Source of the DNA: a virus
Reading direction: 5' to 3' (one strand)
IMG/VR virus record: IMGVR_UViG_3300032257_000011
DNA length: 64,000 bases
Shown here: positions 1-64,000 of the stretch, piece by piece
Numbering within the stretch: position 1 is the stretch's first letter
Layout: each line of letters opens with the position of its first letter
The notes under the pieces: model-generated
Seen by the model: the letters and a program-made list of their open reading frames with translations, nothing else
Database searches by the model: none
Told to the model about the DNA's origin: nothing
Program-made: the position numbers and the translations under genes

Positions 1-46
1 CTATGTAGACAGAATATCTAAACCACACTCAAAAAGGAGATTTATC

Positions 47-1819
47 GTGGGAAGTTTTTGGACATTTCTAATGGTGTTGCTTTCGCTTTTGGCCATAGTA
101 GGCGGGATTAGCGGAGCATTCTTTTCAGTCAAACATGGAAAAGGTCTTGCCCTCGCAGGCGGATCTCTCGTAGCAGGTATTGTTCTTGTTATGATGTTTG
201 GCTGGCTCGCTTCTTTCAGACCGATTCCGTCTGGCAAAATTGGTATCGCAACCAAGAATGCTTTAGGTGGAAAACTTCAATCAGGCGACATCATCGCTCT
301 GGATGGAGAAATGGGACAGCAAGTTACAATTCTTCGAGAAGGATGGCATTCAGGTCTTTGGCCGTTCATCTATGATGTTGACTACTATGATGTACTTGAA
401 ATTCCTCAAGGTCAGGTAGGAATCATCGAAGCAAAGGATGGCGAAGGTCTTCCTAATGGTCAAGCATACGCCCCACGATGGGACAATGTTGACAATATGC
501 TTGACCCAGTTACATTTCTTACTGCTGTATCAACTGATTCTTTAAATTCAGTTGGATATAAGGGACCACAATCAACGGTTCTCTCTCCAGGTACTCATGT
601 TTTCCATCCTGGACTTTTCAATATTACAACTGTACCAGCTACAGTTATCGCACCAGGCGAGACTGGCGTTATCAAGTCCAATGTAGGTTCTGAACCAGCT
701 ATGGATCTTGTTGTAAATGGCATTGTTCCTCGTTATGGAGCAAACGAAGAAGAGCATAGAGGGATTTGGGCAGAAGCTATGCCTCCGCAAACTCTCTATA
801 TCAATCCTCAAGCATACTACTGTATTAAGGTTCCAACCACAGTAGCTATTGTTGACTACACAGCATCTCAAGACAACAACGATGAATACACTCAAACAAG
901 CCTTGAGAATTCAATCGAAGTAAAGACGAAGGATGGTTTCAAGTTCCCTATTGATGTAAGAATCGAATATAGAATTCAACCAGCCGATGCATCTACTGTT
1001 GTTTCATTCTTCTATGATGAAAAAACAAAAAACGTGCAAAAGAAACTTCGTCAGAAGATGAATTCAACAGTCCGTTCAGTATTCCGCAACAATGCAGAAA
1101 ACGCTGGCGCTCTTGAATATATCAACAATCGTTCTCACCAAGAGATTACCTGCTTTAGCCTAATCAATACTGAAATGCAACCATTCGGAGTTACGATTAC
1201 GAAGGTCGCTATTGGAGATATTGATCCAAGGTCTGAATCAGAAGAGTTGTCAGCTCTATTGAAGACTCAGACAGATAAACAGATTGCTTTGCAGCAAGAA
1301 CTTACATATGTCCAACAGCAAGCCGCTGCAAAGGAAGAGCAGAAGCTTAATGACGAACAACAAAGAGCTGTTGAAATCAAACGATTGGCTACAGCAGACT
1401 TTGATGCTCAGATTGCTGAGCAAGAAGCTTCTCAGCAAGAGCGACGGGCACTCGGTACAGCAAACTCTGCGAAGTTGACAGCAGATGCAGAAGCTTACGC
1501 TATTCGCTTGAGAGCAACAGCAGAAGCCGAAGGTATCCTTGCTCGTCAAAAAGCAGAGGCTGAAGGATATAGAGAAAAGGCCAATGCAATTGGCGGCTCT
1601 AATCTCGCTATGATTGAACTCTTTGAGAGAATTAGTAGCGGCCAAATCAGCATTACTCCTGATATCGTCGTTGGCGGCGGAAGCGGTAATGAAGGTGGCG
1701 GGACAATCAATGGCATGTTTGCATTGATGATTCAGCGAATGATGGAAGATAGAAATACTGGTAATACATCTTGGCAGCCAAGATCAAATCCAATAGCTCA
1801 ACCTGCATCTAATGACTAA
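47..1819 (+). CDS. SPFH/band-7 (flotillin/YqiK-like) membrane protein
   Basis: N-terminal TM helix; long Ala/Glu/Gln-rich coiled coil (…AEAEGILARQKAEAEGYREKANA…) typical of flotillin-like SPFH proteins; AAGGAG SD before GTG start; terminator hairpin downstream. Confidence 0.7.
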   Translation: MGSFWTFLMVLLSLLAIVGGISGAFFSVKHGKGLALAGGSLVAGIVLVMMFGWLASFRPIPSGKIGIATKNALGGKLQSGDIIALDGEMGQQVTILREGWHSGLWPFIYDVDYYDVLEIPQGQVGIIEAKDGEGLPNGQAYAPRWDNVDNMLDPVTFLTAVSTDSLNSVGYKGPQSTVLSPGTHVFHPGLFNITTVPATVIAPGETGVIKSNVGSEPAMDLVVNGIVPRYGANEEEHRGIWAEAMPPQTLYINPQAYYCIKVPTTVAIVDYTASQDNNDEYTQTSLENSIEVKTKDGFKFPIDVRIEYRIQPADASTVVSFFYDEKTKNVQKKLRQKMNSTVRSVFRNNAENAGALEYINNRSHQEITCFSLINTEMQPFGVTITKVAIGDIDPRSESEELSALLKTQTDKQIALQQELTYVQQQAAAKEEQKLNDEQQRAVEIKRLATADFDAQIAEQEASQQERRALGTANSAKLTADAEAYAIRLRATAEAEGILARQKAEAEGYREKANAIGGSNLAMIELFERISSGQISITPDIVVGGGSGNEGGGTINGMFALMIQRMMEDRNTGNTSWQPRSNPIAQPASND

Positions 1820-1827
1820 AGGTCTCT

Positions 1828-1859
1828 CGTTGCCTTGCTGAAATGCGAGGCAACGTTTT
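1828..1859 (+). terminator. rho-independent terminator (cgttgcct…aggcaacg + TTTT)
   Basis: 8-bp perfect stem followed by T-run directly after SPFH stop. Confidence 0.6.
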
Positions 1860-1871
1860 AAGGAAACACAA

Positions 1872-2153
1872 ATGAGAAAACTAATTAACACAATCGGAAT
1901 TGGTTCTATGCTTTGGGTCGCTGTGGATGTTGCTTTACCCTTCATCCCATTTGGAGGATTAGCCTTCTCTACCAGCCTCTTGTATATATTCTACCTTGTA
2001 TTGTCTAGAACTTTATTCAAAGACGGTAAAAGAACAGAGAGTCAAGACCTTATCTCCAGTAGAGTCTCAGAGATGGACAGAGAGACAGCAGATCAATCTA
2101 TTCATAATGTAAACAACAGAATAAAAGAACTCGATATAGACATTGACTCCTGA
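1872..2153 (+). CDS. small membrane protein
   Basis: ORF track; hydrophobic N-terminus; follows terminator. Confidence 0.45.
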   Translation: MRKLINTIGIGSMLWVAVDVALPFIPFGGLAFSTSLLYIFYLVLSRTLFKDGKRTESQDLISSRVSEMDRETADQSIHNVNNRIKELDIDIDS

Positions 2154-2529
2154 AAGGCCCAATCTCATGAACAACAAGCTCCTGAAGATTCTATCATTTT
2201 TATTCATTGTTTTACTATTCGTAATTATATTCACTCTTGGGCTTATACAAACGAATACTGTGCAACCTCCTGAAAACTCTCCTCAAGGCATCCATAAAGC
2301 CTATTCAACTGTTCGCAATAGCGAATGGAGAACTTGCCCTGTAAGCGGCATTGAATACGGAGAACATCAAGCAGCTAAAATCAATCCACCAGGTTTGTCT
2401 GACGGAGATAATAAAATTGTATTTGTATACAAAGAAGTAGAGCCAATCATCGATCAAATGATTAAAGATGGCGTTGAACTCACAATCGAAGAAGCTAAAA
2501 CCCGTTGGATAAACGAACACAAAGAATAG
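2143..2529 (+). CDS. membrane-anchored hypothetical protein
   Basis: ORF track; N-terminal TM segment; overlaps upstream stop. Confidence 0.45.
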   Translation: MTPERPNLMNNKLLKILSFLFIVLLFVIIFTLGLIQTNTVQPPENSPQGIHKAYSTVRNSEWRTCPVSGIEYGEHQAAKINPPGLSDGDNKIVFVYKEVEPIIDQMIKDGVELTIEEAKTRWINEHKE

Positions 2530-2538
2530 GAAAAAGAT

Positions 2539-3963
2539 ATGCTAACAATCAGACCCGCCGCTAGAAAATCAACAAGAAAACCAATAAGAAGAACAGATGT
2601 TACTCCGAATGCTAGTACAGTTCGTCCTAGAAAATCGGATGTTTGGCCAAGCGAAATTTCAGAGCTATGGTATGATAATGGAGAGCAAGACTTAACTGCT
2701 CCGCTCGCCAATGAATGTAAGAGAATGAGACTTCTTCTTGCGAATCATTTAAACTCTAACTGTACTACTTTGAAAGAATATCTCAAAACCAAAAAAAGCA
2801 ATTTTAGCATCAGAGGAAATCCATTACTTGTTGCTTCCAAAAACAAGACCAAATCAGAGCATCAATATAACTTTGTAACAGTTTTGGATTCTGCTATTTT
2901 TGATGTCTGCATATACGACATAAAGGGTAATCATTCAAATAACTTTATGAATTTCGAAGAAGAAGTAGCATCGGGAGAGAAAATTCCTCTTGCTGTTATA
3001 AAAGAAGACTCTCTGATTATCAACGGCGATGATATGGATGGAGCTGCTCCAGATATAAATTTGAATACTATTGATATATTCAAAGACAGCCCAACCGTCA
3101 GCTTTGTAGCAATAGCTCTTCTCTTGGGATATATATCTGATCCAGAAGAAGATATTGATATGGGAGAGAATGAGTTTATTAAAGATGTTTCTTTTGAAAT
3201 AGCAAGCGATAGAATTGTTCTTTTAGATTTCAAACCTGATCAAAAAATGCCAGAGACAAGAAAGAACGTTATAGATGGTTTCCATGAAGCCAAAAGAAAC
3301 AAGAAAAAAGTCAATGGAGTATCAGCTAGAAGAGACTACCTCAATAGTCTTACTCCCCCAAGTCCAGGTTTTACATTAATGGACTCTTCTCATGGTAAGC
3401 TTCAGTGGCATAGAGCTTCTACTTGTATTATCTCCCACAAGATGACCTCCAAAGCTAAAAAGACAGATTACTGGTTGATTGGAATGGACGAAGGCGCTTA
3501 TTTTGGATGCGTACTCAAAGACTCTGTAAAGAATATAGAAGAAGCCTTTAATTCTCTTATGCCAGCAGCAGCTAGGAATAGTTCAGGATTTATTCGCCAA
3601 GGCGAATGGTTTGCTGTTCCAATTAGCGAAAAAGAAGTTCCATCGCTTCTTGAGGCTATTTATTTTGGAGAAGGGAACGCAAGCATTTGCTTACCTGTTC
3701 AAGATGAAAGATCCAATAGACACTATGTTTGTGTGGGAGAATCCTCTAGTTTTAGAAACAGTATGAATGGCGAGTTTAGACTTAATAAAAAGGGAACTCT
3801 TTTTGCTAGAGGTTTCTCTCTTGTTCATAAAGAGCCAGCAAGCGAAGGCGGATATGAAACTGGAGAGCATGAAGACCTCAATACTCCAACGTCAAGCCAA
3901 TGGTATACTTTCCATGAGAATACAGCTCTAAGGTCTGTATCTCTAGGGAATGGAGTTGACTAA
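2539..3963 (+). CDS. hypothetical protein (474 aa)
   Basis: long ORF in tiling + strand array; GGAAAAAG SD before ATG. Confidence 0.6.
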   Translation: MLTIRPAARKSTRKPIRRTDVTPNASTVRPRKSDVWPSEISELWYDNGEQDLTAPLANECKRMRLLLANHLNSNCTTLKEYLKTKKSNFSIRGNPLLVASKNKTKSEHQYNFVTVLDSAIFDVCIYDIKGNHSNNFMNFEEEVASGEKIPLAVIKEDSLIINGDDMDGAAPDINLNTIDIFKDSPTVSFVAIALLLGYISDPEEDIDMGENEFIKDVSFEIASDRIVLLDFKPDQKMPETRKNVIDGFHEAKRNKKKVNGVSARRDYLNSLTPPSPGFTLMDSSHGKLQWHRASTCIISHKMTSKAKKTDYWLIGMDEGAYFGCVLKDSVKNIEEAFNSLMPAAARNSSGFIRQGEWFAVPISEKEVPSLLEAIYFGEGNASICLPVQDERSNRHYVCVGESSSFRNSMNGEFRLNKKGTLFARGFSLVHKEPASEGGYETGEHEDLNTPTSSQWYTFHENTALRSVSLGNGVD

Positions 3964-4157
3964 TGGACTTGACTGATTATAGAGCATTGTCCAAAAGCCT
4001 CAATGAAGAATTGTATCGAGTAAGAACAACTCAGCAAGCTTCTGGACATGCTCTTGATCGAGTAAGACAATTCCTTGGCCTGGATCTTATTAGGAATGAG
4101 CATCCTTCTGATACAGCAAAAAGGATTGAGAAATCCATTGGAGATTCTAGAAAATGA
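3963..4157 (+). CDS. hypothetical small protein
   Basis: ORF track; TAATG stop/start overlap. Confidence 0.35.
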   Translation: MDLTDYRALSKSLNEELYRVRTTQQASGHALDRVRQFLGLDLIRNEHPSDTAKRIEKSIGDSRK

Positions 4158-4459
4158 ATATAGAAAACGTATTATATGTTATAGTTCCATCCTTCATCGT
4201 TGTTCTAGTTGCGTTTGCTCTTATCCAACTACGCAGGCACTCTAAGAGCGAACGGTTCATAAGAAACGCTCACAAAGAAAAAGTAAATAGCCTTATGAAA
4301 GTAATTGAGCTATATCATATGGGAGTATTAGAAATGCAAAAGAAAGGATTACATCCAGGCTGTTCTTGTAGCAAAGATGAATGTAGTCCTGGTTTTTGTA
4401 TGAACTGCTGTTTTATTGATGCAGAATCCAAAATTATTGATGACTCAGTGGGTAAGTAA
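4154..4459 (+). CDS. membrane-anchored Cys-rich small protein
   Basis: ORF track; ATGA overlap with upstream; TM helix then CSCSKDECSPGFCMNCC cluster. Confidence 0.4.
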   Translation: MNIENVLYVIVPSFIVVLVAFALIQLRRHSKSERFIRNAHKEKVNSLMKVIELYHMGVLEMQKKGLHPGCSCSKDECSPGFCMNCCFIDAESKIIDDSVGK

Positions 4460-5023
4460 ATGAAATCTTATATTTACGACATGAATAAAAGAGAGATGTT
4501 TTGGAGCATATTCGTATATGTTCTTCTGTCTTTCTTATTCATAATTGGACCAAGGATTCCAGGAATTACAGGCTATGTATTTTCTTCTATACTGCTTATT
4601 TTAATGGTCATTTCTTTGGGTATGTTTTATATGTTTATATACAGTCCAGATTCCAATGCTGACAAGTTGAAATACAACTATGCTTATCCGATTGCTTGTG
4701 GTTTTGCGATATCTTCTCTTGCAACCATTTGTCTTGGGTGCATTTCTCTTATGACTTCTATGGGATATACATTAAATATATTTCTTATTGGATTTCTTCT
4801 TTCGTTTGTAATACTTTTTCATGCTCCTATCTTTGTCGGGTCTTCCTCTGTCCTTTATACTCTTTTCACTTTCTCCATAGACATTGATAAAGAAAAAACA
4901 AAAAACAGAAATTGCTCTGATCTTGAAGAGCATTTTGGAGCCATATACCTCACGAGTCTTTATTCGATAGGCTTGTGGTCATTGATAATCGAAAGCATAG
5001 GCATTGCCAAGATAATAATGTGA
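4460..5023 (+). CDS. polytopic membrane protein
   Basis: ORF track; 4-5 predicted hydrophobic helices. Confidence 0.5.
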   Translation: MKSYIYDMNKREMFWSIFVYVLLSFLFIIGPRIPGITGYVFSSILLILMVISLGMFYMFIYSPDSNADKLKYNYAYPIACGFAISSLATICLGCISLMTSMGYTLNIFLIGFLLSFVILFHAPIFVGSSSVLYTLFTFSIDIDKEKTKNRNCSDLEEHFGAIYLTSLYSIGLWSLIIESIGIAKIIM

Positions 5024-5031
5024 GATTCGTT

Positions 5032-5292
5032 ATGAGAATAAGAAAATCTAGACTTACGAATAAGACCATAAAAGGTATTTCTTCTTCTCATTCCCGAAAA
5101 AGATGGAGAGAAAGAGCCTATGCCAAAGACAAGAAAAAGAAGTGTCCTGCATGCAAACGCAGTTACAATAAAGCCGAAAGAAGAGTAACAGTAGACCATA
5201 TCATCCCACTATCTAAAGGCGGCAAAGATGATAAGAGCAATTGGCAACTTATGTGTCAACTATGCAATAAGATAAAAGGTAATACAATCTAA
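5032..5292 (+). CDS. HNH endonuclease
   Basis: CPACK…VDHIIPLSKGG…NWQLMCQLCNKIKGN = HNH/zinc motif; start moved to in-frame ATG after upstream stop. Confidence 0.75.
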   Translation: MRIRKSRLTNKTIKGISSSHSRKRWRERAYAKDKKKKCPACKRSYNKAERRVTVDHIIPLSKGGKDDKSNWQLMCQLCNKIKGNTI

Positions 5293-5843
5293 TGCCCAGC
5301 AGAAATAGACATAATCAAAGTAATATAACCAGCACAGGAAGAAAAACTTTTGATCAAATATCAAGAGAAGGGCAGATATCTCGTCGCAAGCAAAGAGAAA
5401 GAGATGACGAGATTAGGCAGATGATAAGGGAAGAGCTTGATGAAAGAGGCTACATGAATGTCGAAGACATGAACCGTGATAGAATTGAGTCTACTGATTT
5501 TGCTAACAACCAGCTTAGCGAGATAATGCCAATCATGCAAGAACTTAAGTGGTGGCCTGATGACATGTTTAATATAAAAGGAAAAGGATGGATAATGACA
5601 AGAACTTCTAGGTTAAATGGAACATCCGAAGTTCAAATATCTTCAGCACAAGTTCTCGCTATTGCAAGGGATGTAGCTATAAGAAATCTTGGGTCTTCTT
5701 GGCTAAAGTCTAATCCAAATAAATTTGAAGATACAGATTTCTATGCAGTATATGATATAATCAATAGGAACTATGGAGGCTCAATAGCAACCGCCATGTC
5801 TCTTGAATTAGATAAAAAGAAAGAAGCTAAAAATGGGAAATAG
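5292..5843 (+). CDS. hypothetical protein
   Basis: ORF track; TAATG overlap. Confidence 0.5.
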   Translation: MPSRNRHNQSNITSTGRKTFDQISREGQISRRKQRERDDEIRQMIREELDERGYMNVEDMNRDRIESTDFANNQLSEIMPIMQELKWWPDDMFNIKGKGWIMTRTSRLNGTSEVQISSAQVLAIARDVAIRNLGSSWLKSNPNKFEDTDFYAVYDIINRNYGGSIATAMSLELDKKKEAKNGK

Positions 5844-6126
5844 AAAAACAGCAACAAGTTCTTCGATATCTGAAAAAAGCGTTATGGATAACATAATCCA
5901 TGATGATAGATGCTCATGTCCTAGATGTTCAGGAGTAGAGTCTGATGACCAACCCGTTTACGACGTTGAGGCTTCTGTAGATAAATTGCAGTCAAGGAAT
6001 GAATTATTAGAAAAGTGTATTCAAGAGTTTGTTGATAATTGGGATTCTATAAACTCAACTCAAGAAGAAGCGATGGCAGAAAGATTTCAAATGATATTAG
6101 AAAACAAGCATTGGGGAATACGATGA
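5833..6126 (+). CDS. hypothetical protein with CxxC…CxxC
   Basis: ORF track; CSCPRCSG motif. Confidence 0.4.
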   Translation: MGNRKTATSSSISEKSVMDNIIHDDRCSCPRCSGVESDDQPVYDVEASVDKLQSRNELLEKCIQEFVDNWDSINSTQEEAMAERFQMILENKHWGIR

Positions 6127-6404
6127 ATTACTACTTCAATAACATAACAAACAATTTCGATACTGGGACTGAGCCTCCGAAATCTATAGCCATAATCGTT
6201 GACATAGAGTCATACGACAACGATGGCTCATGGGATAGCGATTTTGATTTCCTTCAAGACACATTTGATAGCATCAAGGTTCTCAATGATATGACAGAAG
6301 AAATTGAATGCGTATGGAGTTCAGAGTCATTGGACTATGAACAACTAAAAACGCATCTTCTATCTCTAGGACTTACCGAAAATATAGAACTCCAAATGGA
6401 ATAA
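6123..6404 (+). CDS. acidic hypothetical protein
   Basis: in-frame ATG overlapping upstream stop (ATGA). Confidence 0.4.
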   Translation: MNYYFNNITNNFDTGTEPPKSIAIIVDIESYDNDGSWDSDFDFLQDTFDSIKVLNDMTEEIECVWSSESLDYEQLKTHLLSLGLTENIELQME

Positions 6405-6411
6405 TATTGCT

Positions 6412-7014
6412 ATGAAAAAATGTTCAAACCATCCAGCTCTCATAGCTCTAGACCTGATGAATTCCTATCCTGACTTTACTCGTGTATCTACTTTTGCTAC
6501 TAAGGCTTACAGTGGAACGATAGATAGAGTAATAGGAGAAGAGTGGAATTTAGATGCGCTCAATCTTGCAATAAAAATGCTTCGAAATATAAAACATGGA
6601 CGGCAAACAGCAGAGCAGTCATATAGATACGCTCATAGTAATTTTGAAGACCGCTTCAAGGGCGAAGCCTATTTCAAGAAAGCAATGCTAGAAGCTTATA
6701 ATAGAAAACAAGAATTTATAGATAAAGTAAATAGTTGGGACTTTGAAGAATATCCAGAGGAAGTAGAAATAGAGGCTGTACCCGCAGATTCTCCTGGCGC
6801 AAAAATAATATTTGATGAAGAAGAAGCCGAATTGGATAAGGCAGAAGAATCTATAAAAAATGAATGCCCCACGATTAGGGTTACATCTACAGATTCAGCC
6901 ACTGAAGGTTTAGAATATAAGCTATATTCCTATCAAATGAATGTAACAAGCACTGGCACTGATAACGAAGAAAGATTCGTGTATTGGAAATCAACAGATA
7001 CAAACGAATATTAG
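6412..7014 (+). CDS. hypothetical protein
   Basis: ORF track. Confidence 0.5.
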   Translation: MKKCSNHPALIALDLMNSYPDFTRVSTFATKAYSGTIDRVIGEEWNLDALNLAIKMLRNIKHGRQTAEQSYRYAHSNFEDRFKGEAYFKKAMLEAYNRKQEFIDKVNSWDFEEYPEEVEIEAVPADSPGAKIIFDEEEAELDKAEESIKNECPTIRVTSTDSATEGLEYKLYSYQMNVTSTGTDNEERFVYWKSTDTNEY

Positions 7015-7101
7015 CCGATAATACCCTGTCTTAGGATGAAGGTATTGCTCTGTTTTTTATTAAATAGAGAATAAGCCTACATATTAGTAAAGGGTAATAT
7101 T

Positions 7102-7935
7102 ATGACAGAATTGATGCCAGAAGATGAAGACTTGTTTTCTATAGAATGTATTATGATTCTACTACACTTGAACCCAGGTCTAAATATTGAATATTCAAAG
7201 CCTCTAGTCATCATATTGGAAGGAAAATTATTTGACCTTTCTCCTGTCTATAGGCTATCTAATTTATCCAGTTTTTCTAAAGAACTAGTTGAGAATTATT
7301 TCGCTCATCTATTAGAAGCAGAAGATGCTCTACAGGATGAGGCTCTTTATGATTTTGATTATGTTCGGGAAAAAATATTCCCCCGAATACAAAGCAGAAA
7401 AATAATCAGAGAGTTGAACACAAATGGAATTGCTTACACTGATTGGGTAAACGATTGCATCATCACCTATGTAATTGATTTTCCATCTATGACAATATCT
7501 GTCAATAGAGATCAGGTCAATGGATGGAAAACAAACATGGATGAACTTCATGATATTGCGCTCGACAATCTAAGAGACACTATGGAGAGTATTGACTTTG
7601 AATACTTCGAACTAAAAAATGGACTAGAGGCAATAATACTAAAGACCGAAGATGGATATGATGCTTCAAGAATAATTACACCAGAACTATTTCAAGAAGT
7701 ATCTGCTCGATTTGGCGGAGACTTCTATGTCGGCATTCCAGCAAGAGATATGCTCTTTGCCATTCCCGCAAATCATATGAATAAAAAACTCTTGAATCGA
7801 GTGAAGAGAGGCATGATGAAAGAATATAATCACCTGCCATATCCTATCACTTCAAAACTTTTCTATGTTACACTCGACGGGGTTGCTGCCGGTTTTATTG
7901 ACAAACCACTAGCAAGTGATAACGATAACGAGTAA
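7102..7935 (+). CDS. hypothetical protein
   Basis: ORF track; SD AAAGGG. Confidence 0.55.
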   Translation: MTELMPEDEDLFSIECIMILLHLNPGLNIEYSKPLVIILEGKLFDLSPVYRLSNLSSFSKELVENYFAHLLEAEDALQDEALYDFDYVREKIFPRIQSRKIIRELNTNGIAYTDWVNDCIITYVIDFPSMTISVNRDQVNGWKTNMDELHDIALDNLRDTMESIDFEYFELKNGLEAIILKTEDGYDASRIITPELFQEVSARFGGDFYVGIPARDMLFAIPANHMNKKLLNRVKRGMMKEYNHLPYPITSKLFYVTLDGVAAGFIDKPLASDNDNE

Positions 7936-7944
7936 AATCGTTAC

Positions 7945-8397
7945 ATGATTGGATTATCAAAAAATCAAATAGAAAAAATAGAACTCATCTCATCTTCTGA
8001 AAATGTTTGCTTAACAGCCATTCTTCGTAAGGTTGTTATCGAAAGAGAATACAGCGAAGATGTCCTTATTGCTGTTTCTTCCTTCAATGTATCTACACAA
8101 CACGCATCGCCCAGCGTGTACTTGCCTCTAGTCAATAACTTAAAATTACTAAAGATTGATCCTAACGGAAAGCATGCTCACCTATATGGTTATCTATCAT
8201 CTATATGCGCTCTTATTACAATGATGGGTCCAGATGTCTATGTAAGAACAGGAATCGACACAGTAGAACAATATGAAAGCGACAAAAATCTTGGTATTAT
8301 AAAAGTATTTTCTGCTCAAGAAATAATGGATCTATCTTTTGGGTATATTGAGCCAAAAGCTATTGAAGAAATAAATCACGATGACGTTCCATTCTAA
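7945..8397 (+). CDS. tandem paralog family member 1 (shared …L..GxxVYxP/R core)
   Basis: shares motif with next four ORFs. Confidence 0.5.
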   Translation: MIGLSKNQIEKIELISSSENVCLTAILRKVVIEREYSEDVLIAVSSFNVSTQHASPSVYLPLVNNLKLLKIDPNGKHAHLYGYLSSICALITMMGPDVYVRTGIDTVEQYESDKNLGIIKVFSAQEIMDLSFGYIEPKAIEEINHDDVPF

Positions 8398-8411
8398 TAT
8401 ATGAGATTACT

Positions 8412-9203
8412 ATGTTTGAAGAAAATATAAACGCTATAAAAAGAATGACGGAAGAAGATACAGTTTATCTTGCTGTTGTTTGTTCATTCGTTAGACAAGA
8501 GACCCTTATGGCAAGAAATATGATTGTTGCTTGCTGCGACGAACCTATGGGTCCAGTAGACTTTTCTATATTATCTTGCATTGATGCCCCAGCCAGAGTT
8601 CAAGATGTTCATCCGACTATTCAAAGATACGGAGCTACTCCTCTAAATAATGCGAGAAGAGGAGACATGATGTCTTCCCTTAGAGGATATGCTACAATGC
8701 TCACCGTTATGGGCATAAAAGTTTACATGCCAATAAGGAAAAGTTATTCATCAAAAAGAAAAGGTGGCTCGCTCGTTGTAAAGAATCCAGGCATCGGAGG
8801 CGAAGCTGTTTATGAATCATCTTATGACAAAGCGGCTCACGAAAAAGAGTTTACCTTTTTTGAATTCGATCCAACAAATAAAGAACAGTTCAATTACTCA
8901 ATCCCAATCATATCCGCAAAAGACTTTGTAAAATCATTTGACTCTCTTGCTTATGATGTTGATCTGAACAGGTTCTTCCATGACCATGAAGATTCTGAAT
9001 ATTGGCAACAGATGATGGGGGACAGCTATAGTCCTGAAGAATCAAAATTAAAGATCGAACAAGAAAAGCTAAAAGAATTACAAGACACATTATTTCTCGT
9101 TCAGAATAATATGATTTCTCAAGAACAAGCTGTGAATAAAATAACGTCCACGTCCAAGACCTTTGATGAAAGACTAAAAGAAACATTTGGGAGAAATCAA
9201 TGA
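8412..9203 (+). CDS. tandem paralog family member 2
   Basis: LRGYATMLTVMGIKVYMPI core. Confidence 0.55.
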   Translation: MFEENINAIKRMTEEDTVYLAVVCSFVRQETLMARNMIVACCDEPMGPVDFSILSCIDAPARVQDVHPTIQRYGATPLNNARRGDMMSSLRGYATMLTVMGIKVYMPIRKSYSSKRKGGSLVVKNPGIGGEAVYESSYDKAAHEKEFTFFEFDPTNKEQFNYSIPIISAKDFVKSFDSLAYDVDLNRFFHDHEDSEYWQQMMGDSYSPEESKLKIEQEKLKELQDTLFLVQNNMISQEQAVNKITSTSKTFDERLKETFGRNQ

Positions 9204-9643
9204 CAACATCAATAGATAAGTTGCTAATCTATAACCATCAAGAGCTTTCTGGTGTTCTAGATAATGATAGAATATTTATAGCAGCAGTTATGGAAGATGA
9301 GCCAATACGAACAGGCGAACCATTCTATAAATTGCAAGCCATTGCAATGAATCTAGATACTTTAGAAATAGCAGCCCTTGGTCCAAGAACTTATGGGCAG
9401 CACTTGGACCAGTCTAATTCAAATTATAAAGGCTTGTTTACTGAGCTGTCTACTTCGGCAAGAGTTCTTACATGTACTGGCGTTGAAGTTCTTTACATAC
9501 CAAGAAAAAAGAACCAATCCATTCCACCTGATGAGATAAGAATCTTTGACCCTTCTCAAGAAGAAACCGCTCATCACATTTCTAATATAAGAGACTTTGA
9601 AAAATTCAAAACGGACCTCTACCAAATGTCTTTGGATCTATAA
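9200..9643 (+). CDS. tandem paralog family member 3
   Basis: SARVLTCTGVEVLYIP core; ATGA overlap. Confidence 0.5.
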   Translation: MTTSIDKLLIYNHQELSGVLDNDRIFIAAVMEDEPIRTGEPFYKLQAIAMNLDTLEIAALGPRTYGQHLDQSNSNYKGLFTELSTSARVLTCTGVEVLYIPRKKNQSIPPDEIRIFDPSQEETAHHISNIRDFEKFKTDLYQMSLDL

Positions 9644-10230
9644 TGGCAAAACCTAAAAATATAATCTACGACTCAAGAACCTTTACTGATAAGGAGAAGA
9701 AGAAGATGCAGGCACAAGCTGCCCCGTTTTCTGAATATCTCTATGAAAAAATTCTAACAGAATCTTCTAGAGTTCTTGTCTTCGCATCTTTTGATAAAAA
9801 GATAAAGCATATCGCCGGAGAAAAAGGCGTAACCACAAACACAAGAAGACTCGTTCAGCCATACATAATGTCTCTTGATGACCGCCTTGATTATGAACTA
9901 TTATACACGCCACTCTCAACACTAAGTATTTGCGGGTCAAGGTCTTCAGATAGAGCATTCATTCCAGTGTTTGCAGCCATAGAAGCCGCGTCCAATGTAC
10001 TCGCAATAAATGGAGTAGAAGTATTTCATTCGCCAGTGCGGATAGGAGATGTTGAGATACAACCTTATAACATCTTTACTCCTGAAGCTTGCTATATAGA
10101 AGAATGGGAACCGCGAAAGAAATGGTATCAAACCCATTGGGAAAGACCTCGGATAAACGCTCTTTCAGGAGTGTATAAGGCTGCTCAAGAATTTGTATAT
10201 GACCTAAGAATGAAAACAACGGAAGTTTAA
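9643..10230 (+). CDS. tandem paralog family member 4
   Basis: ASNVLAINGVEVFHSP core; TAATG overlap. Confidence 0.5.
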   Translation: MAKPKNIIYDSRTFTDKEKKKMQAQAAPFSEYLYEKILTESSRVLVFASFDKKIKHIAGEKGVTTNTRRLVQPYIMSLDDRLDYELLYTPLSTLSICGSRSSDRAFIPVFAAIEAASNVLAINGVEVFHSPVRIGDVEIQPYNIFTPEACYIEEWEPRKKWYQTHWERPRINALSGVYKAAQEFVYDLRMKTTEV

Positions 10231-10231
10231 T

Positions 10232-11095
10232 ATGGAACCAATTTATATAGACAAATCTAAACTTGTACCGAATTATGAATCTGACTTTATAATGAAAGAG
10301 GATGAACTTATACTTGGAGTTATAAGAAAAGAAATGACAATAAGTCATGGAGGTAATATAGGAACAGGTACTTTCTATATAGTTGCTGCAATGCCTATGA
10401 CTGACAAATGGCAACCTGAAGAAAATAACTATGCGCCTTTGTCTGTTTTCTTCTATAACAAAATCGCAGAGATAACATCTTTAGAACATCAAGATACTGT
10501 TCCGAAGTCTTTGCTTTCCAATCTGTTTGGCGTAGCTGAGATTCTAACTTTTCAAGGAGTAGAAGTATACATGCCTACTCTAAGTCCTGAAGATTCAGAG
10601 TTTGAAGTAGTAATAAACACACTCAACGGATTAGTAGAGTTTTGTTCCATGAACATTGGACCTCCTACATGTAATCTATTCACGCCAGGTCGCCATCCTG
10701 AAGATGTTGCAATAATAGATGCTGACGCATGTCCTTCTCTAGGTTGTAATATATGTGCAGAGCTAGAGGATTGGCTAACATCCTATATAGATTTTTCTCA
10801 AGAAATAGAAAATTCGAAGAAGGGCGAAAAAGAACTACTAGATATGTTTAGGAACATGGCTGTTCAGCAAAAAAGCAAAATTCTTACGACGATAAAACCC
10901 AATCATACTCATTCAATAAATGAATTTACCTCAAATGGTCTAACTACTGGAATGCATAAACCATACACTCCAGATTCTCATTACACCCGAAAATCAGCTC
11001 ACCTGAATCATACCAAACTAGGTGGTATGATGATGGGGAAAGAAGTGAGCGACACAATATTAGGAATACACAGAAACGCAGGTCACAAAAAATAA
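10232..11095 (+). CDS. tandem paralog family member 5
   Basis: VAEILTFQGVEVYMPT core. Confidence 0.55.
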   Translation: MEPIYIDKSKLVPNYESDFIMKEDELILGVIRKEMTISHGGNIGTGTFYIVAAMPMTDKWQPEENNYAPLSVFFYNKIAEITSLEHQDTVPKSLLSNLFGVAEILTFQGVEVYMPTLSPEDSEFEVVINTLNGLVEFCSMNIGPPTCNLFTPGRHPEDVAIIDADACPSLGCNICAELEDWLTSYIDFSQEIENSKKGEKELLDMFRNMAVQQKSKILTTIKPNHTHSINEFTSNGLTTGMHKPYTPDSHYTRKSAHLNHTKLGGMMMGKEVSDTILGIHRNAGHKK

Positions 11096-11098
11096 ACA

Positions 11099-12091
11099 AT
11101 GAATACTGCTTCAAGACAATCCAAAAAGGTATCAAGGCATCAATCTATGCTTGAGGCTATTGTCAACCAAAACAAGGACATGTCTTTAGGCATAAGAAGC
11201 GTACTCTTAGAATTGCCACCAGCAATCAAGAAGCCATTACATATAAGAGAAGAACAATTCTTCGCAGTATCTCCTGATAACCCCAATGAATACAAGGAGA
11301 GTTATGAAGATATTTTTGTTGACTCATATGCCCACGTTCGAAGCGATTCTTTTAAACAAAAAGCCATCTACGAAGCTGAAAAAGATATTCATAAAGTAAT
11401 ATCTGTTTACGCAGAAAGAATTGTCAATAAAGACTCGTATGACAAATACTCTTTCAAGAAAGACTACATACTAGAAAGCCGGTATGATAATGAATATAGC
11501 CGGAATAACTATGATAGGAAGTCTAGAGCTGAAATTTTTAGCAATAAATGTACCGGACTAATTGATGTCAAAGAAATAATTGGTTCAGTGGATAGACAAA
11601 TATCAGACAAATCGAATATCAAAGCAATTGTCTTTTTCGGACCGGCAGCCGAAATATCTGAGGATGTTACGATAGAAAAAAATCGCTTAGGAAAAATAGT
11701 TTATAGATCCAAAAGATTCGGCCACAACTTCAAAAAAGAAGTTCATGATATTGATATACTAATTCTGCTAAAAACGGATGCTCCTAAAACAAAAAGTAAT
11801 ATACTTGTAGATGCTAAAGCTGTTCTTAATCATGACGGGTATTATGATTCACGAATAGTAAAAGACGGTTACGATATTGTCGCCATGACAACAAACGAAT
11901 ATGAAGACGATATTGCTGATGGTGGGTTTATGTCGAAGAGTATTAGAGATACTGGAATTTTATTGGTCGGCTCTTTTCCTTATCAACTATCAGAGTCTAA
12001 GATAGAAATATCAAGATCAGGCAGAGTAAAATGGAAACCAAAAAAGATAATCGTAAAAAATCTAGTCAAACAAAAAAGAAAGCAGGGATAA
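11099..12091 (+). CDS. hypothetical protein, possible nucleotidyltransferase fold
   Basis: FFGPAAEISEDV…HDIDILIL resembles hG[GS]…DxD NTase signature (weak). Confidence 0.45.
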   Translation: MNTASRQSKKVSRHQSMLEAIVNQNKDMSLGIRSVLLELPPAIKKPLHIREEQFFAVSPDNPNEYKESYEDIFVDSYAHVRSDSFKQKAIYEAEKDIHKVISVYAERIVNKDSYDKYSFKKDYILESRYDNEYSRNNYDRKSRAEIFSNKCTGLIDVKEIIGSVDRQISDKSNIKAIVFFGPAAEISEDVTIEKNRLGKIVYRSKRFGHNFKKEVHDIDILILLKTDAPKTKSNILVDAKAVLNHDGYYDSRIVKDGYDIVAMTTNEYEDDIADGGFMSKSIRDTGILLVGSFPYQLSESKIEISRSGRVKWKPKKIIVKNLVKQKRKQG

Positions 12092-12291
12092 ATGAAGTGT
12101 CCGTTCAAAACACCAAAAAGTCTATTCATTCTCGGAGCAACGATTGGCCTATCTTTGGGCTTTGTCATTTCTTACGCGATAACGTATCTGTAGACAACTC
12201 TAAAGTAACAAAGAGAGATATTGTTTTCATCATCGGCTTCTGGCTCTCAATATGCCTAGCAGCCATAATCGCAGGCGTAGTCATAGGATAA
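12031..12291 (+). CDS. small membrane protein (start uncertain)
   Basis: ORF track; C-terminal TM; overlaps previous gene. Confidence 0.3.
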   Translation: METKKDNRKKSSQTKKKAGINEVSVQNTKKSIHSRSNDWPIFGLCHFLRDNVSVDNSKVTKRDIVFIIGFWLSICLAAIIAGVVIG

Positions 12292-12424
12292 AATGAATTA
12301 CAAAAAATGGACAAAAAGGAACGACCTAAAAACTTTTGGTCTTATCCTATTTGACTCAACAATGAAGATAGCCATCGTACTTGTAGCGGTGGCTATTTTT
12401 AAATTATTATAAAAGGGGATATCA

Positions 12425-12682
12425 ATGCACAGGCACATTACAGTAAAAGAACTCAAAACATACCTCAGCGAATTGTCAGACGACTTGCCCATTATGTTCT
12501 CAACAGATGGAACAGGTAAAAAACTCATTACTCTCAGTAGCATACAGGGAACAAATGTAGGCGTTACTAAAAATTCGGAAAAGAAGTATATAGAACTGAC
12601 TCAAGGTCTACAAGACATGGGTGTACAAGAAGCAGATGTTGACCCGCAAGCAATGCCATGCGTAATACTGTGGCCCGAATAA
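12425..12682 (+). CDS. hypothetical small protein
   Basis: ORF track; GGGGAT SD. Confidence 0.4.
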   Translation: MHRHITVKELKTYLSELSDDLPIMFSTDGTGKKLITLSSIQGTNVGVTKNSEKKYIELTQGLQDMGVQEADVDPQAMPCVILWPE

Positions 12683-12693
12683 GGAAAAGAAAT

Positions 12694-12915
12694 ATGTCTA
12701 CCAAAAACGATAAGAACATGCAACCCCATGAGCGACCTCTAGAAAAGTACAAAGTAAGAAGTCAAACAGAGATAAAAAAGTTCATATTTGAATGTCACCG
12801 ATATCGAACAGACGGATGTCTTATTCAGGGGATAATAGATACAGGTCCAATAAATAGTAAAACAGCATTCTTGCTCCATCTTGCTCCAGGTGAATGGCTT
12901 GAACCTATTGAGTAG
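12694..12915 (+). CDS. hypothetical small protein
   Basis: AAGGAAAAG SD then ATG. Confidence 0.4.
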   Translation: MSTKNDKNMQPHERPLEKYKVRSQTEIKKFIFECHRYRTDGCLIQGIIDTGPINSKTAFLLHLAPGEWLEPIE

Positions 12916-12939
12916 ATATCTCTATCACCTGTAATCAAT

Positions 12940-13533
12940 ATGTATTTGTGGTACAATGAGAGGGAACCAATAAGGAAACCTTTTATCATGCAACGATCCA
13001 ATCACAAGAAACTATACCGATGCTCAGATTTATTGGGCATTCTAGTTGGATTGCTAGTAGGCTGTATTATAGCATCTTACTTCTTTGGCTATGATCCTGC
13101 ATTCTCTATTATCTTTGCTTTCTTCCTATATGTTGTAATATCTATAAGGTATGCCTTAGTCAATGATAATCTATTCAGCTCTTTTTTCCGCGAAATAAAA
13201 GAACAGTCAGACAACCTATCTGAAATGCTAGAAGAGTCAAAGTATAAAAAATCAGACAAGGATATAAGAATCGAACTTCTTGAAAAAACGCTCAAGGAAG
13301 CAGAGATAGATTATCGAGGCATGGAAGGCTATTGCGAAAAACTAATAGCTGAAGATGACAAATTTCAAGAAGTAAGAGGCCAATCTAAAGAACTTGACCT
13401 TGTTCATGACCAGTCCATGAAGCTCGCCAATAACCTAATGATTGAATGCAAATGCACAGCAGACTATCTAAAGGCTATCGTTGAAGGAGATATGGAACTC
13501 GCAAAACTTATAGATAGAGCAACCTCTAAATAG
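12940..13533 (+). CDS. membrane-anchored coiled-coil protein
   Basis: two TM helices then charged helical region. Confidence 0.5.
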   Translation: MYLWYNEREPIRKPFIMQRSNHKKLYRCSDLLGILVGLLVGCIIASYFFGYDPAFSIIFAFFLYVVISIRYALVNDNLFSSFFREIKEQSDNLSEMLEESKYKKSDKDIRIELLEKTLKEAEIDYRGMEGYCEKLIAEDDKFQEVRGQSKELDLVHDQSMKLANNLMIECKCTADYLKAIVEGDMELAKLIDRATSK

Positions 13534-13542
13534 GAAATCATC

Positions 13543-13752
13543 ATGGCTAAGCAAAAAATAAAGAAAATGAAATGCTTTCAAATGGGGAATGCAATTCTTG
13601 TTGTTTCCCGATTTACTGGATGGATGATTGTCATTACAGCCTCATTTGCTCTTGGAGCGTTTGCTGCATTAACCCTAAAAGAACAATTTGCTGTAGCTAT
13701 TGAAAACAACGCAGTACCAATAGAAACAATAGAAACAATAGAAGGACCATAG
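13543..13752 (+). CDS. small membrane protein
   Basis: ORF track. Confidence 0.4.
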   Translation: MAKQKIKKMKCFQMGNAILVVSRFTGWMIVITASFALGAFAALTLKEQFAVAIENNAVPIETIETIEGP

Positions 13753-13755
13753 GTT

Positions 13756-14001
13756 ATGGCTAAGCTACGAATACCAAAGAAAAAAGAAGAGACCTTTCGA
13801 TATAAATTCTATGGATTTCTAGATTCCCTTAGCGAATTCATCGGACCTATTATATTCATGACTGCATGTTTCGCAGCACTAATTATTCTTCTATGGGCTT
13901 TGAATGAAGGAGCGAAACATAGCGAACAACATAATCAGGATGTTGCTAATAAAATCATAGAATGCGACATTACATGCCATAAACACGGAAAAGAGAAGTG
14001 A
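13756..14001 (+). CDS. small membrane protein
   Basis: ORF track. Confidence 0.4.
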   Translation: MAKLRIPKKKEETFRYKFYGFLDSLSEFIGPIIFMTACFAALIILLWALNEGAKHSEQHNQDVANKIIECDITCHKHGKEK

Positions 14002-14070
14002 ACGACCGAACATTTTTTCAAATCACCGAATTTAATGGTTTATTAAAAAAAGTACCTGAAAGCGTATAAT

Positions 14071-14529
14071 ATGATAGCATCAATAGCCCTGTCCATACTC
14101 GTCACCATCAACACCCTAATAACGATGCTTATTATATTTCTTGCCTATAAGACCTATAAGTACAGAGTACAAGCAGAAGCCTATCTCAAAGACATTACTG
14201 ACAATTCAGAGCATGTTCAAGAGATGACAGGCGTAGTCTATGAGATGACCTATCATGGCGAACAAAGAGGCGTAGACTCATATGAGCCAACAGATACAAC
14301 TGACTATACTCCTGAAACGGATATGCCAAGTTATATCAATTGGCCTACTACAATGGATTCTAATCAGGGAAGCTTCGCTTTCAACTCCGAAACGAATACA
14401 TGGGATAACATGGAAGATGTTGATGGCATCACTCCAGATATACTCAAAGACCTTGGAGAACTCTTCGATATGGATAACCTATATGAAGGGCCAAAACACT
14501 TAAAAGATCCGGAGAAAGAAGATGAATAA
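14071..14529 (+). CDS. membrane-anchored acidic protein
   Basis: ORF track. Confidence 0.5.
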   Translation: MIASIALSILVTINTLITMLIIFLAYKTYKYRVQAEAYLKDITDNSEHVQEMTGVVYEMTYHGEQRGVDSYEPTDTTDYTPETDMPSYINWPTTMDSNQGSFAFNSETNTWDNMEDVDGITPDILKDLGELFDMDNLYEGPKHLKDPEKEDE

Positions 14530-15112
14530 AATAGCAACCCTAAGCCTCGCAACCATCGTAATAGGCTCTTCTGTTGCCTGCTCTAACACAAGAGAGCTTG
14601 AGCCAATAAGTAATGCGTCCAATACTGCACTACAGCCTATCTCTAAAGAGCCAGGCACTCAGATTGACTTCAACTTTGATAGACCTATTCCAGTCGTAAC
14701 AAGACCATCTCCAAGATACATACTGGTCAAAAACGCTGACTATGCCCTAATAAGTCCCTGGTCTCCATCAGTGAGAGGTATACCCCTTATTGATGCTCAT
14801 GTCGCCTGGACAGACGAAATCGTATTCTGGGTAAACCCTGAGCTAGATTATCAGATAACAGCAAGGCATATTGGCAGGATAACAATACCAGACCCATCAC
14901 AACCTAACATAAGATATCAAGCGGAAACAGTTTCTTTTGAATACGATGTTCCTCTTTCTTATGAAAATATGCTCGATTGGAACCTATATAACAAAATTGT
15001 ATGGGCAAACAGATATAATCAATTTGAAGACACATATGGTATCTCGTCGCAACAGTTTATGGAAGCTGTACGGAGAGTTGAGCAAATGTTTATCAATGAC
15101 GGAAACCCATAA
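14522..15112 (+). CDS. putative lipoprotein
   Basis: signal peptide with lipobox-like VAC. Confidence 0.5.
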   Translation: MNKIATLSLATIVIGSSVACSNTRELEPISNASNTALQPISKEPGTQIDFNFDRPIPVVTRPSPRYILVKNADYALISPWSPSVRGIPLIDAHVAWTDEIVFWVNPELDYQITARHIGRITIPDPSQPNIRYQAETVSFEYDVPLSYENMLDWNLYNKIVWANRYNQFEDTYGISSQQFMEAVRRVEQMFINDGNP

Positions 15113-15113
15113 T

Positions 15114-15836
15114 ATGTCTAAGAACAAGAAGAAGAAATTCAAGAAGAACAAGCGGAAGAGATCGCATCCTTCTAACTTTGTTCAAAATGCTGATGGAGAC
15201 AAGTTCTGGCGCAATGGCAGGGGAGAACTTCACAAACAAGGTGGACCTGCTAAAATATTAGCCAATGGGACTGAAGAATGGTATAAAAATGGGGTAATTC
15301 ATCGAATAGATGGTCCAGCAAAAATAACCCCTTATGGATCTCAGTATTATTATCAAGATGGAGAATTGCATCGAACAGACGGACCAGCTATTATATATGC
15401 TAAACTCAATGATCTAAAAGAAGAATGGTATCGTCATGGGACTCGTCATCGACTAGATGGACCAGCGAAAATTTGGAAAAACGGAAGGCAACAATGGTAC
15501 TGTAATGGAGACATTCATAGAACCGATGGACCTGCTATTATTCATCAAAATGGTACGCTTACCTATATGCAACATAATGTAACGCACAGAATAGGTGGTC
15601 CTGCTGTTATATTCCCTAATGGAAGAGAAGAATGGTATTCTCATGGACAACTCAATCGAATGGATGGGCCAGCCATAACCGACCCTAAAGGCCCTAATAT
15701 TTGGTACTTTCGTGGAAGCAAAGTATCCACAATAGACGCTAAATGGTGGCTTATGCTCGACCTAACCTGGTTGGGGCAATCAAGAGACATTCACCAGCAT
15801 AGTAAACAGAAATGCTCTATAATGAGAGTCTCATGA
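15114..15836 (+). CDS. MORN-like repeat protein (about 8 x 23-aa W-x3-G-x2-HR-x-DGPA repeats)
   Basis: periodic repeats read directly; start moved to ATG after upstream stop. Confidence 0.65.
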   Translation: MSKNKKKKFKKNKRKRSHPSNFVQNADGDKFWRNGRGELHKQGGPAKILANGTEEWYKNGVIHRIDGPAKITPYGSQYYYQDGELHRTDGPAIIYAKLNDLKEEWYRHGTRHRLDGPAKIWKNGRQQWYCNGDIHRTDGPAIIHQNGTLTYMQHNVTHRIGGPAVIFPNGREEWYSHGQLNRMDGPAITDPKGPNIWYFRGSKVSTIDAKWWLMLDLTWLGQSRDIHQHSKQKCSIMRVS

Positions 15837-15935
15837 AAAAGAACAAACCAAATAGCCCAAATTGGCTCGTAGCAACATTCGCTATCATCGGAGAACTCAT
15901 TGAGTCTCTCCTTTTCAATATGTTCGACGACTGAT

Positions 15936-15948
15936 TTTCGCGGAAAGA
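15936..15948. promoter_or_regulatory. TTTTCGCGGAAAG palindrome
   Basis: member of TTCCGCGGAA palindrome family. Confidence 0.4.
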
Positions 15949-15954
15949 AATAAT

Positions 15955-16128
15955 ATGTTCACAAAAGAAGTAGCTGCAATCCTATTAGCCGTCATAGACC
16001 TAGAACTAGATAAAGAAAAGTTCCTCACAGAACCTGAAAAACAAGTCAAACAAGCATGGTATAACCTATGGGTATCAGCAGGTAAACCAATCAGAGAAGA
16101 ATTAGAACTCATGAAAGAAGAACTCTAA
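15955..16128 (+). CDS. small protein (57 aa, below ORF-track cutoff)
   Basis: ATG after palindrome; stop overlaps next start (TAATG). Confidence 0.4.
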   Translation: MFTKEVAAILLAVIDLELDKEKFLTEPEKQVKQAWYNLWVSAGKPIREELELMKEEL

Positions 16129-16634
16129 TGAATAAGTACCCATATGACCACCCAATGCAAGATACATGCCTTGATGAACAAGGAACGCTTAGATATAAAG
16201 AAAATGCCATTGTTTCGCATATACTCAATCACGCACGCAATAACGGATGCGACCTCAATGACCTTGCAAGGATGGACTTCTCAGCGAATGACTGGAGACA
16301 GTTTCAACAGCTTCATGGATACTCAATTAGTGGATTCGCAGAACTTTCATGGGTAGGCAACCCATTCGGTGAAGAAGAATACGAAGATGGTTACTACGAA
16401 TATATGGAACGACAAATACCTGAATATTTCGGAGAAGATGAAGAACTAGAACAGGAAGCTAAAGAATCTGGAATGGCTATCGTCGGGCACCTACTCGAAA
16501 TGCTAAAAGAGAAGCAGAAAGAGTCAAGCGAGGAATTGAAGAAGATCAATGAACTCACGTCTCAGGTAGCAGCAGAAGTAGAAAGGCTCAGAACAGAGAA
16601 TGCCTCTCTCAAGGAACAGTTGGCAGCGAAATAA
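16128..16634 (+). CDS. hypothetical protein with C-terminal coiled coil
   Basis: ORF track. Confidence 0.55.
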   Translation: MNKYPYDHPMQDTCLDEQGTLRYKENAIVSHILNHARNNGCDLNDLARMDFSANDWRQFQQLHGYSISGFAELSWVGNPFGEEEYEDGYYEYMERQIPEYFGEDEELEQEAKESGMAIVGHLLEMLKEKQKESSEELKKINELTSQVAAEVERLRTENASLKEQLAAK

Positions 16635-16666
16635 TGGGCCTAATGAGGATATAAGGAAACAATAAT

Positions 16667-16879
16667 ATGCAAGTATCAATCATACTCCTAGGCTTCGCCT
16701 TCATGTTCATGCTCTGGTATGGGATTATCTGCCATAAAGAATATAAAGACAAAATTGAGCATATCTACAAAAGAATCAACTACCTGTCAGGAGTAGTACA
16801 AGAACAAATACATGAGAAGAACCATCTCGATACCAGAATCAAGGCTCTTGAAAAGAAGAATCATGAAACAGAAGAATAA
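16667..16879 (+). CDS. small membrane protein
   Basis: ORF track. Confidence 0.4.
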   Translation: MQVSIILLGFAFMFMLWYGIICHKEYKDKIEHIYKRINYLSGVVQEQIHEKNHLDTRIKALEKKNHETEE

Positions 16880-17195
16880 TACATTACACCCATTTTGGAC
16901 ATATCTCATTATGTCATCGCCATTCATGGTTGCAATATCTATATGGCTCATATTGAAGATAGAACATATATTCATCTATCTAGGATATGGAGCTATATGG
17001 ATTCTTCTCTCTATATTGGCATATCTCATCATTACCATACTACTCACTGTATTTATGATGGTAGCGTCAGCAGCCCTAAAATCATTAGCCAAAAAACAAA
17101 AAGTACGTCCACCAGATTGGACACGATTCTTCGAATCAGATATAGAAGCTGAAGAGATGTTCAATCCATTATACTGGTATAGAGCCTTCTTTTAA
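16863..17195 (+). CDS. polytopic small membrane protein
   Basis: in-frame ATG overlapping upstream stop. Confidence 0.45.
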   Translation: MKQKNNTLHPFWTYLIMSSPFMVAISIWLILKIEHIFIYLGYGAIWILLSILAYLIITILLTVFMMVASAALKSLAKKQKVRPPDWTRFFESDIEAEEMFNPLYWYRAFF

Positions 17196-17235
17196 TTTTC
17201 CGCGGATAATATATGAATCCCACAAGAAAGACCAA

Positions 17236-17559
17236 ATGAACAAAACAATAGAACAAGTACGCATAGGACAAACATTCATCTATCAAAAAATTGTCTATAT
17301 CAAGACCACAAACACACTAATGACCTGTAGAGGGGTAGCTCTTACGGATGATAAAGAAACCAGCACAGGATATGTATACGCATTGCCAGCAAATGCAGAA
17401 TGCCAAACAATCACAGGGTATAGCGATGTCAAAGACACTATAGATGAACTCTATATACAAAATGGAGGAAGCAATAAGGATACAGACCCGCTCATGAAAC
17501 TACTCATACTCCATCCAGAATTCCAACACCCAATGGAAAAAGAAGAACAAAAGGCCTAA
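17236..17559 (+). CDS. hypothetical protein
   Basis: ORF track; TTTTCCGCGGATAA palindrome 17197-17210 upstream. Confidence 0.45.
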   Translation: MNKTIEQVRIGQTFIYQKIVYIKTTNTLMTCRGVALTDDKETSTGYVYALPANAECQTITGYSDVKDTIDELYIQNGGSNKDTDPLMKLLILHPEFQHPMEKEEQKA

Positions 17560-17560
17560 T

Positions 17561-17818
17561 ATGATAAGACGCTTCTATCAAATACTATGGGCAACACTCT
17601 GTACAGCCATCGTGTACGGCTTCGCATATGAATACCTCGATATCGTATTCACGACATTCGAAATAACGCTCTCAATCGCAATTATTATACTGCTTCTACA
17701 TATAGATGACCTGAAAAGCACTATCAATATGCAAGAACAAATACTTGACAATCAAAGAAAACAAACCGCACAAGATGATAAAAACTATATAAGAGTCAAA
17801 AGAAAGAACGAACAATGA
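17561..17818 (+). CDS. small membrane protein
   Basis: ORF track. Confidence 0.4.
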   Translation: MIRRFYQILWATLCTAIVYGFAYEYLDIVFTTFEITLSIAIIILLLHIDDLKSTINMQEQILDNQRKQTAQDDKNYIRVKRKNEQ

Positions 17819-18021
17819 AGAAACATATCATAGACTTCTTCACAGCGCTCGCATTCGGACTCCTTACGCTACTCTTCGTCAATACAGTATTTGGATACAA
17901 AGAAACAATCATGGAAGCTATACTTCTCTTCCTCGCTCTATCAATCATGCTCAGAATACTCAGACTAGAAGATAGAATAGAAAAGATTGAAAAAGAACCA
18001 ATAATACAGAAAGAAGGATAG
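17815..18021 (+). CDS. small membrane protein
   Basis: ORF track; ATGA overlap. Confidence 0.4.
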   Translation: MKKHIIDFFTALAFGLLTLLFVNTVFGYKETIMEAILLFLALSIMLRILRLEDRIEKIEKEPIIQKEG

Positions 18022-18022
18022 A

Positions 18023-18235
18023 ATGAACATACCAGTAGGAAAATACGCAATAGCCCTCATAATAGCAATCATCATATCATCAATACTAAGAACAGGATTC
18101 AATGTTGAACCTTATCTAGCAAACGTTATATTAGAATGCTTTATTGTCTATACAATCATCAGAACACTAGGCTATATCAATGAACTGTCAATAGAAATAA
18201 ATAAAAAGAACAATAATTCCGCGGAAAGAAACTAA
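18023..18235 (+). CDS. small membrane protein
   Basis: ORF track. Confidence 0.4.
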   Translation: MNIPVGKYAIALIIAIIISSILRTGFNVEPYLANVILECFIVYTIIRTLGYINELSIEINKKNNNSAERN

Positions 18236-18257
18236 TACACACTAAAAGAAAGAAAAC

Positions 18258-18404
18258 ATGCCTAATCAACCAGAAAACACGATTTCACCAGTAGAGAAAG
18301 ATATCCAGGATATAATCAAAGACATGCAAACACCAGAGGACGTAATAAAAGAATCACTCACAATCAAACAAATCACACACAATGAAAGATTCAATAAAGA
18401 ATAA
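18258..18404 (+). CDS. small acidic protein (48 aa, below track cutoff)
   Basis: ATG 28 nt after AATTCCGCGGAAAG palindrome (18216-18229). Confidence 0.35.
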   Translation: MPNQPENTISPVEKDIQDIIKDMQTPEDVIKESLTIKQITHNERFNKE

Positions 18405-18416
18405 GGATACACACAC

Positions 18417-18638
18417 ATGGGAATGTATGATGAAGTTATTGTCAATTGTCCAGTATGCAGAGAAGAAGTAGCAGTTCAATCAAAAGCAGGACCATGCGAA
18501 CTCATTACCTATAGAGGCAACAATGTACCAGCAAGCATAGCTGAAGATATCAATGGGGAATACCAAGATTGTACAGAATGTAAACAATCATTCCAAGTAG
18601 AAGCTCAAATCATTGTTATACTCACAACCCATACATAA
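18417..18638 (+). CDS. zinc-ribbon small protein
   Basis: CPVC…CTEC. Confidence 0.45.
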   Translation: MGMYDEVIVNCPVCREEVAVQSKAGPCELITYRGNNVPASIAEDINGEYQDCTECKQSFQVEAQIIVILTTHT

Positions 18639-18652
18639 CAGGAAAATATATC

Positions 18653-18835
18653 ATGACTCCAATACAAATCATCATATATATCATCACGCTACTCATAGCA
18701 CTACTTATAGGATATCTCATAGGAGAAGCTACAGCTACAAAAATACTCAATGAAGAAACAGAAAACAATAGAAAAGAATATGTAGAATTTGATTTAGATG
18801 AACCAGAACCAGAAGAGCAGGAAATAATATCATGA
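18653..18835 (+). CDS. small membrane protein
   Basis: ORF track. Confidence 0.35.
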   Translation: MTPIQIIIYIITLLIALLIGYLIGEATATKILNEETENNRKEYVEFDLDEPEPEEQEIIS

Positions 18836-19086
18836 TAACACCTATTATTGCCATAGTAGTAGCCTTCACAATACTGGTATCCATGCTTGTTCTATTAGCA
18901 AATAAAGCAATCAAAGATGATAGAGAAAGAGTAGAATTTGAAATACTCATGGATGAGACATGTCCTCATTGTGGACAAACCCTAACACTGAACCACTCTA
19001 CGAGCGTGGATAAGCAAGTAGCAGATGGACAGCTTACTCTTTCATCGCAAGTAGCGAATGGACAGCTCAATATTGAACCCAAATGA
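18832..19086 (+). CDS. small membrane protein with CPHCG motif
   Basis: ORF track. Confidence 0.4.
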   Translation: MITPIIAIVVAFTILVSMLVLLANKAIKDDRERVEFEILMDETCPHCGQTLTLNHSTSVDKQVADGQLTLSSQVANGQLNIEPK

Positions 19087-19127
19087 ATAAATTCCTTGTT
19101 TTTGACCTAATATGGATATTTCACCCA

Positions 19128-19148
19128 TTATGACCCACTATGACCCAC
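19128..19148 (+). repeat. direct repeat TATGACCCAC x2 in 170-bp AT-rich intergenic region
   Basis: read directly. Confidence 0.5.
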
Positions 19149-19255
19149 AGGAAACTTTAGATACGCTCTGGAAGCCCAGGATAGCGCGTCTTTATGTTAT
19201 AACATCATAATATTCGTCAGGGAAACTTAAATAATATATTTATGAGGTAATAAAA

Positions 19256-19549
19256 ATGCCACAATATAGGATGGCCAATCAGAAACAAGAAGAACTGTTA
19301 TACTCCTTTGGTCTGCCCTCCGTTATTACAACAAATGGGAATGCGAGGGGATACTTTCATAACGAAGGGAGCTTCTGCACCCAATACGGGAACGGTACTT
19401 TCATCTGGTGTCATATGGGATACATTCACAGAAACAATGGACCCGCAATTGAACGAAGTGGTGAAAAGGATCTATGGTATCTTTGGGGAGAGAAGACCTC
19501 AGTAGCTGATTACAGTTGGTCTATCTTCTTGGAACAAACACTATTATGA
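19256..19549 (+). CDS. MORN-like (…NGPAIER…WYLWGEK) repeat protein
   Basis: same repeat type as the 15114 gene. Confidence 0.5.
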   Translation: MPQYRMANQKQEELLYSFGLPSVITTNGNARGYFHNEGSFCTQYGNGTFIWCHMGYIHRNNGPAIERSGEKDLWYLWGEKTSVADYSWSIFLEQTLL

Positions 19550-20118
19550 TACTTCTCATATCCATCTCATGCTTGTCTCTCAGTTTCCTAACACTGATTG
19601 GTACAACTTACCTATCGCTCATCAAATTCCACAAGCTCCAAACCTTGAGGGTTCTGGATAGAAATGATAAATTTCATTTTATTGGGATGAGTATTCTGTT
19701 AAGTTTTTCTATGGGTGGATTCTTAGCTTTACTTCTTATTCACAACAAATCATTGAGGCTTACACTGAATGAGCGGCTTGATGAGGTTCGTAATCGTCCT
19801 ATGATTGTGAAACTTGCTAGGACTTCTTTTGATAGGGAAGAGAAGGTTCCTAGGGGTCAGGGGTATATACCTTGGGCGATGAAGCCTTATGGTGAATTGA
19901 CGATTGAGGACAGATATAGACATGTTGGTACGCCTAATGATTTTCCACCCTTGGGGAATTCTGACACTGAATCGGAGCCTGGCTTTGTAAACTTTCCTGT
20001 AGGATTTTTTAGTTCATCAGCTCCTTCTAAAGCTGTTACACTGAATGACATTAAGGATGTTGACGAAGTATCTACTAGGCTTACTGTTGTTGACAAGTTG
20101 TTTAGGAGATATAGATGA
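19516..20118 (+). CDS. membrane-anchored hypothetical protein
   Basis: ORF track; T-rich codon usage. Confidence 0.5.
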   Translation: MVYLLGTNTIMILLISISCLSLSFLTLIGTTYLSLIKFHKLQTLRVLDRNDKFHFIGMSILLSFSMGGFLALLLIHNKSLRLTLNERLDEVRNRPMIVKLARTSFDREEKVPRGQGYIPWAMKPYGELTIEDRYRHVGTPNDFPPLGNSDTESEPGFVNFPVGFFSSSAPSKAVTLNDIKDVDEVSTRLTVVDKLFRRYR

Positions 20119-20816
20119 AATTACGTGGAATCCATATTAGGGGCAAAAACGCATCCAGTGACATTTCTTTGGACTTCATGGATGACGAGGGGAAATTGGT
20201 GGAACAATGTCTTCTGAGGGGTAATTTGCTATCAGGAAAGACATTGTTATGTCATCTTATATCTTCAGCTTGGTCATCGAGTATATTGAGTAGTCCTAAT
20301 CTGGAGTTGGATGTTGATGCTGAGATGGTTCGTATTGATTTTAGTGTTGGTCATGAGATAAGTAGTGTTCATATCCGTAATGGTCATATAGAGCCTTCTT
20401 CATTGTTAGCGAAGCATAGTGATGTGAGTATAGGTGATAGTCCTTCTGTTCATGGTGGAGTGTTATATTATTCTTCATTGCGCGAAAATTATATGGAGTA
20501 TGCGAATGCTGCTTATATGGGTTCTGGTGGCGTGAATCGTTGTTTGCCTGTGATATATGACTTACAGATGAAAGAAATCAAAGATTCTGTGATTATTATA
20601 GATGATTGGGACTTGGGTTTAGATGCTGTTACTGCGAAGTCCTTTTATACATTTGTGAGTAGTCATGCTCATTCTGGGGGTAATCAGTTGATATTGACAA
20701 GTTCTTCAGCTAAACCGGGGTATATAGCTGATAGGAGTTGTTTTGAGTTATCTGGGGGTTCTGATATTATTACAGAGTGTCTGAAAGTAATGGGTAGCGT
20801 GGCTGTAGGCGAATAA
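20115..20816 (+). CDS. P-loop NTPase (Walker A GNLLSGKT, Walker B VIIIDDWD)
   Basis: motifs read directly. Confidence 0.55.
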   Translation: MKLRGIHIRGKNASSDISLDFMDDEGKLVEQCLLRGNLLSGKTLLCHLISSAWSSSILSSPNLELDVDAEMVRIDFSVGHEISSVHIRNGHIEPSSLLAKHSDVSIGDSPSVHGGVLYYSSLRENYMEYANAAYMGSGGVNRCLPVIYDLQMKEIKDSVIIIDDWDLGLDAVTAKSFYTFVSSHAHSGGNQLILTSSSAKPGYIADRSCFELSGGSDIITECLKVMGSVAVGE

Positions 20817-20883
20817 TTTCTATTTATATAAATTATTGTTGAAAGGGCAATAATCCTTTGAAAAAATCTGGAAATGATTAAAA

Positions 20884-21267
20884 ATGAGTCCGATACTACA
20901 AGAGCATATTGAAGATGGTGAATATTACGTCGATGGCATTCGTCGTTGGTTTGTTGACAATGAGCTTCATAGGGAAGACGGCCCTGCTGTTGTGATGGAC
21001 AATGGTTCTGAGTTTTGGTTCAAGGATGGCAAGCGTCATCGCATTGGAGGTCCTGCTGCAATTGTTCCTTCTGGGATCAATGGGGACAATGAGAGCGGAG
21101 AGGGTTGGTATCTTGATGGCGTGAGTCATAGACTTGATGGTCCTTCTACGACATATGATGATGGGTCTACCCTTTGGTGCGTATATGGTCAGATTGTTGA
21201 TTCTGAGCGTGAGCAGTCTTGGTTGACGTTTCTCTTTGCTGGAGTGCATGATGAGCAACGTAGCTAG
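20884..21267 (+). CDS. MORN-like DGPA-repeat protein
   Basis: HREDGPAVV, HRIGGPAAIV, HRLDGPSTT repeats. Confidence 0.55.
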   Translation: MSPILQEHIEDGEYYVDGIRRWFVDNELHREDGPAVVMDNGSEFWFKDGKRHRIGGPAAIVPSGINGDNESGEGWYLDGVSHRLDGPSTTYDDGSTLWCVYGQIVDSEREQSWLTFLFAGVHDEQRS

Positions 21268-21445
21268 AGATGCAATGACGAGATATTATAAGAAGGCTGG
21301 CTATATTCGCAAGGATGTTGGTAATTCTATTCGAGTGTTTGATGCGATAGATAATAAGCGAAGCGCCATTCTGCATCATGGCAATCATGTTTTGAGGAAC
21401 GTGGACAGGGATTGGTTGATGTTCTTTTATCCGGAAATAATATAA
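21236..21445 (+). CDS. hypothetical small protein
   Basis: ORF track only. Confidence 0.3.
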   Translation: MLECMMSNVARDAMTRYYKKAGYIRKDVGNSIRVFDAIDNKRSAILHHGNHVLRNVDRDWLMFFYPEII

Positions 21446-21464
21446 TGTATGAGATTTCAACTAT

Positions 21465-21728
21465 ATGGAAAACGACATGAAGATTAGATACACTCATTAT
21501 TCTGATACCATTGAGGTATGGGTTGACATGGAAGGCGAGGCTGTCAATTCTTCTGTTCTCAATTATAATGTAACGACATTGAAGCCTGAAGAGAGTTCTG
21601 ACTATTCTTGGTTTTATTTTCTTTTTCCGGAGAAATTAGAATTTGATACAGACGTGTCTCCTCAGCAGCAAGCTGACTACATGAGAGAAATGTTAACACA
21701 TTCTCATACAACGGATGACTTCTCATGA
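21465..21728 (+). CDS. paralog A (D-x-SWFYFLFPEKLEF motif)
   Basis: shares motif with next ORF. Confidence 0.45.
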   Translation: MENDMKIRYTHYSDTIEVWVDMEGEAVNSSVLNYNVTTLKPEESSDYSWFYFLFPEKLEFDTDVSPQQQADYMREMLTHSHTTDDFS

Positions 21729-21955
21729 TGGATTATGAGTACGCAGATGGAACAGTTGAGAAATGGACCGATAACGGTGCCTGGTTATATAAGACAGAAG
21801 ACATGTCTGTTATAGATAGCGATTGGTTTTATTTTCTTTTTCCTGAGAAGCTGAAGTTCAACTACTGGGAAGAGAAGGTAGATTCGCTTGGAGAGACTAT
21901 GTTTAGTTCAGAGCTACAGAAAGATCTCAAGGCCTGGCATGGTATCGAAATTTAA
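21725..21955 (+). CDS. paralog B (DSDWFYFLFPEKLKF motif)
   Basis: ATGA overlap. Confidence 0.45.
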   Translation: MMDYEYADGTVEKWTDNGAWLYKTEDMSVIDSDWFYFLFPEKLKFNYWEEKVDSLGETMFSSELQKDLKAWHGIEI

Positions 21956-21961
21956 AAGGGC

Positions 21962-22110
21962 TTACACTGATTGACATCAATCGTATGTGAATAAGTAACA
22001 TACTGATGACCAGAAAGATCCTTACACTGTTTCGCTAACACTGATTGGGTTACACTGTTTCGCTTACACTGAATGGCATGTGAATAGCTAACACTGAATG
22101 GCTAACACTG
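21962..22110. repeat. array of 7 TTACACTG/TAACACTG repeats with inverted TCACATG elements
   Basis: copies at 21962, 22022, 22036, 22050, 22064, 22089, 22103; CATGTGAAT at 22078 and CGCATGTGATT at 22114. Confidence 0.7.
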
Positions 22111-22122
22111 AACCGCATGTGA

Positions 22123-22836
22123 TTACCTACCTTCGTAAGTTTTCATGACATCCCGAAGCTTTTCTGCGTAATCTTCTCTGGTTTGCTCTGGAACGATCTT
22201 CCAAGGAAGTCCCCAATGAAGGCGTATGAGGTTCTCAAGGAGACGAGCTGCTGAGTTATTGCCATCTTCAAACGGCTTGATGGCAGCGAATCTGAGCGAC
22301 ATCTCTTCAGCCTTCTCAACGAAGAGTTCCGCCGTCTCATTATCAATAACAACTCCTCTGATGATATGGAGATGCTTCTGTTCGAACTCGTGGATGTCAT
22401 TGGTCCACTCAAGGAGTAGGTCCCTTATATGGAATTGGCTTGGAGCTTCAATGGTCCCGAATGGGGATTCCGTTCTTTGGACACTTTGACGGAACTGACC
22501 AAGCTGTGAATGATTGATGAGATTTCCATCAAGTACAAGCGCTCCAAATTCAGCGACTGGCTTCATCATATTCCGGTGAAGTCTTTTGACCCAGGGGATT
22601 TTGGTATCCAGTTCGAAGACGTTATTGACTTTGGGGAAGATATCATCTTCTGCGATTGATGAGATGAGCATAATTGATTTATATTGACCTGCAACATATG
22701 GGTCATGATTTTCAACTTCTGGCGAGTGTATTGTTCTTTCAATGGTTGTTCTATCCATTGGAACCCGGTCGAGTCGAATTGTGTGATAAATGAAAGCTAT
22801 TAACTGGTCGTCTGTTGGTTCTGGAAAGTTTGGCAT
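22123..22836 (-). CDS. Fic-fold protein with non-canonical motif (KPFEDGNNSAARLLENLIRLHWGLP)
   Basis: matches HPFxDGNGRxxRLLxNLhLxxxGxP with H->K and GR->NS; only long minus-strand ORF; ATG at 22836, alternative TTG at 22878. Confidence 0.6.
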   Translation of the reverse strand: MPNFPEPTDDQLIAFIYHTIRLDRVPMDRTTIERTIHSPEVENHDPYVAGQYKSIMLISSIAEDDIFPKVNNVFELDTKIPWVKRLHRNMMKPVAEFGALVLDGNLINHSQLGQFRQSVQRTESPFGTIEAPSQFHIRDLLLEWTNDIHEFEQKHLHIIRGVVIDNETAELFVEKAEEMSLRFAAIKPFEDGNNSAARLLENLIRLHWGLPWKIVPEQTREDYAEKLRDVMKTYEGR

Positions 22837-22852
22837 AGTTTGTTTATCGTCA

Positions 22853-22864
22853 TTTCCGCGGAAA
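22853..22864. promoter_or_regulatory. TTTCCGCGGAAA palindrome 17-28 nt upstream of Fic ATG
   Basis: read directly. Confidence 0.5.
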
Positions 22865-22866
22865 AA

Positions 22867-22949
22867 AGATCGGTGCAAGGGTTGACAACATCAGGTGAAG
22901 ATGGTAAGATCGGTGCATGGAGAGAAAATCCCACAACAAGATCGGTGCA
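22867..22949. repeat. three direct copies of AGATCGGTGCA (22867, 22907, 22939) in divergent intergenic region
   Basis: read directly; same 11-mer recurs 11 or more times elsewhere. Confidence 0.7.
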
Positions 22950-23086
22950 TTGATTCACTGTTTGACATCAAAACCGTGTCAAAAGCTGAAAATGGTGTGA
23001 AAGGGGATGTAGCTGGTGAAGCTATGATAATGGATAATAGAGAGTCGTGAAAGTTTTTGTTCAAGTATATATAGAAGGAATTTGTT

Positions 23087-23842
23087 ATGTCAATCAAACG
23101 AGGTCGTGTCACTGAATCAGATGTCTACTACAACCATGCGAAGGACGCAGCTCTCTCAGGAGTTGAGCGACCGGATTCGATTACAAGGAGAGACGGCAAT
23201 AAACAGAAGGCCCGTCGCCATCATATCCTTGAGAAAGACTTAATCCTGAAGACTGAGGAGATGAAGCTCAAGGAGAGATGGATTGGACCCTGTAATAAGT
23301 GGAAGACATATTGGGCCATCATCGAGTCTCTCTACCAATTAGGGCCAAACCAGCAGCATCTATTTGGAGCCGTCTTTATCAAGATTGAGGAGCTGATGGA
23401 TGACGAAGCTTCCAGAGATAGTTCTGATAGAACTGCTTGGCAGCGATTTGCAGACAAAGATTCACGCAACAATACCTCAGGAAAAGATGCTCTTGGTCGT
23501 ATTTGGGACTCGATCAAAGTCCTTCAGCGTCTAGGCGGAGCGAATCCTTACGGGCTGAAGCTGGCTCAACTGGGAGCATGCATCAACATCTATGGTAAGA
23601 AGGACAAGCCTTATATTGAATTGAGAATTGGCATACCTGCTGGTTCGGACATTACTCCTATCAATGAGATTCGTTCTAGGGACTATCCCCGTTCTATTAC
23701 CTCGGTTCCTTCAGGTTATAAAGCTGAGGGTGGACTGCATGTGATAGACCTGACTGAAATTGGAGATCCATGCTCACCATCTATACAACCATTGACCATT
23801 GCTCAGGCTGCTGAGAAGCTTGAACAGAGTCCGAACTCTTGA
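23087..23842 (+). CDS. hypothetical protein
   Basis: ORF track; GAAGGAA SD; TTGACA-N17-TAAGAT promoter-like at 22883-22911. Confidence 0.55.
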   Translation: MSIKRGRVTESDVYYNHAKDAALSGVERPDSITRRDGNKQKARRHHILEKDLILKTEEMKLKERWIGPCNKWKTYWAIIESLYQLGPNQQHLFGAVFIKIEELMDDEASRDSSDRTAWQRFADKDSRNNTSGKDALGRIWDSIKVLQRLGGANPYGLKLAQLGACINIYGKKDKPYIELRIGIPAGSDITPINEIRSRDYPRSITSVPSGYKAEGGLHVIDLTEIGDPCSPSIQPLTIAQAAEKLEQSPNS

Positions 23843-23921
23843 CAGTTCTTATTCACATGCGGTAAGATATCTCTATCGAAAGTTGAGACGATTTCAACTT
23901 CCACTTATAGAGGTATAACCG

Positions 23922-25355
23922 ATGACTAGCAAAGCAAACAAGACAGGCACTCCAAAGTCCAAGGGTCGGGGGCGAAAGTCTGACCCAATCAAGTTTATTG
24001 CTCCAATCAAGCCAAACGACCACATCATCCGTGATGCTATCGACTTGGGCTTGTCTGAAAGCAACGACTCAAATGCAATCCTTTCCATCCTTCAACGCCA
24101 CCCACAGAATGTAGATACCATTCTCGATGAGGATGAGCGTTTGGAAGCGATTGCTCAACTTATGTCTGAGAATAAGATGGTTGCGGCTCCAACGGATGCC
24201 GACCGAGTTAATCGAATTCTTGACTTCGTGGTTCAATCATCCTCGGAGAAGGGCGAACAAACTTGGCTTGCTCTTTTGAGTCCAGACCGTTCTACTCTTG
24301 TATCTTTTCCAGACTACCAGGAATTGCTTCGCAAGCGTTTGATGGAGCAAATTCGTGGCGTTCGTCGTAAGGTTCGTACTGATAGTCGTAAGGCTGCTAA
24401 GGCTTTTGCTGACTACTCGGATACCAATGGGGATGGGCCTTTGGCTATCTCTTGGCATGAAGCGGCGAATGATATTGAGATTCTTGAGCGTATCCCAACT
24501 GGTCATCAAATCTTGGATGAATTCTTTGGGTACGATGAGATTGAAACTCCTAACGGAGAGAAGATTAGAATCGGCGGTATGATTAACGGTCATACTTACA
24601 TCGTCGGCGCGCCTCATGGCATGGGTAAGACTCGTTGGCTTGTTGACCTGCTTGCTCGTTTGTGCGGCAAGGCTTCAATGGATGAGCATGGTAGAACTGT
24701 CGGCGGTATGACTGGTCTCTACATTCAAGGGGAAGAAACCCCAAGCCGATTTGCTTCAATGTTCGTCGATGGTCTTTGGATAAAGGGCGAGCATGATATC
24801 CATCTTTCGGATAAGGCTGTCTTTATGACTCAGCACGAATCGCTTATCAAGCAACTTCGACCTGATATTGTGGTCATCGACTCCAAGGATATCATGGAAG
24901 ATTGGAAGCATCCATCGGCTGCCAAGCGTAACGCTAAACTGTACAATCGTTGGGCGGCTGAATACGGATTTGTTCTCTTTGTTATCTCTCATGTCAATGC
25001 TGAGGGAAAGATTAAGGGCGGTTCCGATTTGCCTCACATGTTCCGAGCCGAAATCCTTGGCGCTCGTAATGAGCATGATGCCTCTATGTTCTATCTTCGG
25101 ATGGGCAAGAATCGTGGTTCCCAAGGCGGCGGCGTAGTCCACTACAAGCATGGTTCAAAGACTGTCCATATTGTTGATGAAGCGACTGGCGATACCATAA
25201 TCAAGACCGAGATGTGTCCTGATGCTGCCTTGCTAACTGGCATGGTTGATTCGGCTGTAAATCATAATCAGACTACAACGGCTTTGCTCTCTCAAATCAA
25301 TACGGCAACGGAGAGAACAAGCGGAACTAGGGTCGTAGAGAACACGGCGAACTAG
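23922..25355 (+). CDS. DnaB/RepA-like RecA-fold helicase
   Basis: Walker A GAPHGMGKT, Walker B VVIDSKD, RecA-like core. Confidence 0.65.
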   Translation: MTSKANKTGTPKSKGRGRKSDPIKFIAPIKPNDHIIRDAIDLGLSESNDSNAILSILQRHPQNVDTILDEDERLEAIAQLMSENKMVAAPTDADRVNRILDFVVQSSSEKGEQTWLALLSPDRSTLVSFPDYQELLRKRLMEQIRGVRRKVRTDSRKAAKAFADYSDTNGDGPLAISWHEAANDIEILERIPTGHQILDEFFGYDEIETPNGEKIRIGGMINGHTYIVGAPHGMGKTRWLVDLLARLCGKASMDEHGRTVGGMTGLYIQGEETPSRFASMFVDGLWIKGEHDIHLSDKAVFMTQHESLIKQLRPDIVVIDSKDIMEDWKHPSAAKRNAKLYNRWAAEYGFVLFVISHVNAEGKIKGGSDLPHMFRAEILGARNEHDASMFYLRMGKNRGSQGGGVVHYKHGSKTVHIVDEATGDTIIKTEMCPDAALLTGMVDSAVNHNQTTTALLSQINTATERTSGTRVVENTAN

Positions 25356-25555
25356 ACAGGCACCTCTAGGGGGATAGCAATCGTCTCTGCTCATCCTCTT
25401 TGTATCCATCGCTTTCATCGGAGCGGTGGATATTTTTAGTATTCCGCGGTTATTCACATGCGATTGGTATGGGTTCGTGGTATACTGTAAGAGTCAGACC
25501 GAGCGTTTCGGAATGGCAAATCAAAGTGAACCCACTCTTAAGGAAGGACAGCACG

Positions 25556-26890
25556 ATGACAGTAGTTACTCAGACAAACGGACGAATTCAGACAGACAAT
25601 GAGGGAGGTATCGAGAGATTCGTTACCCAAGAGCGTAAAGGGTTGGATGCGAAAGACGGGATTACTTCTCGTATGTTCAGTCCAACGGATTGCATTGCTC
25701 ATTTGCAGGCAGCGGGCAGCGGTCGGTTTGACCTGCTTGTTGATGGTTCAAACTCTCTCAATATTATCTCAGACTCAAAGAGCGAATCGGGTCTTTCGAT
25801 TGCTCCACAGGTGGGAGATATCTCTGGTCAATCAGAAAATGGGGCTGCATTTGCGAATGCAATCAACACCAATGGTTCCGCTCATATCTCCAAGGCTGCA
25901 TTGAACCAACTTTGTTCATTGCTTGGAGTCAATGGAGGGTGGAAGCGTTACGAGAAGATGAATACTCCAGTTGCCAACTTCATGCGAGACATGAATCAAA
26001 TGTTTGGTACAAGCAATGGGGAATCATCCTTTGTTGCTCGGACAAACAGCCGTGGTAAGGATTATGTTGTTGAATCATTCTTGGCTCCAAATGTAGACCG
26101 TACCGATTCTACTGTTATCGTAGGGGCTGCTATGCAAGCCGTTATTGAACAGTGGGGCGACAGTCTGCGAGGGGTAGAGGTTATCAACCACAATGCAGGT
26201 GGCGGTTCCAAATTCCGTTTGCTCTTTGGCGATGCGGTTCTCGATGAGAAGGAAACCGATGGATACAAGAAATTGTTTCCTATGCTTGACCTGACGCTCT
26301 CAGATAGTCGTAGGTTCCATCCATCTGCTGCCTTGGGCCTCTGGCGCATGTGGTGTTTGAATGGTTGTAGCACGAAAGATTGGGACCTGGCAAGCTGGAA
26401 GGGTAACGCTACATCAAGCGGAGCCGATATGATTTCTGGCATCCAAGGGCTTGTCAATGTTGCTTTCCCAGTTGCGGGCGCAATCGCTGGCGGCTTGACG
26501 AACTTGCAGCATCAAGAACTCGGCATGAAGCCACAAGATATCGTTAGCATGATTGCTGGTCGAAATCTGATTGGTAACAGTTTCCGAGACGACCTGATTC
26601 ATTGCATCGAGAATGGCGGCGGCGATGGTAAGGGCGTAAATACCGAGTGGGATATGTTCAATACCTTTACTCATGGGGCTAAAATGGCTGGCTCGCTTGC
26701 AAGCCGTGGAAGCAATGAGAACAAGGGCTTGCTGTATGCTCTCGCTGACGGTGGCTTTACGGGCGTTGCTCAGAGCGGTTTCAACCGAGACCAATTCAAG
26801 TCGAAAATGGCTGACATGTACGAGAGCAATGTTGGAGACCCTAAGACTACTGGTCTTGGCGCTAAGAAGGCTTTGGCATCGGTCGCATAA
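25556..26890 (+). CDS. Gly-rich hypothetical protein
   Basis: AAGGAAGG SD then ATG; terminator follows. Confidence 0.55.
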   Translation: MTVVTQTNGRIQTDNEGGIERFVTQERKGLDAKDGITSRMFSPTDCIAHLQAAGSGRFDLLVDGSNSLNIISDSKSESGLSIAPQVGDISGQSENGAAFANAINTNGSAHISKAALNQLCSLLGVNGGWKRYEKMNTPVANFMRDMNQMFGTSNGESSFVARTNSRGKDYVVESFLAPNVDRTDSTVIVGAAMQAVIEQWGDSLRGVEVINHNAGGGSKFRLLFGDAVLDEKETDGYKKLFPMLDLTLSDSRRFHPSAALGLWRMWCLNGCSTKDWDLASWKGNATSSGADMISGIQGLVNVAFPVAGAIAGGLTNLQHQELGMKPQDIVSMIAGRNLIGNSFRDDLIHCIENGGGDGKGVNTEWDMFNTFTHGAKMAGSLASRGSNENKGLLYALADGGFTGVAQSGFNRDQFKSKMADMYESNVGDPKTTGLGAKKALASVA

Positions 26891-26918
26891 GACAGGCACC
26901 TAACTAACTTCCCCAACA

Positions 26919-26946
26919 GCCCCCTATAATAAGGGGGCTTTTTTTA
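26919..26946 (+). terminator. rho-independent terminator GCCCCC-tataataa-GGGGGC + T8
   Basis: read directly. Confidence 0.75.
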
Positions 26947-27080
26947 TTTGATGATTTTAGTCAATAAGAGATATGTTATTCACATGCGATAGGTAACATG
27001 CGTTATAGTATGTCAACGCAAGAGACTCCAAACAATGTCGTTTGGGTCTAAACAAAATCGCTAACCGAAGGAGAAATTTC

Positions 27081-27482
27081 ATGGCTAGCAAGACCAATCG
27101 TTCAGCATCGTCAACCTCAACCTCTAACCGTTCATTCGTTCGTGGGTCAAAGACCATGAACCTCGAAGACGCAATTTGCGTCGGCCTCGCCCAGACCGCT
27201 GATGGTCTCCCTGGCGGCGATGGTCTTAGTCTCTCTGCGATTGCTGAGGCAGTCCAGTCTGATGAAGTTGGGTATACCTTTGCTGGGAATCCCAACAACC
27301 ACACCATCATCGTCAACCAGCGTTTGGGCGAACTCCGAGAAGATGGTTATGTCCGCCAAGCCAAGATTCCTGGCCGTACTCGTGGGATGCCTTACCTCTT
27401 GACTCCAAAGGGTCGCAACTGGGTCAATAAAGCGGTTGCAGCAGCCGCCGAAGCTGAGGCCGAAGCCGTAGCAGCCGAGTAA
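27081..27482 (+). CDS. winged-helix DNA-binding protein (PadR-like wing)
   Basis: LGELREDGYVRQAKIPGRTRGMPYLLTPKG pattern; GGAG SD. Confidence 0.5.
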   Translation: MASKTNRSASSTSTSNRSFVRGSKTMNLEDAICVGLAQTADGLPGGDGLSLSAIAEAVQSDEVGYTFAGNPNNHTIIVNQRLGELREDGYVRQAKIPGRTRGMPYLLTPKGRNWVNKAVAAAAEAEAEAVAAE

Positions 27483-27699
27483 GTTTCAGGCACCTACGCT
27501 CTTACAACAAAAAGGGAAGCCCCTGCTCTTGGGTGGGGGTTTTCCTTTGAACAGAACTCCCTCGGCAAAGATGCCGTTGAGTGTTGACAAGAGTGGCCCT
27601 TCGGGGCTACTTTTTGTTTTGCCATGTGGTACGGATAGATCGGTGCTACGTTCTTTCGTTCGTAGAATGTAAGCATATTCACATGCGATGCGTTATCGG

Positions 27700-27729
27700 C
27701 TTGACTATCTGTAGCAAGGATGCTATACT
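27700..27729 (+). promoter_or_regulatory. sigma70-type promoter TTGACT-N18-TATACT
   Basis: read directly upstream of 27763 gene. Confidence 0.55.
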
Positions 27730-27762
27730 GATTTTTCAATGATATTAGGTGAGGACTTGCTG

Positions 27763-28359
27763 ATGGATCGACACACAAAAGAACGTCTCATTACGCTTGG
27801 TAGTTCGGAGTTCGAGAGTTTGCTTTCGGATTATCCCAAATTAGTTTTCGCGAGAAAAGAAGATTTCTGCAAATGGATGAGAGAAGAGGTAGAACTAAAA
27901 TTCCTGCCAAACAAACCAATCGTAACAGACATCCAGAAGAGAGCAAGAAGAAAACTGATTGAGTATTTGGCAAGTCTTGAAGTAACCCACGACCTAGAAC
28001 AATGGATAGAGACATGGATTACCTTGTTTACGCATGTCAAAAAGGCCCCAGATAGCAGAATTGATGAACTTACGGCTCATTACGAGAAGATGGCTCAAGA
28101 TCAGAACTGGGAGCCTTTACCAGAGCAACAACGAGACCCCGAATCCTGTCCTCAAGTACATGACATCATTCAACGAGGGTTCAAGGCTCATGCCAAGGGC
28201 GAAGATGAAATGCCGTTTATTGAGGAGCTAGAAGCATTCTGCAACAGAGACGGGAACGTTATGCAGAAGGACAATAGCAACATGACTGCGATTCAGCGTT
28301 GCCGAATGCTGGGTTGGGATGTAGGGGAAGACATCCTCGCAAGACACGGAGCAGAATAA
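27763..28359 (+). CDS. hypothetical protein
   Basis: AGGTGAGG SD then ATG. Confidence 0.5.
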   Translation: MDRHTKERLITLGSSEFESLLSDYPKLVFARKEDFCKWMREEVELKFLPNKPIVTDIQKRARRKLIEYLASLEVTHDLEQWIETWITLFTHVKKAPDSRIDELTAHYEKMAQDQNWEPLPEQQRDPESCPQVHDIIQRGFKAHAKGEDEMPFIEELEAFCNRDGNVMQKDNSNMTAIQRCRMLGWDVGEDILARHGAE

Positions 28360-28637
28360 CCCTCACATATTCACATACCAAGGACCACGTGGACCACATA
28401 CTATGAACCCAAACCTGCCAACAAGTCGTTTTGTTTTCCCTTATAAAGGAGTCAACCTCCTTTGGGAGCTTATTGGGCCAACGAAGTCGGGCACTCTGTG
28501 CAAGACTGTCAGCGGAATTCATAATGGGAAGAGGTACTTTACGTGCGGAGCATCTGCTCTCTTCGAACAGCGGCACTTAGATCTACTGTTGTGTGATATA
28601 GTTGTTCGCTCAGGTTTGAAAGTCGATGGAGATAGAT

Positions 28638-29285
28638 ATGAAGATACTCGGAGACATCCACGGCAACCTGCACAGACTCTCTCGTGTCATGCGTGATACT
28701 GAGGATGATGTACTATGTGTTGGGGATGTCGGTATTGGATTCAAAGGGGTAGGACAACACCCTTCTCTTTCCGAAAGATTCCATTTCATTCGTGGCAACC
28801 ATGATTGGCCTTACTGGTGTAAGAAGCATCCTCAATTCACTCTCGACTACGGGATGTGGAGAGACATGTTCCTCCTTGGTGGCGCTCGTTCTGTTGATAA
28901 GGAGTGGAGAACCGAGAACGTGAATTGGTGGGCTGACGAAGAATTGTCTTATGGCGAGCTTCAGAAGGCTATCGAGCTGTACGCTGAAGAGAAGCCAAAC
29001 GTTGTCATTTCTCATGAGGCTCCTTTTCAGATCGCTGCTGAATTGAAAGCACATGTGCAGGCTCTGGACCCTGGGTTGGCTGCGTTTGGGGAGCCTACTC
29101 CTTATTCAACGTCAATGGCTATGGATCAGATGTTGGAGATTCATCAACCGGACCTTTGGGTCTTCGGGCACTGGCACGCAACTTGGTCTAAGCAAGTCGG
29201 AAAGACTCGCTTTATCTGCGCAAACATATTTGAGTTGCTTGACGTTGATGAGCAGTTGGCTCTTTCACATGCTGAAGCTGAGTAG
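28638..29285 (+). CDS. calcineurin-like metallophosphoesterase (Ser/Thr phosphatase type)
   Basis: GDIHG, GDVGIG, GNHD, GHWH motifs. Confidence 0.75.
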   Translation: MKILGDIHGNLHRLSRVMRDTEDDVLCVGDVGIGFKGVGQHPSLSERFHFIRGNHDWPYWCKKHPQFTLDYGMWRDMFLLGGARSVDKEWRTENVNWWADEELSYGELQKAIELYAEEKPNVVISHEAPFQIAAELKAHVQALDPGLAAFGEPTPYSTSMAMDQMLEIHQPDLWVFGHWHATWSKQVGKTRFICANIFELLDVDEQLALSHAEAE

Positions 29286-29296
29286 CCTCTATTGGT

Positions 29297-29524
29297 ATGG
29301 ATATTACTAAATTAGCTCAACGCATCGAAGCTGGCAAACCAGATGAATCTTGGGCTGATAGCGCAGAAGTCGAGGGATACGCTAAATGCTGTATCCAAGT
29401 AGCTCTTGAACTGCTTGAACTAGACTTGATTGAGTCTGTCGCTTTGTTTATGATTCAGTGTGGATATGAAGAGGATAGCTGTTTCGTCATTCCTGGAATT
29501 TACTATCCGAGTGATGAAAATTGA
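29297..29524 (+). CDS. hypothetical small acidic protein
   Basis: ORF track. Confidence 0.4.
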   Translation: MDITKLAQRIEAGKPDESWADSAEVEGYAKCCIQVALELLELDLIESVALFMIQCGYEEDSCFVIPGIYYPSDEN

Positions 29525-29553
29525 AAAAAGTTGAGTGATTAAGAAGGAATCTC

Positions 29554-29581
29554 TTGACATAGAGCCGAAACGGTATATACT
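29554..29581 (+). promoter_or_regulatory. sigma70-type promoter TTGACA-N16-TATACT upstream of tRNA cluster
   Basis: read directly. Confidence 0.6.
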
Positions 29582-29753
29582 ATGACCATGAACACTCAGT
29601 TCCAAACAGATAGACTATTACTTGCGTAAAGGGAAGGCCCCTACTAACGCTTGCTATGTCTCTGTAGTCAAGACCTCATAACAACTCAATGAATATACTT
29701 GCCGTACCGCTGCTCTAAAGAGAAACGTACATCATGGGCAAGTTTTTCTTATT

Positions 29754-29837
29754 GGCCCTATGGTGAAATTGGTAGACACGCTAGGTTCAAATTCTAGTGG
29801 CTGAAAGGTCGTCCCGGTTCGATTCCGGGTAGGGTTA
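29754..29837 (+). tRNA. tRNA-Leu (anticodon CAA), type II
   Basis: hand-folded cloverleaf; long variable arm; GGTTCGATTCC T-loop; no CCA encoded. Confidence 0.7.
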
Positions 29838-30140
29838 TTCACTTGTAAGAGATTCTATCATGTGATAGTATGACGATACAAATAGAGCTGATGCTCAGAA
29901 GGAATGAAATGAATAGTAAGATGACGAATGTAGCTCGGAAACACAGGATGAGCCGCAAGAAGATGCAGGCGCAGGTTCGAGCAGAGAAAGCAAAATCAAA
30001 GAAGTAGATGAAAAAACCGAGTAAGGAAGAATTGAAAGCAGCTATACAGAGACACGTTGAGAAGTCAGCGGAGGCTGTGGCAAAGATCCCTCTTGAGAAG
30101 AGGACGATTTTGAGTAAGTTCGACTTGGAGAAAAATTGAT

Positions 30141-30326
30141 ATGGTTATAAAAATAGGTAACAAATTTGTGTCTTGGGAGAAATCAGGAAGAGGTATTTAT
30201 ACCGTTTATACTTATTCTTTGCAGAAAGAAAGACCTGAAGAAAGCACAGCGACAGAGATAGCAAGAAGAAGTAGACAAATGAGTTTTATTGGATTTGCAA
30301 GATTCAAAGAAATGGAATTTTGTTAA
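30141..30326 (+). CDS. hypothetical small protein
   Basis: ORF track only. Confidence 0.3.
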   Translation: MVIKIGNKFVSWEKSGRGIYTVYTYSLQKERPEESTATEIARRSRQMSFIGFARFKEMEFC

Positions 30327-30332
30327 ACACAC

Positions 30333-30414
30333 GGCCCCGTGGCGGAATTGGTAGACGCGCAAGATTTAGGTTCTTGTTCCTTACGGAGTGCAGGTTCGAT
30401 GCCTGTCGGGGTTA
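30333..30414 (+). tRNA. tRNA-Leu (anticodon TAG), type II
   Basis: hand-folded; long variable arm. Confidence 0.7.
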
Positions 30415-30418
30415 TTTA

Positions 30419-30502
30419 GCTTATGTGGCGGAATTGGTAGACGCGTATCCTTGAGGTGGATATTCTAGAAATAGAGTGGAGGTTCGATTCCTCTCATGAG
30501 CA
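30419..30502 (+). tRNA. tRNA-Leu (anticodon GAG), type II
   Basis: hand-folded; long variable arm. Confidence 0.65.
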
Positions 30503-30511
30503 TTATAAATC

Positions 30512-30584
30512 CCTCTTGTAGCCCAATGGCAGAGGCGTTTGTCTTAGGAACAAAATGTTGGTGGTTCGACTCCACTCAAGAGGA
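30512..30584 (+). tRNA. tRNA, anticodon TAG, short variable arm (identity uncertain)
   Basis: 73 nt; C1-G72; 3-bp D stem; anticodon loop CTTAGGA; T-loop GGTTCGACTCC. Confidence 0.5.
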
Positions 30585-30588
30585 TTTA

Positions 30589-30664
30589 GGCCCTGTAGCC
30601 CAACTTGGTAGGAGGCGACAGACTTAAAATTTGTACAGTGTGGGTTCGAATCCCTCCAGGGTCA
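30589..30664 (+). tRNA. tRNA, anticodon TAA, short variable arm, enlarged D-arm (identity uncertain)
   Basis: 76 nt; anticodon loop CTTAAAA; T-loop GGGTTCGAATCCC; one T-stem mismatch. Confidence 0.45.
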
Positions 30665-30677
30665 TTAGGAGAACAAG

Positions 30678-31058
30678 ATGAAAAGCATTACCTTTGATGA
30701 AATTGAAGTAATCATAAATGAGCATGCTGAAGAGTTTGCTGAAGAGTCTGTGCTTGGTATAGGTATTTGTCAGCGTGAGAATCTTCTTAGATTTGTGGTT
30801 ACAGTTGAAGACCAAGAGACTTTTGATACTCTTTCCGAAAAATACAAAGACAGAGAAATCAATGGATTTCCTATCTATGTTGAAATCGGAACTATTCTAA
30901 CTATTGATAGAAGCGTTGACATGAGCATGGACATGGACCCGTGGCCTTTCTGGATGCTCCACAATAATGATGCTTGGTGGATGAAGGCACTATTATGTAT
31001 CCCTATCACATGCAGTTGGTTGCTTTGGTCTATAAGAGGCAAAGACGCTTGCCCATAG
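30678..31058 (+). CDS. hypothetical protein
   Basis: GGAGAA SD immediately after tRNAs. Confidence 0.45.
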   Translation: MKSITFDEIEVIINEHAEEFAEESVLGIGICQRENLLRFVVTVEDQETFDTLSEKYKDREINGFPIYVEIGTILTIDRSVDMSMDMDPWPFWMLHNNDAWWMKALLCIPITCSWLLWSIRGKDACP

Positions 31059-31266
31059 GAGAAATAGATGCCGACAGCAGAAACGCTTGAAGAAGCAAAA
31101 ACGTGGTTCCTTGAGAACTCTAGCGGAGTCTTGGTTTGTATGTCAGGAGAGCAGCAGATGATTGTTTCTAGCTATACTGAAGCTGAAGACTTTTTTAGGA
31201 TGGCTGCCATTTGCGGCGAATAGGACTGCTAATCACCGCACAGTTTGCGGCGAATAAAGGAAGCTG

Positions 31267-31998
31267 ATGAGAATTTTTGACGCACGAGGAAAAGATTACT
31301 ATGATGGAGTCATGTACTCCACTTTTCATGGAGATGAAGAGACACTTTTTATCCGCGAAGAAAAAGAAGTCAAAACAAAAACAAGTAATGGATGGGATTG
31401 GAGAGGTTGGTCGTGGGGAGATAGCTTCACAGATTATTGGCCCTTTGGTAATGGCCTCTCTATTGGTTCCTATTGGCGAAACAATTCAGACCTGAAGAGA
31501 GATAGAGATGAAGTCAGCGAATATCTGTACTACATCGGTTTCTGCGGCATGGTTTATCCCGTCATCAAGAGAGTAACCCATAAAGAGAAATTCCATCCAA
31601 GAAGCGCAATGTCAGATGCGTATGTAGAAGACTTGTCAACGACAGAATATCTGTACGAGCCATTGGAGTCTCATTCGCAAAGAACTAAAGACTTGTTCGA
31701 GGGATACAAAAATCCACCACAGATTTACCTTGACAAGTGGGCAGAGATGATGAAAGAGAATCGTTCTCCAATCTTCATCGCTAATTACGAGCAAGGAACA
31801 ATCACGTGGAATCCTCATCTTGAAGAGTATGACTTCCCCAAGGTTGTCAATGCATGGGATGCAGGCAAAGCCGTCTATCAGTTTCTATCAAACCTGGGTC
31901 GCATCGAATTAGAAATTCCGGAAGAAGATGATATTCAGAAAGCTGAAAGACACGGGTTCGATAAGAAGACATCATTCAGAAAAGAACCACAGAAATGA
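31267..31998 (+). CDS. hypothetical protein
   Basis: ORF track. Confidence 0.55.
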   Translation: MRIFDARGKDYYDGVMYSTFHGDEETLFIREEKEVKTKTSNGWDWRGWSWGDSFTDYWPFGNGLSIGSYWRNNSDLKRDRDEVSEYLYYIGFCGMVYPVIKRVTHKEKFHPRSAMSDAYVEDLSTTEYLYEPLESHSQRTKDLFEGYKNPPQIYLDKWAEMMKENRSPIFIANYEQGTITWNPHLEEYDFPKVVNAWDAGKAVYQFLSNLGRIELEIPEEDDIQKAERHGFDKKTSFRKEPQK

Positions 31999-32004
31999 AA
32001 AGAT

Positions 32005-32223
32005 ATGGGCTTCCAGACAATCGACGAAATCAAGAATTATGTACGACGAGTCAACTTCTGTATTGATCATGGAGTACCGATGTGCGAGTTGCCTCCAGGC
32101 ACTCCTGTTGATTGGTCAAGCGAGGATACCCATAACCTTACTGATGACCAACTCACATACATTGCGAGAGAGGCGACAAAGATAAGAATAAGAGAGGCGA
32201 ACGAAAAACATGCAAGAAAATAA
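32005..32223 (+). CDS. hypothetical small protein
   Basis: ORF track. Confidence 0.4.
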   Translation: MGFQTIDEIKNYVRRVNFCIDHGVPMCELPPGTPVDWSSEDTHNLTDDQLTYIAREATKIRIREANEKHARK

Positions 32224-32398
32224 AGAACGTAAAGAATTTCTAGAGTATCTCACTCGCACTCGTAACGAATTTTTAAAAGTTTTGCGAGTGCAGATAGAAA
32301 AAGTTCGTAACCACAAGCAAGAAGATGGACCTGCAATTCTTTTGCCTAATAGCAAACAATGGTATGAAGGTGCAAGATTTTACAGAGATGAATGGTAA
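32210..32398 (+). CDS. hypothetical small protein
   Basis: ORF track. Confidence 0.35.
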   Translation: MQENKERKEFLEYLTRTRNEFLKVLRVQIEKVRNHKQEDGPAILLPNSKQWYEGARFYRDEW

Positions 32399-32406
32399 AA
32401 ACATTT

Positions 32407-32480
32407 GCTCGACTAGCTCAACTGGATAGAGCGTCGGTCTTCTAAACCGAAGGTTCTGGGTTCGAGTCCCAGGTCGAGTG
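32407..32480 (+). tRNA. tRNA-Arg (anticodon TCT)
   Basis: hand-folded; anticodon loop CTTCTAA. Confidence 0.7.
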
Positions 32481-32487
32481 TTGGTAT

Positions 32488-32573
32488 GGGCTTGTGGCGG
32501 AATTGGTAGACGCAACGGACTTAAAATCCGTCGAGGGTAAATCCTCATGAGGGTTCGAGTCCCTCCAGGCCTA
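32488..32573 (+). tRNA. tRNA-Leu (anticodon TAA), type II
   Basis: hand-folded; long variable arm. Confidence 0.65.
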
Positions 32574-32690
32574 TTTGAAAAGAAATCACCTGAGAATCAA
32601 TCAGGTGAACACAAAATCTGATATACTCATATCTGAACAGCCCATCAAAGGGCAAGAAACTCAATTTCATCCCTAACGGAGAAACAAAGA

Positions 32691-33347
32691 ATGTCAGACA
32701 TGAATATTGCCAACAAACCAGGCGCACAGTCAATTACTGATGCACAAGCAAGCGAACTCGATTACGTTATTGCCATTGATACAAGCGGTTCTATGGCTGG
32801 TCGAGACCCACAGCGTACTGACCTCACCCTTTTCAAGCACGCTCAGGAATGGACAACCGGAATGTCACGTTGGGCTGAAACTGTAGATGATGACGGCATT
32901 ACCGTTATTGCCTTTGGTGGAAACTCTATCGCAATGACAGACAACGTTACAGCAGATAGCGTTGAGACCGTATTCAATTCGCAGCCTCCACGAGGAAGCA
33001 CCCCAACTACTGAAGCTGTCCAGAAGATCATTGACATGAAACTTGCTGGAACGTTTACTAAGGATGTTGTTGCCTTCATCATAACTGATGGTAAGCCAAA
33101 CAACTCCGAGGGTGTTGCTCAAGCAATTGCTGCATGGACTAATCACCCAAGCGCAACTGAGCAAGGTATTTCATTCTCATTCATTCAGATTGGTAATGAT
33201 ACAGCCGCTCGTAATTTCCTTACAATGCTTGATGATGACCTCGAATCCAAGTATGGTGCGAAGTTCGACTGTGTAGACACTCGTACTCTTGCTGAAACAG
33301 AAAACATGTCATACGGCCAACTCGTATGGGGCGCACAGAACGACTAA
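32691..33347 (+). CDS. vWA-domain protein (TerY-like)
   Basis: MIDAS motif VIAIDTSGSM plus ITDGKPN; sits immediately upstream of TerD and TerB homologues. Confidence 0.7.
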   Translation: MSDMNIANKPGAQSITDAQASELDYVIAIDTSGSMAGRDPQRTDLTLFKHAQEWTTGMSRWAETVDDDGITVIAFGGNSIAMTDNVTADSVETVFNSQPPRGSTPTTEAVQKIIDMKLAGTFTKDVVAFIITDGKPNNSEGVAQAIAAWTNHPSATEQGISFSFIQIGNDTAARNFLTMLDDDLESKYGAKFDCVDTRTLAETENMSYGQLVWGAQND

Positions 33348-33465
33348 ATCTCCGAGCAGACAGGCACACCGCTTGTCTGTTTTTTCTCATCTATCAATGT
33401 AGATAGATGGTACTTAACCGCAAGCATTGCTTGCAAATTGTCCTCTTAGGACAAAGGAAACTCAA

Positions 33466-34059
33466 ATGTTGACAATTACTCCAAAGGGCGGGACCGTTGG
33501 TCTCACCATCGCAGCCAAGGCAACTCCTGAAGCATCAACCGCTCCAAATCAGTTCAACTTCGGTGCTGGTTGGGATACCACTGGTGGCGAGGCAGACCTT
33601 GACCTTTGCCTCTTGCAGCATCGTGGCCGTGGCGCTGCTGCTACTGATGGCGATCTCATCTACTACGCTAACCTGACCTCTGCTGGCATCACCCACACCG
33701 GCGATAACCAGACTGGCGAAGGCGACGGAGATGATGAGAATGTTCGCATGAACCTTGCTGATCTTCCTGCTGACGTTACTGCTGTTTCAATCGGTATCGT
33801 TGCATACTCAGCTACTGACTTCGGTAGCGTTGACAACATCCACCTTGAAGGTCGTGCTGGCGATGCTGAGAACGGTTCAGGTCTCTTCGGAGCTGATTTC
33901 TCAGAAACTGGCAACAACACATGCCTCGTAGCTGCACGCCTTGAGCGTCAGGATGATGGCGAGTGGACTGTGGTCAATACTTCAGAGTTCTCGAACCCAG
34001 GCAATGGCGGAGCTGCTATCCAGGGCTTCGTAACTGCTGCATCAGCGCTTTACAGCTAA
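33466..34059 (+). CDS. terD: TerD-family stress protein
   Basis: GWD…DLDL…HTGDNQTGEGDGDDE…DLPADV match TerD Ca-binding signature. Confidence 0.8.
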   Translation: MLTITPKGGTVGLTIAAKATPEASTAPNQFNFGAGWDTTGGEADLDLCLLQHRGRGAAATDGDLIYYANLTSAGITHTGDNQTGEGDGDDENVRMNLADLPADVTAVSIGIVAYSATDFGSVDNIHLEGRAGDAENGSGLFGADFSETGNNTCLVAARLERQDDGEWTVVNTSEFSNPGNGGAAIQGFVTAASALYS

Positions 34060-34163
34060 TCCTCTGTTGGGATTTGGTTTACAACAGTTAGAGGGTAGAA
34101 ATATCCTCTGCTGTTTTCGGAAAACAATAACAGTGCAAGTTGCACAGAACTTAGGAGAAGCAA

Positions 34164-34625
34164 ATGGCTTTTACAAAATTTATGAACATCATGAACAACG
34201 TGGCAGGAGACATTACTGCGAGTGCGAAGAAATTCTCTAACTCAGGAACTCGTGACCGAGCCGCTGCTGTAGCTGCTATCGTTGCTTATGTTCCTGACCA
34301 AGACGCTGACAAGGACGAAATCAGCAAGGGAGTTAAGGCTATTCACAAGATGACTGATGGAGCTTTCAAGATTGATGAAATGCTTGCAGCCGTAAACAGT
34401 GCAGTTGAGACACTTGAGTTTGATGTAGACATGGGATACACGGAATTGATGAATACTGTCCGCAAGGCAGGCGCTGACGAACGACGTTTGCTTGTTAGCG
34501 TTGGCATCGCAGTCGGTAAGTCATCTGGCGAACCGGGCGAAGATCCATTCTCTCCTGAAGAAAAAGATTGCGTTCGTCGAATGATTACTGACCTCGGTAT
34601 GAATGCTTCAGATTTTGGTCTGTAA
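34164..34625 (+). CDS. terB: TerB-like protein
   Basis: C-terminus VGIAVGKSSGE…EEKDCVRRMITDLGMNASDFGL parallels TerB. Confidence 0.65.
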   Translation: MAFTKFMNIMNNVAGDITASAKKFSNSGTRDRAAAVAAIVAYVPDQDADKDEISKGVKAIHKMTDGAFKIDEMLAAVNSAVETLEFDVDMGYTELMNTVRKAGADERRLLVSVGIAVGKSSGEPGEDPFSPEEKDCVRRMITDLGMNASDFGL

Positions 34626-34650
34626 AGAATAAGTCAGACCATTTGTTTCC

Positions 34651-34688
34651 ATAGGGCCGGGTGTACCCTTATGCCCGGTCCTATTTTT
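34651..34688 (+). terminator. terminator-like hairpin + T-run
   Basis: ccggg…cccgg stem then tatttttc. Confidence 0.45.
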
Positions 34689-34711
34689 CAATCAGCTCAA
34701 AGGAATAACTC

Positions 34712-35833
34712 ATGCAATGGACTCACGATTTAGCCACAACCATGTCAACGTGGCATTGGTCACTTTCTCTCCTTCTCACGATTTTGATGACGGTCGTAAT
34801 TAGCCGTGTGATTGCTTGGGCCTGCGACCACTTCGAACCTGCTGCTGGACATCTTGGCCGTAATTGGCCAGCCGGAATCCGTGGAGCAACAATTAATGCT
34901 GTTGGTTCTTCGATGCCTGAGTTGTGGACGACTGTGGGTCTTCTCTTCTTTGTGGGCGTAGGCACTACGACTGGAGTGGCTCTCCTTGGGGCAGGTATCA
35001 GCGTTACAGCGGGGTCTGCTGTTTTCAATTCGGTACTCATTCCTGCTGCTGTAATCTTCGCCGTCACAGCTCCTTTTGTTTTGCGAATCCTGACGTTCGG
35101 GCTTGTCTCAAAAATGGCAAAACAGGCTGATTCGTTCGTAATTGACAAAAGAAGCGTGGCTCGTGACCTCGTATTCATGCTTATTGCTGAAGTATCGCTC
35201 ATCTACTTCCTTCACAACGGGGTCTTCCAGCTCTGGATGTGCTTGTCCTTACTTGGTCTGTACGCCTTTTACGTCCTATTCATGTGGCAAGCTGTACGCT
35301 CTCATGAAGGAGAGGAAACGGAAGCTGAAGAGGGTTGGACGAACAAGCGGGCGCTTTGGACACTTTGTTGGACCACGTTGGCTCTCGTTGTCGCTTGTTA
35401 CTGTCTTGGCGAAATTATCGTAATTTCTGCTGTGGCCCTTGGTATTCACCCCATAATTTCTGCTGTCTTCTTTGGAGCTGCTGCATCGAGCGTTCCTGAC
35501 GTAATCCTGAGCGTAAAGGATGCACGAGCTGGAAATTACGAGGATGCGATTGCAAACGCTGTTGGAAGCAATACATTTGACATCTGTGTTGCTCTGGCTG
35601 GCCCAATGGCAATCTACATCCTGATGTATGGAGAGATTGTTCTTCCTGACCATGCGGCTGTGGAGATCCTCAGGATTGGTCTCCTTCTAACGACGGTACT
35701 TGTCGTTGGTCTTCTCCTTCTAACCAAGCAGGTTCGGTCATGGATCGCCTGGGTCCTGATGGCGGCGTACTTGGTCTGGATCTTCTTTGTTCTTGATACT
35801 GAGTTTGGTCTATTGTTCTTCTCAGGCACCTAG
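34712..35833 (+). CDS. CaCA-family cation/Ca2+ exchanger-like membrane protein
   Basis: about 10 TM helices; alpha-repeat-like GSSMPEL and ASSVPDV. Confidence 0.5.
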   Translation: MQWTHDLATTMSTWHWSLSLLLTILMTVVISRVIAWACDHFEPAAGHLGRNWPAGIRGATINAVGSSMPELWTTVGLLFFVGVGTTTGVALLGAGISVTAGSAVFNSVLIPAAVIFAVTAPFVLRILTFGLVSKMAKQADSFVIDKRSVARDLVFMLIAEVSLIYFLHNGVFQLWMCLSLLGLYAFYVLFMWQAVRSHEGEETEAEEGWTNKRALWTLCWTTLALVVACYCLGEIIVISAVALGIHPIISAVFFGAAASSVPDVILSVKDARAGNYEDAIANAVGSNTFDICVALAGPMAIYILMYGEIVLPDHAAVEILRIGLLLTTVLVVGLLLLTKQVRSWIAWVLMAAYLVWIFFVLDTEFGLLFFSGT

Positions 35834-35892
35834 TCCTTTTCACATGCTATAACCCTTCAGGGACAGTTGATAACGCCCTTAGAAAGGAGCTT

Positions 35893-36177
35893 TTGATGAA
35901 TCAGAGTTACTATCCAACCAAATGGCCAGTCATAGGCCGGTACGTCCGATACTGGGTCAACGATCCGCCTGAGTCCTTGGCTCTGTCGCTCATTCTTGCA
36001 ATCCTGGCGATTGGATGGATGATTACTGCGGGGTCTGTTGTTCCTTTTGGTTTACACATCCTGGCAGCTCTTTTTGTTCTGGCTTCCCTCTTCTTCTTGG
36101 TGGGGATTACCTTCCTCATCTTGAATCAACGGGAAGTTGAACGTATTCGAGCTGAATATCGCAAGAAGAATCCCTAA
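35893..36177 (+). CDS. small membrane protein
   Basis: ORF track. Confidence 0.45.
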   Translation: MMNQSYYPTKWPVIGRYVRYWVNDPPESLALSLILAILAIGWMITAGSVVPFGLHILAALFVLASLFFLVGITFLILNQREVERIRAEYRKKNP

Positions 36178-36588
36178 ATGGCCATGAATTCCACTATGTT
36201 GTTGCATTCATACCAAATAGAGAACTTCTTGAACCCTGACAGGTTTGCTGAAGCTAGCGAGCTGTGTCAGCTCTTCTGCGAGCGTCAGGACAAGGCGTTG
36301 ATTGGCGGATGGGACGGAGAGGGTGAGCCTCTCTTCTCTGAAGACGCAATTAGCTTCAATGGTTCTGGCGACGACGGGCACCAAACGTTTCAGATACGTC
36401 TGAATGGAACAGGTCCTCGGTTATGTGATACCAATCACAATGCATACGACGTAGTGGTCCGTGGTTGTCTTCTTATCCTGAAGAGCGTTTTCGAGGAGGA
36501 ACTCACAATTCACATTGACGGAGGTCACGAACCTTCGACAGAATTGGCTCGGGCGCTCGTGGAGAGTTACGTTGGCAGAGCGGTATAG
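36178..36588 (+). CDS. hypothetical protein
   Basis: ORF track. Confidence 0.5.
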   Translation: MAMNSTMLLHSYQIENFLNPDRFAEASELCQLFCERQDKALIGGWDGEGEPLFSEDAISFNGSGDDGHQTFQIRLNGTGPRLCDTNHNAYDVVVRGCLLILKSVFEEELTIHIDGGHEPSTELARALVESYVGRAV

Positions 36589-36614
36589 AGGCAGGCACTC
36601 TAAGAAATTGTCTC

Positions 36615-36629
36615 TTTTCCGCGGAAAAA
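36615..36629. promoter_or_regulatory. TTTTCCGCGGAAAAA palindrome
   Basis: read directly. Confidence 0.45.
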
Positions 36630-36785
36630 TGAGAGAATCTACTTGACTTTGAAGAAAAAGTGTGAAATAATGAAGGAACATCAAACAGATGGTCGAATAG
36701 GTTTATACATGAAAAATGTCAAAGTCCATATTAGCATAGTGATTATACCCTAGCGGGGGTAGTCGTTATCTTTATGGATACGGTC

Positions 36786-36823
36786 AACCTCGCTCCCTGC
36801 TTCGGTAGGAAACGAGGTTTTTT
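36786..36823 (+). terminator. hairpin + T6 before tRNA-Val
   Basis: cctcg…cgagg stem + tttttt. Confidence 0.5.
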
Positions 36824-36826
36824 ATT

Positions 36827-36899
36827 GGGCGATTAACTCAATGGCTAGAGTGCTTGCTTTACACGCAAGAAGTTCCCGGTTCGAGTCCGGGATTGCCTA
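36827..36899 (+). tRNA. tRNA-Val (anticodon TAC)
   Basis: hand-folded; anticodon loop TTTACAC. Confidence 0.7.
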
Positions 36900-36910
36900 C
36901 TTCACATTTC

Positions 36911-36985
36911 CCGATTGTAGCTCAGTTGGTTTAGAGCGTTCGCCTGATAAGCGAGAGGCCGGAAGTTCAAGTCTTCCCAATCGGA
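36911..36985 (+). tRNA. tRNA-Ile (anticodon GAT)
   Basis: hand-folded; perfect 7-bp acceptor stem. Confidence 0.7.
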
Positions 36986-37075
36986 TTTAAAACCTGGAGT
37001 TTAGCTATACTCCCATATCAAAATAGCACTCGGAAGTTTTGACCCGTTTGATAGATCGGGGAGGTCTTCTAGCAC

Positions 37076-37149
37076 ATTCCTGTAGCTCAGTTGGCTAGAG
37101 CGCTTTCCTGACACGAAAGAGGCCAGAGGTTCGAGTCCTCTTAGGAATA
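37076..37149 (+). tRNA. tRNA-Val (anticodon GAC)
   Basis: hand-folded; A1-U72. Confidence 0.6.
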
Positions 37150-37265
37150 TTCACATACCTTTCTTCGGAAAAGTAGAGATAAGCCAAGCGAGTGAAGCAG
37201 AGATGCGGTATACTTGGTTTCGACGATTCTTTGACAAGTAAATAGATAATATACTTCATCTTATT

Positions 37266-37338
37266 GGGGCTTTAGCTCAGCGGTTAGAGCATTCCACTCA
37301 TAATGGACAGGTCCTGAGTTCGAATCTCAGAAGCCCTA
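37266..37338 (+). tRNA. tRNA-Met (anticodon CAT; elongator or Ile2-type)
   Basis: hand-folded; anticodon loop CTCATAA. Confidence 0.6.
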
Positions 37339-37348
37339 CTTTCAAGAT

Positions 37349-37423
37349 GGTGAGCGTAGTTCAATTGGTTAGAGCATCTGGTTGTGATCCAGAATGTTGC
37401 GGGTTCGAGCCCCGTCGCCCACC
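37349..37423 (+). tRNA. tRNA-His (anticodon GTG) with G-1 and C73
   Basis: hand-folded; extra 5' G pairing with discriminator C is the His hallmark. Confidence 0.7.
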
Positions 37424-37467
37424 CTTTTAGTTGTAAGTCTTTATTCTTCCTCAAGTTGAATTCAAAT

Positions 37468-37575
37468 TGAAAAACTTTGAGAAAAATGAGTCTTACGACT
37501 TGACATTTTCCTTTTATCTGTTATACTTAGAGACCAACCCAAACGGGAAGGTTTGACAAGTAAATAAAGTAATAA
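37468..37575 (+). promoter_or_regulatory. repeat unit 1 with sigma70 consensus promoter TTGACA-N16-TATACT (37500-37527)
   Basis: about 108-bp unit repeated in tandem. Confidence 0.65.
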
Positions 37576-37602
37576 AAGGAAGTCCCTTGCTCTCTGCGGT
37601 TT

Positions 37603-37710
37603 GAAAAAACTTTGAGAAAAAAGAGACATTCCCCTTGACATCTGAATTTTAGATGTTATACTTAGAGACCGACCCACTTGGGACGGCATGACAAGTAAAT
37701 AAAGTAATAA
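37603..37710 (+). promoter_or_regulatory. repeat unit 2 with TTGACA-N16-TATACT (37635-37662)
   Basis: near-identical copy of unit 1, ending in GACAAGTAAATAAAGTAATAA. Confidence 0.65.
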
Positions 37711-37889
37711 GATGATGATTCCTAAAATTCACGTCGGAGAAATCCTGTTCGAGAAAAAAGGGAATCACCTTGGGACCGAAACCCTCTTACAGTATTTTCG
37801 ATTTTGTTTGGCAAAGCGTTGTGAAAGTTGGAGCTGAACCAAACTGAAAGGTCGAAGATATATTCAACAAAGGGAAGTAAGTCCCGTTT

Positions 37890-38102
37890 GGGACATTAGC
37901 TCAGAGAAGATGAGTTTCCTCGTGGAACTCTAAGGAGCGTTTCTCTCACTCATGGGTTGTTTGAAAACCCAGGCACTTGAATCAAACGAGCGAATCTCCG
38001 TGGTAGCAATACCCGAGACAAGCGAGTAATTTTCGAGACCTGAGAATTCGAGCAGCCCATGAGGGAGAGAAAAGGTCGGCAGTTCGAGTCTGTCATGTCC
38101 CA
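37890..38102 (+). ncRNA. tRNA-like element with about 140-nt structured insertion
   Basis: perfect acceptor GGGACAT/ATGTCCC; D-arm; T-arm GGCAGTTCGAGTCTGTC; variable loop AGGTC; 17-bp helix (37940-56 with 38056-72) closing a 99-nt insert. Confidence 0.5.
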
Positions 38103-38107
38103 CTTTC

Positions 38108-38307
38108 GCCGAGGTAGCTCAACGGCCCGTAAGGGGATTTAGCAACCAAGACCTGGTTCACACCAGAAATTGGGAACTAAATTAGAGCGTTCCTAGTCAT
38201 CGGATAATATGAATGTCTTTTTGTATTTATGAAATACAGACAGCGCTAAACTATTTGTATTATCCGATGATTAGGAAAGGTAGTAGGTTCGACTCCTACT
38301 CTCGGCT
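38108..38307 (+). ncRNA. second tRNA-like element with insertions in D-loop and anticodon-loop positions
   Basis: acceptor GCCGAGG/TCTCGGC; T-arm GTAGGTTCGACTCCTAC; anticodon stem TTCCT/AGGAA extended to about 20 bp (38190-38209 with 38258-38277). Confidence 0.5.
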
Positions 38308-39262
38308 TTTCCAAGTTGCTAGTATCCTTTTGCTCGGAAGCAAAAAAACTAGTGGAGTCCCGTCTTGGGCGACCAAAATAGACTATGGTTTGATGATTTC
38401 CACACGATGAAACATCAGCTAAACAGCTCAGGTTCAGAAGAATAATATTTGCTTGCAAGCATTATTTGGAGAATTAAAAAACAGACTATGGTGGTCTGAA
38501 AGAGTGGACTTTGAATCCAGTTTACGTTGACACACGACTTCGATAATAATCACAGACATGTACAGGATGAAAAGCCTGACATGTCTTTAGAATGGTCAAA
38601 GCTGCGAGGCCCGAAACCATTTGACATATGCAGATTTCCAACATGCGGGTTAAAGCGCAAAGGAAAAAAGCTTTTAGATTGCAAATCTGAACTGTTAGGA
38701 ATGGCAGGAAAGAAATGCTTGAGAAGGTATGTTAGGTCTTGACCTGATATCTCGTCTTCCAAGGAACCGAAAGGGAAACTTGGCTAAAGCAGAAGAACTT
38801 GAAACAGTTCCAAGTATGTAGCCGCAACCGAATATCAAATGGCGACATTTGGTAAAACGAGCGACAACTGTTCGAGGAGATCATCCTCTTCGGACGGTTT
38901 CCCAATACCTTGTTTAGCCTCTTAAGGGAAAGCGACAAGGCTCTGGCTGACTCCAGCTAAACTAAAAGGAGTAGGCAGTTCATGCCTTTGGAAGCAGGAC
39001 GCCAAACCTGTCAAGGACTTGTAATCCTTACTGAGTGTTTGGATGTCACGTAGCTGAGACGAAAATGGACTAGGGCGACCTGGGTGAGAAACCTGGGCCG
39101 ACCCTTTAGGAAGCGCGAAAGCAATTCCGAGCTATTGGATGACCCGTGATTGAACATTAGGGATTCCAAAGGTACTCTTCTTTTGCTAACGGTTAAATCA
39201 ATACCGAACAAGCAAACTCGAAGAGTAACTACTTAGAGAACTAAACAGCTCTTTGTAGTTTT
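38308..39262 (+). ncRNA. about 950-nt non-coding region; candidate large structured ncRNA (GOLLD/ROOL-class hypothesis)
   Basis: no ORF above 71 aa on either strand; downstream of tandem strong promoters; flanked by tRNAs; internal repeat AGACTATGG x2; several GNRA/UUCG-like hairpins. Confidence 0.3.
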
Positions 39263-39337
39263 CGCGGAGTAGAGCAGTCCGGTCAGCTCGTTTGGCTCAT
39301 AACCAAGAGGTCGAGGGTTCGAATCCTTCCTCCGCTA
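39263..39337 (+). tRNA. tRNA (anticodon CAT) with C1:U72 mismatch
   Basis: hand-folded; anticodon loop CTCATAA; T-loop GGGTTCGAATCC. Confidence 0.55.
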
Positions 39338-39500
39338 TTTATGCTTAGACCCCCGCAAGGGGATAGACGACGGTCGAAAGTAGGGCAACCTGCATCTAAG
39401 CACCTTGCCCCCTCCGAGATCCCCTTAGATCGAGAACTTGTTCTCTCTTTGGGGATTTCTTTATTTAACAGGCACTATCTCCAATTTCCATTTTGAACTC

Positions 39501-39513
39501 ATTCACATGCGAT
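39501..39513 (+). promoter_or_regulatory. ATTCACATGCGAT motif (early variant of TTCACATGC class)
   Basis: same 13-mer at 25452, 26978, 27676 and 40649. Confidence 0.5.
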
Positions 39514-39565
39514 ACTTTACCCGCATGATTGGATGTCAGACGTTTCAAAATAACCCTGTTCAATA

Positions 39566-40123
39566 ATGGAGAACAAACAAATGGCCAGAAAAGCAAAATT
39601 CACACGAACCACCACACGCTCAGCTCTTCGTCCAGTAGATGACACAAAACGAAGCGCTTCAGCAAAGAACTCAACTGAAGCTCAGCCCGTCGCTGGCAAT
39701 GCAGGATCAATCCCTGCCTTCATTGGGGAATTCTTCACGAAGGTTGCCAAACGGTTCAATGCCACGAGCGGCTACGGCCTTCAGCACATCAACTCAAATG
39801 GAGCAGCACATCCTGATGCTGTCATGACCAAGAGCAATGCGGCACTCACGAAGCTTGCATCTCAGGCCATCGAGGTACTCTGTCAACGAGCAGCATTGAG
39901 TGGCCAAGATGGGGCTGTCGAGGCGCTTGGCCCTCAAGGGGACCCAGCCCAGGCTAAGAAATTCATCGCAGACATCAGCCGATTTGCGAATAGTCGAGTC
40001 AAAGCTATCCAAGCAGACCAGAGTCAGGCATTTCTTGACAACGTGGCCGAGGAACTAGGTATTGATGCCTCAGAACTTGTTCCAGCGCCAGCCAAAAAGA
40101 CCAAGAAAAAGGCAAAGGCATAA
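39566..40123 (+). CDS. hypothetical protein with Lys-rich C-terminal tail (possible DNA/RNA binder)
   Basis: ORF track; C-terminus KKTKKKAKA. Confidence 0.5.
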   Translation: MENKQMARKAKFTRTTTRSALRPVDDTKRSASAKNSTEAQPVAGNAGSIPAFIGEFFTKVAKRFNATSGYGLQHINSNGAAHPDAVMTKSNAALTKLASQAIEVLCQRAALSGQDGAVEALGPQGDPAQAKKFIADISRFANSRVKAIQADQSQAFLDNVAEELGIDASELVPAPAKKTKKKAKA

Positions 40124-40149
40124 GTCTCCTTCACGATAGTTTCACCAAG

Positions 40150-40182
40150 ACGCTGCTGTAATAGGCGGCGTTTTTTATTTGT
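40150..40182 (+). terminator. hairpin + T-run terminator
   Basis: acgctgc…gcggcgt + ttttttatttgttttt. Confidence 0.5.
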
Positions 40183-40222
40183 TTTTGAGCAGGTGAAATA
40201 AAATGCCGATAGTATAATTACC

Positions 40223-40480
40223 ATGAATACAGAGCAGATAAAAAATAGTATAGATACAGATTGGCCAGTCGAGGCCAGGTTTCTTTTGACCAAGACGACA
40301 GAAGAAATAGAACATACAATAGTTGAATTGTCACATACTTGGCGAGGTTTGCATAACTTTGAGAACAAGCCTTGGTGGAAAAAGATCGGAAAAAGAAAAA
40401 GAGCTATGCGATTAGCTAAAGAAGGATTGGATCAAATCTTATTTGAGTACAACAGAAATGAAAAAGAAACAGAGAACTGA
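40223..40480 (+). CDS. hypothetical small protein
   Basis: ORF track. Confidence 0.4.
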   Translation: MNTEQIKNSIDTDWPVEARFLLTKTTEEIEHTIVELSHTWRGLHNFENKPWWKKIGKRKRAMRLAKEGLDQILFEYNRNEKETEN

Positions 40481-40625
40481 GCAGAAGATGCGAAAGAAGG
40501 CTGCAAGAGATAAGCAGCTCATGGAAGAACAAGAGTATGGGAAGCTACGCGCTAAGTCCTGGGGTGGGAAAGACTCGAACAAGAAGTCTCGCAGGAAATG
40601 GAAGCAAGACCAAGATGGTGAATAG
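40443..40625 (+). CDS. basic small protein
   Basis: ORF track; overlaps upstream gene. Confidence 0.3.
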   Translation: MSTTEMKKKQRTEQKMRKKAARDKQLMEEQEYGKLRAKSWGGKDSNKKSRRKWKQDQDGE

Positions 40626-40724
40626 TCCAGGCACTTTTGGTTTGATGTATTCACATGCGATAGTCTGATAGCGTATTGATGTATGAAGCGTTTTCATACA
40701 CAAACATCCTAATGGAGAAAAAAC

Positions 40725-41210
40725 ATGTCAGACGAACAATCAGTTGAAACCACTGTCGCTCAGCCACTCACCACCGTCGCAGGTTTGCAGGCTTTTGTAG
40801 CAGACCTTTTCAATTCAGAACCCTCAGACCTTCCTGCTGGCGCTCGTGGCTATACCATCAAGGGTGGTTTCCGAGCAGTATCTACTCTTCGCAACACTCC
40901 TCTCAATACTCTTGTTGGTATGGGAGCATGTATCAACGATGCCATCGCTGGTCATATTGTTGAAGGAACCGAAGGCGCTCAAGATGGAATGCAGCTCGTA
41001 ATCAATCATGCTCAGAACGCTGTTACTGCTCAGTCCAATCAGGCGCAGTTCGATAGTTTCTACAGCATGGCTCAGCATCTCGGTTATGCAGATGACATCG
41101 GAGAGAATCCTTCGATTGAAGACATGACTGCTGTTGTGGACACTTTCCTTGTTGCTCAGCCGAAGCAGCAGAATTCTTGGGCGGAGCATCTCGCTGCTCA
41201 AGGGGCATAA
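40725..41210 (+). CDS. hypothetical protein
   Basis: GGAGAAAAAAC SD then ATG. Confidence 0.55.
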   Translation: MSDEQSVETTVAQPLTTVAGLQAFVADLFNSEPSDLPAGARGYTIKGGFRAVSTLRNTPLNTLVGMGACINDAIAGHIVEGTEGAQDGMQLVINHAQNAVTAQSNQAQFDSFYSMAQHLGYADDIGENPSIEDMTAVVDTFLVAQPKQQNSWAEHLAAQGA

Positions 41211-41277
41211 AAACTCCTCCATGTAAGGCATTGGCTCATCCTCGTGGATGGGCCTTTGTCTTTTAAGGCACTCTAGT

Positions 41278-41332
41278 ATTCACATGCTGTATTCTTTTCT
41301 CGCGGAATAATAGAAACCCTTACACTGAATGG
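41278..41332 (+). promoter_or_regulatory. composite TATTCACATGCTGTA / TTTTCTCGCGGAATAA / CTTACACTGAATGG
   Basis: same three-part block repeated at 42883-42937. Confidence 0.55.
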
Positions 41333-41339
41333 AGACCAG

Positions 41340-41594
41340 ATGACCGTAGACCTACACGAAGAACTCAAGAAGCAAAAGAAAATCGCTATGATTTGGGGTA
41401 TTGATGATGTTCTCGCTGTTCGAGATGACCTCAATGATGACCAATGTTGGCAAGTATTACAAAGAATTGAAAACAGAGCTGACTGCACTCAAGGCATTAC
41501 ATGGGACACTATTGATATGTATTGCGACGAACTCTTCCCTAAGTCTGATGAAGAAGATGGCGAGACTACCGTTCCAAAAGGATGGGTGGTCTAA
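41340..41594 (+). CDS. hypothetical small acidic protein
   Basis: ORF track. Confidence 0.45.
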   Translation: MTVDLHEELKKQKKIAMIWGIDDVLAVRDDLNDDQCWQVLQRIENRADCTQGITWDTIDMYCDELFPKSDEEDGETTVPKGWVV

Positions 41595-41863
41595 TAGTGA
41601 ACGACTATTTTACTCTACCTCAAGAAGTCTGGGATGAAAAAGAATGTCTCAAGATATCTCGAAGGAGACAAAAAGACAGCTATGGAAGCAAGTCTCCTGT
41701 TGGCTACTTCGGAGGCACTTGGGGTAAAACCCGATACAATGGTGGATGTATTCGTGATGGAAAGTGGTACAAAGGAGAAATACGTAATCTCCCCATAATC
41801 CCTGATGGATTCACGATTTACCAAATGCCTGCTTGGGGTTGGTCGATAAAAAAGAATGACTGA
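41582..41863 (+). CDS. hypothetical small protein
   Basis: ORF track. Confidence 0.4.
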   Translation: MGGLIVNDYFTLPQEVWDEKECLKISRRRQKDSYGSKSPVGYFGGTWGKTRYNGGCIRDGKWYKGEIRNLPIIPDGFTIYQMPAWGWSIKKND

Positions 41864-42122
41864 AATTATGACAGAGATACGTCGTGTCGCCTCATTGTTC
41901 GAGGAGCTGGATCTTACTGAGGATCTAGAGAGAATTGAGCTGATGGAAGAAATAGGCTCAAAACCTATTGAGCTGCTCATTGCCTTCATTCAGGTCTTAG
42001 AACCCTTTCGAGCTGCCAAACCTGAATCCTACGAGTTATTCAAGGGCGAAATAGGCACTTTATCTGTCTTCTTAGAGGGCAAGATGAAATTCATATGGGA
42101 ACGCATATTCACATGCAGATGA
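41856..42122 (+). CDS. hypothetical small protein
   Basis: ORF track. Confidence 0.4.
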   Translation: MTEIMTEIRRVASLFEELDLTEDLERIELMEEIGSKPIELLIAFIQVLEPFRAAKPESYELFKGEIGTLSVFLEGKMKFIWERIFTCR

Positions 42123-42140
42123 ATTGGCCTGTCGAGAAGT

Positions 42141-42356
42141 ATGACAACAACACCAAATAATCTCGTGGGTAGAACCATTAAATCGGTACGAATGCAGACT
42201 CCAGAAGAAATGGAAGCTTTGGATTGGTATACGCCTGCTGTTATTCTTGAACTCGATGATGGAACTCAGCTTTTCCCATCCAAGGACTATGAAGGTAATA
42301 ATGGCGGAGCGCTCTTTGGTAAAGGAACTGATGGCTCAGATTTTACGATTGCATAA
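42141..42356 (+). CDS. hypothetical small protein
   Basis: preceded by ATTCACATGCAGATGAATTGGCCTGTCGAG. Confidence 0.4.
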   Translation: MTTTPNNLVGRTIKSVRMQTPEEMEALDWYTPAVILELDDGTQLFPSKDYEGNNGGALFGKGTDGSDFTIA

Positions 42357-42407
42357 TCACATGCGGGTGAATTGACCTGTCGAGTATCATACACTTAGGA
42401 GACAAAC

Positions 42408-42884
42408 ATGCCTTGTACATACGATGGGCCTACTGGTCCAACAGCAGAACAACGAGAAAAAGCACGAGTAGTCGCAATACTTGATAGCCTCTGTCCTCAA
42501 ATGAATCTTGCCATTCCTGACTCAAGACGCTGCCTTGATGACCTTACTGCTCATCTTTGCGACCTTTGTACTAACATGGGAAATGTTGAGCGAAATCGCT
42601 TGATGTACGATGGTCGGAACAAAGATGCTCGACGCTTAGCTGATTGGTGGGAAGAGCATCAGGAAGCTGACGCTGCAAAGGCGGCAAGAGAAGAAATCAA
42701 GAAAATTCCCAATCAGGCTCTAAATCTTTTGGCGGATGCTTTGAAGGGCTGGAGTGTCGATTGTTTGGTTTCCCATCCAGGCACCATCGCTAATCCCACA
42801 CAGAAAGATATGATGCTTGTATTTGAAACTGATGGATATACTGTTTCTCTCAATAGCAAAGACTTGTCAATCAAGCCTACCTGA
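42408..42884 (+). CDS. hypothetical protein
   Basis: preceded by AATCACATGCGGGTGAATTGACCTGTCGAG. Confidence 0.5.
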   Translation: MPCTYDGPTGPTAEQREKARVVAILDSLCPQMNLAIPDSRRCLDDLTAHLCDLCTNMGNVERNRLMYDGRNKDARRLADWWEEHQEADAAKAAREEIKKIPNQALNLLADALKGWSVDCLVSHPGTIANPTQKDMMLVFETDGYTVSLNSKDLSIKPT

Positions 42885-42944
42885 TTCACATGCTGTATTC
42901 TTTTCTCGCGGAATAAGGAATCCCTTACACTGAATGGAAAAGAT

Positions 42945-43781
42945 ATGAGCGTAGGCGAAAAACCAATTACCGACATCAACAACTACAACTCCGAGATGGC
43001 GAAGAGCCTCATCGACAAAATCTTCTTCATGGATAAGATTGAAGCAGACCTAATCCTTGACATCGGATGCGCAGATGGCACTCTCATCAAATTCCTCTCG
43101 AACATCTTTCCAGACCATCAGTATGTAGGCTACGACGCTGACGCTGAAATGATTAGGGAAGCCAACAATGGCTACGAAAGCCCGAATGTCACGTTTGATG
43201 CCAACATCGACGTAATTCGTGGAATCATTACCAAGGCACAATCCGAAGGTAAGCGAGTGTGCATTGTTCTCAGCAGCATGATTCATGAGGTCTATTCATA
43301 TGGACGAGGACAGACGGATTCGTTTTGGGAGATGGTGTGGGGATTCGAGCCTGATTATGTCGCCATCCGAGATATGATGGTCAGCTCCAAGACCAGCCGT
43401 CCAGCTCCAGTCCGCAACGCAATGCGTATCCGCCAGATTTACGGAAGAGACATTCCCAATGGTGCTGAAATGATTGCACAGCACGAGTCGATTTGGGGTT
43501 CATTGGAAGAGAATTGGTCTCTGACGCACTTCCTTCTCAAGTACCGATACGTTGGAAATTGGGAGAGAGAAGTTCACGAGAACTACTTGCCTCTCAATGT
43601 TGAACAGATGATGGGTGTCATTCCATCGAGTTACGACATGCAGTATTTTGACCATTTTGTATTGCCATTCATTTCTGGCGCTGCTTGGAGGGACTTCTAT
43701 ATCCAGATGCAGGATCCCACTCATGTCAAGATGATTTTGCGGAAAGTCAGAAAAACTCCAAGAAAATTGGACTACAACTAA
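42945..43781 (+). CDS. class I SAM-dependent methyltransferase
   Basis: motif I ILDIGCADGT. Confidence 0.6.
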   Translation: MSVGEKPITDINNYNSEMAKSLIDKIFFMDKIEADLILDIGCADGTLIKFLSNIFPDHQYVGYDADAEMIREANNGYESPNVTFDANIDVIRGIITKAQSEGKRVCIVLSSMIHEVYSYGRGQTDSFWEMVWGFEPDYVAIRDMMVSSKTSRPAPVRNAMRIRQIYGRDIPNGAEMIAQHESIWGSLEENWSLTHFLLKYRYVGNWEREVHENYLPLNVEQMMGVIPSSYDMQYFDHFVLPFISGAAWRDFYIQMQDPTHVKMILRKVRKTPRKLDYN

Positions 43782-43825
43782 ACAGGCACTCATTCACATG
43801 CAGTCAACCAAGAAGGACAATAATT

Positions 43826-44281
43826 ATGGAAGGCAAACTAACAGAAATTGAACTTGGGATTGATATCAAAAAAGCCTCCGAAGATGGAGAGACCTTTGAC
43901 CTCAAAGACTTTACAGAAGAAAGATTCGACCAAGCTCTACTAAACGCTATCACTGATTCGGATGCTGGAGAACTGTCATATACATTGTCTGACTTTAGTA
44001 TTCGTGAAGAAAAAATTAAAGAACCACTCAAGCTCATTGCTTATGCAGACGGGCGCATCAAGTTTGAAGGCTGGGAAGATTGGTTCATCCATTCATACAT
44101 TGCAATGCTTGATTATCAGAATCCAAAACTTGATCCATGCGATAGAAAAACAAGACTTCAGCTTTTTCAGCAAGCAGATAAGATTGTCAAAGATCCTGAC
44201 CGCCAACAAGAAATCAAAATTGTTATTAAACAGTCATTTTGGAAGTCGTTTCCAAAAGCAGTATTCAATTGGGAGAACTGA
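43826..44281 (+). CDS. hypothetical protein
   Basis: motif ATTCACATGCAGT at 43792 then ATG. Confidence 0.5.
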   Translation: MEGKLTEIELGIDIKKASEDGETFDLKDFTEERFDQALLNAITDSDAGELSYTLSDFSIREEKIKEPLKLIAYADGRIKFEGWEDWFIHSYIAMLDYQNPKLDPCDRKTRLQLFQQADKIVKDPDRQQEIKIVIKQSFWKSFPKAVFNWEN

Positions 44282-44283
44282 TA

Positions 44284-44661
44284 ATGGACTTAGTAACCAT
44301 CAAAAGAAAAGAATCGTTTTTTATCAAACAAAGCGAGTTTTATGCTCAGATGAAAGAAGAAAAACTTCTTACAGATCATGAATTTACTATGCTCAATCTT
44401 CGTTTGGATTCAGAGGTAGACCAACTGCGAGATTCTAAAAAGAAGCACAATGAATGGGCCAACCATGATACTGTTGTAACTTTTCAGCACAAAGAAGATA
44501 ATTATCTAGCAGACAGGATGGGAAAGATTGCTTGGCCAAGCGTTCAATGGGATTCAGAACAAGGACAAGGCTTTGCTTATTGCAGCGCCACCGAAGTCTT
44601 CTATGTCATGGAATGGCTGAATAAGAATAATTGCTCAGAAGTCAATTATCGAGCCAAATGA
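44284..44661 (+). CDS. hypothetical protein
   Basis: in-frame ATG after upstream stop. Confidence 0.5.
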   Translation: MDLVTIKRKESFFIKQSEFYAQMKEEKLLTDHEFTMLNLRLDSEVDQLRDSKKKHNEWANHDTVVTFQHKEDNYLADRMGKIAWPSVQWDSEQGQGFAYCSATEVFYVMEWLNKNNCSEVNYRAK

Positions 44662-44675
44662 TTCACATGCGGTAA
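44661..44675 (+). promoter_or_regulatory. ATTCACATGCGGTAA motif
   Basis: TGA stop of upstream gene is part of the motif. Confidence 0.55.
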
Positions 44676-44781
44676 CTTGTTTATATCAGACACTATGAAA
44701 ACTCTATCGCTTACAAAAGTATGTCGCATATCTTGAGGATAGCGACTTTTCACATGTGATAAAAGATTAAGGCAAAACACA

Positions 44782-45138
44782 ATGACAAACACACATGATC
44801 CAGAAATGTTTGAAAGAGTTCGTGCTATACGGGACATTTTTTATGCAAATATAAGCGAACCTGTTGCAATTGCAGGCGATGAAGGTTATTTCATTGGAGA
44901 AGGTATTCTTTTTGATAAAGATATATTTGCTGAAACAACGAGAAAAGAACATTATCCTGAGCCTATTTTCACTCTTTGGGGAGAAGGTTGCGTTACAACA
45001 AACTTTCAAGATGATGTAGAATGTCTCGATATAATAGACACAGAAGCCAAAAATATAAATCACCTTGCTAAACAAAATAAAGTTATGTTTGCATGGGAAG
45101 GGAATTATATTCAAACACCATTGATTCACATGCAGTAA
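44782..45138 (+). CDS. hypothetical protein
   Basis: ORF track. Confidence 0.5.
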   Translation: MTNTHDPEMFERVRAIRDIFYANISEPVAIAGDEGYFIGEGILFDKDIFAETTRKEHYPEPIFTLWGEGCVTTNFQDDVECLDIIDTEAKNINHLAKQNKVMFAWEGNYIQTPLIHMQ

Positions 45139-45157
45139 TCTCTTGATATCAGACACT

Positions 45158-45436
45158 ATGAGTAACCTAACCAAGAGAAAACAAACATCTGCGCCAGCTC
45201 GAACCGGAGAACGCTATCTACACGGATTTACCGTTACTGGAAGCGTTGGCTCGAACTACAAGATTAGTTTCGATACTGCTCGCATGTGTTGGATTTGTTC
45301 TTGCCGAGGATGTATCGGTCATCAGAAAACATGTAAGCATCTAAGGGCTTGCGGTCTTATTGGCCCCGAGAACTTGGGACAGAAACTACCAACCCAGAAC
45401 CAAGCAGACCGAGCCAAACAATTAGGAGAATATTAA
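45158..45436 (+). CDS. SWIM-type zinc-finger protein
   Basis: CWICSCRGCIGHQKTCKHL = CxCxnCxH. Confidence 0.5.
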   Translation: MSNLTKRKQTSAPARTGERYLHGFTVTGSVGSNYKISFDTARMCWICSCRGCIGHQKTCKHLRACGLIGPENLGQKLPTQNQADRAKQLGEY

Positions 45437-45630
45437 TGGAAAAGCCAAAAGCACTCGAAATGTCCCCCGAAGTAAAAGAAGTCCTCCAAGCAGTTTTTGA
45501 GGATTATGATACGGAAGGTTGCGAAGGCATGGGAACAATCATGGAAGCCACAATCAATAAGGTGCGAGTGGCTTTGGGGGAGGAACCCTATGACAACGGA
45601 GAGGATGACGATGAAGACGATTCTGTTTGA
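45436..45630 (+). CDS. acidic small protein
   Basis: AGGAGAA SD then ATG. Confidence 0.4.
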   Translation: MEKPKALEMSPEVKEVLQAVFEDYDTEGCEGMGTIMEATINKVRVALGEEPYDNGEDDDEDDSV

Positions 45631-45805
45631 AATATTTGTCTTGGTCGTGTTCATAGCTTATTTAGCTGGATGGCTAGCGATTGCTCTGAATATACAGCAT
45701 AAAGTCGGAAGGCCGTTCGCTATGGGGTTTGTTTCTATAGGCACTTTCTTTATTTTCTATCCACAGATTCGTGCAGCAGCGATTTGGATATATCAACTCT
45801 TTTGA
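45611..45805 (+). CDS. small membrane protein
   Basis: ORF track; two TM helices. Confidence 0.4.
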   Translation: MKTILFEIFVLVVFIAYLAGWLAIALNIQHKVGRPFAMGFVSIGTFFIFYPQIRAAAIWIYQLF

Positions 45806-45814
45806 GGAATTACT

Positions 45815-46006
45815 ATGACGCTCGATGAAGCCAAACAACTCACATGGGGTACTTACGGCAAGTCAGGAAGAGAACCCTTGAAGCAAGTCAAACTAGGTGG
45901 ATGTTCAACCGCTCACCTCAATGCGATTCTCAAGACTCAGAACCTTCAACGACGCAACCCTCCCTATGTTGTGGCAATCAATATGATTTTGGAAAGTAGA
46001 AAATGA
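45815..46006 (+). CDS. hypothetical small protein
   Basis: ORF track. Confidence 0.4.
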   Translation: MTLDEAKQLTWGTYGKSGREPLKQVKLGGCSTAHLNAILKTQNLQRRNPPYVVAINMILESRK

Positions 46007-46323
46007 GCATATTTACAGACCCCAACTACAATCGAAATCGTTACGGTTCTGGTGAACCAGGCACTCCCGAAGACTGGAAAGCAGCCTATGAAGAGGTTAT
46101 GGGCCAAGCAGAGGCTGAACAGATACTTAACGGTGGCGACTTTTTTGCTAAATCACTTGAAATACTGAGAATTTGCAACACAGATTCACTAGATATTGAT
46201 ATACTAAAGAAAGCATATCGCTCGCTGGTATTCAAAGTTCATCCGGATCATGGAGGAACGCAAGAGGAATTCGAGAGAGTACATGCTGCGTATTCTTTTA
46301 TCAAGAACGAATTAGATTCCTAA
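46003..46323 (+). CDS. J-domain (DnaJ-like) protein
   Basis: KKAYRSLVFKVHPDHGG with HPD tripeptide. Confidence 0.7.
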   Translation: MSIFTDPNYNRNRYGSGEPGTPEDWKAAYEEVMGQAEAEQILNGGDFFAKSLEILRICNTDSLDIDILKKAYRSLVFKVHPDHGGTQEEFERVHAAYSFIKNELDS

Positions 46324-46336
46324 CGGAGAAAAACAC

Positions 46337-46570
46337 ATGTCAGAAAATGACACGAATGAAGCACGAGTCCCTAAGCCCTTCTTTGAGCAGATCAACAGCT
46401 CGAACCTACTCATCCAAGTCAATCCTAAAATGGCTCAAGAAATCTCAGACATCATTATTGAGGGATTTGAAGATGGAGACTCTGGCGCAGTATGGGCATT
46501 TGCCAAGCAGCTTGAAGCATTCTCCAAAAGAGATTCACATGCTGAAACTCCTGAGTATCAATCAGCATGA
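46337..46570 (+). CDS. hypothetical small protein
   Basis: GGAGAAAAAC SD. Confidence 0.4.
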   Translation: MSENDTNEARVPKPFFEQINSSNLLIQVNPKMAQEISDIIIEGFEDGDSGAVWAFAKQLEAFSKRDSHAETPEYQSA

Positions 46571-46815
46571 AAGAACAGCACTACATTCAAATTGTACATG
46601 GCGGAACAGACCCATTACTGATTGGGCCATTCGACACAACAGATGAGCAGATGGTGAAGGCAAGGGAATACTTTGTCAGCGACGAATTCCATGAAGATTA
46701 TGATGGTATCTTTGGGATTGACACTGATTCAAATGGAAAGCTCTCAGTGTGGTCGTTCTCTCAAGATACAACAGACCAGTGGGCCGAAGAACATCGTGAG
46801 CAGGTGAAAGGCTAA
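46567..46815 (+). CDS. hypothetical small protein
   Basis: ATGA overlap. Confidence 0.45.
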   Translation: MKEQHYIQIVHGGTDPLLIGPFDTTDEQMVKAREYFVSDEFHEDYDGIFGIDTDSNGKLSVWSFSQDTTDQWAEEHREQVKG

Positions 46816-46833
46816 TCCCTTACACTGAATGGC

Positions 46834-47478
46834 ATGATTGATAAGCAAATTATTATGGATGCCCTCGCTCCGTTCCCGTCAGCTCCCATCAATTCAGTAA
46901 GGGCTGTCATGGCTAAAGCTGAAGAGGCGATGGACACGGCTCTAAAGATTGTTGATGGTGGGAAGATAGTCCCATTGACATTCTTCATCCATACTCAGGG
47001 CGATGAGGCAATGAGATTTTTGCCTTCTGAGATTCCACGAGACCTCATAGCTCCCATTGTTTTGTCTGTCGCTAAGTCCAACGAAGGAGCCTCAGCTCTT
47101 ATTCATGTCTCCGAGGCATGGGCCTTGAGAACCGAAGGCACTTTGAAAGTGGCAACTCCTGAAGCAAGAGAATGGGTTGCGTCAGGACAGTCGATTCAAG
47201 ATCATCCGGATGCCATAGAGATTGTAATGGTCAATGCGAGTTGTCAAGTCGGAGGTTTCGGCCAATACAATTATTGCGGCACAGCGATGATTAAGAATGC
47301 CAATGGCGCTCGTAGGCTAGATCCTGCTAAGTGGTTCGTTGCTGATGAGATGAGCGGAGCGCTCGTGATGCCTGTCGAGGAAATGCTTACTACTATTGAA
47401 GATGCAGACTTTTTGCGCGAGGAAATGAATAAGCCACGAGACGGCACATATTCGGACGCTGCCAACGACTGGGGATAA
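46834..47478 (+). CDS. hypothetical protein
   Basis: preceded by CCTTACACTGAATGG leader (46818-46831). Confidence 0.55.
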   Translation: MIDKQIIMDALAPFPSAPINSVRAVMAKAEEAMDTALKIVDGGKIVPLTFFIHTQGDEAMRFLPSEIPRDLIAPIVLSVAKSNEGASALIHVSEAWALRTEGTLKVATPEAREWVASGQSIQDHPDAIEIVMVNASCQVGGFGQYNYCGTAMIKNANGARRLDPAKWFVADEMSGALVMPVEEMLTTIEDADFLREEMNKPRDGTYSDAANDWG

Positions 47479-47527
47479 ATCCCAGGCACTCTACAATAGA
47501 TCGGTGCTAGGCATTGTTATTCGTTTT

Positions 47528-47544
47528 ATTCACATGCGGTAAAT
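47528..47544 (+). promoter_or_regulatory. TATTCACATGCGGTAAA motif
   Basis: AGATCGGTGCT at 47498 upstream. Confidence 0.55.
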
Positions 47545-47581
47545 GATTCGTGTTGAAGGGTAACAGAAAAGGAAACAAACA

Positions 47582-48289
47582 ATGAATCAGCAACAAATGG
47601 TAATCGAACTCTCACGAACAATCGGCGGCAAATTCCTCGGACTGACTACTGTAACCGAAGTCAAGATGAACAAGACCAATGGCGAGCGTAAAGCCGCATT
47701 CAAGCGGTTGAATCCGTTTGATGGTAAAGTAGTTGCTGTCCGCAATTCAACTTTCCAGCCAAACTACGATTATGCCAAGGCGGTCAATAAAGCCCAAGCC
47801 AAGACCGGCAACGGCGATGGGGAATCATTCGAGGCTGGCGAGACTTGGTACAATCGTATTGAGGATGCCCAAGGCCGCATGACTCCATTCGCAGAGCATA
47901 AGACGAACGGCTCGCTCTACTTTGTTGGTCGAGAATTGACCAAGGGGGAATCTACCTATATCGCAAATGAGGATATCATGGAACTCAGCGACGAAATTGG
48001 CAGCCCTGAAACTGGCGTAACGCTTTACTTCGCTGGCGATGTTGTTCCCTACGCTGCATTTTCTTCATTCATGCCACCATACAAGCCAAGCGCGAAGCAA
48101 GGTTTGAGCGAGAGCGACGAAATCAAGCCCCGTACATTGAAGTTTGAGAGTATTTGGGGCATGAAGCAAGGCGGCGAGCGCGAGACCGTTGACCCGACCC
48201 CTACTCGAATCGCTCCGACCGAGGTTATCCGAGCGGTAAACGATATCATGGCTCAAATGCCAGATATCAATATCGAGTCGATTGACTAA
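47582..48289 (+). CDS. hypothetical protein
   Basis: AAAGGAAACAAACA SD/leader. Confidence 0.55.
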   Translation: MNQQQMVIELSRTIGGKFLGLTTVTEVKMNKTNGERKAAFKRLNPFDGKVVAVRNSTFQPNYDYAKAVNKAQAKTGNGDGESFEAGETWYNRIEDAQGRMTPFAEHKTNGSLYFVGRELTKGESTYIANEDIMELSDEIGSPETGVTLYFAGDVVPYAAFSSFMPPYKPSAKQGLSESDEIKPRTLKFESIWGMKQGGERETVDPTPTRIAPTEVIRAVNDIMAQMPDINIESID

Positions 48290-48408
48290 ATCCTTTTCAG
48301 TTGGGGGCTACTTATCATCGAAAAGATGAGGTAGCCCCTTGCAGGTGATAATAGATCGGTGCATAATAGAGTGAACAAGATCAATACCAATTCCCCGAAA
48401 GGCGAGCA

Positions 48409-49104
48409 ATGAATCAGAAGCCAACTCTCGAATTAGACCAAAGCGACTCAACCCAATTATTCCATATGATTGTTGATGGCGCTCGTCCTGCTGATATCTT
48501 CGATACTTACGACACGAACAATGCCTACTACTTTATTGAGGCTGGCATTATCTCCAATGACCTCCATGAAGAGGGGAACATTGTTTGCAAAGTAATGGAG
48601 AAACTTGGGGGTACTATGCCTGATATCCCAACCATTCCAGAAAGAGATATCCCAATGGGAATCGGTGGCTTGGAAGCGAAACTCATCAGACAAGCAAAAC
48701 CATCAGCCATTGTTACTATCCGTATTGGTCGCAATGGGGAGAAGGAAGGGTTTGGTTTCAGCGACCCAATGACAATGGATCAAGTTATGGTTGGTATTGA
48801 TGTTGAAACTGGCGAGGCAAGAGAAATCGATCCATCATCTCCTATGCCTAACTTTGGCGGCATGGGTGGAATGAGCAGCGAAATGCCCGCAGAGATTAAG
48901 CAATTCTTGACTCAGAAACTTGTTGGCTTGCTCAAGAATGGTGGCGTTGAGAATGAGCGAATCACAATCAAGGCAGATTCAGTTTCAATTTCCGGCGGAA
49001 AAGAAAATGTTGAAGTAAAGATTGACGGACTCGAACTCTCTGGTCCTCCGAATGTTGAAGAACTGTTGTCTTCGATCCAAGAAGCCATCGAAAACGCAAC
49101 ATAA
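48409..49104 (+). CDS. hypothetical protein
   Basis: ORF track. Confidence 0.55.
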   Translation: MNQKPTLELDQSDSTQLFHMIVDGARPADIFDTYDTNNAYYFIEAGIISNDLHEEGNIVCKVMEKLGGTMPDIPTIPERDIPMGIGGLEAKLIRQAKPSAIVTIRIGRNGEKEGFGFSDPMTMDQVMVGIDVETGEAREIDPSSPMPNFGGMGGMSSEMPAEIKQFLTQKLVGLLKNGGVENERITIKADSVSISGGKENVEVKIDGLELSGPPNVEELLSSIQEAIENAT

Positions 49105-49128
49105 ACGAAATCTCAATAGGATTCAACA

Positions 49129-49168
49129 GGCACACGGTTTAGGCCGTGTGTTTTCACATGCGGTAAAG
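49129..49168 (+). promoter_or_regulatory. terminator hairpin (cacacgg…ccgtgtg) fused to TTTTCACATGCGGTAAAG
   Basis: read directly. Confidence 0.55.
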
Positions 49169-49185
49169 AGATACAATCATTGAAT

Positions 49186-49512
49186 ATGAATAATCCAACA
49201 ATAAAGCATAAGATTTCCAAATTTGTACATTTTTTAATGACAATGACGGCAATCATTATACTTACAGGACTCTTTTTCTATTTGATATCAATGGGAAATG
49301 AAGCAGTCAATATAGGGGACTCATCCTATCTACCCTCCCCGACCCTGCACGAGATAAATACCTATGCACAGCGATTAAATAAACCACCGCTCGATAAATT
49401 GCCTTGGGAAGATAAGCAGGGTCGAAACATCTACGAAGTGCGACAAGAAGAATTGGCAACCATTGGCCTGGCCGCTTACCAAGCAAAGTACGCAGAAGAA
49501 CAGGAATACTAA
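49186..49512 (+). CDS. membrane-anchored hypothetical protein
   Basis: ATG 6 nt inside the track's TTG start. Confidence 0.45.
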   Translation: MNNPTIKHKISKFVHFLMTMTAIIILTGLFFYLISMGNEAVNIGDSSYLPSPTLHEINTYAQRLNKPPLDKLPWEDKQGRNIYEVRQEELATIGLAAYQAKYAEEQEY

Positions 49513-49751
49513 TGGCTAAAGAAATCAAAGTAGGAGACAGGGTTCAGTGGACAAGCCAAGGAGTCGCTCAATTTTCTGAGCCTCGAATTGTTACGGCTAT
49601 CTATGATTATCCAGGCACTGAGACTTTTCCCGCAGGCAAATATGCCCTTGTTGAAGGTACTTCTACGGGCTTACCTATCTCAGAACTCGAAGTAATAAAG
49701 ACTTCTCTATGGGAACTCTTTTCACATGCAGTAAAGAAATGGAATCAATGA
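49512..49751 (+). CDS. hypothetical small protein
   Basis: 3' end reads through TTTTCACATGCAGTAAAG (49719-49736). Confidence 0.45.
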   Translation: MAKEIKVGDRVQWTSQGVAQFSEPRIVTAIYDYPGTETFPAGKYALVEGTSTGLPISELEVIKTSLWELFSHAVKKWNQ

Positions 49752-49753
49752 AT

Positions 49754-50071
49754 ATGAATAACATCGGAACAGTAATCAAAAATCGTCGAGGAAACCGTAC
49801 CCTTACTGAAGTCTCGCAAGCTACAGGAATCTCTATGGCAATGCTTAGCCTCATTGAACAAGGCAAGCGGAATCCTTCTGAGTCAAGCCTTATAGCTTTG
49901 GCTGAGTTCTTTGAGACTACTTCATTCAATCTTCGCTTTGAGGTTGAGCATGGAGTCTCATGGGAAGCCTTTGGAGCAAGGCTTGTAACTATTGCTCGTG
50001 GAGCTGGCCCTAATAGGATTAGGAATCAAATCAATACGCTTTGGAATAATCCAAGTCTGGCATCTGTCTGA
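49754..50071 (+). CDS. XRE-family helix-turn-helix transcriptional regulator
   Basis: LTEVSQATGISMAMLSLIEQGKRNPS = Cro/C1-type HTH. Confidence 0.6.
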   Translation: MNNIGTVIKNRRGNRTLTEVSQATGISMAMLSLIEQGKRNPSESSLIALAEFFETTSFNLRFEVEHGVSWEAFGARLVTIARGAGPNRIRNQINTLWNNPSLASV

Positions 50072-50129
50072 TTCACCAGATTGCATCGAATGCAAATGGT
50101 ATAATGCACACTGAACACAAAGGAAACCC

Positions 50130-50561
50130 ATGCCCAAATTTCTCAAAAAGAAAATCGTAGTCTTCCCTCTCTTGCTTATTTTTGCATGTCTACTTGTCTT
50201 TGGCTGGGCCAAGACTCAGGGATTCGGAGACTGGTCTGAAGGAAATCGAACTGGCGAACTCATCAAATACAGCACGAAGGGAATCATTGCCAAACATGGC
50301 GAAGGCGAACTCTTGCAGAATGACTTTGGCCTTGGACGCTCGAACGCCGGTTCCAATGGTGGAATCAAGAATGGAGGCAATGTCTTTGTCTTCAATGTAG
50401 CGGATAAAGAAGTCGCAGAGCAAATGCGACAGGCGCAGCAACTTGGTCAGAAAGTCAATGTCAAGTATAAACAGTATCTCATTGCCCCTTGGTACTTCAA
50501 TGGTTCATATGAGGCAATCGGCGTAACGGTTGTCGGAGAAGAGGAAGCTCAAGAGCCTTGA
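50130..50561 (+). CDS. secreted/membrane-anchored hypothetical protein
   Basis: N-terminal signal-like segment. Confidence 0.5.
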   Translation: MPKFLKKKIVVFPLLLIFACLLVFGWAKTQGFGDWSEGNRTGELIKYSTKGIIAKHGEGELLQNDFGLGRSNAGSNGGIKNGGNVFVFNVADKEVAEQMRQAQQLGQKVNVKYKQYLIAPWYFNGSYEAIGVTVVGEEEAQEP

Positions 50562-50688
50562 CCTTACACTGATTCATTCGGAGCAATACCCCTTGGACTT
50601 CAAACTTGGGGTATTTTTTTACGCGGAAATCAGGAAAGATCAGTGCAAAGAACGAACAGGTGAACTCATCGTGTGATACAATGGACGC

Positions 50689-51192
50689 ATGGATGCAATC
50701 AAAGAATTTTTAGAAAGGATGACAGTGAAAGAATCAATCAAAACAGGCGAGGGAGTCTACACATTCGGTACGGACACTATTATTAAAATCTCAGAGTATG
50801 CTGGCAGTTATCAGCATAATGTATACAGAGCAGGACAGAAGCCGAAACTATGTCCTATCTATGAGAATATTTCAGACCCGATAGTCTCTGCAATGTGGGC
50901 TGCCTGTGGATGCTTCCACTCCAGACGAATTCTTGGCGAGGAAGAAATTACTGAGGCTTTCAACATAGAAAAGCCTGGCGTAGAGCAGGAAATGATTATT
51001 AGACCAAAAATCAAATTCCAAGGCGACAGAGATTATTGTGGTTGCGCTGGCGAGGATGAAGCGGGAAAATGCGAGGGTGGTTGCGATTTGCAAGACTTTA
51101 TTGAATCAGCAGCAAAGAGAGCCGTTACTATCAGACAGATATTCAAAGACTTACAGACAAGATGCAAGCATTGTCGTCGTAAGGGTTTTTGA
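50689..51192 (+). CDS. Cys-rich hypothetical protein
   Basis: ORF track; multiple CxxC/CGC pairs. Confidence 0.5.
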   Translation: MDAIKEFLERMTVKESIKTGEGVYTFGTDTIIKISEYAGSYQHNVYRAGQKPKLCPIYENISDPIVSAMWAACGCFHSRRILGEEEITEAFNIEKPGVEQEMIIRPKIKFQGDRDYCGCAGEDEAGKCEGGCDLQDFIESAAKRAVTIRQIFKDLQTRCKHCRRKGF

Positions 51193-51402
51193 TGGGTAAG
51201 TGCGCAGATATTGCCTACTCTGTCTAGTTTACTTATATTCACATGCAGTAAGCATACGAAGCCAATGATTGTAAGAATGGCATGTAGTCATTCAACCACC
51301 AGTAGGACATAGGTGGAACAATCTATAACGGCGGAGCCGTGAAAGCGCTAAGTTTGCGCAGAAGGTTTTAGTATGTGTCGTATTAAGAAAAATCGTGGCC
51401 GC

Positions 51403-51651
51403 ATGGCTGTTTCCGCTACTTTGGTAGCAATCGTGCTGGTTCCTCTAGGTGGTTGCTCATTGAGCAATACGGTTCGTGGGGCTGGAAATCTTCTTGGTGG
51501 AGCGGGCGATTTAGTTGCCGGTCTTGGTCAAGATATGGCTCTTATGGCTGACGGAACTGACCAAGAAGTTGCTCGCCAAGCAAACAATCGTGCAGTATTT
51601 GGAAGCCAAACCACCACAACCAATGCAAATTGGACTGGTCGCAACCGCTAA
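51403..51651 (+). CDS. putative lipoprotein
   Basis: signal peptide with lipobox LGGC. Confidence 0.5.
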   Translation: MAVSATLVAIVLVPLGGCSLSNTVRGAGNLLGGAGDLVAGLGQDMALMADGTDQEVARQANNRAVFGSQTTTTNANWTGRNR

Positions 51652-51664
51652 ATAGGAGGTCGTC

Positions 51665-52018
51665 ATGTTTGCAAGCGTATTATCAGTAATTCTCGCTCTT
51701 GTCATCTTCTTCAAGTTTGACAGTCATAGATTCCGTTCTTTGTATACGGCGGTGGCCTGTGCAATCTTGCTTCCTCTTTTGACAGCAACAACCTATGCGG
51801 TTGGGTCTTTCATCGAGCAAGTGGGTATTCAAGGGTTCCTTAATGATTCGTTAGGTCTCATTATTGAATCATTGTTATCCCCATTCAAGCAGTTGGCTGG
51901 CATGGAGGTTTCTCCGTCTGTGGTATTCCCAGGATGGCTGATGGTGGCGGCAATCATCTTTGCGATATTCCAACTCATCAAATCAATGCAGGCACCTAGT
52001 AAGGCTCAGTCTGCATAA
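51665..52018 (+). CDS. membrane protein
   Basis: ORF track; 3 TM helices. Confidence 0.5.
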   Translation: MFASVLSVILALVIFFKFDSHRFRSLYTAVACAILLPLLTATTYAVGSFIEQVGIQGFLNDSLGLIIESLLSPFKQLAGMEVSPSVVFPGWLMVAAIIFAIFQLIKSMQAPSKAQSA

Positions 52019-52025
52019 GAAACAA

Positions 52026-52097
52026 GTCCCCGAGAGGGGGCTTTTTTATTCCGCGAGAAATAAAAGATCGGTGCAAAGAGGATTCACATGCAGTAAA
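52026..52097 (+). promoter_or_regulatory. full cassette: terminator GTCCCCGAGAGGGGGC+T6 / TTATTCCGCGAGAAATAA / AGATCGGTGCA / GATTCACATGCAGTAAA
   Basis: read directly. Confidence 0.65.
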
Positions 52098-52115
52098 TGG
52101 ATGAGATTGATAGAT

Positions 52116-52394
52116 ATGGAAAACTACTCAGTACCGACAGATAAAACAATGTCCCTCGATGAAGTCATTGAACGCCTTACCAAGATGCGAGATGACGGGC
52201 GCAAGGGAGACACTCCTGTAGGCGTTCAAATCCCCTTCCCCAATATTGGATGGTTCTATGTTCCACTCATCAATATCACGGATGATTCGGGACTGATGAC
52301 TCTCGTCCCAGACCTAGATGCTACCATTCATACACTCAAGGGCAAGGCTGGAGAACCTAGTTATAAGGGCGTTATCCCTGTGGATGAAGATTGA
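52116..52394 (+). CDS. hypothetical small protein
   Basis: in-frame ATG after motif. Confidence 0.45.
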   Translation: MENYSVPTDKTMSLDEVIERLTKMRDDGRKGDTPVGVQIPFPNIGWFYVPLINITDDSGLMTLVPDLDATIHTLKGKAGEPSYKGVIPVDED

Positions 52395-52411
52395 AACAAA
52401 GGAAATAAGAC

Positions 52412-52738
52412 ATGAATAGCGATTTACTAAAAAGAGAACACAAAGACGCAGTAACTGAATATAGTAGATTTGGAGGACATCATCCTGCAACTATTATTGC
52501 TAGACCTGATGAGAAAACACTAATTGTCAGAGAGGATATTTTTGGCAAAATTGATCGAACTCGTCCTGACTGTGAAGTGCAGCCGTATGGGTATTTTGAA
52601 AATACAGAGGGAGATCAAAACACCTATACCTTAAGAGTTAACGGTAGATGGGTATTAAAGGGTCAAAACCTTTGGTCTCATTGGTATATCAGGGTAGGTA
52701 TTCGTCATGATTATCGAGATCCTAATTGGATTGAATAA
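52412..52738 (+). CDS. paralog X1 (TIIARPDEKTLIVRED…RWVLKG…YRDPNW)
   Basis: paralog of the 57319 gene. Confidence 0.5.
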   Translation: MNSDLLKREHKDAVTEYSRFGGHHPATIIARPDEKTLIVREDIFGKIDRTRPDCEVQPYGYFENTEGDQNTYTLRVNGRWVLKGQNLWSHWYIRVGIRHDYRDPNWIE

Positions 52739-52741
52739 CTT

Positions 52742-52759
52742 GATTCACATGCGGTAAAG
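52742..52759 (+). promoter_or_regulatory. GATTCACATGCGGTAAAG motif
   Basis: TGA of upstream gene inside motif. Confidence 0.55.
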
Positions 52760-52793
52760 TCTCAGCATCGAGGTATAACAAAAGGAGACAGAA

Positions 52794-53186
52794 ATGTTTG
52801 AAGGATTTGAAGTAATTTCGGCTTACACGACCCAAGACGCAATCGACGACGGCGTACTCATGGATGTAACCAAACTGGTTGGATTCACTGGCGAAGGATG
52901 CGGTCAATGGTGCGTAACTCAAGGCATCGTAGAGGCAGCCAATGCCAAGGATGACGGTCGAACTTTGGAGCAGAAGATTGTTCCCCTTGTTCGAGATGCT
53001 GCCATGATTATCAATGACAAGATCCGCCAACTTCAGCAAGATGGGCCGCTTACTATGGAACGGCTCCAAGATGAGACTGGCGGACTCATTACCGAAGGTC
53101 TTGAAGGAAATGTAACCGGCGAAACGGTTTGGATGGGATTGAATGAAACTCGTGGATGGACTCTTATGTTCCCATCCGAGCGGTAA
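52794..53186 (+). CDS. hypothetical protein
   Basis: AAAAGGAGACAGAA SD. Confidence 0.5.
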   Translation: MFEGFEVISAYTTQDAIDDGVLMDVTKLVGFTGEGCGQWCVTQGIVEAANAKDDGRTLEQKIVPLVRDAAMIINDKIRQLQQDGPLTMERLQDETGGLITEGLEGNVTGETVWMGLNETRGWTLMFPSER

Positions 53187-53327
53187 GATGATGGTGGGCG
53201 TGTTGAAATAGGGAACTAAGCCACCCCTAGCAAATCCTGGATAAGGCAAGGCTAATAGAGCAAACCCCAGGCACCACCTTTTCACATGCGGTAAAATATT
53301 CCGAGCAAGGAATATAAGGAGAACAGA

Positions 53328-53645
53328 ATGGGATTCAACAGCGGAATACTTTTACTCAACGATGCTCTCTTTCAACTTGAGGATGAGAATGTTCGTACTC
53401 GATGGTTTGAAAATCTCAGAGGTGCAATCAATGCAAATCAAATCGGAGACATTCCTGTAGGAAATCATTCTAACGGCTCGAAACTCTTTCATATGAAACA
53501 CGCAGACCGTTCGCATTTATACCTCATTGGAGGGAACCGAACATTGGAACTTGGTGGAGTTCATAGTTACCGTCATCCTGATACTCAATTAGATTTACTA
53601 ACTGAGGCAGCAGACAAACTCGGCTATAAACTTGTGGAGAAATAA
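53328..53645 (+). CDS. hypothetical protein
   Basis: TTTTCACATGCGGTAAAA at 53279; AAGGAGAACAGA SD. Confidence 0.5.
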   Translation: MGFNSGILLLNDALFQLEDENVRTRWFENLRGAINANQIGDIPVGNHSNGSKLFHMKHADRSHLYLIGGNRTLELGGVHSYRHPDTQLDLLTEAADKLGYKLVEK

Positions 53646-53646
53646 A

Positions 53647-54060
53647 ATGAATCAAGATGAACAAATCAAAATACTGACAGACCATCTTCGAGCAATTACG
53701 CTTGTTGCCGGAAATTTGCCAGACGAAAGCATAACAAGCAAGACAGGCCCAAACGATGCGGTACACAGAGGATTAATGGTTGTCGAGGCTCGCAGGCTGG
53801 CGAAACAAGCGTTAGTAGATGCTGGTCTTTGTAAAACTACAATGATTGTCCACCGTATCGAGAGGTATGTTCAAAAAGTTGAAGTTGAGGTAACGGTAAC
53901 TGATAATGCCACAGATATGATTCAAGAAGCATTATCTATTGTTGCGGATGGAGATGGAGAAGAAAGAGGAGATGCGGAATACCATTCAACAGGGCAAAAT
54001 TCTGTTGAATGGAGCGTGTTCGAGATGGACAAATTTGGAGATGAGACACAACTCCAATAA
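53647..54060 (+). CDS. hypothetical protein
   Basis: in-frame ATG after upstream stop. Confidence 0.5.
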   Translation: MNQDEQIKILTDHLRAITLVAGNLPDESITSKTGPNDAVHRGLMVVEARRLAKQALVDAGLCKTTMIVHRIERYVQKVEVEVTVTDNATDMIQEALSIVADGDGEERGDAEYHSTGQNSVEWSVFEMDKFGDETQLQ

Positions 54061-54118
54061 CCCCACGAGGGGCAGACCACAATAAGATCGGTGCAAGACT
54101 CCACTCACATGCCATGAA
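54061..54118 (+). promoter_or_regulatory. cassette: CCCCACGAGGGG hairpin / AGATCGGTGCA / ACTCACATGCCATGAA (divergent motif)
   Basis: read directly. Confidence 0.5.
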
Positions 54119-54136
54119 TAGCAAGGGTTATTGAAT

Positions 54137-54604
54137 ATGGAATATAACTTTGAATTGAAAATGCCAGATGCCGACTGGATGGACAGACTCCGAGAGAGAA
54201 GTTTTACGGCAGATACAGCCTTCCCCGATTCTCGTATGCAGAAACTCAAAATGAGAATGCTTGATGAGATTGGCGCAGCAGTTTGTATCAATGGATTTGA
54301 TGAAGATACTCCAGCCCTTATGATACGAGGGGATTTCTATCTCTCAGAGGATGCAGAGTTTCGCAAAGGCGAGAACTGTAGATGTCACGGAAACAGCGCA
54401 GCCATATGGAAAGAGGACGACGAACGATATTGCATTATGACCGGATACGCAATGTCTAACGATGCGGTATGGCGGCAACATTCATGGGTATGGGATAATG
54501 AGAATGAACGAATCATTGAAACCACAGAGGACAGGTTGCTCTACTATGGATTCAAGATGACCCACAAAGAATGTGTATATTTCCATGACATGAATGAGCA
54601 TTGA
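54137..54604 (+). CDS. hypothetical protein
   Basis: ATG 6 nt inside track TTG start. Confidence 0.5.
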   Translation: MEYNFELKMPDADWMDRLRERSFTADTAFPDSRMQKLKMRMLDEIGAAVCINGFDEDTPALMIRGDFYLSEDAEFRKGENCRCHGNSAAIWKEDDERYCIMTGYAMSNDAVWRQHSWVWDNENERIIETTEDRLLYYGFKMTHKECVYFHDMNEH

Positions 54605-54619
54605 TTCACATGCTGTAAA
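54603..54619 (+). promoter_or_regulatory. GATTCACATGCTGTAAA motif (TGA stop of the 54137 gene embedded)
   Basis: read directly. Confidence 0.55.
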
Positions 54620-54637
54620 CTCAGAGAGGCAGTAAGT

Positions 54638-54880
54638 ATGGATAACAAAGAAACACCTACCGTTCCGAATATGGAAGTAATGAAAGTTCACGGCTCAAGG
54701 GTCTGGATTTACGCAACCGTCGATGACCGTTATTTCAAGGTCAATCAAGATGATGAGGGGCATTGCATTATTAGAGAAATGGTTGTTCAGGACAAGTGGA
54801 TAGACCGTACTGAACCCGGCTTTGATACATTGGCTGAGGCAATCGTCAATCATGCAGACGCAGGCGATTATCTCAACTGA
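54638..54880 (+). CDS. hypothetical small protein
   Basis: ORF track. Confidence 0.45.
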   Translation: MDNKETPTVPNMEVMKVHGSRVWIYATVDDRYFKVNQDDEGHCIIREMVVQDKWIDRTEPGFDTLAEAIVNHADAGDYLN

Positions 54881-54915
54881 GTTTCACATGCAGTAAACTT
54901 TTGGAGTCATTGAAT

Positions 54916-55233
54916 ATGAAAACAGCATTCCTACCGTCTTTTGAAGTCTGCAATATCCACGGTCGAGAACTGGTCGTTGACCTGCTTCTCCTCGAAGCCG
55001 AGAGCGGGGATACTCAATGGAGTATGTTCATTCCAGGCACAATGACTGACATTTCCGAAGTCCACCTTGGAATCAACGAATGCGAATTCGATGAGAACGA
55101 GATGAATGGTTGGCTTGACCATATTGGTGGGCAAATGATGAACTTTCCATGCACTTGTCATGGGCCAACAACAAACCCAAGCGGCGAATGCGTTGGATGC
55201 GGTCGCCCTACAGCATGGAAAGAACCAGTATGA
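54916..55233 (+). CDS. hypothetical protein (C-terminal CxC…CxxC)
   Basis: GTTTCACATGCAGTAAA at 54881 plus CATTGAATATG leader. Confidence 0.45.
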   Translation: MKTAFLPSFEVCNIHGRELVVDLLLLEAESGDTQWSMFIPGTMTDISEVHLGINECEFDENEMNGWLDHIGGQMMNFPCTCHGPTTNPSGECVGCGRPTAWKEPV

Positions 55234-55421
55234 CAGATAATGAAAGACAAAAAATCGAAGACCGAAAAACTATCGAGAGAATTCGTGAAGAACAGGGGTG
55301 GAATGATTCAACAATGCTCTCTCTAGCAATGAACTATATCGAGACAGCCCTCAATGGAGACTTGATGCACAGTTTTGCGTTGCGAATGGAAAAGCAGCAA
55401 GCGGAAGAAAACGAAGCATAA
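55230..55421 (+). CDS. hypothetical small protein
   Basis: ATGA overlap. Confidence 0.4.
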   Translation: MTDNERQKIEDRKTIERIREEQGWNDSTMLSLAMNYIETALNGDLMHSFALRMEKQQAEENEA

Positions 55422-55468
55422 ATATTCACATGCAGCAATAGTCTATCATTGAATGGTAAGGAGATACA

Positions 55469-56056
55469 ATGGCGCGAGTAAAACTCATCATTGATAAAAC
55501 AGAACTCACGAATAAGGTCAATGAGGTAGAGGCATCCAATGGCGGAGCGTTTGCTACTCTCACCCTTTTGCATGAGGCAGTAGCCGCTACAGATTGGGCC
55601 AAGAATCATCAGCCCAAAGCCGTATCCGCATCCGTTGTGGGATTGCGTATCAAAGAGTTTGAAATTGAGCCTATCACGAAGCCAGGCAAGCGTGGGCGTT
55701 CAGATGGGTTCGGAGGTCGTCCAGCAGGCCCAAGAACTTCTCGCAAAGATAAAATCAATACTCCTGTAAACAATGCTATCTTTGACAAGTTGCTAGAGCA
55801 GGCACCTGACAGTTTCCATAAGACTATTGAGAGAGCAAGAAATGGAAGCCTCACAGCCGCTATCAAGGTCAACTGCGCTCAATGCGTAGGATTTGAACAT
55901 ATTTCAGCATTTGTTGGTGGATGCTCTACGAAAGATTGCTCTCTGTATCCGTTCCGTCCCTATCAGACAGTCACTAAGGATGGACAGCGAATTGATGAGG
56001 ACATTGATGAAGATGAAGTAATCGAAGTAGAATCTGAAACTACTACGGTTGAATAA
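55469..56056 (+). CDS. hypothetical protein with zinc-finger-like Cys cluster
   Basis: CAQCVGFEH…GGCSTKDCS. Confidence 0.5.
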   Translation: MARVKLIIDKTELTNKVNEVEASNGGAFATLTLLHEAVAATDWAKNHQPKAVSASVVGLRIKEFEIEPITKPGKRGRSDGFGGRPAGPRTSRKDKINTPVNNAIFDKLLEQAPDSFHKTIERARNGSLTAAIKVNCAQCVGFEHISAFVGGCSTKDCSLYPFRPYQTVTKDGQRIDEDIDEDEVIEVESETTTVE

Positions 56057-56210
56057 TATACTTTCTGTTTTTGGTGGTATACCCGTGTATCAAACGAGGA
56101 CTGTTGAGATTAGTATTCGTCTCAACAAAGTCTAGCGGGTCTCCTGCCTATGGATTGTTGAAAAACAGTCTATAGGTTTTGACTCTAACTCTTGAAAAAG
56201 GAAAGAAAAA

Positions 56211-56489
56211 ATGGGATATTATATCGAGACAGGCACATCGCACAATAAGGCAGCGCACATTATAGAGAATCACAATGGAGTCTCTATCACTGAATCGCAA
56301 GCAAAAGAATTGATGGTTTCAGGAAAAAAAGATGTTATTGTCGTTGTTCATAATATGATGTTTGAGGCCGCAGCGTTTGCTTTTGATATGGGCGAGTTTG
56401 AAGCCTTTACTAGTCCGGATGATGGGCGACCAAGACGATTTATCTCTCTTGAAAAGGGGTTAGGCGCAAAACTCTCTGGCTACAATTGA
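56211..56489 (+). CDS. hypothetical small protein
   Basis: ORF track. Confidence 0.45.
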   Translation: MGYYIETGTSHNKAAHIIENHNGVSITESQAKELMVSGKKDVIVVVHNMMFEAAAFAFDMGEFEAFTSPDDGRPRRFISLEKGLGAKLSGYN

Positions 56490-56521
56490 TTCACATGCGG
56501 TAAAGTCTTTACACTGAATGG
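56488..56521 (+). promoter_or_regulatory. GATTCACATGCGGTAAAG + TTACACTGAATGG leader
   Basis: read directly. Confidence 0.6.
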
Positions 56522-56543
56522 TAACAAGAGAGGCATTACAAGC

Positions 56544-56789
56544 ATGAGCAAGCCACGCAAGATTAGAATCATCAGAGAGTACGACGACCACGACCCGATT
56601 GTCTTAGGCACAATCATCGGAGGAAGTTGCTACACTAAAAAGGTAGCCATTCGGTTAGTCAATGATGCTTGGGATGAATTCCAGGCAACAGAACCAAACA
56701 GCGATACAGACTTTATCAAGTATATGACAGACAAGCCAAATTGGAGTCTGTTTGAAGAAGATGACTCGATTGACTTGGTAGTGGGATAA
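56544..56789 (+). CDS. hypothetical small protein
   Basis: ORF track. Confidence 0.45.
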   Translation: MSKPRKIRIIREYDDHDPIVLGTIIGGSCYTKKVAIRLVNDAWDEFQATEPNSDTDFIKYMTDKPNWSLFEEDDSIDLVVG

Positions 56790-56802
56790 CAAAAGGAACC
56801 AC

Positions 56803-57216
56803 ATGGAACACACAGAACTTATTGAAGCGTTACGAAACCCAGACCATCCGAACTATCGAGAGATAGCAGAGGAAGCCGCAGACATTTTGGAAAAGATGAA
56901 TGAAAAGCCACGAATTGATGTGGTATTGAATGAAGTCCTTGACCCAGCAGATGCGCCAGTCCCATCTTCTATTGAGGCTCATGCAGTCTTGGAAAAAGAT
57001 GGACTTGGAATCTCGATTGGTATCAAGGGTTATGGTCTTTGCGATATGGCAGATGGAGCAGGCGACCCAATCATCGTTGAATTCCATGACGGCAAACCAA
57101 GACTTGTTGTTTGGGCAGATATTGATGATGAGAATCCAACCCATATTATTGGATTGGAAGATGCCCTTGAATCAGCACGAACTCCAGATTCATTCCCGTT
57201 TGTTTCCTCCCCATAA
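56803..57216 (+). CDS. hypothetical acidic protein
   Basis: ORF track. Confidence 0.5.
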   Translation: MEHTELIEALRNPDHPNYREIAEEAADILEKMNEKPRIDVVLNEVLDPADAPVPSSIEAHAVLEKDGLGISIGIKGYGLCDMADGAGDPIIVEFHDGKPRLVVWADIDDENPTHIIGLEDALESARTPDSFPFVSSP

Positions 57217-57280
57217 GGGGAAAGACTGCAAGTAGATCGGTGCATATTCTTTTCGCGGAAAAATATTCACATGCGGTAAG
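57208..57280 (+). promoter_or_regulatory. full cassette: CCTCCCCATAAGGGGAAAG hairpin / AGATCGGTGCA / TTTTCGCGGAAAAA / TATTCACATGCGGTAAG
   Basis: read directly. Confidence 0.65.
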
Positions 57281-57318
57281 ACTCCAGAATCAGAACATAA
57301 CAAAGAAAGGTACTCACC

Positions 57319-57747
57319 ATGAACATGAACCCAGTCAGTATTATCCAGCAAGTCGCAGGCCATCCAGTCGGAGTTCCTCCTCAACTTCTATCTCCTCCAG
57401 AGATTGATTCAATGGATCTGAAAGCGGCTCCGCCTCAAACAGACTCTCTTCCAGAAGAGCATGAGGATGCAGTAACCCTCCCAAGCGGTTCCGATAGTTA
57501 TCCAGGCACTATCGTTGCAAGACCGAATGATAAAACAATCGTTGTTCGTAAGGATACCGCAACTCAGACAAGCGGCGACCCTCATACTGAGACTCAGACT
57601 TATGACTACTTCCCCAATCTCAATGAACCTGAACGAATCTTTACCCTTCGCAAGAATGACCGTTGGGTATTGAAGGGAGAGAAGTTGGATAGCCATATCG
57701 TTGCCCACCTTGGATACCGACGAGCATATCGAGACCCAAGTTTCTAA
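57319..57747 (+). CDS. paralog X2 of the 52412 gene
   Basis: TIVARPNDKTIVVRKD…RWVLKG…YRDPSF. Confidence 0.5.
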   Translation: MNMNPVSIIQQVAGHPVGVPPQLLSPPEIDSMDLKAAPPQTDSLPEEHEDAVTLPSGSDSYPGTIVARPNDKTIVVRKDTATQTSGDPHTETQTYDYFPNLNEPERIFTLRKNDRWVLKGEKLDSHIVAHLGYRRAYRDPSF

Positions 57748-57764
57748 ACAAGTCCTTTCACCAT

Positions 57765-57831
57765 GCCCCGCAAGGGGTTTTTTCTTACCCTTACACTGAT
57801 TCACATGCGGTAAAGTCCTATCACTGAATGG
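57765..57831 (+). promoter_or_regulatory. terminator GCCCCGCAAGGGG+T7 / CTTACACTGATTCACATGCGGTAAAG / TATCACTGAATGG
   Basis: read directly. Confidence 0.65.
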
Positions 57832-57850
57832 TAACAGAAAGGCAATAACC

Positions 57851-58516
57851 ATGCAGACCCCATTCAAAGCAGAGCAGTTTACTCCCACCCAATTCAGTTC
57901 AGCCGCTAACAAGGCAGAGTTCGGAAACGACCTTATCAGTTTCATGCTCAAAGGTTTTCGTTACGCAGACTTTAGCGATATGCTCTATACAAAGTTGAGC
58001 AGTTGTTTCGGACACATTGCTCACTACAGTCGCAGAGGATTCTACGATACTTGGTTCAGCGATGCAGAGCAGATTCAGAGTTGGATAGAGCGGACTACAG
58101 AATCTCATCCAGTAGGTTCGCCAGAGCATACCTTCTCGGATGTGGAACGGTGTATCCAGTCATGGTTCGCATTGAATATGACTGAGATTCAATCTGTTAT
58201 CTTTGACCGCAACGAAAAAGAGAACGCAACAGCAGAGCAAGCAGGCGAAGAAGTTGAATTTATCATTGTGGCTATCAGTTCAAATACTGGAAGTTTCGGG
58301 CACAAGAATCATATCGTACTCGGGCGCAACGGCGTAGGATTTCATGGCGCACGCCAGCCAAAGGCTCATGGCAGCAATAGAGACTTGGTAAAGAATGAGA
58401 TTCATAGTTGGAAGGTAGATGCCAACGGTATGCCAACGAATTGCGACTTGTTTGAAACCAAGACCCCAATGCCGGAGCCAGCCCCGCAAGCAGTCATCGA
58501 CGAAGTATTCGGTTGA
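57851..58516 (+). CDS. hypothetical protein
   Basis: ORF track. Confidence 0.55.
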   Translation: MQTPFKAEQFTPTQFSSAANKAEFGNDLISFMLKGFRYADFSDMLYTKLSSCFGHIAHYSRRGFYDTWFSDAEQIQSWIERTTESHPVGSPEHTFSDVERCIQSWFALNMTEIQSVIFDRNEKENATAEQAGEEVEFIIVAISSNTGSFGHKNHIVLGRNGVGFHGARQPKAHGSNRDLVKNEIHSWKVDANGMPTNCDLFETKTPMPEPAPQAVIDEVFG

Positions 58517-58674
58517 TTCACATGCGGTTCGGTTGAGGTATCGAGTATTGTAAGACAGAGAAAAAAGAACATTGTCAAGAACATAAGGAGAATTATCATG
58601 CGACTCTGAACTAACTTGATTGACGACCACGAGCCATCGTCCCGAACGCATAATCCCTAGGCTCAATATGGAAT

Positions 58675-58734
58675 GCCCCAAAAGGGGCTATTTTTACAGA
58701 TAGATCGGTGCAAAGAAGATTCACATGCGGTAAA
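58675..58734 (+). promoter_or_regulatory. terminator GCCCCAAAAGGGGC+T5 / AGATCGGTGCA / GATTCACATGCGGTAAA
   Basis: read directly. Confidence 0.65.
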
Positions 58735-58746
58735 CTCGATGGGTCA

Positions 58747-58983
58747 ATGATTATGAATAACTCGCCTATGAACGCCGTCGCAATATATGCTGTAACTCTC
58801 TCGTCTATGGGATACATGCCCGTACACGGATTGAAGCATGTTGAGGAAAGCAGACCTTGGGAATCCAAGTACGCTGGCAAATTCAGAAGTGGGAGTAGCA
58901 AGTGGGACTCCCGAAGAGCAAGCCCTAAGATGAATTGCACAGGCAATGGATATAAATTAAAGCGCAAAAAGAAAAGCCGCTGA
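58747..58983 (+). CDS. hypothetical small basic protein
   Basis: in-frame ATG after motif. Confidence 0.4.
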   Translation: MIMNNSPMNAVAIYAVTLSSMGYMPVHGLKHVEESRPWESKYAGKFRSGSSKWDSRRASPKMNCTGNGYKLKRKKKSR

Positions 58984-59021
58984 TTCACATGCAGTAAATC
59001 TATAGAGTCATACATTGAAAG
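58982..59021 (+). promoter_or_regulatory. GATTCACATGCAGTAAA…CATACATTGAAAGG leader
   Basis: read directly. Confidence 0.6.
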
Positions 59022-59032
59022 GAAATCAAACC

Positions 59033-59479
59033 ATGACTGAAACATCACTAACTCCAAATCCGTTCGTTGTTCAAATTCTTGAGGATTTTCATAATCCCGA
59101 GTTTTTCAAAACAAACCATATCAAGATGATTTTGGGCCAATGGGCCTACGATGCAAATAAGGTTGTTCATTGTTGCGAAATCACAGGCAGTTACGAACTC
59201 AACTTCATTCGCTATGAAGTCGTCTATGAAGATGATTTTGAGGCATCCGATGAGCATAAAGAGCGCGTCGATGATGAGGTACGATTGGCATCCGAGCCGT
59301 TTCAATACATTCATTGTTCAAGTATTGACAAGGTTACACTGGTTGACTCCAAATCCTTTACACTGAGCGATAAACCCTGGCGCATGGAATGGATGAGTGT
59401 TGAGGAAGTTGAGGCCTTGGATCCAGATGAGGATCATATTGAAGGCGCTGTAGAATATTTCCAAGCCAATCATTTCTGA
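59033..59479 (+). CDS. hypothetical protein
   Basis: ATG after conserved leader. Confidence 0.5.
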   Translation: MTETSLTPNPFVVQILEDFHNPEFFKTNHIKMILGQWAYDANKVVHCCEITGSYELNFIRYEVVYEDDFEASDEHKERVDDEVRLASEPFQYIHCSSIDKVTLVDSKSFTLSDKPWRMEWMSVEEVEALDPDEDHIEGAVEYFQANHF

Positions 59480-59495
59480 TTCACATGCAGTAAAG
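59478..59495 (+). promoter_or_regulatory. GATTCACATGCAGTAAAG motif
   Basis: TGA stop embedded. Confidence 0.55.
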
Positions 59496-59528
59496 TTATA
59501 CCATTGAGTATTGAAAGGAAACAATACC

Positions 59529-59945
59529 ATGAAAACTACAGGCTTTGAAGGATTCTTACTCGGATACATGACGGCGGCTTTATGGTCGTCAACTTATGAC
59601 CCGACCGGAGGAAATGAGGGGGATAATGAGTATCCCATCGACTCAGACTTTGGAATTGATGATATAGATGCGGATTTGACTGAGCGAATGATTGAAGATT
59701 GCAAGGTGTTTTGGCGGCGGAATGGTTGCTTTGTAGATGCCCGTTCAGAACATCACAATCGAGGAGAATATACGATTGAGCAACAGGCAGGACATGATTT
59801 TTGGCTTACCAGAAATGGTCATGGGGTTGGATTCTGGGACCGTTCGGAACTCTGGGGGCCATATACTGAAAAGTTTGAAAAAGATGCTGAGTGGTTCGGA
59901 ACCCACGATATAACGGTTACAAAAAACAAGGTCACAGACATATAA
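59529..59945 (+). CDS. hypothetical protein
   Basis: ATG after CATTGAGTATTGAAAGGAAACAATACC leader. Confidence 0.5.
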   Translation: MKTTGFEGFLLGYMTAALWSSTYDPTGGNEGDNEYPIDSDFGIDDIDADLTERMIEDCKVFWRRNGCFVDARSEHHNRGEYTIEQQAGHDFWLTRNGHGVGFWDRSELWGPYTEKFEKDAEWFGTHDITVTKNKVTDI

Positions 59946-59955
59946 GACACTCTCT

Positions 59956-60040
59956 CTCCCCGCTCGTTATGGGGGATTATTATACAATAAGATCGGTGCT
60001 AGGATTCTTTTCGCGGAAGAAAGATTCACATGCCGTAAAG
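59956..60040 (+). promoter_or_regulatory. cassette: CCCCGCTCGTTATGGGGG hairpin / AGATCGGTGCT / TTTTCGCGGAAGAAA / GATTCACATGCCGTAAAG
   Basis: read directly. Confidence 0.6.
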
Positions 60041-60067
60041 AAAAAGCATCATTGAATAACAAGGAGA
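60024..60067 (+). repeat. 44-bp promoter-leader block, copy 1 (identical to 60352-60395)
   Basis: ATTCACATGCCGTAAAGAAAAAGCATCATTGAATAACAAGGAGA. Confidence 0.8.
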
Positions 60068-60074
60068 CAAGACC

Positions 60075-60302
60075 ATGATGAATAATAAAGGATATGTTTG
60101 CTCTTTTTGCGGAGCAGCAGCAACCGAAGAAGAAACAAGAGAGCAAGAATGGATACCATATGCCTGGTCTGAAAAATGCCAAGCCGAAATTGGCCCTATT
60201 TGCGGTAAAGACTCGCATAAAACTAAAGAGAATAAGGATATTGGTGAACCCGAAGTGATAGCCGAGTTTGACTCCGAAGATCTTGCAAATAAACAGCAAT
60301 AA
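60075..60302 (+). CDS. hypothetical small protein (CxxC…C…C)
   Basis: ORF track. Confidence 0.45.
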   Translation: MMNNKGYVCSFCGAAATEEETREQEWIPYAWSEKCQAEIGPICGKDSHKTKENKDIGEPEVIAEFDSEDLANKQQ

Positions 60303-60310
60303 AAAACCAT

Positions 60311-60368
60311 ATCCCCAGCAATGGGGATTTTTTATTTCTCCGCGGAAAGATATTCACATGCCGTAAAG
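60311..60368 (+). promoter_or_regulatory. terminator ATCCCCAGCAATGGGGAT+T6 / TTCTCCGCGGAAAGA / TATTCACATGCCGTAAAG
   Basis: read directly. Confidence 0.65.
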
Positions 60369-60395
60369 AAAAAGCATCATTGAATAACAAGGAGA
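60352..60395 (+). repeat. 44-bp promoter-leader block, copy 2
   Basis: identical to 60024-60067. Confidence 0.8.
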
Positions 60396-60399
60396 ACAA

Positions 60400-60642
60400 A
60401 TGTTAGATTTCAATTACTGTATAGTCTCATCTGATACCTCAAGAGTCTTGTTCAATGCAAAGACCCTTGAACGAGTATGCGTATGGGATAACGACCGCCA
60501 CCAATCGGAGCCCTGGGATTTTGCTGATAAAACAGCACGATTTACCCTTGACCAAGAATCAATGGAAAAAGAATTCGGAGAAGATTTTGGTTGGGCAGAT
60601 ATGATTCATGTAGCATTCAGAAACACAAAAGACTGGGAATGA
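60400..60642 (+). CDS. hypothetical small protein
   Basis: ORF track. Confidence 0.45.
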   Translation: MLDFNYCIVSSDTSRVLFNAKTLERVCVWDNDRHQSEPWDFADKTARFTLDQESMEKEFGEDFGWADMIHVAFRNTKDWE

Positions 60643-60649
60643 AATCAAT

Positions 60650-60874
60650 ATGATTACTTACAAATCACAACCGTTCGGATGCTACCTCGTCGAAGAAGTA
60701 GGAAATCCAGATAACAATCGACTTATTCAAACCGATACAGACTTCCCCACGCTGGCGCAGTCATTCGGGGGATATATCCATTGGGATGATATTGAGGGAG
60801 CCATTGACTTCCTCGATAAGAATGAAGGCAAAGAAGCAGAAGACCCAGGCTGGCTCAATGCCGCTACCTGCTGA
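60650..60874 (+). CDS. hypothetical small acidic protein
   Basis: ORF track. Confidence 0.45.
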   Translation: MITYKSQPFGCYLVEEVGNPDNNRLIQTDTDFPTLAQSFGGYIHWDDIEGAIDFLDKNEGKEAEDPGWLNAATC

Positions 60875-60891
60875 TTCACATGCAGTAAAAC
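60874..60891 (+). promoter_or_regulatory. GATTCACATGCAGTAAAA motif
   Basis: TGA stop embedded. Confidence 0.55.
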
Positions 60892-60922
60892 TCCATCATC
60901 AGTAGATAACAAGGAGACCACG

Positions 60923-61264
60923 ATGAACAATACACGAATCAGTTTCAACGGTTGGCTTATTATGATGACCGAAGACCGAGAGGAAGATAATGTAAAAATC
61001 TTCCACGAAGCGTACCCTCCAGGCACTTGGGACCCAGGTTCCCCATGTCAAGGTAAACTAAACTTTGCCAATTCCAAGTCAATCGACATTAGCCCATATT
61101 CTTCCAGTATTGAAGATTGTTGCGCTGTTATCGAACTCGGATTCCCAACTCGCGAGGATGCTCTAAGCATCGGCCCCCTAAGCCATGCGGAAATTGAAAA
61201 ACTTTGGATTGAAAAATTCAAGAACCCACTGCCAGAAAAGTTTGCGTTCTCGATTCTTTACTAA
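60923..61264 (+). CDS. hypothetical protein
   Basis: ACAAGGAGACCACG leader. Confidence 0.5.
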   Translation: MNNTRISFNGWLIMMTEDREEDNVKIFHEAYPPGTWDPGSPCQGKLNFANSKSIDISPYSSSIEDCCAVIELGFPTREDALSIGPLSHAEIEKLWIEKFKNPLPEKFAFSILY

Positions 61265-61321
61265 ATAAAATTTGGCCATAAAGAAAAACCACCCTTACTC
61301 AACGAGTTTTCTAAAGCCAAA

Positions 61322-61383
61322 GCCCTCGAAAGAGGGATAGTCCACAAGAAGATCGGTGCTATGTCATTCACATGCTGTAAAGA
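61322..61383 (+). promoter_or_regulatory. GCCCTCGAAAGAGGGAT hairpin / AGATCGGTGCT / CATTCACATGCTGTAAAG
   Basis: read directly. Confidence 0.6.
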
Positions 61384-61418
61384 ATCCGAGCCAATCAGTA
61401 TAACAAGGAGACAGACCC

Positions 61419-61772
61419 ATGACCCCCACGAATGTACTACAGCAACAGCCCGGAACAATCTTCAAGACAAACCTTTGCGTATGTCGATTGACTCCCGCTC
61501 AAATCACGCTCCAAGAGCAACTCATCTTTAAAATCATCCGCCCATATCCGGCATACATGAAAAACGATGAATTCAAAAACAATACAGACACTCAAGATTC
61601 TCTCATCTCTCATGTTCTCAATAAGGTCAATGAGTATGCTGAGTTCTTAATCTGTCTTGGGAAAGAACAACCGTATTGCGCTCAATTGTTGCTTGAAAAT
61701 ACAATCATGGTACTCGAAAAAGAGTACGAAGCGCCTCAGTATACTTTGGATAAGCTCCAAGAATCTGTATGA
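61419..61772 (+). CDS. hypothetical protein
   Basis: ORF track. Confidence 0.5.
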   Translation: MTPTNVLQQQPGTIFKTNLCVCRLTPAQITLQEQLIFKIIRPYPAYMKNDEFKNNTDTQDSLISHVLNKVNEYAEFLICLGKEQPYCAQLLLENTIMVLEKEYEAPQYTLDKLQESV

Positions 61773-61787
61773 TTCACATGCAGTAAA
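61771..61787 (+). promoter_or_regulatory. GATTCACATGCAGTAAA motif
   Basis: TGA stop embedded. Confidence 0.55.
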
Positions 61788-61824
61788 CTTCTGTAGTCAT
61801 TGAGTAACAAAAGGAGACAAAACA

Positions 61825-62058
61825 ATGACATGCGAATGCACATGCAACCGACCAAAACGACAAGTCTACGGAACTTATACTCTCGCCAACGGATGCGATA
61901 TGAATTGGCTCCAATTCATCGAGTCCGCAGACACTCAAGAGGAAGCCGAAACCCTCGCAATGGAAATCGTACAAGGCCAGCACGCTGGAAACATCAAGAA
62001 GATTTGGATTACAGACAACGAATTCAATCCAAAGTATTCACATGCTGTAAACTCCTGA
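61825..62058 (+). CDS. hypothetical small protein
   Basis: ATG follows AAAAGGAGACAAAACA leader; preferred over overlapping Arg-rich 61800..62174 ORF. Confidence 0.5.
   Translation: MTCECTCNRPKRQVYGTYTLANGCDMNWLQFIESADTQEEAETLAMEIVQGQHAGNIKKIWITDNEFNPKYSHAVNS
62035..62051 (+). promoter_or_regulatory. TATTCACATGCTGTAAA motif overlapping C-terminal codons of the 61825 gene
   Basis: read directly. Confidence 0.55.
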
Positions 62059-62085
62059 GGTCATACACTGAAAGGAAGCAATACC

Positions 62086-62283
62086 ATGAGATTACACGAA
62101 CAGGCCACAGCACAGAGAGAACTGCTCAACACCGTAGAGGAGGATGTAAGAAGCCTCATCGGAAGCCTCGCTAGAAAGATGCAGGCACCGTTTGGGGATG
62201 GCTCCCGCTCGAACCTTGTCAATGGAGAGCAAATCGTATCCGAACTCCATGTCCTGATAAATAAATTGGCAGACCGTCCATAG
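62086..62283 (+). CDS. hypothetical small protein
   Basis: CATACACTGAAAGGAAGCAATACC leader. Confidence 0.45.
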   Translation: MRLHEQATAQRELLNTVEEDVRSLIGSLARKMQAPFGDGSRSNLVNGEQIVSELHVLINKLADRP

Positions 62284-62331
62284 CATTCACATGCTGATGT
62301 TCTATACTATCAATGGATGAAAGGGAACCAA

Positions 62332-62724
62332 ATGCCAGAAACAGAAACAATCAAGATTCTCAAATCAGTACAGGGCTGCATTGTTGAATTCGGTCCTCGA
62401 ACCGTATTCGTTCGCAGGAACCCAAATGAACAGGACCAAATGGCGACGATTCGCCTCATGACCACGAAAGGCCGAGAAACCAACGCCAGCCCATTGATTG
62501 AAGAAGATATGTCGCCGCTCGCATATCCATCCGAAGAATGTTATATAGATAGAGAGCCTTTGGGGATTGCAGGATTCGGAACCATCATTTTCTACTATGT
62601 CATGTTTGGGCTTCATTGTCCTGAGTTGGAAGATATGCCAGAGAATGTTAAATTGGAGGCCGAAGAATTCGCCTTCCGATTGCATCAAATGATTAAAAAT
62701 GGATTCGCTGACGGGGATTCATAA
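62332..62724 (+). CDS. hypothetical protein
   Basis: leader …GAAAGGGAACCAA then ATG. Confidence 0.5.
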   Translation: MPETETIKILKSVQGCIVEFGPRTVFVRRNPNEQDQMATIRLMTTKGRETNASPLIEEDMSPLAYPSEECYIDREPLGIAGFGTIIFYYVMFGLHCPELEDMPENVKLEAEEFAFRLHQMIKNGFADGDS

Positions 62725-62818
62725 CAAAAGAGTCCTACTCTACTCAATCTCCATCGGGATACCTTAATTGAGAGGTATAACCCGTCTACGGAGGGGGTAG
62801 GGCGCATTAACGACAGAA

Positions 62819-62873
62819 AGATCAGTGCATAGATTATTTCCGCGGAAAAGAAATCTATTCACATGCAGTAAAC
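62819..62873 (+). promoter_or_regulatory. AGATCAGTGCA (variant) / TTTCCGCGGAAAAG / TATTCACATGCAGTAAA
   Basis: read directly. Confidence 0.6.
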
Positions 62874-62906
62874 TGCCAGCGCCATACACTGAAAGGACAA
62901 CTAACG

Positions 62907-63113
62907 ATGACTCTATATGACAAACTCAAAGAAGCAGGCTGCCAAATGGATAACCACGAATCGGATCTCTATGTCGAGAGTACCGAAGTATCCCAAGCAA
63001 TCATCAAAGAATTCGGAATGAAAGGAAAACCATTTATCAGCCGAATTGATCAGGCTGTCTGGTTAGATATTCCGTTTCAGTTCCAACCATATTGGGACAG
63101 AAAACGAAAATAA
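62907..63113 (+). CDS. hypothetical small protein
   Basis: CATACACTGAAAGGACAACTAACG leader. Confidence 0.45.
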   Translation: MTLYDKLKEAGCQMDNHESDLYVESTEVSQAIIKEFGMKGKPFISRIDQAVWLDIPFQFQPYWDRKRK

Positions 63114-63115
63114 CA

Positions 63116-63132
63116 ATTCACATGCAGTAAAC
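63116..63132 (+). promoter_or_regulatory. AATTCACATGCAGTAAA motif
   Basis: read directly. Confidence 0.55.
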
Positions 63133-63178
63133 TTGCAGCGGCATACATTGTAAGAAACAAACCTTGAAAGGGAATACA

Positions 63179-63529
63179 ATGCCAAAGACACGAACCCCAC
63201 AACCACACCATGCCGAAGCAACCGCCGAGAAACTCCAGGCACTTTGCGATTGGCTACACCGAACCGCTAAGGCTCATTATGATGTTCATCTGACCAACCT
63301 CACGGCCCCAACCTTCCGGTTTACGGATGGGCCAAAGAATATTAAGATTCTTGTTCAAGAAAACGGAAAAGACCGAAGCGTATGGGGATTCGTTGAACGC
63401 TCATCAGGCTGCATCATGCGAGCAGCCGGATACAAAGCCCCAGACCCAGCACGACACGAACGGGGAAACATTCACCTCCCCGATGGATGGTCAAGCGAAA
63501 TCAACTACATCGGCCCAAATTACCGATAA
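63179..63529 (+). CDS. hypothetical protein
   Basis: leader CATACATTGTAAGAAACAAACCTTGAAAGGGAATACA then ATG. Confidence 0.5.
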   Translation: MPKTRTPQPHHAEATAEKLQALCDWLHRTAKAHYDVHLTNLTAPTFRFTDGPKNIKILVQENGKDRSVWGFVERSSGCIMRAAGYKAPDPARHERGNIHLPDGWSSEINYIGPNYR

Positions 63530-63533
63530 CAAA

Positions 63534-63613
63534 TCCCCGAAAGGGGCAAATGACCAAGTAGATCGGTGCAACGCACAAAGTCCACCCAAAAATAACTTAT
63601 TCACATGCCGTTG
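63534..63613 (+). promoter_or_regulatory. ATCCCCGAAAGGGGCA hairpin / AGATCGGTGCA / TATTCACATGCCGTTG
   Basis: read directly. Confidence 0.55.
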
Positions 63614-63649
63614 CCGCCTGCTGTCGAGGGATGAAAGGAAACCAAAACC

Positions 63650-63865
63650 ATGAAAAATCCAGAGCAACCACACGACGACTTCGAGACCCAAATCCAGTGC
63701 GAGGAATTTTATGAGGACTTGGATGCTCTCGACGAGGACTATCCTTATGAGGATGACGAGGGCGACCAGTTTATGCACGATGGCGAGGCCGATGCCGATG
63801 CCCTTGCCTCCGCCGGTTGGGGAACTGACGAGGACTACGGCGGCGACCACGAGGGAGCATGGTAA
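63650..63865 (+). CDS. highly acidic small protein
   Basis: ORF track; Asp/Glu-rich. Confidence 0.45.
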   Translation: MKNPEQPHDDFETQIQCEEFYEDLDALDEDYPYEDDEGDQFMHDGEADADALASAGWGTDEDYGGDHEGAW

Positions 63866-63873
63866 ACAATGAC

Positions 63874-63946
63874 CCCCAAAAGGGGGAACCAGCCCAATAG
63901 ATCGGTGCTACTCGTAGCCTCTACCCACTTTCACATGCTGTTTATA
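63874..63946 (+). promoter_or_regulatory. CCCCCAAAAGGGGG hairpin / AGATCGGTGCT / CTTTCACATGCTGTTTAT
   Basis: read directly. Confidence 0.55.
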
Positions 63947-64000
63947 TTACCTATCGAGGAGAGTAAGAAACACCAAACCTTGAAAGGGTAAAACACGATG

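Follow-up and report, generated by a model that had tools for sequence, protein, structure and literature searches.

The DNA analysed here, called the window, is a stretch of 64,000 nucleotides from the virus record IMGVR_UViG_3300032257_000011, whose genes are nearly all co-directional. One gene runs the other way, and its product looks like a Fic protein that has lost the catalytic histidine. The question raised by this locus is what such a protein does, and whether it can still transfer AMP. The window carries 13 tRNA genes and hairpin terminators, many of its genes have Shine-Dalgarno sites (AAGGAGA), and it shows few matches to known phage families; it looks like part of a large lytic-type phage.

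22123 to 22836, minus strand: coding sequence of the Fic-like protein (237 residues; ATG at 22836, stop codon TAA at 22123-22125), supported by the open reading frame, Pfam, AlphaFold2, Foldseek and dN/dS.

The open frame of the Fic-like gene extends from a TTG at 22878 to 22123. The start codon is not this TTG but the in-frame ATG at 22836, which gives a product of 237 residues (MPNFPEP...YEGR). The ATG is taken as the real start because the homologues start at an aligned methionine, which is found in 62 of the 69 family representatives. No Shine-Dalgarno sequence precedes it. The initial annotation placed a palindrome 17-28 nucleotides upstream of the ATG; this is correct, and the distance already presupposes the start at 22836. 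The same annotation described the gene as the only one on the reverse strand, and this holds. Indeed, the other long minus-strand open reading frames (52722-53285, 57409-57951, 26414-26899 and 34723-35202) all lie inside plus-strand frames, and in the two cases examined, the plus-strand genes that overlap 52722-53285 and 57409-57951 carry their own upstream signals. The only stretches of the window without a plus-strand open reading frame are the Fic locus and the tRNA and non-coding regions.

The gene had been proposed, from the letters alone, to encode a Fic-fold protein, with the proviso that searches might give neither a Fic match nor a model with this fold; both were obtained. The Pfam family PF02661 (Fic) matches residues 82-203 with 26.8 bits (gathering cut-off 24, E-value 9.8e-6). 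The AlphaFold2 model, built from a 65-sequence alignment of the family, has a mean pLDDT of 95.8 and a pTM of 0.92, and consists of an all-helical core and a β-hairpin (residues 121-130). When the model is compared with the PDB using Foldseek, the best 50 matches are all Fic proteins (probability 1.00, TM-score of about 0.6): FICD comes first (E-value 2.5e-7), and BT_2513 (TM-score 0.65), a Fic protein from C. difficile and Bep8 are also found. The family profile retrieves FICD from the PDB with an E-value of 1.8e-14, and phmmer finds C. elegans Fic-1 (5jj6, E-value 2.3e-5) among the PDB sequences and also aligns BT_2513 (3cuc). The profile match and the model confirm that the lone minus-strand gene encodes a Fic-fold protein, which is made of a single domain.

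Three elements of this protein can be compared with those of known Fic enzymes:

22243 to 22278, minus strand: degenerate Fic signature KPFEDGNNSAAR (residues 187-198), aligned to the HPFxDGNGRxxR motif of 5jj6 and 3cuc.

22447 to 22500, minus strand: flap region G113-x-F-R116 and β-hairpin 121-130 (strands 121-124 and 127-130 in the model).

22765 to 22782, minus strand: inhibitory-helix-like motif T-I-R-L-D-R (residues 19-24, at the end of helix 9-22), the counterpart of (S/T)xxxE(G/N).

The canonical signature HxFx(D/E)GNGRxxR, with its invariant catalytic histidine, is absent from the window protein. In the phmmer alignments, KPFEDGNNSAAR matches residue for residue HPFTDGNGRTAR of C. elegans Fic-1 (5jj6) and HPFEDGNGRIAR of BT_2513 (3cuc), and the C-terminal region AAIKPFEDGNNSAARLLENLIRLHWGLPWK aligns without gaps to HPFTDGNGRTARLLLNLI (5jj6) and HPFEDGNGRIARLLVNFV (3cuc). 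Because the alignment to canonical motifs is gap-free, three substitutions can be taken as real: the catalytic His is replaced by Lys, the second Gly (in the anion hole) by Asn and the first Arg by Ser. This is what the initial annotation had read in the letters (Lys for the His, and NS for the GR dipeptide). The metal-binding Asp (D191), G192, N193 and R198 are kept. The loop is conserved as KPFED[GQ]NNSxxR in the relatives P0002 and P0003, which are 84% and 64% identical to the window protein. As they appear in the alignments, the substitutions argue against AMP transfer.

In the N-terminal helix, T19-I-R-L-D23-R24 has an Asp at the place of the inhibitory Glu, followed by an Arg instead of Gly or Asn. 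Most members of the family carry [ST]xxx[ED] at this place, and some carry a canonical SxxxEG. The family profile sets t-n-k-l-E-R against T-V-A-I-E-G of FICD, in a sub-alignment that is weak (domain i-Evalue 4.4). The segment SPEVEN (residues 39-44) was also considered as the inhibitory motif and was rejected, since it is not conserved in P0002 and P0003. In the flap, R116 is invariant and G113 is found in 65 of the 69 representatives. The architecture predicted from sequence and model is class-II-like, with an inhibitory-type helix, a G-x-F-R flap with a hairpin, and the active-site loop.

The best matches in both sequence and structure are FICD/HYPE and the bacterial class II Fic proteins (BT_2513, 3cuc; CdFic, 4x2e). 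They share with the window protein an N-terminal helix with a motif of the (S/T)xxxE type (a putative counterpart in the window protein), the G-x-[FY]-R flap with its hairpin, and a loop followed by RLxxN...G.P. The window protein differs from them in the replaced His, second Gly and first Arg, in having Asp-Arg for the inhibitory Glu-Gly/Asn, in having no TPR or wHTH extension, and in the family-specific RLxENxLRLxWGLPWK with its invariant R205; the identity is 15-20%.

Close relatives are rare: only three were found among 5.8 billion proteins (one identical, one 84% and one 64% identical). An exhaustive HMMER search with a profile of the close relatives returned 102 proteins, with about 70 full-length representatives of 225-270 residues. 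The family consists of about 70 clusters of class-II-like Fic proteins of about 240 residues, seen on uncultured viral contigs only. At the first position of the motif, 23 of 69 representatives carry Gln, 20 carry Lys, 15 carry His and 11 have some other residue. P188, R116 and R205 never vary, the second Arg (R198) is found in 66, E201 in 64, N202 in 63 and the first Arg in 53 of them, and RLxENxLRLxWGLPWK after the loop is a signature of the family.

A neighbour-joining tree separates three clades, H, K and Q. The members of the H clade have a near-canonical HPFxDG[T/N]GRxxR loop and certain of them lack the inhibitory Glu; P0025, for example, combines SxxxAQ with HPFEDGNGR, which would predict constitutive activity. 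The K clade, which includes the window protein, has KPFxDGSNRxxR, and the small subclade of the window protein has also lost the first Arg (NNS or NSA). The Q clade has QPFxx[A/G]NNRxxR, and the metal-binding Asp is often lost too. The wider K and Q clades share the conserved form [KQ]PFxx[GA][SN]NRxxR. The first motif residue and the second anion-hole position covary: members with His have Gly there, and those with Lys or Gln have Asn. The dN/dS ratio of the gene is 0.10 against L003 and 0.08 against L001, the loci of two related genes; this ratio of about 0.1 and the conservation of the loop in relatives show that the variant loop is under strong purifying selection. Judging from the aligned loops, the correlated form of the K and Q clades suggests that the active site has been re-tuned and has not simply decayed.

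The main rival of the interpretation that we prefer below starts from this pattern. The protein would be an active enzyme with altered chemistry, whose Lys/Asn/Ser loop accepts another donor, or a target that already carries a modification, and whose base is Lys187 or some other residue; de-AMPylation and the transfer of phosphoryl, phosphocholine or nucleotide-sugar groups are the options. We consider this possible, if somewhat unlikely. The purifying selection acts on the variant loop itself, the changes are correlated with the clades (H with GxGR, K and Q with G/A-S/N-N-R), and the metal-binding Asp, Asn193, R198 and the flap are kept, which would suit an enzyme; however, the window subclade also lacks the first Arg that most of the family keeps (53 of 69 members), and the Q clade lacks the metal-binding Asp as well. 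De-AMPylation by FICD still requires the motif His, which also speaks against altered chemistry. Other enzymes can use lysine as their general base; this possible base, and the kept D191, G192, N193 and R198, are points against a protein that would only bind. AvrB, a Fido protein without the motif, was reportedly later shown to be an enzyme with a different nucleotide-sugar.

Degenerate Fic proteins of bacteria also bear on this rival. Non-canonical Fic motifs support other modifications, and the loops of the Bep8 type have been proposed to be suited to an AMPylated target (PMC8401265). In clade D2 of the Doc proteins, the essential His is replaced by Gln (Qx[FY]x[DE][GV]NKR) and the motif is conserved (Khater & Mohanty 2015, PMC4454073), which parallels the Q clade of the phage family. 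Doc clade D2 is however bacterial, with NKR and no β-hairpin, whereas the phage family has the flap hairpin and N-R or N-S, and the window protein has Lys, not Gln. The Doc kinases (HxFx(D/N)(A/G)NKRxxR) have no β-hairpin either; the window protein has the hairpin and neither the His nor NKR.

The relatives of the protein come from metagenomes, on contigs whose lengths range from 12 to about 500 kb; the sources include Tara Oceans, NCBI metagenome assemblies and, with viral contigs of 100-498 kb, IMG/VR. No match was found in 50,697 GenBank phage records, by megablast of the region 21000-25000 or by tblastn of the protein, and the helicase encoded near it gives only distant RadA-like matches. 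A scan of 185,579 GTDB bacterial and archaeal species (one genome each) with one conserved peptide pattern found no relative either; to the extent that this single pattern represents the family, the lack of cellular relatives makes an integrated prophage unlikely. Within an uncultured lineage of large phages, the Fic-like gene belongs to the core gene set.

The neighbours of the gene are as constant as the gene itself:

20115 to 20816, plus strand: small ABC/SMC-head-like ATPase, the convergent neighbour (Pfam AAA_21; weak PADLOC matches to PtuA and AriA).

23087 to 23842, plus strand: gene X, the divergent partner (251 residues, winged-helix-like domain).

23922 to 25355, plus strand: RecA-fold helicase-like ATPase of the RadA/DnaB type (Pfam AAA_25, 33.3 bits; PHROG DnaB-like helicase; weak match to TIGR00416 sms).

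Related loci were searched with a 9-sequence alignment; the anchor was the Fic-like protein in L001, L003-L006, L008, L009 and L011, and its neighbour in L012-L015. The order of small ATPase, Fic-like gene, X and helicase, with the Fic-like gene alone pointing to the left, is found in 13 of 13 independent loci, and in all 13 it is the sole antisense gene. X has about 250 residues across the loci. Homologues of the small ATPase adjoin the Fic-like gene in L001, L004-L008 and L013-L015; in the window, four small genes lie between this ATPase and a repeat array described below. A GHKL ATPase is found further on in most loci. We read the pair formed by X and the helicase as a probable replication-initiation or early-control cassette. 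A search of the region 19000-26000 against Rfam at permissive thresholds gave no non-coding RNA.

The same slot is held by a His member in L009, by Lys members in the window and in L001-L008, and by a Gln member in L011. This suggests that the function shared by the proteins in this slot tolerates the loss of the general base. Because it survives the change of His to Lys or Gln and, in the window subclade, the loss of the first Arg, AMP transfer has probably been lost. The most likely reading, to which we give a probability of about one half, is that the window protein is not an AMP transferase; it would be a core, non-AMPylating Fic derivative that works by binding. Of the two possibilities raised in the initial annotation, an inactive decoy or a Fic protein with altered chemistry, both are still the right ones to weigh, now that the fold and the substitutions are confirmed.

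Three residues needed for AMP transfer have been lost (His to Lys, second Gly to Asn, first Arg to Ser). According to this proposal, the retained flap (G113, R116) and what is left of the phosphate-binding loop would hold a protein or a phosphorylated ligand. D191, G192, N193 and R198 would be used in this loop, together with the family-specific E201, N202 and R205. The likely partner would be a host factor or a component of the phage's own cassette. The gene has a fixed place, with an iteron-like array on one side and the genes of a winged-helix protein and a helicase on the other, which suggests that its role is probably in early host takeover or in replication control.

There are precedents for a Fic fold that works in this way. 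[quoted passage not shown] BepC and Bep8-type proteins resemble the window protein in combining a canonical fold with a degenerate loop. They are however secreted bacterial effectors of class I FicTA origin with OB and BID domains, whereas the window protein is phage-encoded, stand-alone and class-II-like, and has lost the His itself.

The region between the Fic-like gene and X contains several DNA elements; in two of them, the palindrome and the three repeats, the initial annotation had seen a sign of tight, possibly repressor-gated control of a potentially toxic host-modifying enzyme:

22853 to 22864, no strand assigned: palindrome TTTCCGCGGAAA, one copy of a genome-wide family of palindromes centred on CCGCGG.

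22867-22877, 22907-22917 and 22939-22949, plus strand: three exact copies of motif A, AGATCGGTGCA, in the same orientation as all other copies.

22882 to 22910, plus strand: rightward sigma-70-like site TTGACA-17-TAAGAT, overlapping copy 2 of motif A; candidate promoter of gene 23087 (X).

23064 to 23093, minus strand: leftward sigma-70-like site TTGACA-18-TATACT (11 of 12 consensus positions); candidate promoter of the Fic-like gene, with a leader of about 220 nucleotides.

The three repeats noted in the initial annotation are present and exact at 22867, 22907 and 22939. Motif A (AGATCGGTGC[A/T]) occurs 16 times in the window with at most one mismatch, always in the plus orientation, and the 13 copies found elsewhere are intergenic, 25-90 nucleotides before plus-strand genes and typically after a CCCC-loop-GGGG hairpin. 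Since motif A is always on the plus strand, the three local copies face X and not the Fic-like gene. Related GCACCnATCT copies are found upstream of the homologues in L001, L003, L004 and L005. The palindrome also recurs, with further exact copies at 36616 and 62837 and about 10 more, mostly intergenic sites with at most two mismatches; these near-copies often lie beside motif A or between motif A and a second motif, B. It is present upstream of the homologue in L003 and absent in L001 (64% identical). An RNA hairpin was rejected, since the palindrome leaves no loop; it is more plausibly an operator that a dimeric protein binds as DNA.

Sites equivalent to the rightward one are found in L003 (TTGACA-17-TAAGAT), L001 (TTGACG-17-TATACT) and L004 (TTGCGA-17-TAAGAT), and the rightward site may be the promoter of gene 23087. 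The leftward site is weak in L003 and absent in L001, and is tentatively considered as the promoter of the Fic-like gene. A 16-nucleotide direct repeat, CACTG[A/T]TTGACATCAA, flanks the gene at 21965 and 22956. A recent mobile cassette with a target-site duplication was considered and rejected, because L003 does not preserve the left copy and because the synteny is old.

Thus, the idea of tight, gated control is not borne out: the palindrome and motif A are genome-wide, the repeats face X, and the palindrome is missing in L001. Given their recurrence, these motifs are signals of the whole genome that share one divergent control region, and do not form a dedicated gate on a toxic gene. This case also shows that short repeats should be checked genome-wide before they are named as the operators of a neighbouring gene.

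An ordinary AMPylating toxin or host-takeover enzyme, repressed at the palindrome and the three repeats, is consequently highly improbable. It would agree with the Fic fold, with the near-canonical relatives of the H clade, some of which have no inhibitory Glu (P0025), and with a palindrome 17 nucleotides from the ATG. It is contradicted by the replacement of the catalytic His, the second Gly and the first Arg, by the genome-wide occurrence of the palindrome and repeats (the latter pointing the other way), by the lack of the palindrome in L001, and by the genetic context, since the gene is alone on its strand. Indeed, no co-oriented open reading frame that could encode an antitoxin-like partner is found upstream or downstream of the gene, in the window or in the 12 related loci. 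A toxin-antitoxin system was rejected on the basis that there is neither a partner frame nor a catalytic His. The label of potentially toxic host-modifying enzyme is therefore unsupported, considering the substitutions, the missing partner and the conservation of the gene as a core gene of a replication-type cassette.

Known Fido toxins differ in the same respects. Doc of phage P1 (Phd/Doc) and FicT/FicA are carried by a phage or mobile element, like the window protein, but they have an adjacent antitoxin gene and an intact His, and the window gene has neither. The protein gives a weak match to SoFic (PADLOC PDLC03963) over the Fic core (25 bits, E-value 2.7e-6, positions 113-245 of 361). SoFic is a single-gene anti-phage defence protein of cells, whereas the window gene belongs to a phage and had no relative in the cellular genomes scanned. 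On account of this viral context, the missing cellular homologues and the weak match to only part of the model, the protein was not counted as a SoFic.

On the 3' side, the gene runs directly into a repeat array:

21960 to 22123, minus strand: seven CAGTG repeats interleaved with three sites resembling motif B.

The array lies directly after the Fic stop codon, on the strand of the gene; the copies of its repeat, [T/A]CAGTGT[T/A]A[G/A][C/G], are mostly 14 nucleotides apart. The array is found in the same orientation 3' of the gene in 11 of 13 loci, with 3-7 CAGTG per 250 nucleotides of 3' flank, compared to 0.16-0.5 per 250 nucleotides locus-wide. The minus-strand sites resembling motif B are at 22115-22123, 22076-22084 and 21983-21991. 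On the plus strand, motif B (TTCACATGC(n)GTAAA) has 43 exact copies, where chance would give 0.2. They all fall between 23852 and 63930, with one ahead of almost every gene, often abutting the preceding stop codon; no exact plus-strand copy is found left of the Fic-like gene. The GC content is 36-40% left of the gene and 42-48% right of it, and that of the gene itself (0.443) is like the right-hand domain. The Fic-like gene sits at the boundary of two compositional and regulatory domains.

These observations raise the possibility that the conserved feature is mainly antisense transcription into the CAGTG/TTCACATGC array, the protein being secondary; such transcription could switch on an origin, or serve as an insulator between the low-GC left domain and the right one. 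The orientation kept in 13 of 13 loci, the array directly 3' of the gene in 11 of them, the three promoter-like minus-strand motif-B sites beginning at the stop codon and the position of the gene at a boundary of GC content and motif B would all fit. We nevertheless find it quite unlikely as the main explanation: a dN/dS of about 0.1 and residues that are invariant over about 70 clusters indicate that the protein sequence is selected. Antisense transcription is compatible with a function of the protein, and does not replace one.

Fic-fold proteins with degenerate motifs are already known, and in this sense the window protein is not new in kind. No description of this family was found in the literature on Fic proteins in jumbo phages or on Fic pseudoenzymes. 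What appears to be undescribed is a phage-restricted, single-domain, class-II-like family with H, K and Q clades, which has the status of a core gene, a fixed antisense slot and an uncultured lineage of its own.

The non-AMPylating, binding protein that we favour can be placed in a more specific scheme, which we regard as unlikely. In this scheme, the Fic-like protein would be a non-catalytic, obligatory part of an unrecognised origin or early-control cassette that defines the large-phage lineage, and the cassette would comprise the iteron array of CAGTG repeats, the Fic-like gene in its antisense position, X as a winged-helix initiator or regulator, and the RecA-fold helicase. If this is true, the Fic fold would have been re-purposed from AMPylation to binding, for example to control or load the initiator or the helicase, or to capture a host factor of replication or topology. 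In either case, the mechanism would include the conserved antisense transcription into the iterons.

An invariant catalytic histidine defines the Fic enzymes. The same slot occupied by members with His, Lys or Gln is a natural experiment on what the Fic fold does after AMPylation has been lost, or on how catalysis proceeds without the His. In this lineage, promoter-like signals follow a very regular grammar and the replication-type cassette is conserved; the Fic-like gene, which marks these uncultured large phages, some of them marine, is a useful handle for studying the lineage.

The element TTCACATGC(n)GTAAA (motif B) occurs in 43 exact plus-strand copies between 23852 and 63930 of the window, compared to a chance expectation of 0.2, and it precedes nearly all the plus-strand genes of this segment, often directly abutting the preceding TGA stop. 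No exact plus-strand copy was found within 1-23 kb of the window. A subset of the copies is followed, 22-29 nt 3', by a CAyTGAAT-like element, and an AAGGAGA ribosome-binding site comes next, ahead of many of the genes concerned. Motif B looks like a phage-specific promoter or intergenic cassette.

A second element (motif A) is found in the same orientation throughout:
27637, 47498, 48353, 50637, 52065, 54085, 57234, 58702, 59990, 61350, 62819, 63560 and 63899, all plus orientation: AGATCGGTGC[A/T]

Many copies have a CCCC-loop-GGGG hairpin about 10 nt 5' and a TTCACATGC site 5-35 nt 3'. Motif A could represent another class of promoter, or else a signal for processing.

The composition of the window changes abruptly at about 19000-22000 (GC of 36-40% to the left versus 42-48% to the right, with a positive AT skew on the left); the Fic-like locus lies at this same transition, and the TTCACATGC motif sets in there. 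A recurring palindrome is present on both sides of this boundary:
15935, 17197, 18216, 36616, 50618, 57250, 60008, 60337 and 62837, intergenic: TTT[C/T]CGCGGAAA

The palindrome is a candidate operator for a global dimeric regulator.

Some of the genes carried in 1-19000 and 34712-35833 are unusual for a phage, including TerD, TerB and vWA-TerF-like proteins, methyltransferases, a metallophosphoesterase and the following:
47-1819: SPFH/Band 7 protein
7102-7935: DUF1444 protein
34712-35833: Na/Ca-exchanger-family membrane protein

Genes for small proteins that carry MORN-like repeats (…W[FY]..G..HR..GPA…) lie at:
19256-19549
20884-21267
21465-21955

The neighbouring small genes 21465-21728 and 21725-21955 are paralogues that have WFYFLFPEKL[E/K]F in common, and the pair is an insertion, in this genome, between the conserved ATPase gene and the CAGTG array.

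Thirteen tRNA genes, six of them tRNA-Leu and two tRNA-Met, form three clusters between 29753 and 39338. The window also has strong sigma-70-like sites:
29554, 37500 and 37635: TTGACA-16-TATACT

The last two fall within a 1.2-kb stretch devoid of plus-strand ORFs (36991-38212), which may encode an unannotated RNA.

The Fic-like gene is flanked by a 16-nt direct repeat, CACTG[A/T]TTGACATCAA, with a spacing of 991 nt:
21965-21980: left copy
22956-22971: right copy

The repeat is probably not a target-site duplication, since L003, a related locus with a Fic-like homologue, does not preserve the left copy.

Proteins with prepilin-type N-termini (MKKAFTLIE...) are encoded on two related large viral contigs (L006, 9288-10069; L008, 9565-10271), which may indicate that the host is a bacterium possessing type IV pilin or type II secretion machinery. 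In most of the loci compared, CAGTG outnumbers CACTG 3- to 10-fold on the strand of the Fic-like gene; the same bias, read from the opposite strand, is an enrichment of CACTG on the main coding strand. This imbalance suggests a genome-wide, strand-specific signal throughout the lineage, of which the pentamer forms part.

Follow-up and report, generated by a model that had tools for sequence, protein, structure and literature searches.

Genes for a vWA-domain protein, TerD, TerB and a CaCA-superfamily exchanger lie on one strand at 32691-35833 of the window (the whole stretch of 64,000 nucleotides analysed here) and sit between two tRNA clusters, as had been proposed from the letters of the DNA; two small lineage-specific genes follow them within these borders (Table 1). 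The four domain calls of that sequence-only reading held in Pfam searches and every motif it quoted was found in the translations (GWD, DLDL, HTGDNQTGEGDGDDE, VGIAVGKS...DFGL, DTSGSM...ITDG, GSSMPEL and SSVPDV). The second and third proteins were placed in TerD and TerB, the membrane protein matched CaCA and not TerC, and no TerC was found by Pfam in the window; the core reading, a Ter-like set followed by a CaCA exchanger in a phage-like genome, is supported.

Table 1. Features of the Ter-CaCA locus and its borders (positions in the window)
Feature	Coordinates	Strand	Basis or remark
Metallophos (calcineurin-like) protein	28626..29285		Pfam
tRNA-Arg(tct) and tRNA-Leu(taa)	32406..32574	+	ARAGORN, Rfam; last of upstream cluster, upstream boundary
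vWA-domain protein, 218 aa	32691..33347	+	VWA_2, phrog_5359, MIDAS alignment
Predicted terminator-like hairpin, 12 pairs and T run	33354..33382	+	between vWA and TerD
TerD, 197 aa	33466..34059	+	Pfam TerD; alternative TTG start at 33427
Predicted terminator-like hairpin	34089..34110	+	between TerD and TerB
TerB, 153 aa	34164..34625	+	Pfam TerB
Predicted strong terminator-like hairpin, 15 pairs	34651..34684	+	between TerB and exchanger gene
CaCA-superfamily cation/Ca2+ exchanger, 373 aa, 10 TM	34712..35833	+	Pfam Na_Ca_ex, twice
Small 2-TM protein, 94 aa, lineage-specific	35893..36177	+	ORF; 2 hydrophobic segments
Soluble protein, 136 aa, lineage-specific	36178..36588	+	ORF; start abuts preceding gene
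Predicted terminator-like hairpin	36799..36818	+	closes gene set
tRNA-Val, Ile, Val, Met, His cluster	36827..37424	+	ARAGORN, Rfam; downstream boundary

TerD (74.7 bits against the Pfam family, E = 9e-21) carries the canonical Ca2+-binding loops (DLDL; GDNQTGEGDGDDE) and aligned over its full length to two solved TerD structures (3ibz and 2kxt), whose Ca2+ loop it matches exactly. TerB scored 28.7 bits against a cut-off of 24.4, and its alignment with Klebsiella TerB 2jxu (E = 4e-7) spans both proteins, each 153 amino acids long, from end to end. The vWA protein, which had been called TerY, does have a vWA domain whose MIDAS is intact by alignment (D30-x-S32-x-S34, then T, then the D of ‘ITDG’), but the TerY name is carried only weakly by scores below the Pfam cut-offs (26.8 bits for VWA_2, just under the gathering cut-off of 27, and 19.9 bits, E = 9e-4, for vWA-TerF-like) and by 22-24% identity to vWA proteins of bacterial TerY-kinase-phosphatase loci; it is a vWA protein associated with Ter genes and at most TerY/TerF-like.

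Assignment of the membrane protein to CaCA rather than TerC, as first suggested, was confirmed by two Pfam Na_Ca_ex halves (79.3 bits, E = 4e-22) and by Foldseek, in which its AlphaFold model (pLDDT 90.1) matched only CaCA structures (NCLX, CAX, NCX_Mj, YfkE, VCX1 and NCX1). There are 10 hydrophobic segments, and a score of 73 bits against NCBIfam TIGR00367, below the YrbG equivalog cut-off, places it in a distinct subfamily. Profile alignment to NCX_Mj and NCX1 showed that 12 of 12 NCX_Mj ion-coordinating positions are chemically equivalent (A63, S66, S67 and E70, with S102 and N106, for the alpha-1 repeat; A256, S259, S260 and D263, with S286 and D290, for alpha-2), the changes from NCX_Mj being T to S twice and E213 to D, as in NCX1. 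The protein shares the 10-TM fold and two alpha-repeats of the solved CaCA structures (NCX_Mj 3v5u, NCX1 8sgi, NCLX 9ps1 and CAX/YfkE/VCX1), all CaCA ion-coordinating positions, and the E/D pair of NCX1, but it is a predicted exchanger only, about 15-18% identical to them and without regulatory CBD domains, and it belongs to a distinct clade defined by linkage to Ter genes.

The 94-amino-acid protein matched no Pfam or PHROG family, lacks the K+-channel filter motif and has no equivalent in other phage cassettes. Its 136-amino-acid neighbour had no match in Pfam, PHROG, NCBIfam or PADLOC and is unrelated to the product of the gene that follows CaCA in Roseibium. Terminator-like hairpins are frequent across the locus (11 in 32300-37000 compared to 4.2 +/- 2.3 in shuffled sequence), and as they fall between genes, the members of the set could be separate transcription units.

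In a related contig of about 120 kb all six genes are found at the same position, in the same order and between the same tRNA clusters, with a Leu tRNA cluster immediately upstream of the vWA gene, a Val/Val/Met/His cluster in the same relative place as the downstream cluster of the window and a 15-pair hairpin after TerD. Between the two, identity is 67-81% for the four core proteins (vWA 67%, TerD 81%, TerB 72%) and 56% for the 136-amino-acid protein, while the 94-amino-acid protein, at 31%, is weakly conserved. With pN of 0.12-0.24 and pS of 0.56-0.80 for the four core genes (0.23 and 0.70 for vWA), the four-gene set is, judged by these substitution estimates, under purifying selection.

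The set had been treated as a one-off; it is a member of a cassette that recurs in marine bacteria and phages. The exchanger groups in a CaCA clade whose members are found in physical linkage with Ter genes. TerD or TerB is present at 36 of the 80 bacterial loci that hold this clade; at 33 no more than 700 bp separates CaCA from its closest Ter gene, and at 33 the two are on the same strand. No Ter gene lies within about 6 kb of CaCA at the remaining 44, a count to be read with the CaCA gene being within 1.5 kb of the end of the locus at 18 of the 80. Ter accessory families neighbour the bacterial CaCA-Ter loci (PRTase_2, StiP, PELOTA_1, TRSP, HAD, Pkinase and PP2C), up to three vWA genes each are found at three bacterial CaCA loci (L075, L087 and L090), and none of the multi-TM proteins neighbouring CaCA in bacterial loci is TerC. 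Among viruses, TerD plus TerB or vWA is followed by CaCA in all nine IMG/VR viral contigs with upstream DNA, and cultured Vibrio phages of four groups (D93, 1.084.O, D69 and D505) have one to three TerD genes and/or TerB, then CaCA, which makes the system open to experiment. A K+ channel directly follows CaCA in three phage lineages. The phage copies lack the signalling and biosynthetic branches and keep the metal-binding and transport parts, and at least two phage clades acquired the cassette independently. The closest cellular copy was found in a part of the Roseibium sp. Sym1 chromosome that resembles a prophage and holds a tRNA array; vWA and TerB precede CaCA there (CaCA identity 51%). 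On these sequence comparisons the window carries, in compact phage-borne form, a ‘CaCA-type Ter system’ without TerC, which is a widespread and, it appears, so far undescribed variant of the ‘tellurite-resistance’ (Ter) stress system of bacteria.

With the classical ter cluster (terZABCDEF of IncHI2 plasmids, E. coli O157 and Klebsiella; TerD 2kxt/3ibz, TerB 2jxu) the window shares the TerD Ca2+-binding loops, a full-length TerB of equal size, a vWA protein and a polytopic cation-transport protein as membrane component. It differs in having the CaCA exchanger in place of TerC and one TerD rather than four or five paralogues, in lacking PRTase, HAD, ATP-grasp and TelA genes, and in being carried by a phage-like genome. 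Members of the TerC family transport metal (Mn2+; PMC10550928), which would make a cation exchanger in the TerC slot a like-for-like displacement. The TerY-P triad (vWA TerY, PP2C phosphatase and Ser/Thr kinase) has in common with the window a single-domain MIDAS vWA in a Ter context, and kinase and PP2C families do neighbour Ter-positive bacterial CaCA loci, but the window has neither kinase nor PP2C, no PADLOC match and a vWA protein of the low identity given above. A calcineurin-type phosphatase had been noted upstream, and the Metallophos protein is real, but it is not PP2C and a tie to the module is unsupported, as tRNAs and other genes intervene and, in the other phage copies examined, neither annotation nor searches showed a phosphatase next to the module.

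Large phages carrying Ter genes are known, and the excerpted text of Iyer, Anantharaman, Krishnan, Burroughs & Aravind 2021 (PMC7824862) predicts superinfection exclusion or stress tolerance for jumbo-phage Ter operons. As described in that excerpt, those operons contain TerC, TerF and TelA (Caulobacter jumbo phages) or a PRTase/HAD branch (Acinetobacter phage ME3), and it mentions no CaCA exchanger for them, unlike the window. The Jug phages, reported in 2026 (PMC12880540, which also cites the chlorella-virus Ca2+-ATPase), encode a Ca2+ P-type ATPase proposed to reset host Ca2+ and also carry several terD genes. Theirs is an ATP-driven pump whereas the window encodes a secondary exchanger, whose gene shares a cassette with TerD and TerB, a physical linkage that the 2026 paper does not point out.

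We lean, with modest confidence, towards a compact, TerC-less Ter module in a large phage-like genome that controls or reads Ca2+ flux at the infected cell's membrane. The CaCA exchanger would be the membrane part, most likely moving Ca2+ through the inner membrane of the host in exchange for Na+ or H+. TerD may act as a cytosolic sensor or buffer that binds Ca2+, TerB as an adaptor linking TerD to the exchanger at the membrane, and the vWA protein as a metal-dependent scaffold through its MIDAS site. The TerB step is the weakest, since many TerD-CaCA loci have no TerB or none that can be recognised. Expression of the cassette during infection would then control or read out membrane Ca2+ flux and could keep the envelope, and the Ca2+ level of the cytosol, steady during phage replication; as with classical Ter systems, the cell may also become resistant to attack by further phages. 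Transport of Ca2+ and its direction, a physical complex and a gain for the phage are our inferences.

Ter clusters are linked to phage and colicin resistance, and the set may instead be mainly an inter-phage weapon that blocks entry or replication of superinfecting phages and leaves host ion balance aside, which we regard as possible but doubtful. Superinfection exclusion is predicted for jumbo-phage Ter operons in the excerpt cited above (PMC7824862), the bacterial CaCA-Ter loci hold the TerY-kinase-PP2C triad and nucleoside-metabolite branch typical of conflict systems, and repeated acquisition by phages is what a portable defence module would show. However, no PADLOC defence model matched any of the six proteins of the module, the phage copies have dropped the signalling and biosynthetic branches while retaining metal binding and transport, and the K+ channel paired with the cassette in some phages points to ion management. 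This explanation overlaps with control of Ca2+ flux and may be a downstream consequence of it.

It is unlikely that the cassette is a conversion set (‘moron’) giving a lysogenised host resistance to metal, oxidative or tellurite-type stress, with no role in lytic growth. Ter genes are classically counted as stress-resistance genes, hairpins flank individual genes here, as is common for morons, and the Roseibium copy is in a prophage-like region; against this, searches of the 64-kb window turned up no integrase or repressor module, the cultured Vibrio phages with the cassette were isolated by plaque assay, and in both related large genomes it lies among tRNA arrays near replication-type genes (at 23-27 kb in the window). 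The description of the carrier as a lytic phage is unsupported, as the window has no lifestyle or structural genes and its nearest cellular copy is the prophage-like Roseibium region.

The ‘phage’ label depends on context, as neither the window nor about 17 kb of flanks yielded a recognisable capsid, portal, terminase or tail gene. Together with the lack of an INPHARED nucleotide match or a close relative in IMG/VR, and with CaCA-Ter loci being common in bacteria, this would suit a piece of bacterial chromosome, a plasmid or another mobile element with an ordinary bacterial CaCA-type Ter operon. We consider this quite improbable, given the 13 arrayed tRNA genes, about 97 of 112 predicted ORFs on one strand (the majority small and without a Pfam family), 44 PHROG family matches in the window (including HNH endonucleases and a DnaB-like helicase), RtcB and NUDIX genes in the flank and no ribosomal or core metabolic genes seen. 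The syntenic 120-kb contig argues the same way, as do the sister CaCA sequences: one contig that carries them also encodes Mu-type baseplate genes, and others are IMG/VR viral contigs.

That the four genes adjoin by accident, without joint function, is strongly disfavoured and very improbable despite the hairpins between them and the marginal vWA assignment, since their order is kept in a relative at saturated synonymous divergence and dozens of independent loci repeat the CaCA-Ter linkage, among them the 33 bacterial ones with no more than 700 bp between the genes and every examined phage locus with upstream DNA.

The gene set that the sequence-only reading had placed between two tRNA clusters, encoding a vWA protein, TerD, TerB and a CaCA-type cation exchanger, was borne out by Pfam searches, structure alignments and tRNA coordinates, and every motif quoted in that reading was found in the proteins of the window; we regard this identification as very probable. 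TerD aligns over its full length with the solved TerD structures 3ibz and 2kxt, and in this alignment the Ca2+-binding loop GDNQTGEGDGDDE and the DLDL motif are kept and GDNxTGEGDGDDE is conserved, while TerB matches the Klebsiella TerB (2jxu, 153 aa) from one end to the other. All of the MIDAS residues (DTSGS ... T ... ITDG) are present by alignment in the vWA protein, but its naming as TerY was only weakly upheld, as it scores under the Pfam cut-offs (for vWA-TerF-like 19.9 bits against 29.4, E 9e-4) and has 22-24% identity with the vWA proteins of TerY-kinase-PP2C loci. An iterative HMM search found a single TerD ORF in the window and not the several paralogues (TerZ/A/D/E/F) of a classical cluster. 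PADLOC gave zero matches for the module proteins and the set fits no catalogued defence system. The small protein tm94, considered as a Kcv-like mini K+ channel, agrees with this in length and in its two TM segments but has no TxGYGD filter, and p136 has no similarity to the gene downstream of the CaCA gene of Roseibium.

Coordinates of features in the window and in the bacterial and viral loci compared with it (bit scores are from Pfam)
Locus	Feature	Coordinates	Strand	Remarks
Window	tRNA cluster, upstream boundary	32406-32574
Window	vWA protein, 218 aa	32691-33347	+	VWA_2, 26.8 bits (cut-off 27)
Window	TerD	33466-34059	+	TerD, 74.7 bits
Window	TerB	34164-34625	+	TerB, 28.7 bits (cut-off 24.4)
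Window	CaCA exchanger, 373 aa	34712-35833	+	two Na_Ca_ex halves, 79.3 bits
Window	tm94, 2-TM protein, 94 aa	35893-36177	+	no family match
Window	p136, 136 aa	36178-36588	+	no family match
Window	tRNA cluster, downstream boundary	36827-37424
Window	Hairpins after vWA, TerD, TerB and p136	33354-33382, 34089-34110, 34651-34684, 36799-36818		terminator-like, GC-rich, with T runs
Window	SPFH/Band_7 protein, 590 aa	47-1819		Pfam E 8e-14; phrog_200 'lipoprotein'
Window	14-nt tandem repeat	22021-22112		about six copies
Window	Helicase-type genes	23087-26890
Window	Metallophos protein	28626-29285		Pfam
Window	tRNA-His to last tRNA-Met	37424-39262		~1.8 kb; only short ORFs, either strand
L005	Prophage-like region, Roseibium sp. 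Sym1 (CP114786.1)	4896385-4913473		vWA ... TerB-CaCA
L095	K+ channel-like protein, Vibrio phage D69	6375-7022		Ion_trans_2
L096	K+ channel-like protein, Vibrio phage 1.084.O	3912-4571	-
L105	K+ channel-like protein, IMG/VR 3300036764_000324	6535-7191
L094	PEP-utilising-enzyme mobile domain protein, 483 aa, D93	6407-7858		just downstream of cassette
L020	Long TerD	7300-8493		further loci alike
L021	Long TerD	3022-4257
L022	Long TerD	7157-8455
L026	Long TerD	7076-8422
L028	Long TerD	7159-8355

The membrane protein is a predicted CaCA exchanger with an intact ion site and not TerC, as the sequence-only reading had held. It has 10 hydrophobic segments, with its two Na_Ca_ex alpha-repeat halves recognised by Pfam, and its AlphaFold model (pLDDT 90.1, pTM 0.89) found only CaCA structures among its top 28 Foldseek matches (NCLX, CAX, NCX_Mj, YfkE, VCX1 and NCX1; TM-score up to 0.72). 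A phmmer search of the PDB with the single sequence returned nothing, and a profile, built from 44 clade members, was required to match NCX1 (E 1e-17) and NCX_Mj (E 2e-9). In the profile alignment A63, S66, S67, E70, S102, N106, A256, S259, S260, D263, S286 and D290 occupy the twelve ion-coordinating positions of NCX_Mj (A47, T50, S51, E54, S77, N81, A206, T209, S210, E213, S236 and D240), the only changes being T to S twice and E213 to D, the latter being the state found in mammalian NCX1, and these positions are invariant or nearly so across the 44 members. The exchanger thus carries a complete predicted Ca2+/cation site. Although a member of the CaCA superfamily, it is not a YrbG equivalog, scoring so far under the cut-offs (73 bits against 179.65 for TIGR00367 and 25.9 against 432 for PRK10734) that it falls in a subfamily of its own. 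TerC was not found among the module proteins or in 90 other ORFs of the window.

Synteny with the window was seen in a related ~120-kb JGI contig, L004, which has the order vWA-TerD-TerB-CaCA-tm-p130 unchanged, flanked by tRNA clusters for Leu on one side and for Val/Met/His on the other. Identities between the two are 67% for vWA, 81% for TerD, 72% for TerB, 69% for CaCA, 31% for tm94 and 56% for p136. For the four core genes pN is 0.12-0.24 against a saturated pS of 0.56-0.80, which marks them as old residents under purifying selection. A calcineurin-type phosphatase upstream of the module had also been drawn into the earlier interpretation; the Metallophos protein is real and is kept in L004, but tRNAs and other genes intervene, no phosphatase was annotated or detected beside the cassette in the other phage copies examined, and its link to the module is unsupported.

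To place the set among cellular genes, one genome for each GTDB species was scanned with a profile, which gave 342 CaCA relatives; 80 loci were retained, and their ORFs were searched iteratively with profiles seeded from the TerD, TerB and vWA proteins of the window. TerD and/or TerB was present in 36 of the 80; in 33 loci the nearest Ter gene lay no more than 700 bp from CaCA, and in 33 it shared the strand of CaCA. The CaCA loci come from Alpha- and Gammaproteobacteria, Myxococcota, Desulfobacterota, Bacteroidota and others, with Ter linkage scattered over the whole CaCA tree. Among the unassigned neighbours of the CaCA loci, classic Ter accessory families were enriched within 3 kb: PRTase_2 (8), StiP (7), PELOTA_1 (6), TRSP (5), HAD (4), Pkinase (3) and PP2C (2). 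TerC was not among the neighbour families with at least two members in Ter-positive bacterial CaCA loci, nor was it found in the 10 multi-TM neighbours scanned (from 16 such proteins in these loci). In the tree the window exchanger falls inside the Ter-linked CaCA clade, which we define by a CaCA gene that adjoins TerD and/or TerB in the same orientation and is not accompanied by TerC, as is the case in the window. The simplest reading is that the CaCA exchanger is a non-orthologous displacement of TerC. TerC-family proteins are metal (Mn2+) transporters (PMC10550928) and so one cation transporter would have been swapped for another. In many gammaproteobacterial and Myxococcota loci CaCA is followed by a ~400-aa TerD-containing protein and then by a ~425-aa gene; StiP and PRTase families are frequent near this long TerD, giving a conserved operon of TerD-x-CaCA-long TerD-enzyme.

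Compared with the classical ter cluster, the window module shares TerD and TerB and may work similarly, but since TerC and multiple TerD genes are lacking and the assignment of the vWA protein to TerY is weak, we file it as a TerC-less, CaCA-type variant outside that cluster. Nor is it a TerY-P triad (vWA with PP2C and a Ser/Thr kinase), as the window ORFs include neither Pkinase nor PP2C. With these caveats on TerY and the phosphatase, the interpretation as a Ter-like module with a CaCA exchanger is supported.

The cassette recurs in phages and prophage-like elements. An uncultured contig with Mu-type baseplate genes (L010) carries TerD-TerB-CaCA, and the closest named cellular copy is that of Roseibium sp. 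Sym1, where the prophage-like region also holds DUF932, HTH, thymidylate synthase, DnaJ, adenylosuccinate synthase and DnaA-like genes as well as six tRNAs in an array. When IMG/VR was scanned with the CaCA and TerD proteins as single sequences no close relatives came up, the viral copies coming from the profile scan only; TerD plus TerB or vWA lay directly before CaCA in 9 of 9 IMG/VR contigs (30-212 kb) for which upstream DNA was available. The exchanger was matched in 38 phage records and all four of the groups examined carry the cassette: Vibrio phages of the D93 group (79 kb; three TerDs, a 153-aa protein and CaCA), Vibrio phage 1.084.O (142 kb; three TerDs, a TerB-like protein and CaCA), the D69 group of Vibrio phages (187 kb) and the D505 group of Vibrio phages (78 kb; TerB-CaCA). 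Their cassette proteins are mostly annotated as hypothetical or at domain level. Other phage cassettes have one to three TerDs, and in most of those aligned at least one TerD keeps the acidic loop GDxxxG(D/E)...DD..E, which is canonical in the window and L004. The 153-aa protein of D93 was missed by the TerB profile (hhalign probability 20%) and its equivalent in 1.084.O was matched (2.7e-07). TerB-CaCA is the minimal pair, in D505 and alphaproteobacteria. Carriers, judged from isolate and MAG names, are mostly marine.

In a neighbour-joining tree the window shares one clade with L004, L010, Roseibium and a Rhodospirillaceae MAG, next to alphaproteobacterial TerB-CaCA loci, and the Vibrio phages form a second next to Endozoicomonas loci. 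This implies that the cassette was captured independently two or more times, on each occasion from the bacterial class to which the host probably belongs; for the window an alphaproteobacterial host is expected from the tree. Ca2+-binding TerD, TerB, MIDAS vWA and the CaCA exchanger are inherited, selected and repeatedly transferred as a set. A small membrane partner 3' of CaCA common to all phage cassettes was looked for and not found. Three phage lineages have, directly downstream of CaCA, a 2-TM K+ channel-like protein of ~215 aa with a TTIGYGD/TTIGFGD filter (35-37% mutual identity), which has no homologue in the window.

We propose that the exchanger would swap Ca2+ for Na+ or H+ at the inner membrane of the host, with TerD sensing or buffering Ca2+ beneath it, TerB coupling TerD to the exchanger and the vWA protein acting as a scaffold for the assembly. 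This could steady the Ca2+ and envelope of the infected cell while the phage replicates and/or translate the Ca2+ leak caused by a second phage into its exclusion. We lean towards the combined statement of module identity and a role in Ca2+ homeostasis, and give homeostasis roughly an even chance of being the primary role. The main rival, which partly overlaps with this explanation, is that exclusion of superinfecting phages is the primary purpose, which we consider possible but rather unlikely; such a role has been proposed for the Ter operons of jumbo phages, matching the idea of a leak leading to exclusion (PMC7824862), and this idea also parallels a 2026 report of Jug phages with a highly transcribed Ca2+ P-type ATPase and with terD genes (PMC12880540). 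That the set is a moron benefiting the host seems to us a good deal less probable than either; the Roseibium copy lies in what may be an integrated large temperate element.

A non-phage origin of the contig is improbable. In ENA ERZ27251083 the window corresponds to contig k141_51752 (117.5 kb) and runs on into k141_1233302 (55.4 kb), and as it bridges these two separate contigs the genome is at least about 170 kb, a size which approaches the jumbo-phage range. Coding is almost wholly on one strand, with mostly small ORFs without a Pfam family, and the window has 13 tRNA genes and 44 PHROG family matches, HNH endonucleases and a DnaB-like helicase among them. Also encoded in the window are SPFH/Band_7, DnaJ, Fic and methyltransferase domains, and RtcB and NUDIX genes just upstream of its start. 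No capsid, portal, terminase or tail genes were recognised in the window or its flanks of about 17 kb, which together cover only part of the genome, an INPHARED nucleotide search gave no match for the module, and no integrase gene was recognised; the earlier description of the phage as lytic gained no support from any test in the analysis. Phage identity is therefore well supported but not proven, its support being the context of tRNA arrays, PHROG matches, single-strand coding and phage-borne sister cassettes. Adjacency by chance is the least likely reading, since TerD genes are rare within a genome and chance pairing of CaCA with Ter genes would not be credible at the frequency observed.

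What Ter genes do has been uncertain for decades, and they have been scored as 'tellurite resistance' though tellurite is seldom met with in nature. It was already known that phages can carry Ter genes and that TerD binds Ca2+; what appears to be new is that TerC is systematically swapped for CaCA, that this variant is spread through marine bacteria and phages, and that cultured Vibrio phages have it. Full-text literature searches gave no link between Ter genes and CaCA exchangers, and the main comparative study of Ter systems (Anantharaman et al. 2012) may contain an earlier mention. A natural variant with a Ca2+ exchanger as partner, its predicted ion sites intact, next to a Ca2+-binding TerD, points to Ca2+/divalent-cation handling as the core Ter activity. 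The predicted exchanger would be a second class of phage-encoded Ca2+ transporter beside the P-type ATPase reported in 2026. More speculatively, and with considerable doubt, Ter systems may at heart be machines for Ca2+ (divalent-cation) flux and sensing at the inner membrane, with stripped-down phage versions using or suppressing Ca2+ influx as a 'breach alarm' during infection and superinfection; this view is drawn from the repeated replacement of TerC by CaCA, in some cases joined by a K+ channel, among bacteria and in two or more phage clades that are independent of each other. If true, it would mean a Ca2+-based danger signal in bacteria and their viruses and would assign a primary function to Ter genes. 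As the carriers include plaque-isolated Vibrio phages the idea is testable, and the old question of Ter function becomes an experiment.

Some further features of the window were seen. Base composition changes sharply at the tandem repeat, immediately upstream of the helicase-type genes (GC 0.35-0.38 over the greater part of 2-20 kb and 0.44-0.48 at 22-30 kb, with a GC skew of 0.29 at 20-22 kb), and the site may represent an iteron or origin region or else the join of two genome modules. Of the 13 tRNA genes, seven are tRNA-Leu (caa, tag twice, gag, taa twice) and two are tRNA-Met (29753-30664 and 32406-32574), a set unusually Leu-heavy for a phage, and L004 has a similar Leu cluster. The stretch from tRNA-His to the last tRNA-Met gave no tRNAs and no Rfam families at gathering score. 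The large SPFH/Band_7 protein, of the membrane-scaffold type, is encoded about 31 kb from the Ter module. Hairpin sites number 11 in 32300-37000 against 4.2 +/- 2.3 in shuffles, and L004 has one strong hairpin, after its TerD; those in the module may set the relative expression of its genes or stabilise their transcripts.

Follow-up and report, generated by a model that had tools for sequence, protein, structure and literature searches.

The 64,000-nt stretch of DNA analysed here (the window) is from an uncultured large phage-like genome and contains neighbouring genes, TLS1 and TLS2, for two RNAs that have a tRNA body without an anticodon arm. Both are conserved modules at the front of a large structured RNA operon not described before, in which a sigma-70 promoter, a leader hairpin, TLS1, TLS2, an ornate RNA and a terminator follow one another in an order that is kept. 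All features described below lie on the plus strand. Upstream of the operon a promoter module of ∼115 nt is repeated (37455-37570 and 37590-37710), and each copy includes a sigma-70-type sequence, TTGACA-16-TATACT with TG, that agrees with the consensus at 11 of 12 positions (37500..37527 and 37635..37662). The second of these is nearest to the RNA genes and is a probable promoter; a related sequence, TTGACT...TATACT, precedes the TLS1 of one relative (L005) by ∼190 nt. Together with an initiator-type tRNA-Met in the operon, the sigma-70 consensus promoters indicate a bacterial host. The leader hairpin (37797..37856) is conserved: RNAalifold on four lineages gives 14 pairs, five of them with compensatory change, and an apical loop, GUGAAAG (37821-37827), that is invariant and unpaired. 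The two tRNA-like genes are separated by the 5-nt spacer CUUUC (38103..38107; CUUUG in the relative L054), a gap comparable to those of 4–10 nt between adjacent genuine tRNA genes in the window (30414/30419 and 32481/32487).

TLS1 (37890..38102) is a non-decoding tRNA-like RNA of 213 nt that is supported by fold z-score, covariation, orthologues and the intron mode of ARAGORN. A reading of the sequence alone had described an acceptor stem, a D-arm, a T-arm and a variable loop shared with nearby tRNAs, and all four are present. The 7-bp acceptor stem is formed by GGGACAT (37890-96) and ATGTCCC (38095-101), followed by the discriminator A38102; U8A9 precede a D-stem, GCUC/GAGC, at 37899-902/37935-38; the T-arm is GGCAG-TTCGAGT-CTGTC (38078-94); and the variable loop AGGTC (38073-77) is shared with two genuine tRNA-Met genes, at 37266 and 39262. 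The D-loop is expanded (37903..37934) and consists of AGAGAAGAU, a hairpin, GAGUUUCC-UCGU-GGAACUC (37912-30), and UAAG. This hairpin had been placed at position 26, but it is better accommodated inside the D-loop closed by the invariant D-stem GCUC/GAGC, at a cost of only 0.1 kcal/mol. The same site holds hairpins of different sequence, between conserved flanks, in TLS1 and the second element (TLS2') of L054 and in TLS2' of another relative, L142. The D-loop of L005 TLS1 is AGAGAAA and lacks the hairpin. In place of the anticodon arm is a rod (37940..38072; 133 nt, 48 predicted pairs) with a GCAA tetraloop at its tip. Its 17-bp basal helix with one mismatch was correctly recognized (37940-56 with 38056-72, 16 pairs and an A.G mismatch), but the predicted fold above it is one irregular rod rather than the 99-nt multi-hairpin insert first suggested. 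L005 and L054 also have a long helix at this position, with unrelated rod sequence.

TLS2 (38108..38307) is a second non-decoding tRNA-like RNA, of 200 nt, supported by fold z-score and by covariation with the 75%-identical relative L006. The acceptor is GCCGAGG/TCTCGGC (38108-14/38300-06) with discriminator U38307, the D-stem is again GCUC/GAGC (38117-20/38185-88), and a 5-nt variable loop (38278-82) leads into the T-arm GTAGG-TTCGACT-CCTAC (38283-99). The anticodon-arm position is occupied by a rod (38190..38277; 88 nt, 37 predicted pairs) whose base forms ∼25 consecutive base pairs, the helix continuing uninterrupted outward from TTCCT/AGGAA; compared with L006 this basal helix has three compensatory changes. 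Directly 3' of the GG of the D-loop is a 59-nt insertion (38126..38183), consisting of a GNRA hairpin, CCC-GUAA-GGG, and a 48-nt hairpin with internal loops and the apical loop UUCACA. The inner 31 nt of the insertion (38143-38173) differ from L006 by a single base, the outer helix has two compensatory changes and the tetraloop GUAA is replaced by GCAA. The acceptor, T-arm, extended anticodon-stem helix and additional D-loop insertion proposed for this element are confirmed. Both elements have the 7-bp acceptor stem, D-arm, 5-bp T-stem and 7-nt T-loop of a canonical tRNA body, and the usual tertiary nucleotides (U8, A14, G15:C48, G46, G53:C61 and T54-A58); G18G19 is present in TLS2 and missing from TLS1. 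In each, acceptor and T-stem form a 12-bp minihelix, and CCA is not encoded, as in the neighbouring tRNAs.

Both elements fold far more stably than shuffled sequences, with minimum free energies of −91.9 kcal/mol for TLS1 (z = −7.75) and −80.9 kcal/mol for TLS2 (z = −8.64), and 0 of 200 shuffles was equally stable in either case. Comparison with L006 shows 12 compensatory changes, seven one-sided changes and three broken pairs in TLS1, and six, eight and seven in TLS2, where the broken pairs are mostly in a tip that cannot be aligned. In sum, 18 compensatory and 15 one-sided changes stand against 10 broken pairs, and the covariation supports the structures, including the long helices for which conservation in related phages had been sought. 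Default ARAGORN calls neither element of the window and no Rfam family, RF00005 included, matches them at E≤10, while the Rfam tRNA model scores the TLS2 of L006 at 35.2 bits (gathering threshold 29), with insertions of 59 nt and 89 nt. When introns are allowed, ARAGORN calls TLS1 at 37890-38103 as tRNA-Gly(ccc) with a 132-nt intron and, with a lowered score threshold, TLS2 at 38108-38307 as tRNA-Thr(tgt). The boundaries agree with ours, no ordinary tRNA was detected with different ones, and the same program with introns made zero calls in 20 random 64-kb sequences (1.28 Mb). The anticodon that ARAGORN is forced to assign changes with each orthologue (Gly, Phe, Trp or Val for TLS1; Thr, Val or Glu for the second element), so there is no real anticodon. 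A 5-bp anticodon stem closing a 7-nt loop with U33 was not found in either element, the rod helix being continuous, and TLS1 and TLS2 cannot be decoding tRNAs. Searched against Rfam, the rods gave only chance matches, to microRNA precursors (L006, E of 4e-5 to 1e-4, 14–33 bits against thresholds of 90) and to one CRISPR repeat (E = 6.4).

Orthologues of TLS1 were found in L005, L006, L054 and L142, and the order leader, TLS1, TLS2 and large RNA recurs in the window, L006, L054 and L142. In the more distant lineages (L005, L054 and L142), one of which comes from the 498-kb viral contig IMGVR_UViG_3300020429_000529, the architecture is kept with unrelated rod sequences. The large RNA starts directly behind the TLS2 discriminator in L006, L054 and L142 (N73-UUAGA...), whereas in the window ∼280 extra nt lie between TLS2 and the core of the large RNA. 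L005 lacks TLS2 and has a real tRNA, an HNH gene and ∼600 nt between TLS1 and the core; the real tRNA is a tRNA-Met that begins 5 nt after TLS1 and needs excision to function. This region of L005 includes a homing endonuclease of the HNH type and a duplication of a tRNA 3' end. In cultured phages the locus with 20 kb around it matches only ordinary tRNAs, and two window proteins searched for similarity gave remote matches or none. Searches of IMG/VR with a 185-aa neighbour protein, the exact TLS1 3' sequence, a 20-mer from the large RNA and a pattern for the expanded D-loop retrieved nothing, and homologues of the Na/Ca exchanger beyond L005 and L006 lie in bacterial chromosomes or an unrelated phage that do not have the RNAs. 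This 185-aa protein, encoded 3' of the large RNA, is the only one that recurs outside the synteny of the window lineage (19 loci); it has no match in Pfam, PHROG or PDB, and the AlphaFold prediction for it cannot be used (pLDDT 50). Pfam searches of the 95 window ORFs revealed no RNA ligase, nucleotidyltransferase, Ro/TROVE protein or synthetase and nothing else related to RNA metabolism. An antisense role was rejected, as TLS1 and TLS2 have no complementarity to the rest of the window beyond chance.

TLS1 is part of a broader family of metagenomic tRNA-like genes, which among the matches listed are found mostly in phage tRNA arrays and are marked by the D-loop AGAGAAA and by anticodon arms that are tetraloop-capped or irregular. 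The family is defined by a GGGAnnn acceptor, a UA-GCUC-AGAGAA(A/G) D-arm, an AGGUC-type variable loop, a T-arm, A73 and an arm that does not decode and varies in length, and every one of these features is found in TLS1; conservation of GGGA and of the D-arm is partly circular, as these positions were fixed in the retrieval pattern. Sixteen shorter members were inspected (12 in A5, of 65–80 nt, with L064, L098, L141 and one further). Their arms end in loops of 4, 5, 6, 8 or 15–17 nt, and only one has a canonical loop; some relatives have arms of only 3–5 bp capped by tetraloops. The Rfam tRNA model, run on seven of these TLS1 relatives (65–112 nt), nevertheless scored them at 39.7–60 bits. In the inspected members the last D-loop base and T-loop position 56 are A-U seven times, G-C four times and A-C four times, which suggests that the 19:56 elbow pair is kept. 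A family model (R1) ranked L005 TLS1 top at 73 bits, against ≤56 bits for genuine tRNAs in the searched loci, and it recovered window TLS1 as two fragments (13.7 and 22.6 bits) because it cannot bridge two large insertions. That TLS1 is an expanded member of an anticodon-less family implies selection on the tRNA body, with an anticodon arm that can become shorter or longer freely. TLS2 has another acceptor, the D-loop AACGG and U73; it lies outside the AGAGAAA family and by these features is a separate tRNA derivative.

The large structured RNA (38308..39261) is ∼950 nt long in the window. RNAalifold on four lineages gives 127 pairs, 52 with compensatory change, no ORF is conserved across lineages, and no Rfam family, GOLLD and ROOL included, is matched by the window at E≤10 or by L005, L006 and L054 at E≤1. 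The conserved core begins at 38586 and comprises ∼520 nt, and it is preceded by a segment specific to the window (38308-38585). Embedded near the 3' end is a genuine tRNA-Met(CAU) with an initiator-like 1:72 mismatch (39262..39338; called by ARAGORN and by Rfam at 59.6 bits). In L005 the flanking RNA is contiguous and the copy of this tRNA is elsewhere, and positions 39306-39391 of the window align with L005 9682-9765. The presumed 3' tail of the large RNA follows (39339..39480), with a probable terminator that consists of a GAGAA-CUUG-UUCUC hairpin and a T-rich run (U-tract) and is clearer at the equivalent site in L054 and L005. The large RNA is multi-junctional and lies within a tRNA cluster in phage DNA, the same context as GOLLD and ROOL.

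We propose, giving the idea about an even chance of being right, that TLS1 and TLS2 are natural non-decoding 'tRNA scaffolds' that are excised and stabilized by the host RNase P, RNase Z and CCA enzymes and punctuate the large RNA. The parts that are kept, the acceptor/T minihelix, D-stem and variable loop, are those read by tRNA end-processing enzymes, and the expansions occupy the two places where a tRNA tolerates additional sequence, at the end of its anticodon arm and within the variable stretch of its D-loop. A strong sigma-70 promoter would drive a single operon headed by the leader hairpin, TLS1 and TLS2. Host RNase P would cleave at G+1 of each module, RNase Z or exonucleases would trim the 3' side back to the discriminator and the end would then be completed by the CCA-adding enzyme, yielding two stable tRNA-shaped RNAs that carry a long rod as payload. 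The same cuts would define the 5' end of the large RNA, the modules serving as tRNA punctuation, and the rods may act as RNase III substrates, protein-binding modules or assembly modules. We infer cleavage from the likeness of the modules to tRNA. There is a precedent in tRNA chimeras whose anticodon arm was swapped for structured inserts (at least up to 250 nt), which are recognized by E. coli factors, precisely processed and accumulate (PMC3753655). Punctuation alone, however, needs no rods of 88–133 nt and gives no reason why the interior of the TLS2 D-loop insertion is nearly invariant, and RNase P recognition of the elbow could be weakened by the lack of G18G19 in TLS1 or by the 59-nt insert beside them in TLS2.

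The sequence-only reading had offered three interpretations, of which RNase P/Z processing signals and 5' domains of the downstream RNA both fit the comparative data, whereas unusual intron-containing tRNAs are not supported. With the second in mind, the modules might remain covalent domains of one giant RNA of ∼1.3–1.8 kb, as do GOLLD-linked tRNAs, their rods and hairpins making tertiary or intermolecular contacts that aid folding or oligomerization; we regard this as rather unlikely. TLS2 is joined to the large RNA without a spacer in three lineages, and GNRA tetraloops occur on the TLS1 rod and on one TLS2 hairpin. Hairpin loops UUCACA or UUCACG, found in the TLS2 D-loop insertion (window and L006), capping the TLS1 rod (L054) or on a free hairpin before the core (L005), can pair with the invariant leader loop, and U-GUGAA accompanies UUCAC-A as C-GUGAA accompanies UUCAC-G. 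This complementarity may nevertheless be due to chance, with TTCAC present two to seven times per locus, the core RNA included. The placement of the modules is loose, with the 280 extra nt of the window and, in L005, a TLS1 far from the core and no TLS2, and because the embedded genuine tRNA-Met has to be released, the transcript is cut anyway. GOLLD and ROOL are phage RNA-only cages near tRNA islands, the GOLLD linker sometimes with tRNAs (PMC12286853). A still broader proposal is a new kind of phage RNA machine, in which the tRNA-shaped modules, with their rods and the loop motifs inserted in them, are an integral part of how the large RNA folds, assembles or captures cargo, combined with a translation-independent role of the anticodon-less family, for example as decoys or adaptors for tRNA-recognizing host enzymes; this too we hold to be doubtful.

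A decoy role on its own, in which the modules are processed as in the scaffold proposal and the tRNA body, the rod or both titrate a host factor (a tRNA-targeting toxin, RNase III or a dsRNA-sensing immune enzyme), appears improbable. The family occurs mostly in phage tRNA arrays among the matches listed, and such arrays are widely regarded as counter-defence tools. The basal rod helices comprise 16–26 consecutive or nearly consecutive base pairs (∼25 in TLS2), close to the helix length used by RNase III, and the helices are kept even as the rod tips change rapidly. Yet no defence or anti-defence gene is linked to TLS1 or TLS2, the Pfam survey tied none of the 95 window ORFs to RNA metabolism, the modules have no complementary partner elsewhere in the window, a very large cellular tRNA pool would compete and the proposal is purely inferential. 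Long, near-perfect inverted repeats exactly at the anticodon region could also mark dead tRNA genes broken by palindromic, MITE-like insertions and left as neutral relics; degenerate copies do build up in phage tRNA arrays, and the HNH homing endonuclease and duplicated tRNA 3' end of L005 would suit such a history. The 18 compensatory changes that maintain pairing between the window and L006 make it very unlikely, as do an architecture kept in five lineages despite unrelated sequences, the lack of another copy of either rod in the 64-kb window, the strong dedicated upstream promoters and the conserved position relative to the large RNA. That the elements are intron-containing tRNAs spliced into decoding tRNAs, as the ARAGORN calls (the Thr call at the lower threshold) would imply, is hardly credible: the assigned anticodon differs among all orthologues, the helix extends unbroken from the anticodon stem and lacks a 7-nt loop, bulge-helix-bulge or group I core, the inserts are of 88–133 nt and accompanied by a second insertion in the D-loop, and the host appears to be bacterial.

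Several known RNA classes were considered and rejected. A tRNA with a group I intron is not supported, since Intron_gpI is unmatched at E≤10 and the inserts fold as simple rods of 88–133 nt, and an archaeal tRNA with a bulge-helix-bulge intron would require symmetric 3-nt bulges that the basal helices lack, in a host indicated to be bacterial. A tmRNA, for which the sequence-only reading had already missed a tag ORF, is likewise rejected: the tmRNA mode of ARAGORN is empty in four lineages, there is no Rfam tmRNA match, and the 3:70 pair reads G:C for TLS1 and C:G for TLS2. Of the G3:U70, pseudoknots and tag ORF that a tmRNA has, the elements show none. YrlA and the tRNA-like domain of tmRNA do resemble TLS1 and TLS2 as non-decoding mimics with a long helix at the position of the anticodon arm. 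However, YrlA is circularly permuted, ends in a long stem with a closed acceptor and is linked to rsr; here the D-arm precedes the T-arm, the acceptor is open, the YrlA model is unmatched and no TROVE protein is among the 95 window ORFs, which argues against a YrlA or Y RNA.

Other systems are instructive as parallels. The mascRNA-type element of MALAT1 and MEN-beta, a tRNA-like fold inside a long non-coding RNA, directs RNase P/Z cleavage, sets the end of the long RNA and yields a small tRNA-like by-product. RNase P/Z cleavage is likewise proposed here, but the mascRNA element is eukaryotic, small and at the 3' end, whereas the TLS modules would be bacterial or phage elements, at the 5' end, in tandem and with giant expansions. 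The tandem stable RNAs species 1 and 2 of phage T4 (rnaC and rnaD; 139 and 119 nt) lie at the end of a phage tRNA cluster with a homing endonuclease, and rnaC resembles the TLS elements in having a T-arm-like CCGGGUUCGAAUCCCGG and long hairpins; we know of no function for them. Unlike the TLS elements, rnaC lacks a clean 7-bp acceptor and a D-arm, rnaD has z = −0.8 against shuffles and neither is linked to a large RNA, and no sequence similarity of the TLS region to species 1 and 2 was found. The downstream RNA has a parallel in GOLLD and ROOL, large, structured, seemingly protein-free phage RNAs beside tRNA islands, with tRNAs, often Met, within or beside them (PMC12286853), but the GOLLD-linked tRNAs are ordinary, the TLS modules are anticodon-less and expanded, and the Rfam models of both are unmatched here. 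In the engineered tRNA scaffold of Ponchon and Dardel the acceptor, T-arm and D-arm are kept and a helix-closed insert replaces the anticodon stem-loop, as in TLS1 and TLS2 (PMC3753655). Those chimeras are man-made, whereas the TLS design is natural, occurs in five phage lineages, has an extra D-loop insertion and is fused to a large non-coding RNA.

If the scaffold proposal is correct, the tRNA body is used in nature as a pure chassis, expanded at the anticodon arm, the site that engineers chose, and at a second site in the D-loop. Members of the family are annotated as 'tRNA-???' or given a wrong amino acid although they are unable to decode, a misannotation that affects phage tRNA counts and inferences about codon usage and recoding. 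Searches for binding partners have clear targets in the rods, whose basal helices comprise 16–26 bp, and in the D-loop module, which is almost invariant. The locus presents a conserved three-part RNA operon, with a leader, two tRNA-like modules and a large ornate RNA, in huge uncultured phages, and it would provide a handle on why phage RNAs of the GOLLD/ROOL type adjoin or contain tRNAs.

The noncoding tract of almost 3 kb (about 36590–39565) contains six ordinary tRNA genes and, at 37890–38307, two tandem tRNA-like elements, TLS1 (37890–38102) and TLS2 (38108–38307). TLS1 comprises the acceptor GGGACAU/AUGUCCC followed by U8A9, the D-stem GCUC/GAGC and G26, a 133-nt arm, the variable loop AGGUC, the T-arm GGCAG-UUCGAGU-CUGUC and discriminator A. 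TLS2 has the acceptor GCCGAGG/UCUCGGC, the D-stem GCUC/GAGC, a D-loop in which AACGG precedes a 59-nt insertion, an 88-nt arm, the variable loop AGGUA, the T-arm GUAGG-UUCGACU-CCUAC and discriminator U. Each element alone folds to this shape, with a minimum free energy of −91.9 kcal/mol (z=−7.75) for TLS1 and −80.9 kcal/mol (z=−8.64) for TLS2, and no shuffled sequence was as stable. The features named for both elements by the sequence-only reading are present where it had placed them. Two of its details were revised: the 99-nt interior of TLS1, described as multi-hairpin, is predicted to run on as a single irregular rod tipped with GCAA, and the hairpin at 37912–37930, assigned to position 26, is placed in the D-loop instead, the fold with a canonical D-stem costing only 0.1 kcal/mol. 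Relatives carry different hairpins between the same D-loop flanks (AGAGAAGAY ... UAAG).

The 13 tRNAs that default ARAGORN and Rfam call in the window include neither element, and no Rfam family matches either even at E≤10. With introns allowed, ARAGORN called TLS1 at 37890–38103 and, under a relaxed threshold, TLS2 at 38108–38307, with zero calls in 20 random 64-kb sequences; since both elements are called and none in random sequence, the tRNA-likeness is real. Neither element passes as a decoding tRNA, intron-bearing tRNA, tmRNA or Y RNA, failing the defining tests of each. The anticodon stem runs on as an unbroken helix of 16–26 consecutive or nearly consecutive pairs, the folds contain no 7-nt loop, bulge-helix-bulge or group I core, and ARAGORN in tmRNA mode found nothing. 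The anticodon forced by ARAGORN is different in each TLS1 orthologue (Gly(ccc), Phe(gaa), Trp(cca) and Val(gac)), and for orthologues of the second element it is Thr(tgt), Val(aac) or Glu(ttc). The continuous helix, lack of an intron motif and changing anticodon leave the earlier suggestion of unusual intron-containing tRNAs unsupported. Both elements lack G:U at position 3:70 and with it alanine identity.

Elsewhere in the window, two tRNAs of class-I length (30512–30584 and 30589–30664; 73 and 76 nt) lack a long variable arm and have the Leu anticodons UAG and UAA. They adjoin normal long-arm tRNA-Leu genes, the window having six or seven Leu-anticodon tRNAs, and their amino-acid identity is uncertain.

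Similarity searches found no resemblance of the window to any cultured phage. Near-identical strain contigs (L001–L004) were reached by exact look-up of the downstream 185-residue ORF, two syntenic relatives (L006 and L005) through homologues of this ORF, a fourth lineage (L054) by a pattern scan and a fifth (L142, from a 498-kb IMG/VR contig) by a large-RNA motif scan. Both elements are present in L006 at 75% identity. Mapped on the window fold, TLS1 shows 12 compensatory changes, 7 one-sided changes and 3 broken pairs against L006, and TLS2 shows 6, 8 and 7, respectively, its broken pairs lying mostly in the non-aligning tip. L005 has TLS1 only, with a plain AGAGAAA D-loop, the acceptor GGGACGG/CCGUCCC and an arm in which a perfect 16-bp helix of unrelated sequence encloses a 50-nt interior. 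L054 and L142 each carry two tandem expanded modules, and the rod and D-loop hairpin sequences are again different. Conservation of the long helices in relatives, proposed in the sequence-only reading as a check, is seen in the compensatory changes against L006 and in the architecture kept in L005, L054 and L142. No second copy of either rod occurs in the window. Because the structure persists although the sequence is not conserved, and because changes are compensatory, chance is ruled out and neutral palindromic insertions are unlikely. TLS1 and TLS2 are a genuine pair of tRNA-derived RNAs that lack an anticodon, are structured and are conserved.

In all lineages a leader hairpin with an invariant GUGAAAG loop lies upstream of the modules and a large RNA lies downstream, at 38308–39261 plus 39339–39480 in the window, 478–1035 (reverse strand) in L054, 9197–9865 in L005, 6835–7400 in L006 and 271–1340 in L142. 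RNAalifold on four sequences predicted 127 pairs, of which 52 show compensatory change, and no Rfam family, including GOLLD and ROOL, matches the large RNA. Its UUAGA start is directly 3′ of the TLS2 discriminator in L006, L054 and L142, and an additional 280 nt separate TLS2 from the start of the core in the window. A genuine tRNA-Met is found near its 3′ end in the window and L006, and directly after TLS1 in L005; the large RNAs of L054 and L142 have no embedded tRNA-Met. A similar arrangement is reported for GOLLD RNAs, with tRNA-Met genes alongside or within them. In L001 (131–495) and L003, which are ∼99% identical to the window, a different 338-nt segment replaces 38900–39105 and resembles a second, incomplete copy of the core's 5′ part (UUAGAAAGG..., GGAACCGAAAGGGAAAC...). 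This swap and partial internal duplicates in the L005 large RNA make the large RNA appear modular and strain-variable.

The large RNA is followed by probable terminators and then the conserved 185-residue ORF (39566–40123; homologues P0001–P0003; 58–750 (−) in L054). The ORF is found there in the window, L005, L006 and L054, the short L142 locus ending before it. Its product has tails rich in lysine and conserves a GYGxQH...H motif; Pfam, PHROG and PDB gave no match, and the AlphaFold model is poor (pLDDT 50). This protein may be a partner of the large RNA. In L005 (8067–8590) the tRNA-Met is followed by a 119-residue HNH endonuclease ORF (8200–8559) and a duplicated tRNA 3′ end (T-arm and acceptor, 8560–8588), an arrangement that resembles a homing-endonuclease footprint within the tRNA/ncRNA cluster and recalls segB of the T4 tRNA cluster.

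Two predicted sigma-70 promoters upstream of the elements (11/12 consensus matches each) and the initiator-type 1:72 mismatch of the tRNA-Met (39262–39338; C1 opposite U72) indicate a bacterial host. A tandem duplication of ∼115 nt (37455–37570 and 37590–37710) with a near-consensus sigma-70 promoter precedes the conserved UAGAGACCRACCCA...UGACAAGUAAAUAAAGUAAUAA, and a related AAGUAAAU motif lies upstream of a tRNA-Met at 37266. Directly upstream of the tRNA/ncRNA region is a vWA, TerD, TerB and Na/Ca-exchanger cluster (32691–35833), syntenic in L005 and L006; the closest cellular exchangers come from marine proteobacteria, a hint at the host.

TLS1 and TLS2 probably have a processing role. 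The modules keep every element used by tRNA end-processing enzymes and adjoin RNAs needing defined ends, and their spacer is 5 nt, other tRNA pairs in the window being 4–10 nt apart. Both insertion sites, the anticodon arm and the D-loop, are tolerated by the tRNA fold. In E. coli, tRNA chimeras with structured RNA in place of the anticodon arm undergo processing and are stabilised (PMC3753655). In the proposed mechanism, TLS1 and TLS2 would be cut out by RNase P and RNase Z (or exonucleases), with CCA addition, as stable RNAs that bear rods, and the same excision would define where the large RNA has its 5′ end. This mechanism does not explain what the rods do, or the near-invariant D-loop module of TLS2.

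In the leading alternative, the modules remain attached as architectural domains of the large RNA. Complementarity of the leader GUGAA to UUCACR loops hints at this, but weakly, since TTCAC is frequent in the loci. We consider attachment unlikely; a decoy role is more improbable still. The UUCACA or UUCACG hairpin loops complementary to the invariant GUGAAAG differ in location by lineage (37821–37827 with 38157–38162 in the window; 22 with 182 on the L054 reverse strand; 7862 with 9178 in L005), and the base flanking the complement co-varies, U with A and C with G. A GUGAAAG–UUCAC kissing-loop contact may form, but as TTCAC occurs 2–7 times per locus, the complementarity could be chance.

A search of IMG/VR and JGI metagenomes with the TLS1 acceptor and D-arm pattern GGGANNNTAGCTCAGAGAA, which itself fixes GGGA and the D-arm, returned tRNA-like genes among the matches listed. 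Common to these genes are UA-GCUC-AGAGAAA-GAGC, a variable loop of the AGGUC type, a normal T-arm and A73, and CCA is often encoded. The anticodon arm is highly variable, from 3–5 bp capped by GCAA or GUUA tetraloops (L080, L136, L084), through loops of 5, 6 or 8 nt (L064, L015, L041, L061, L016) and 15–17 nt (L027, L062, L141), to long arms (L098, 112 nt in total). A canonical anticodon loop occurs in only one of the 16 shorter members inspected (the 12 of the short set A5, L064, L098, L141 and one further; L128), and ARAGORN labels several members 'tRNA-???'. Seven tested members score 39.7–60 bits as Rfam tRNAs. A covariance model of 12 short members ranks the L005 TLS1 top (73 bits), genuine tRNAs in the searched loci reaching ≤56 bits; Ile tRNAs are the best-scoring of these, which suggests an isoleucine-type tRNA body as ancestor. 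The final base of the D-loop varies with T-loop position 56 (A/U seven times, G/C four, A/C four), suggesting a preserved elbow pair. TLS2 of the window and L006, which retains GG in the D-loop and has U73, is a tRNA derivative distinct from this family; that of L006 scores 35.2 bits on Rfam tRNA with insertions of 59 and 89 nt.

Most of the family members listed lie in phage tRNA arrays, and one is solitary. The family was not found in cultured phages, and 185,579 species genomes gave one match, on an 18-kb contig of a metagenome-assembled genome. In two loci short members are 4–6 nt away from genes for amber-suppressor tRNA(CUA), and they lie ∼150–800 nt from phage-encoded tmRNA genes in two others (L041 1612–1765, L061 56–205, L080 35–670 and L141 5364–6677), and may be linked to stop-codon or ribosome-rescue biology.

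The searchable literature yielded no description of such anticodon-less expanded tRNA-like elements. They are closest in design to the engineered tRNA scaffold, in logic to mascRNA-type punctuation and in genomic setting to the T4 species 1 and 2 RNAs, which are stable, lie in tandem at the end of a tRNA cluster and contain a T-arm-like hairpin; a similar setting is that of GOLLD and ROOL and the tRNAs associated with them. The large ornate RNA fused to TLS2 is probably the more important object of the locus, and the TLS1/TLS2 pair is a new variant of tRNA-like noncoding RNA inside an undescribed large-RNA operon of huge uncultured phages.
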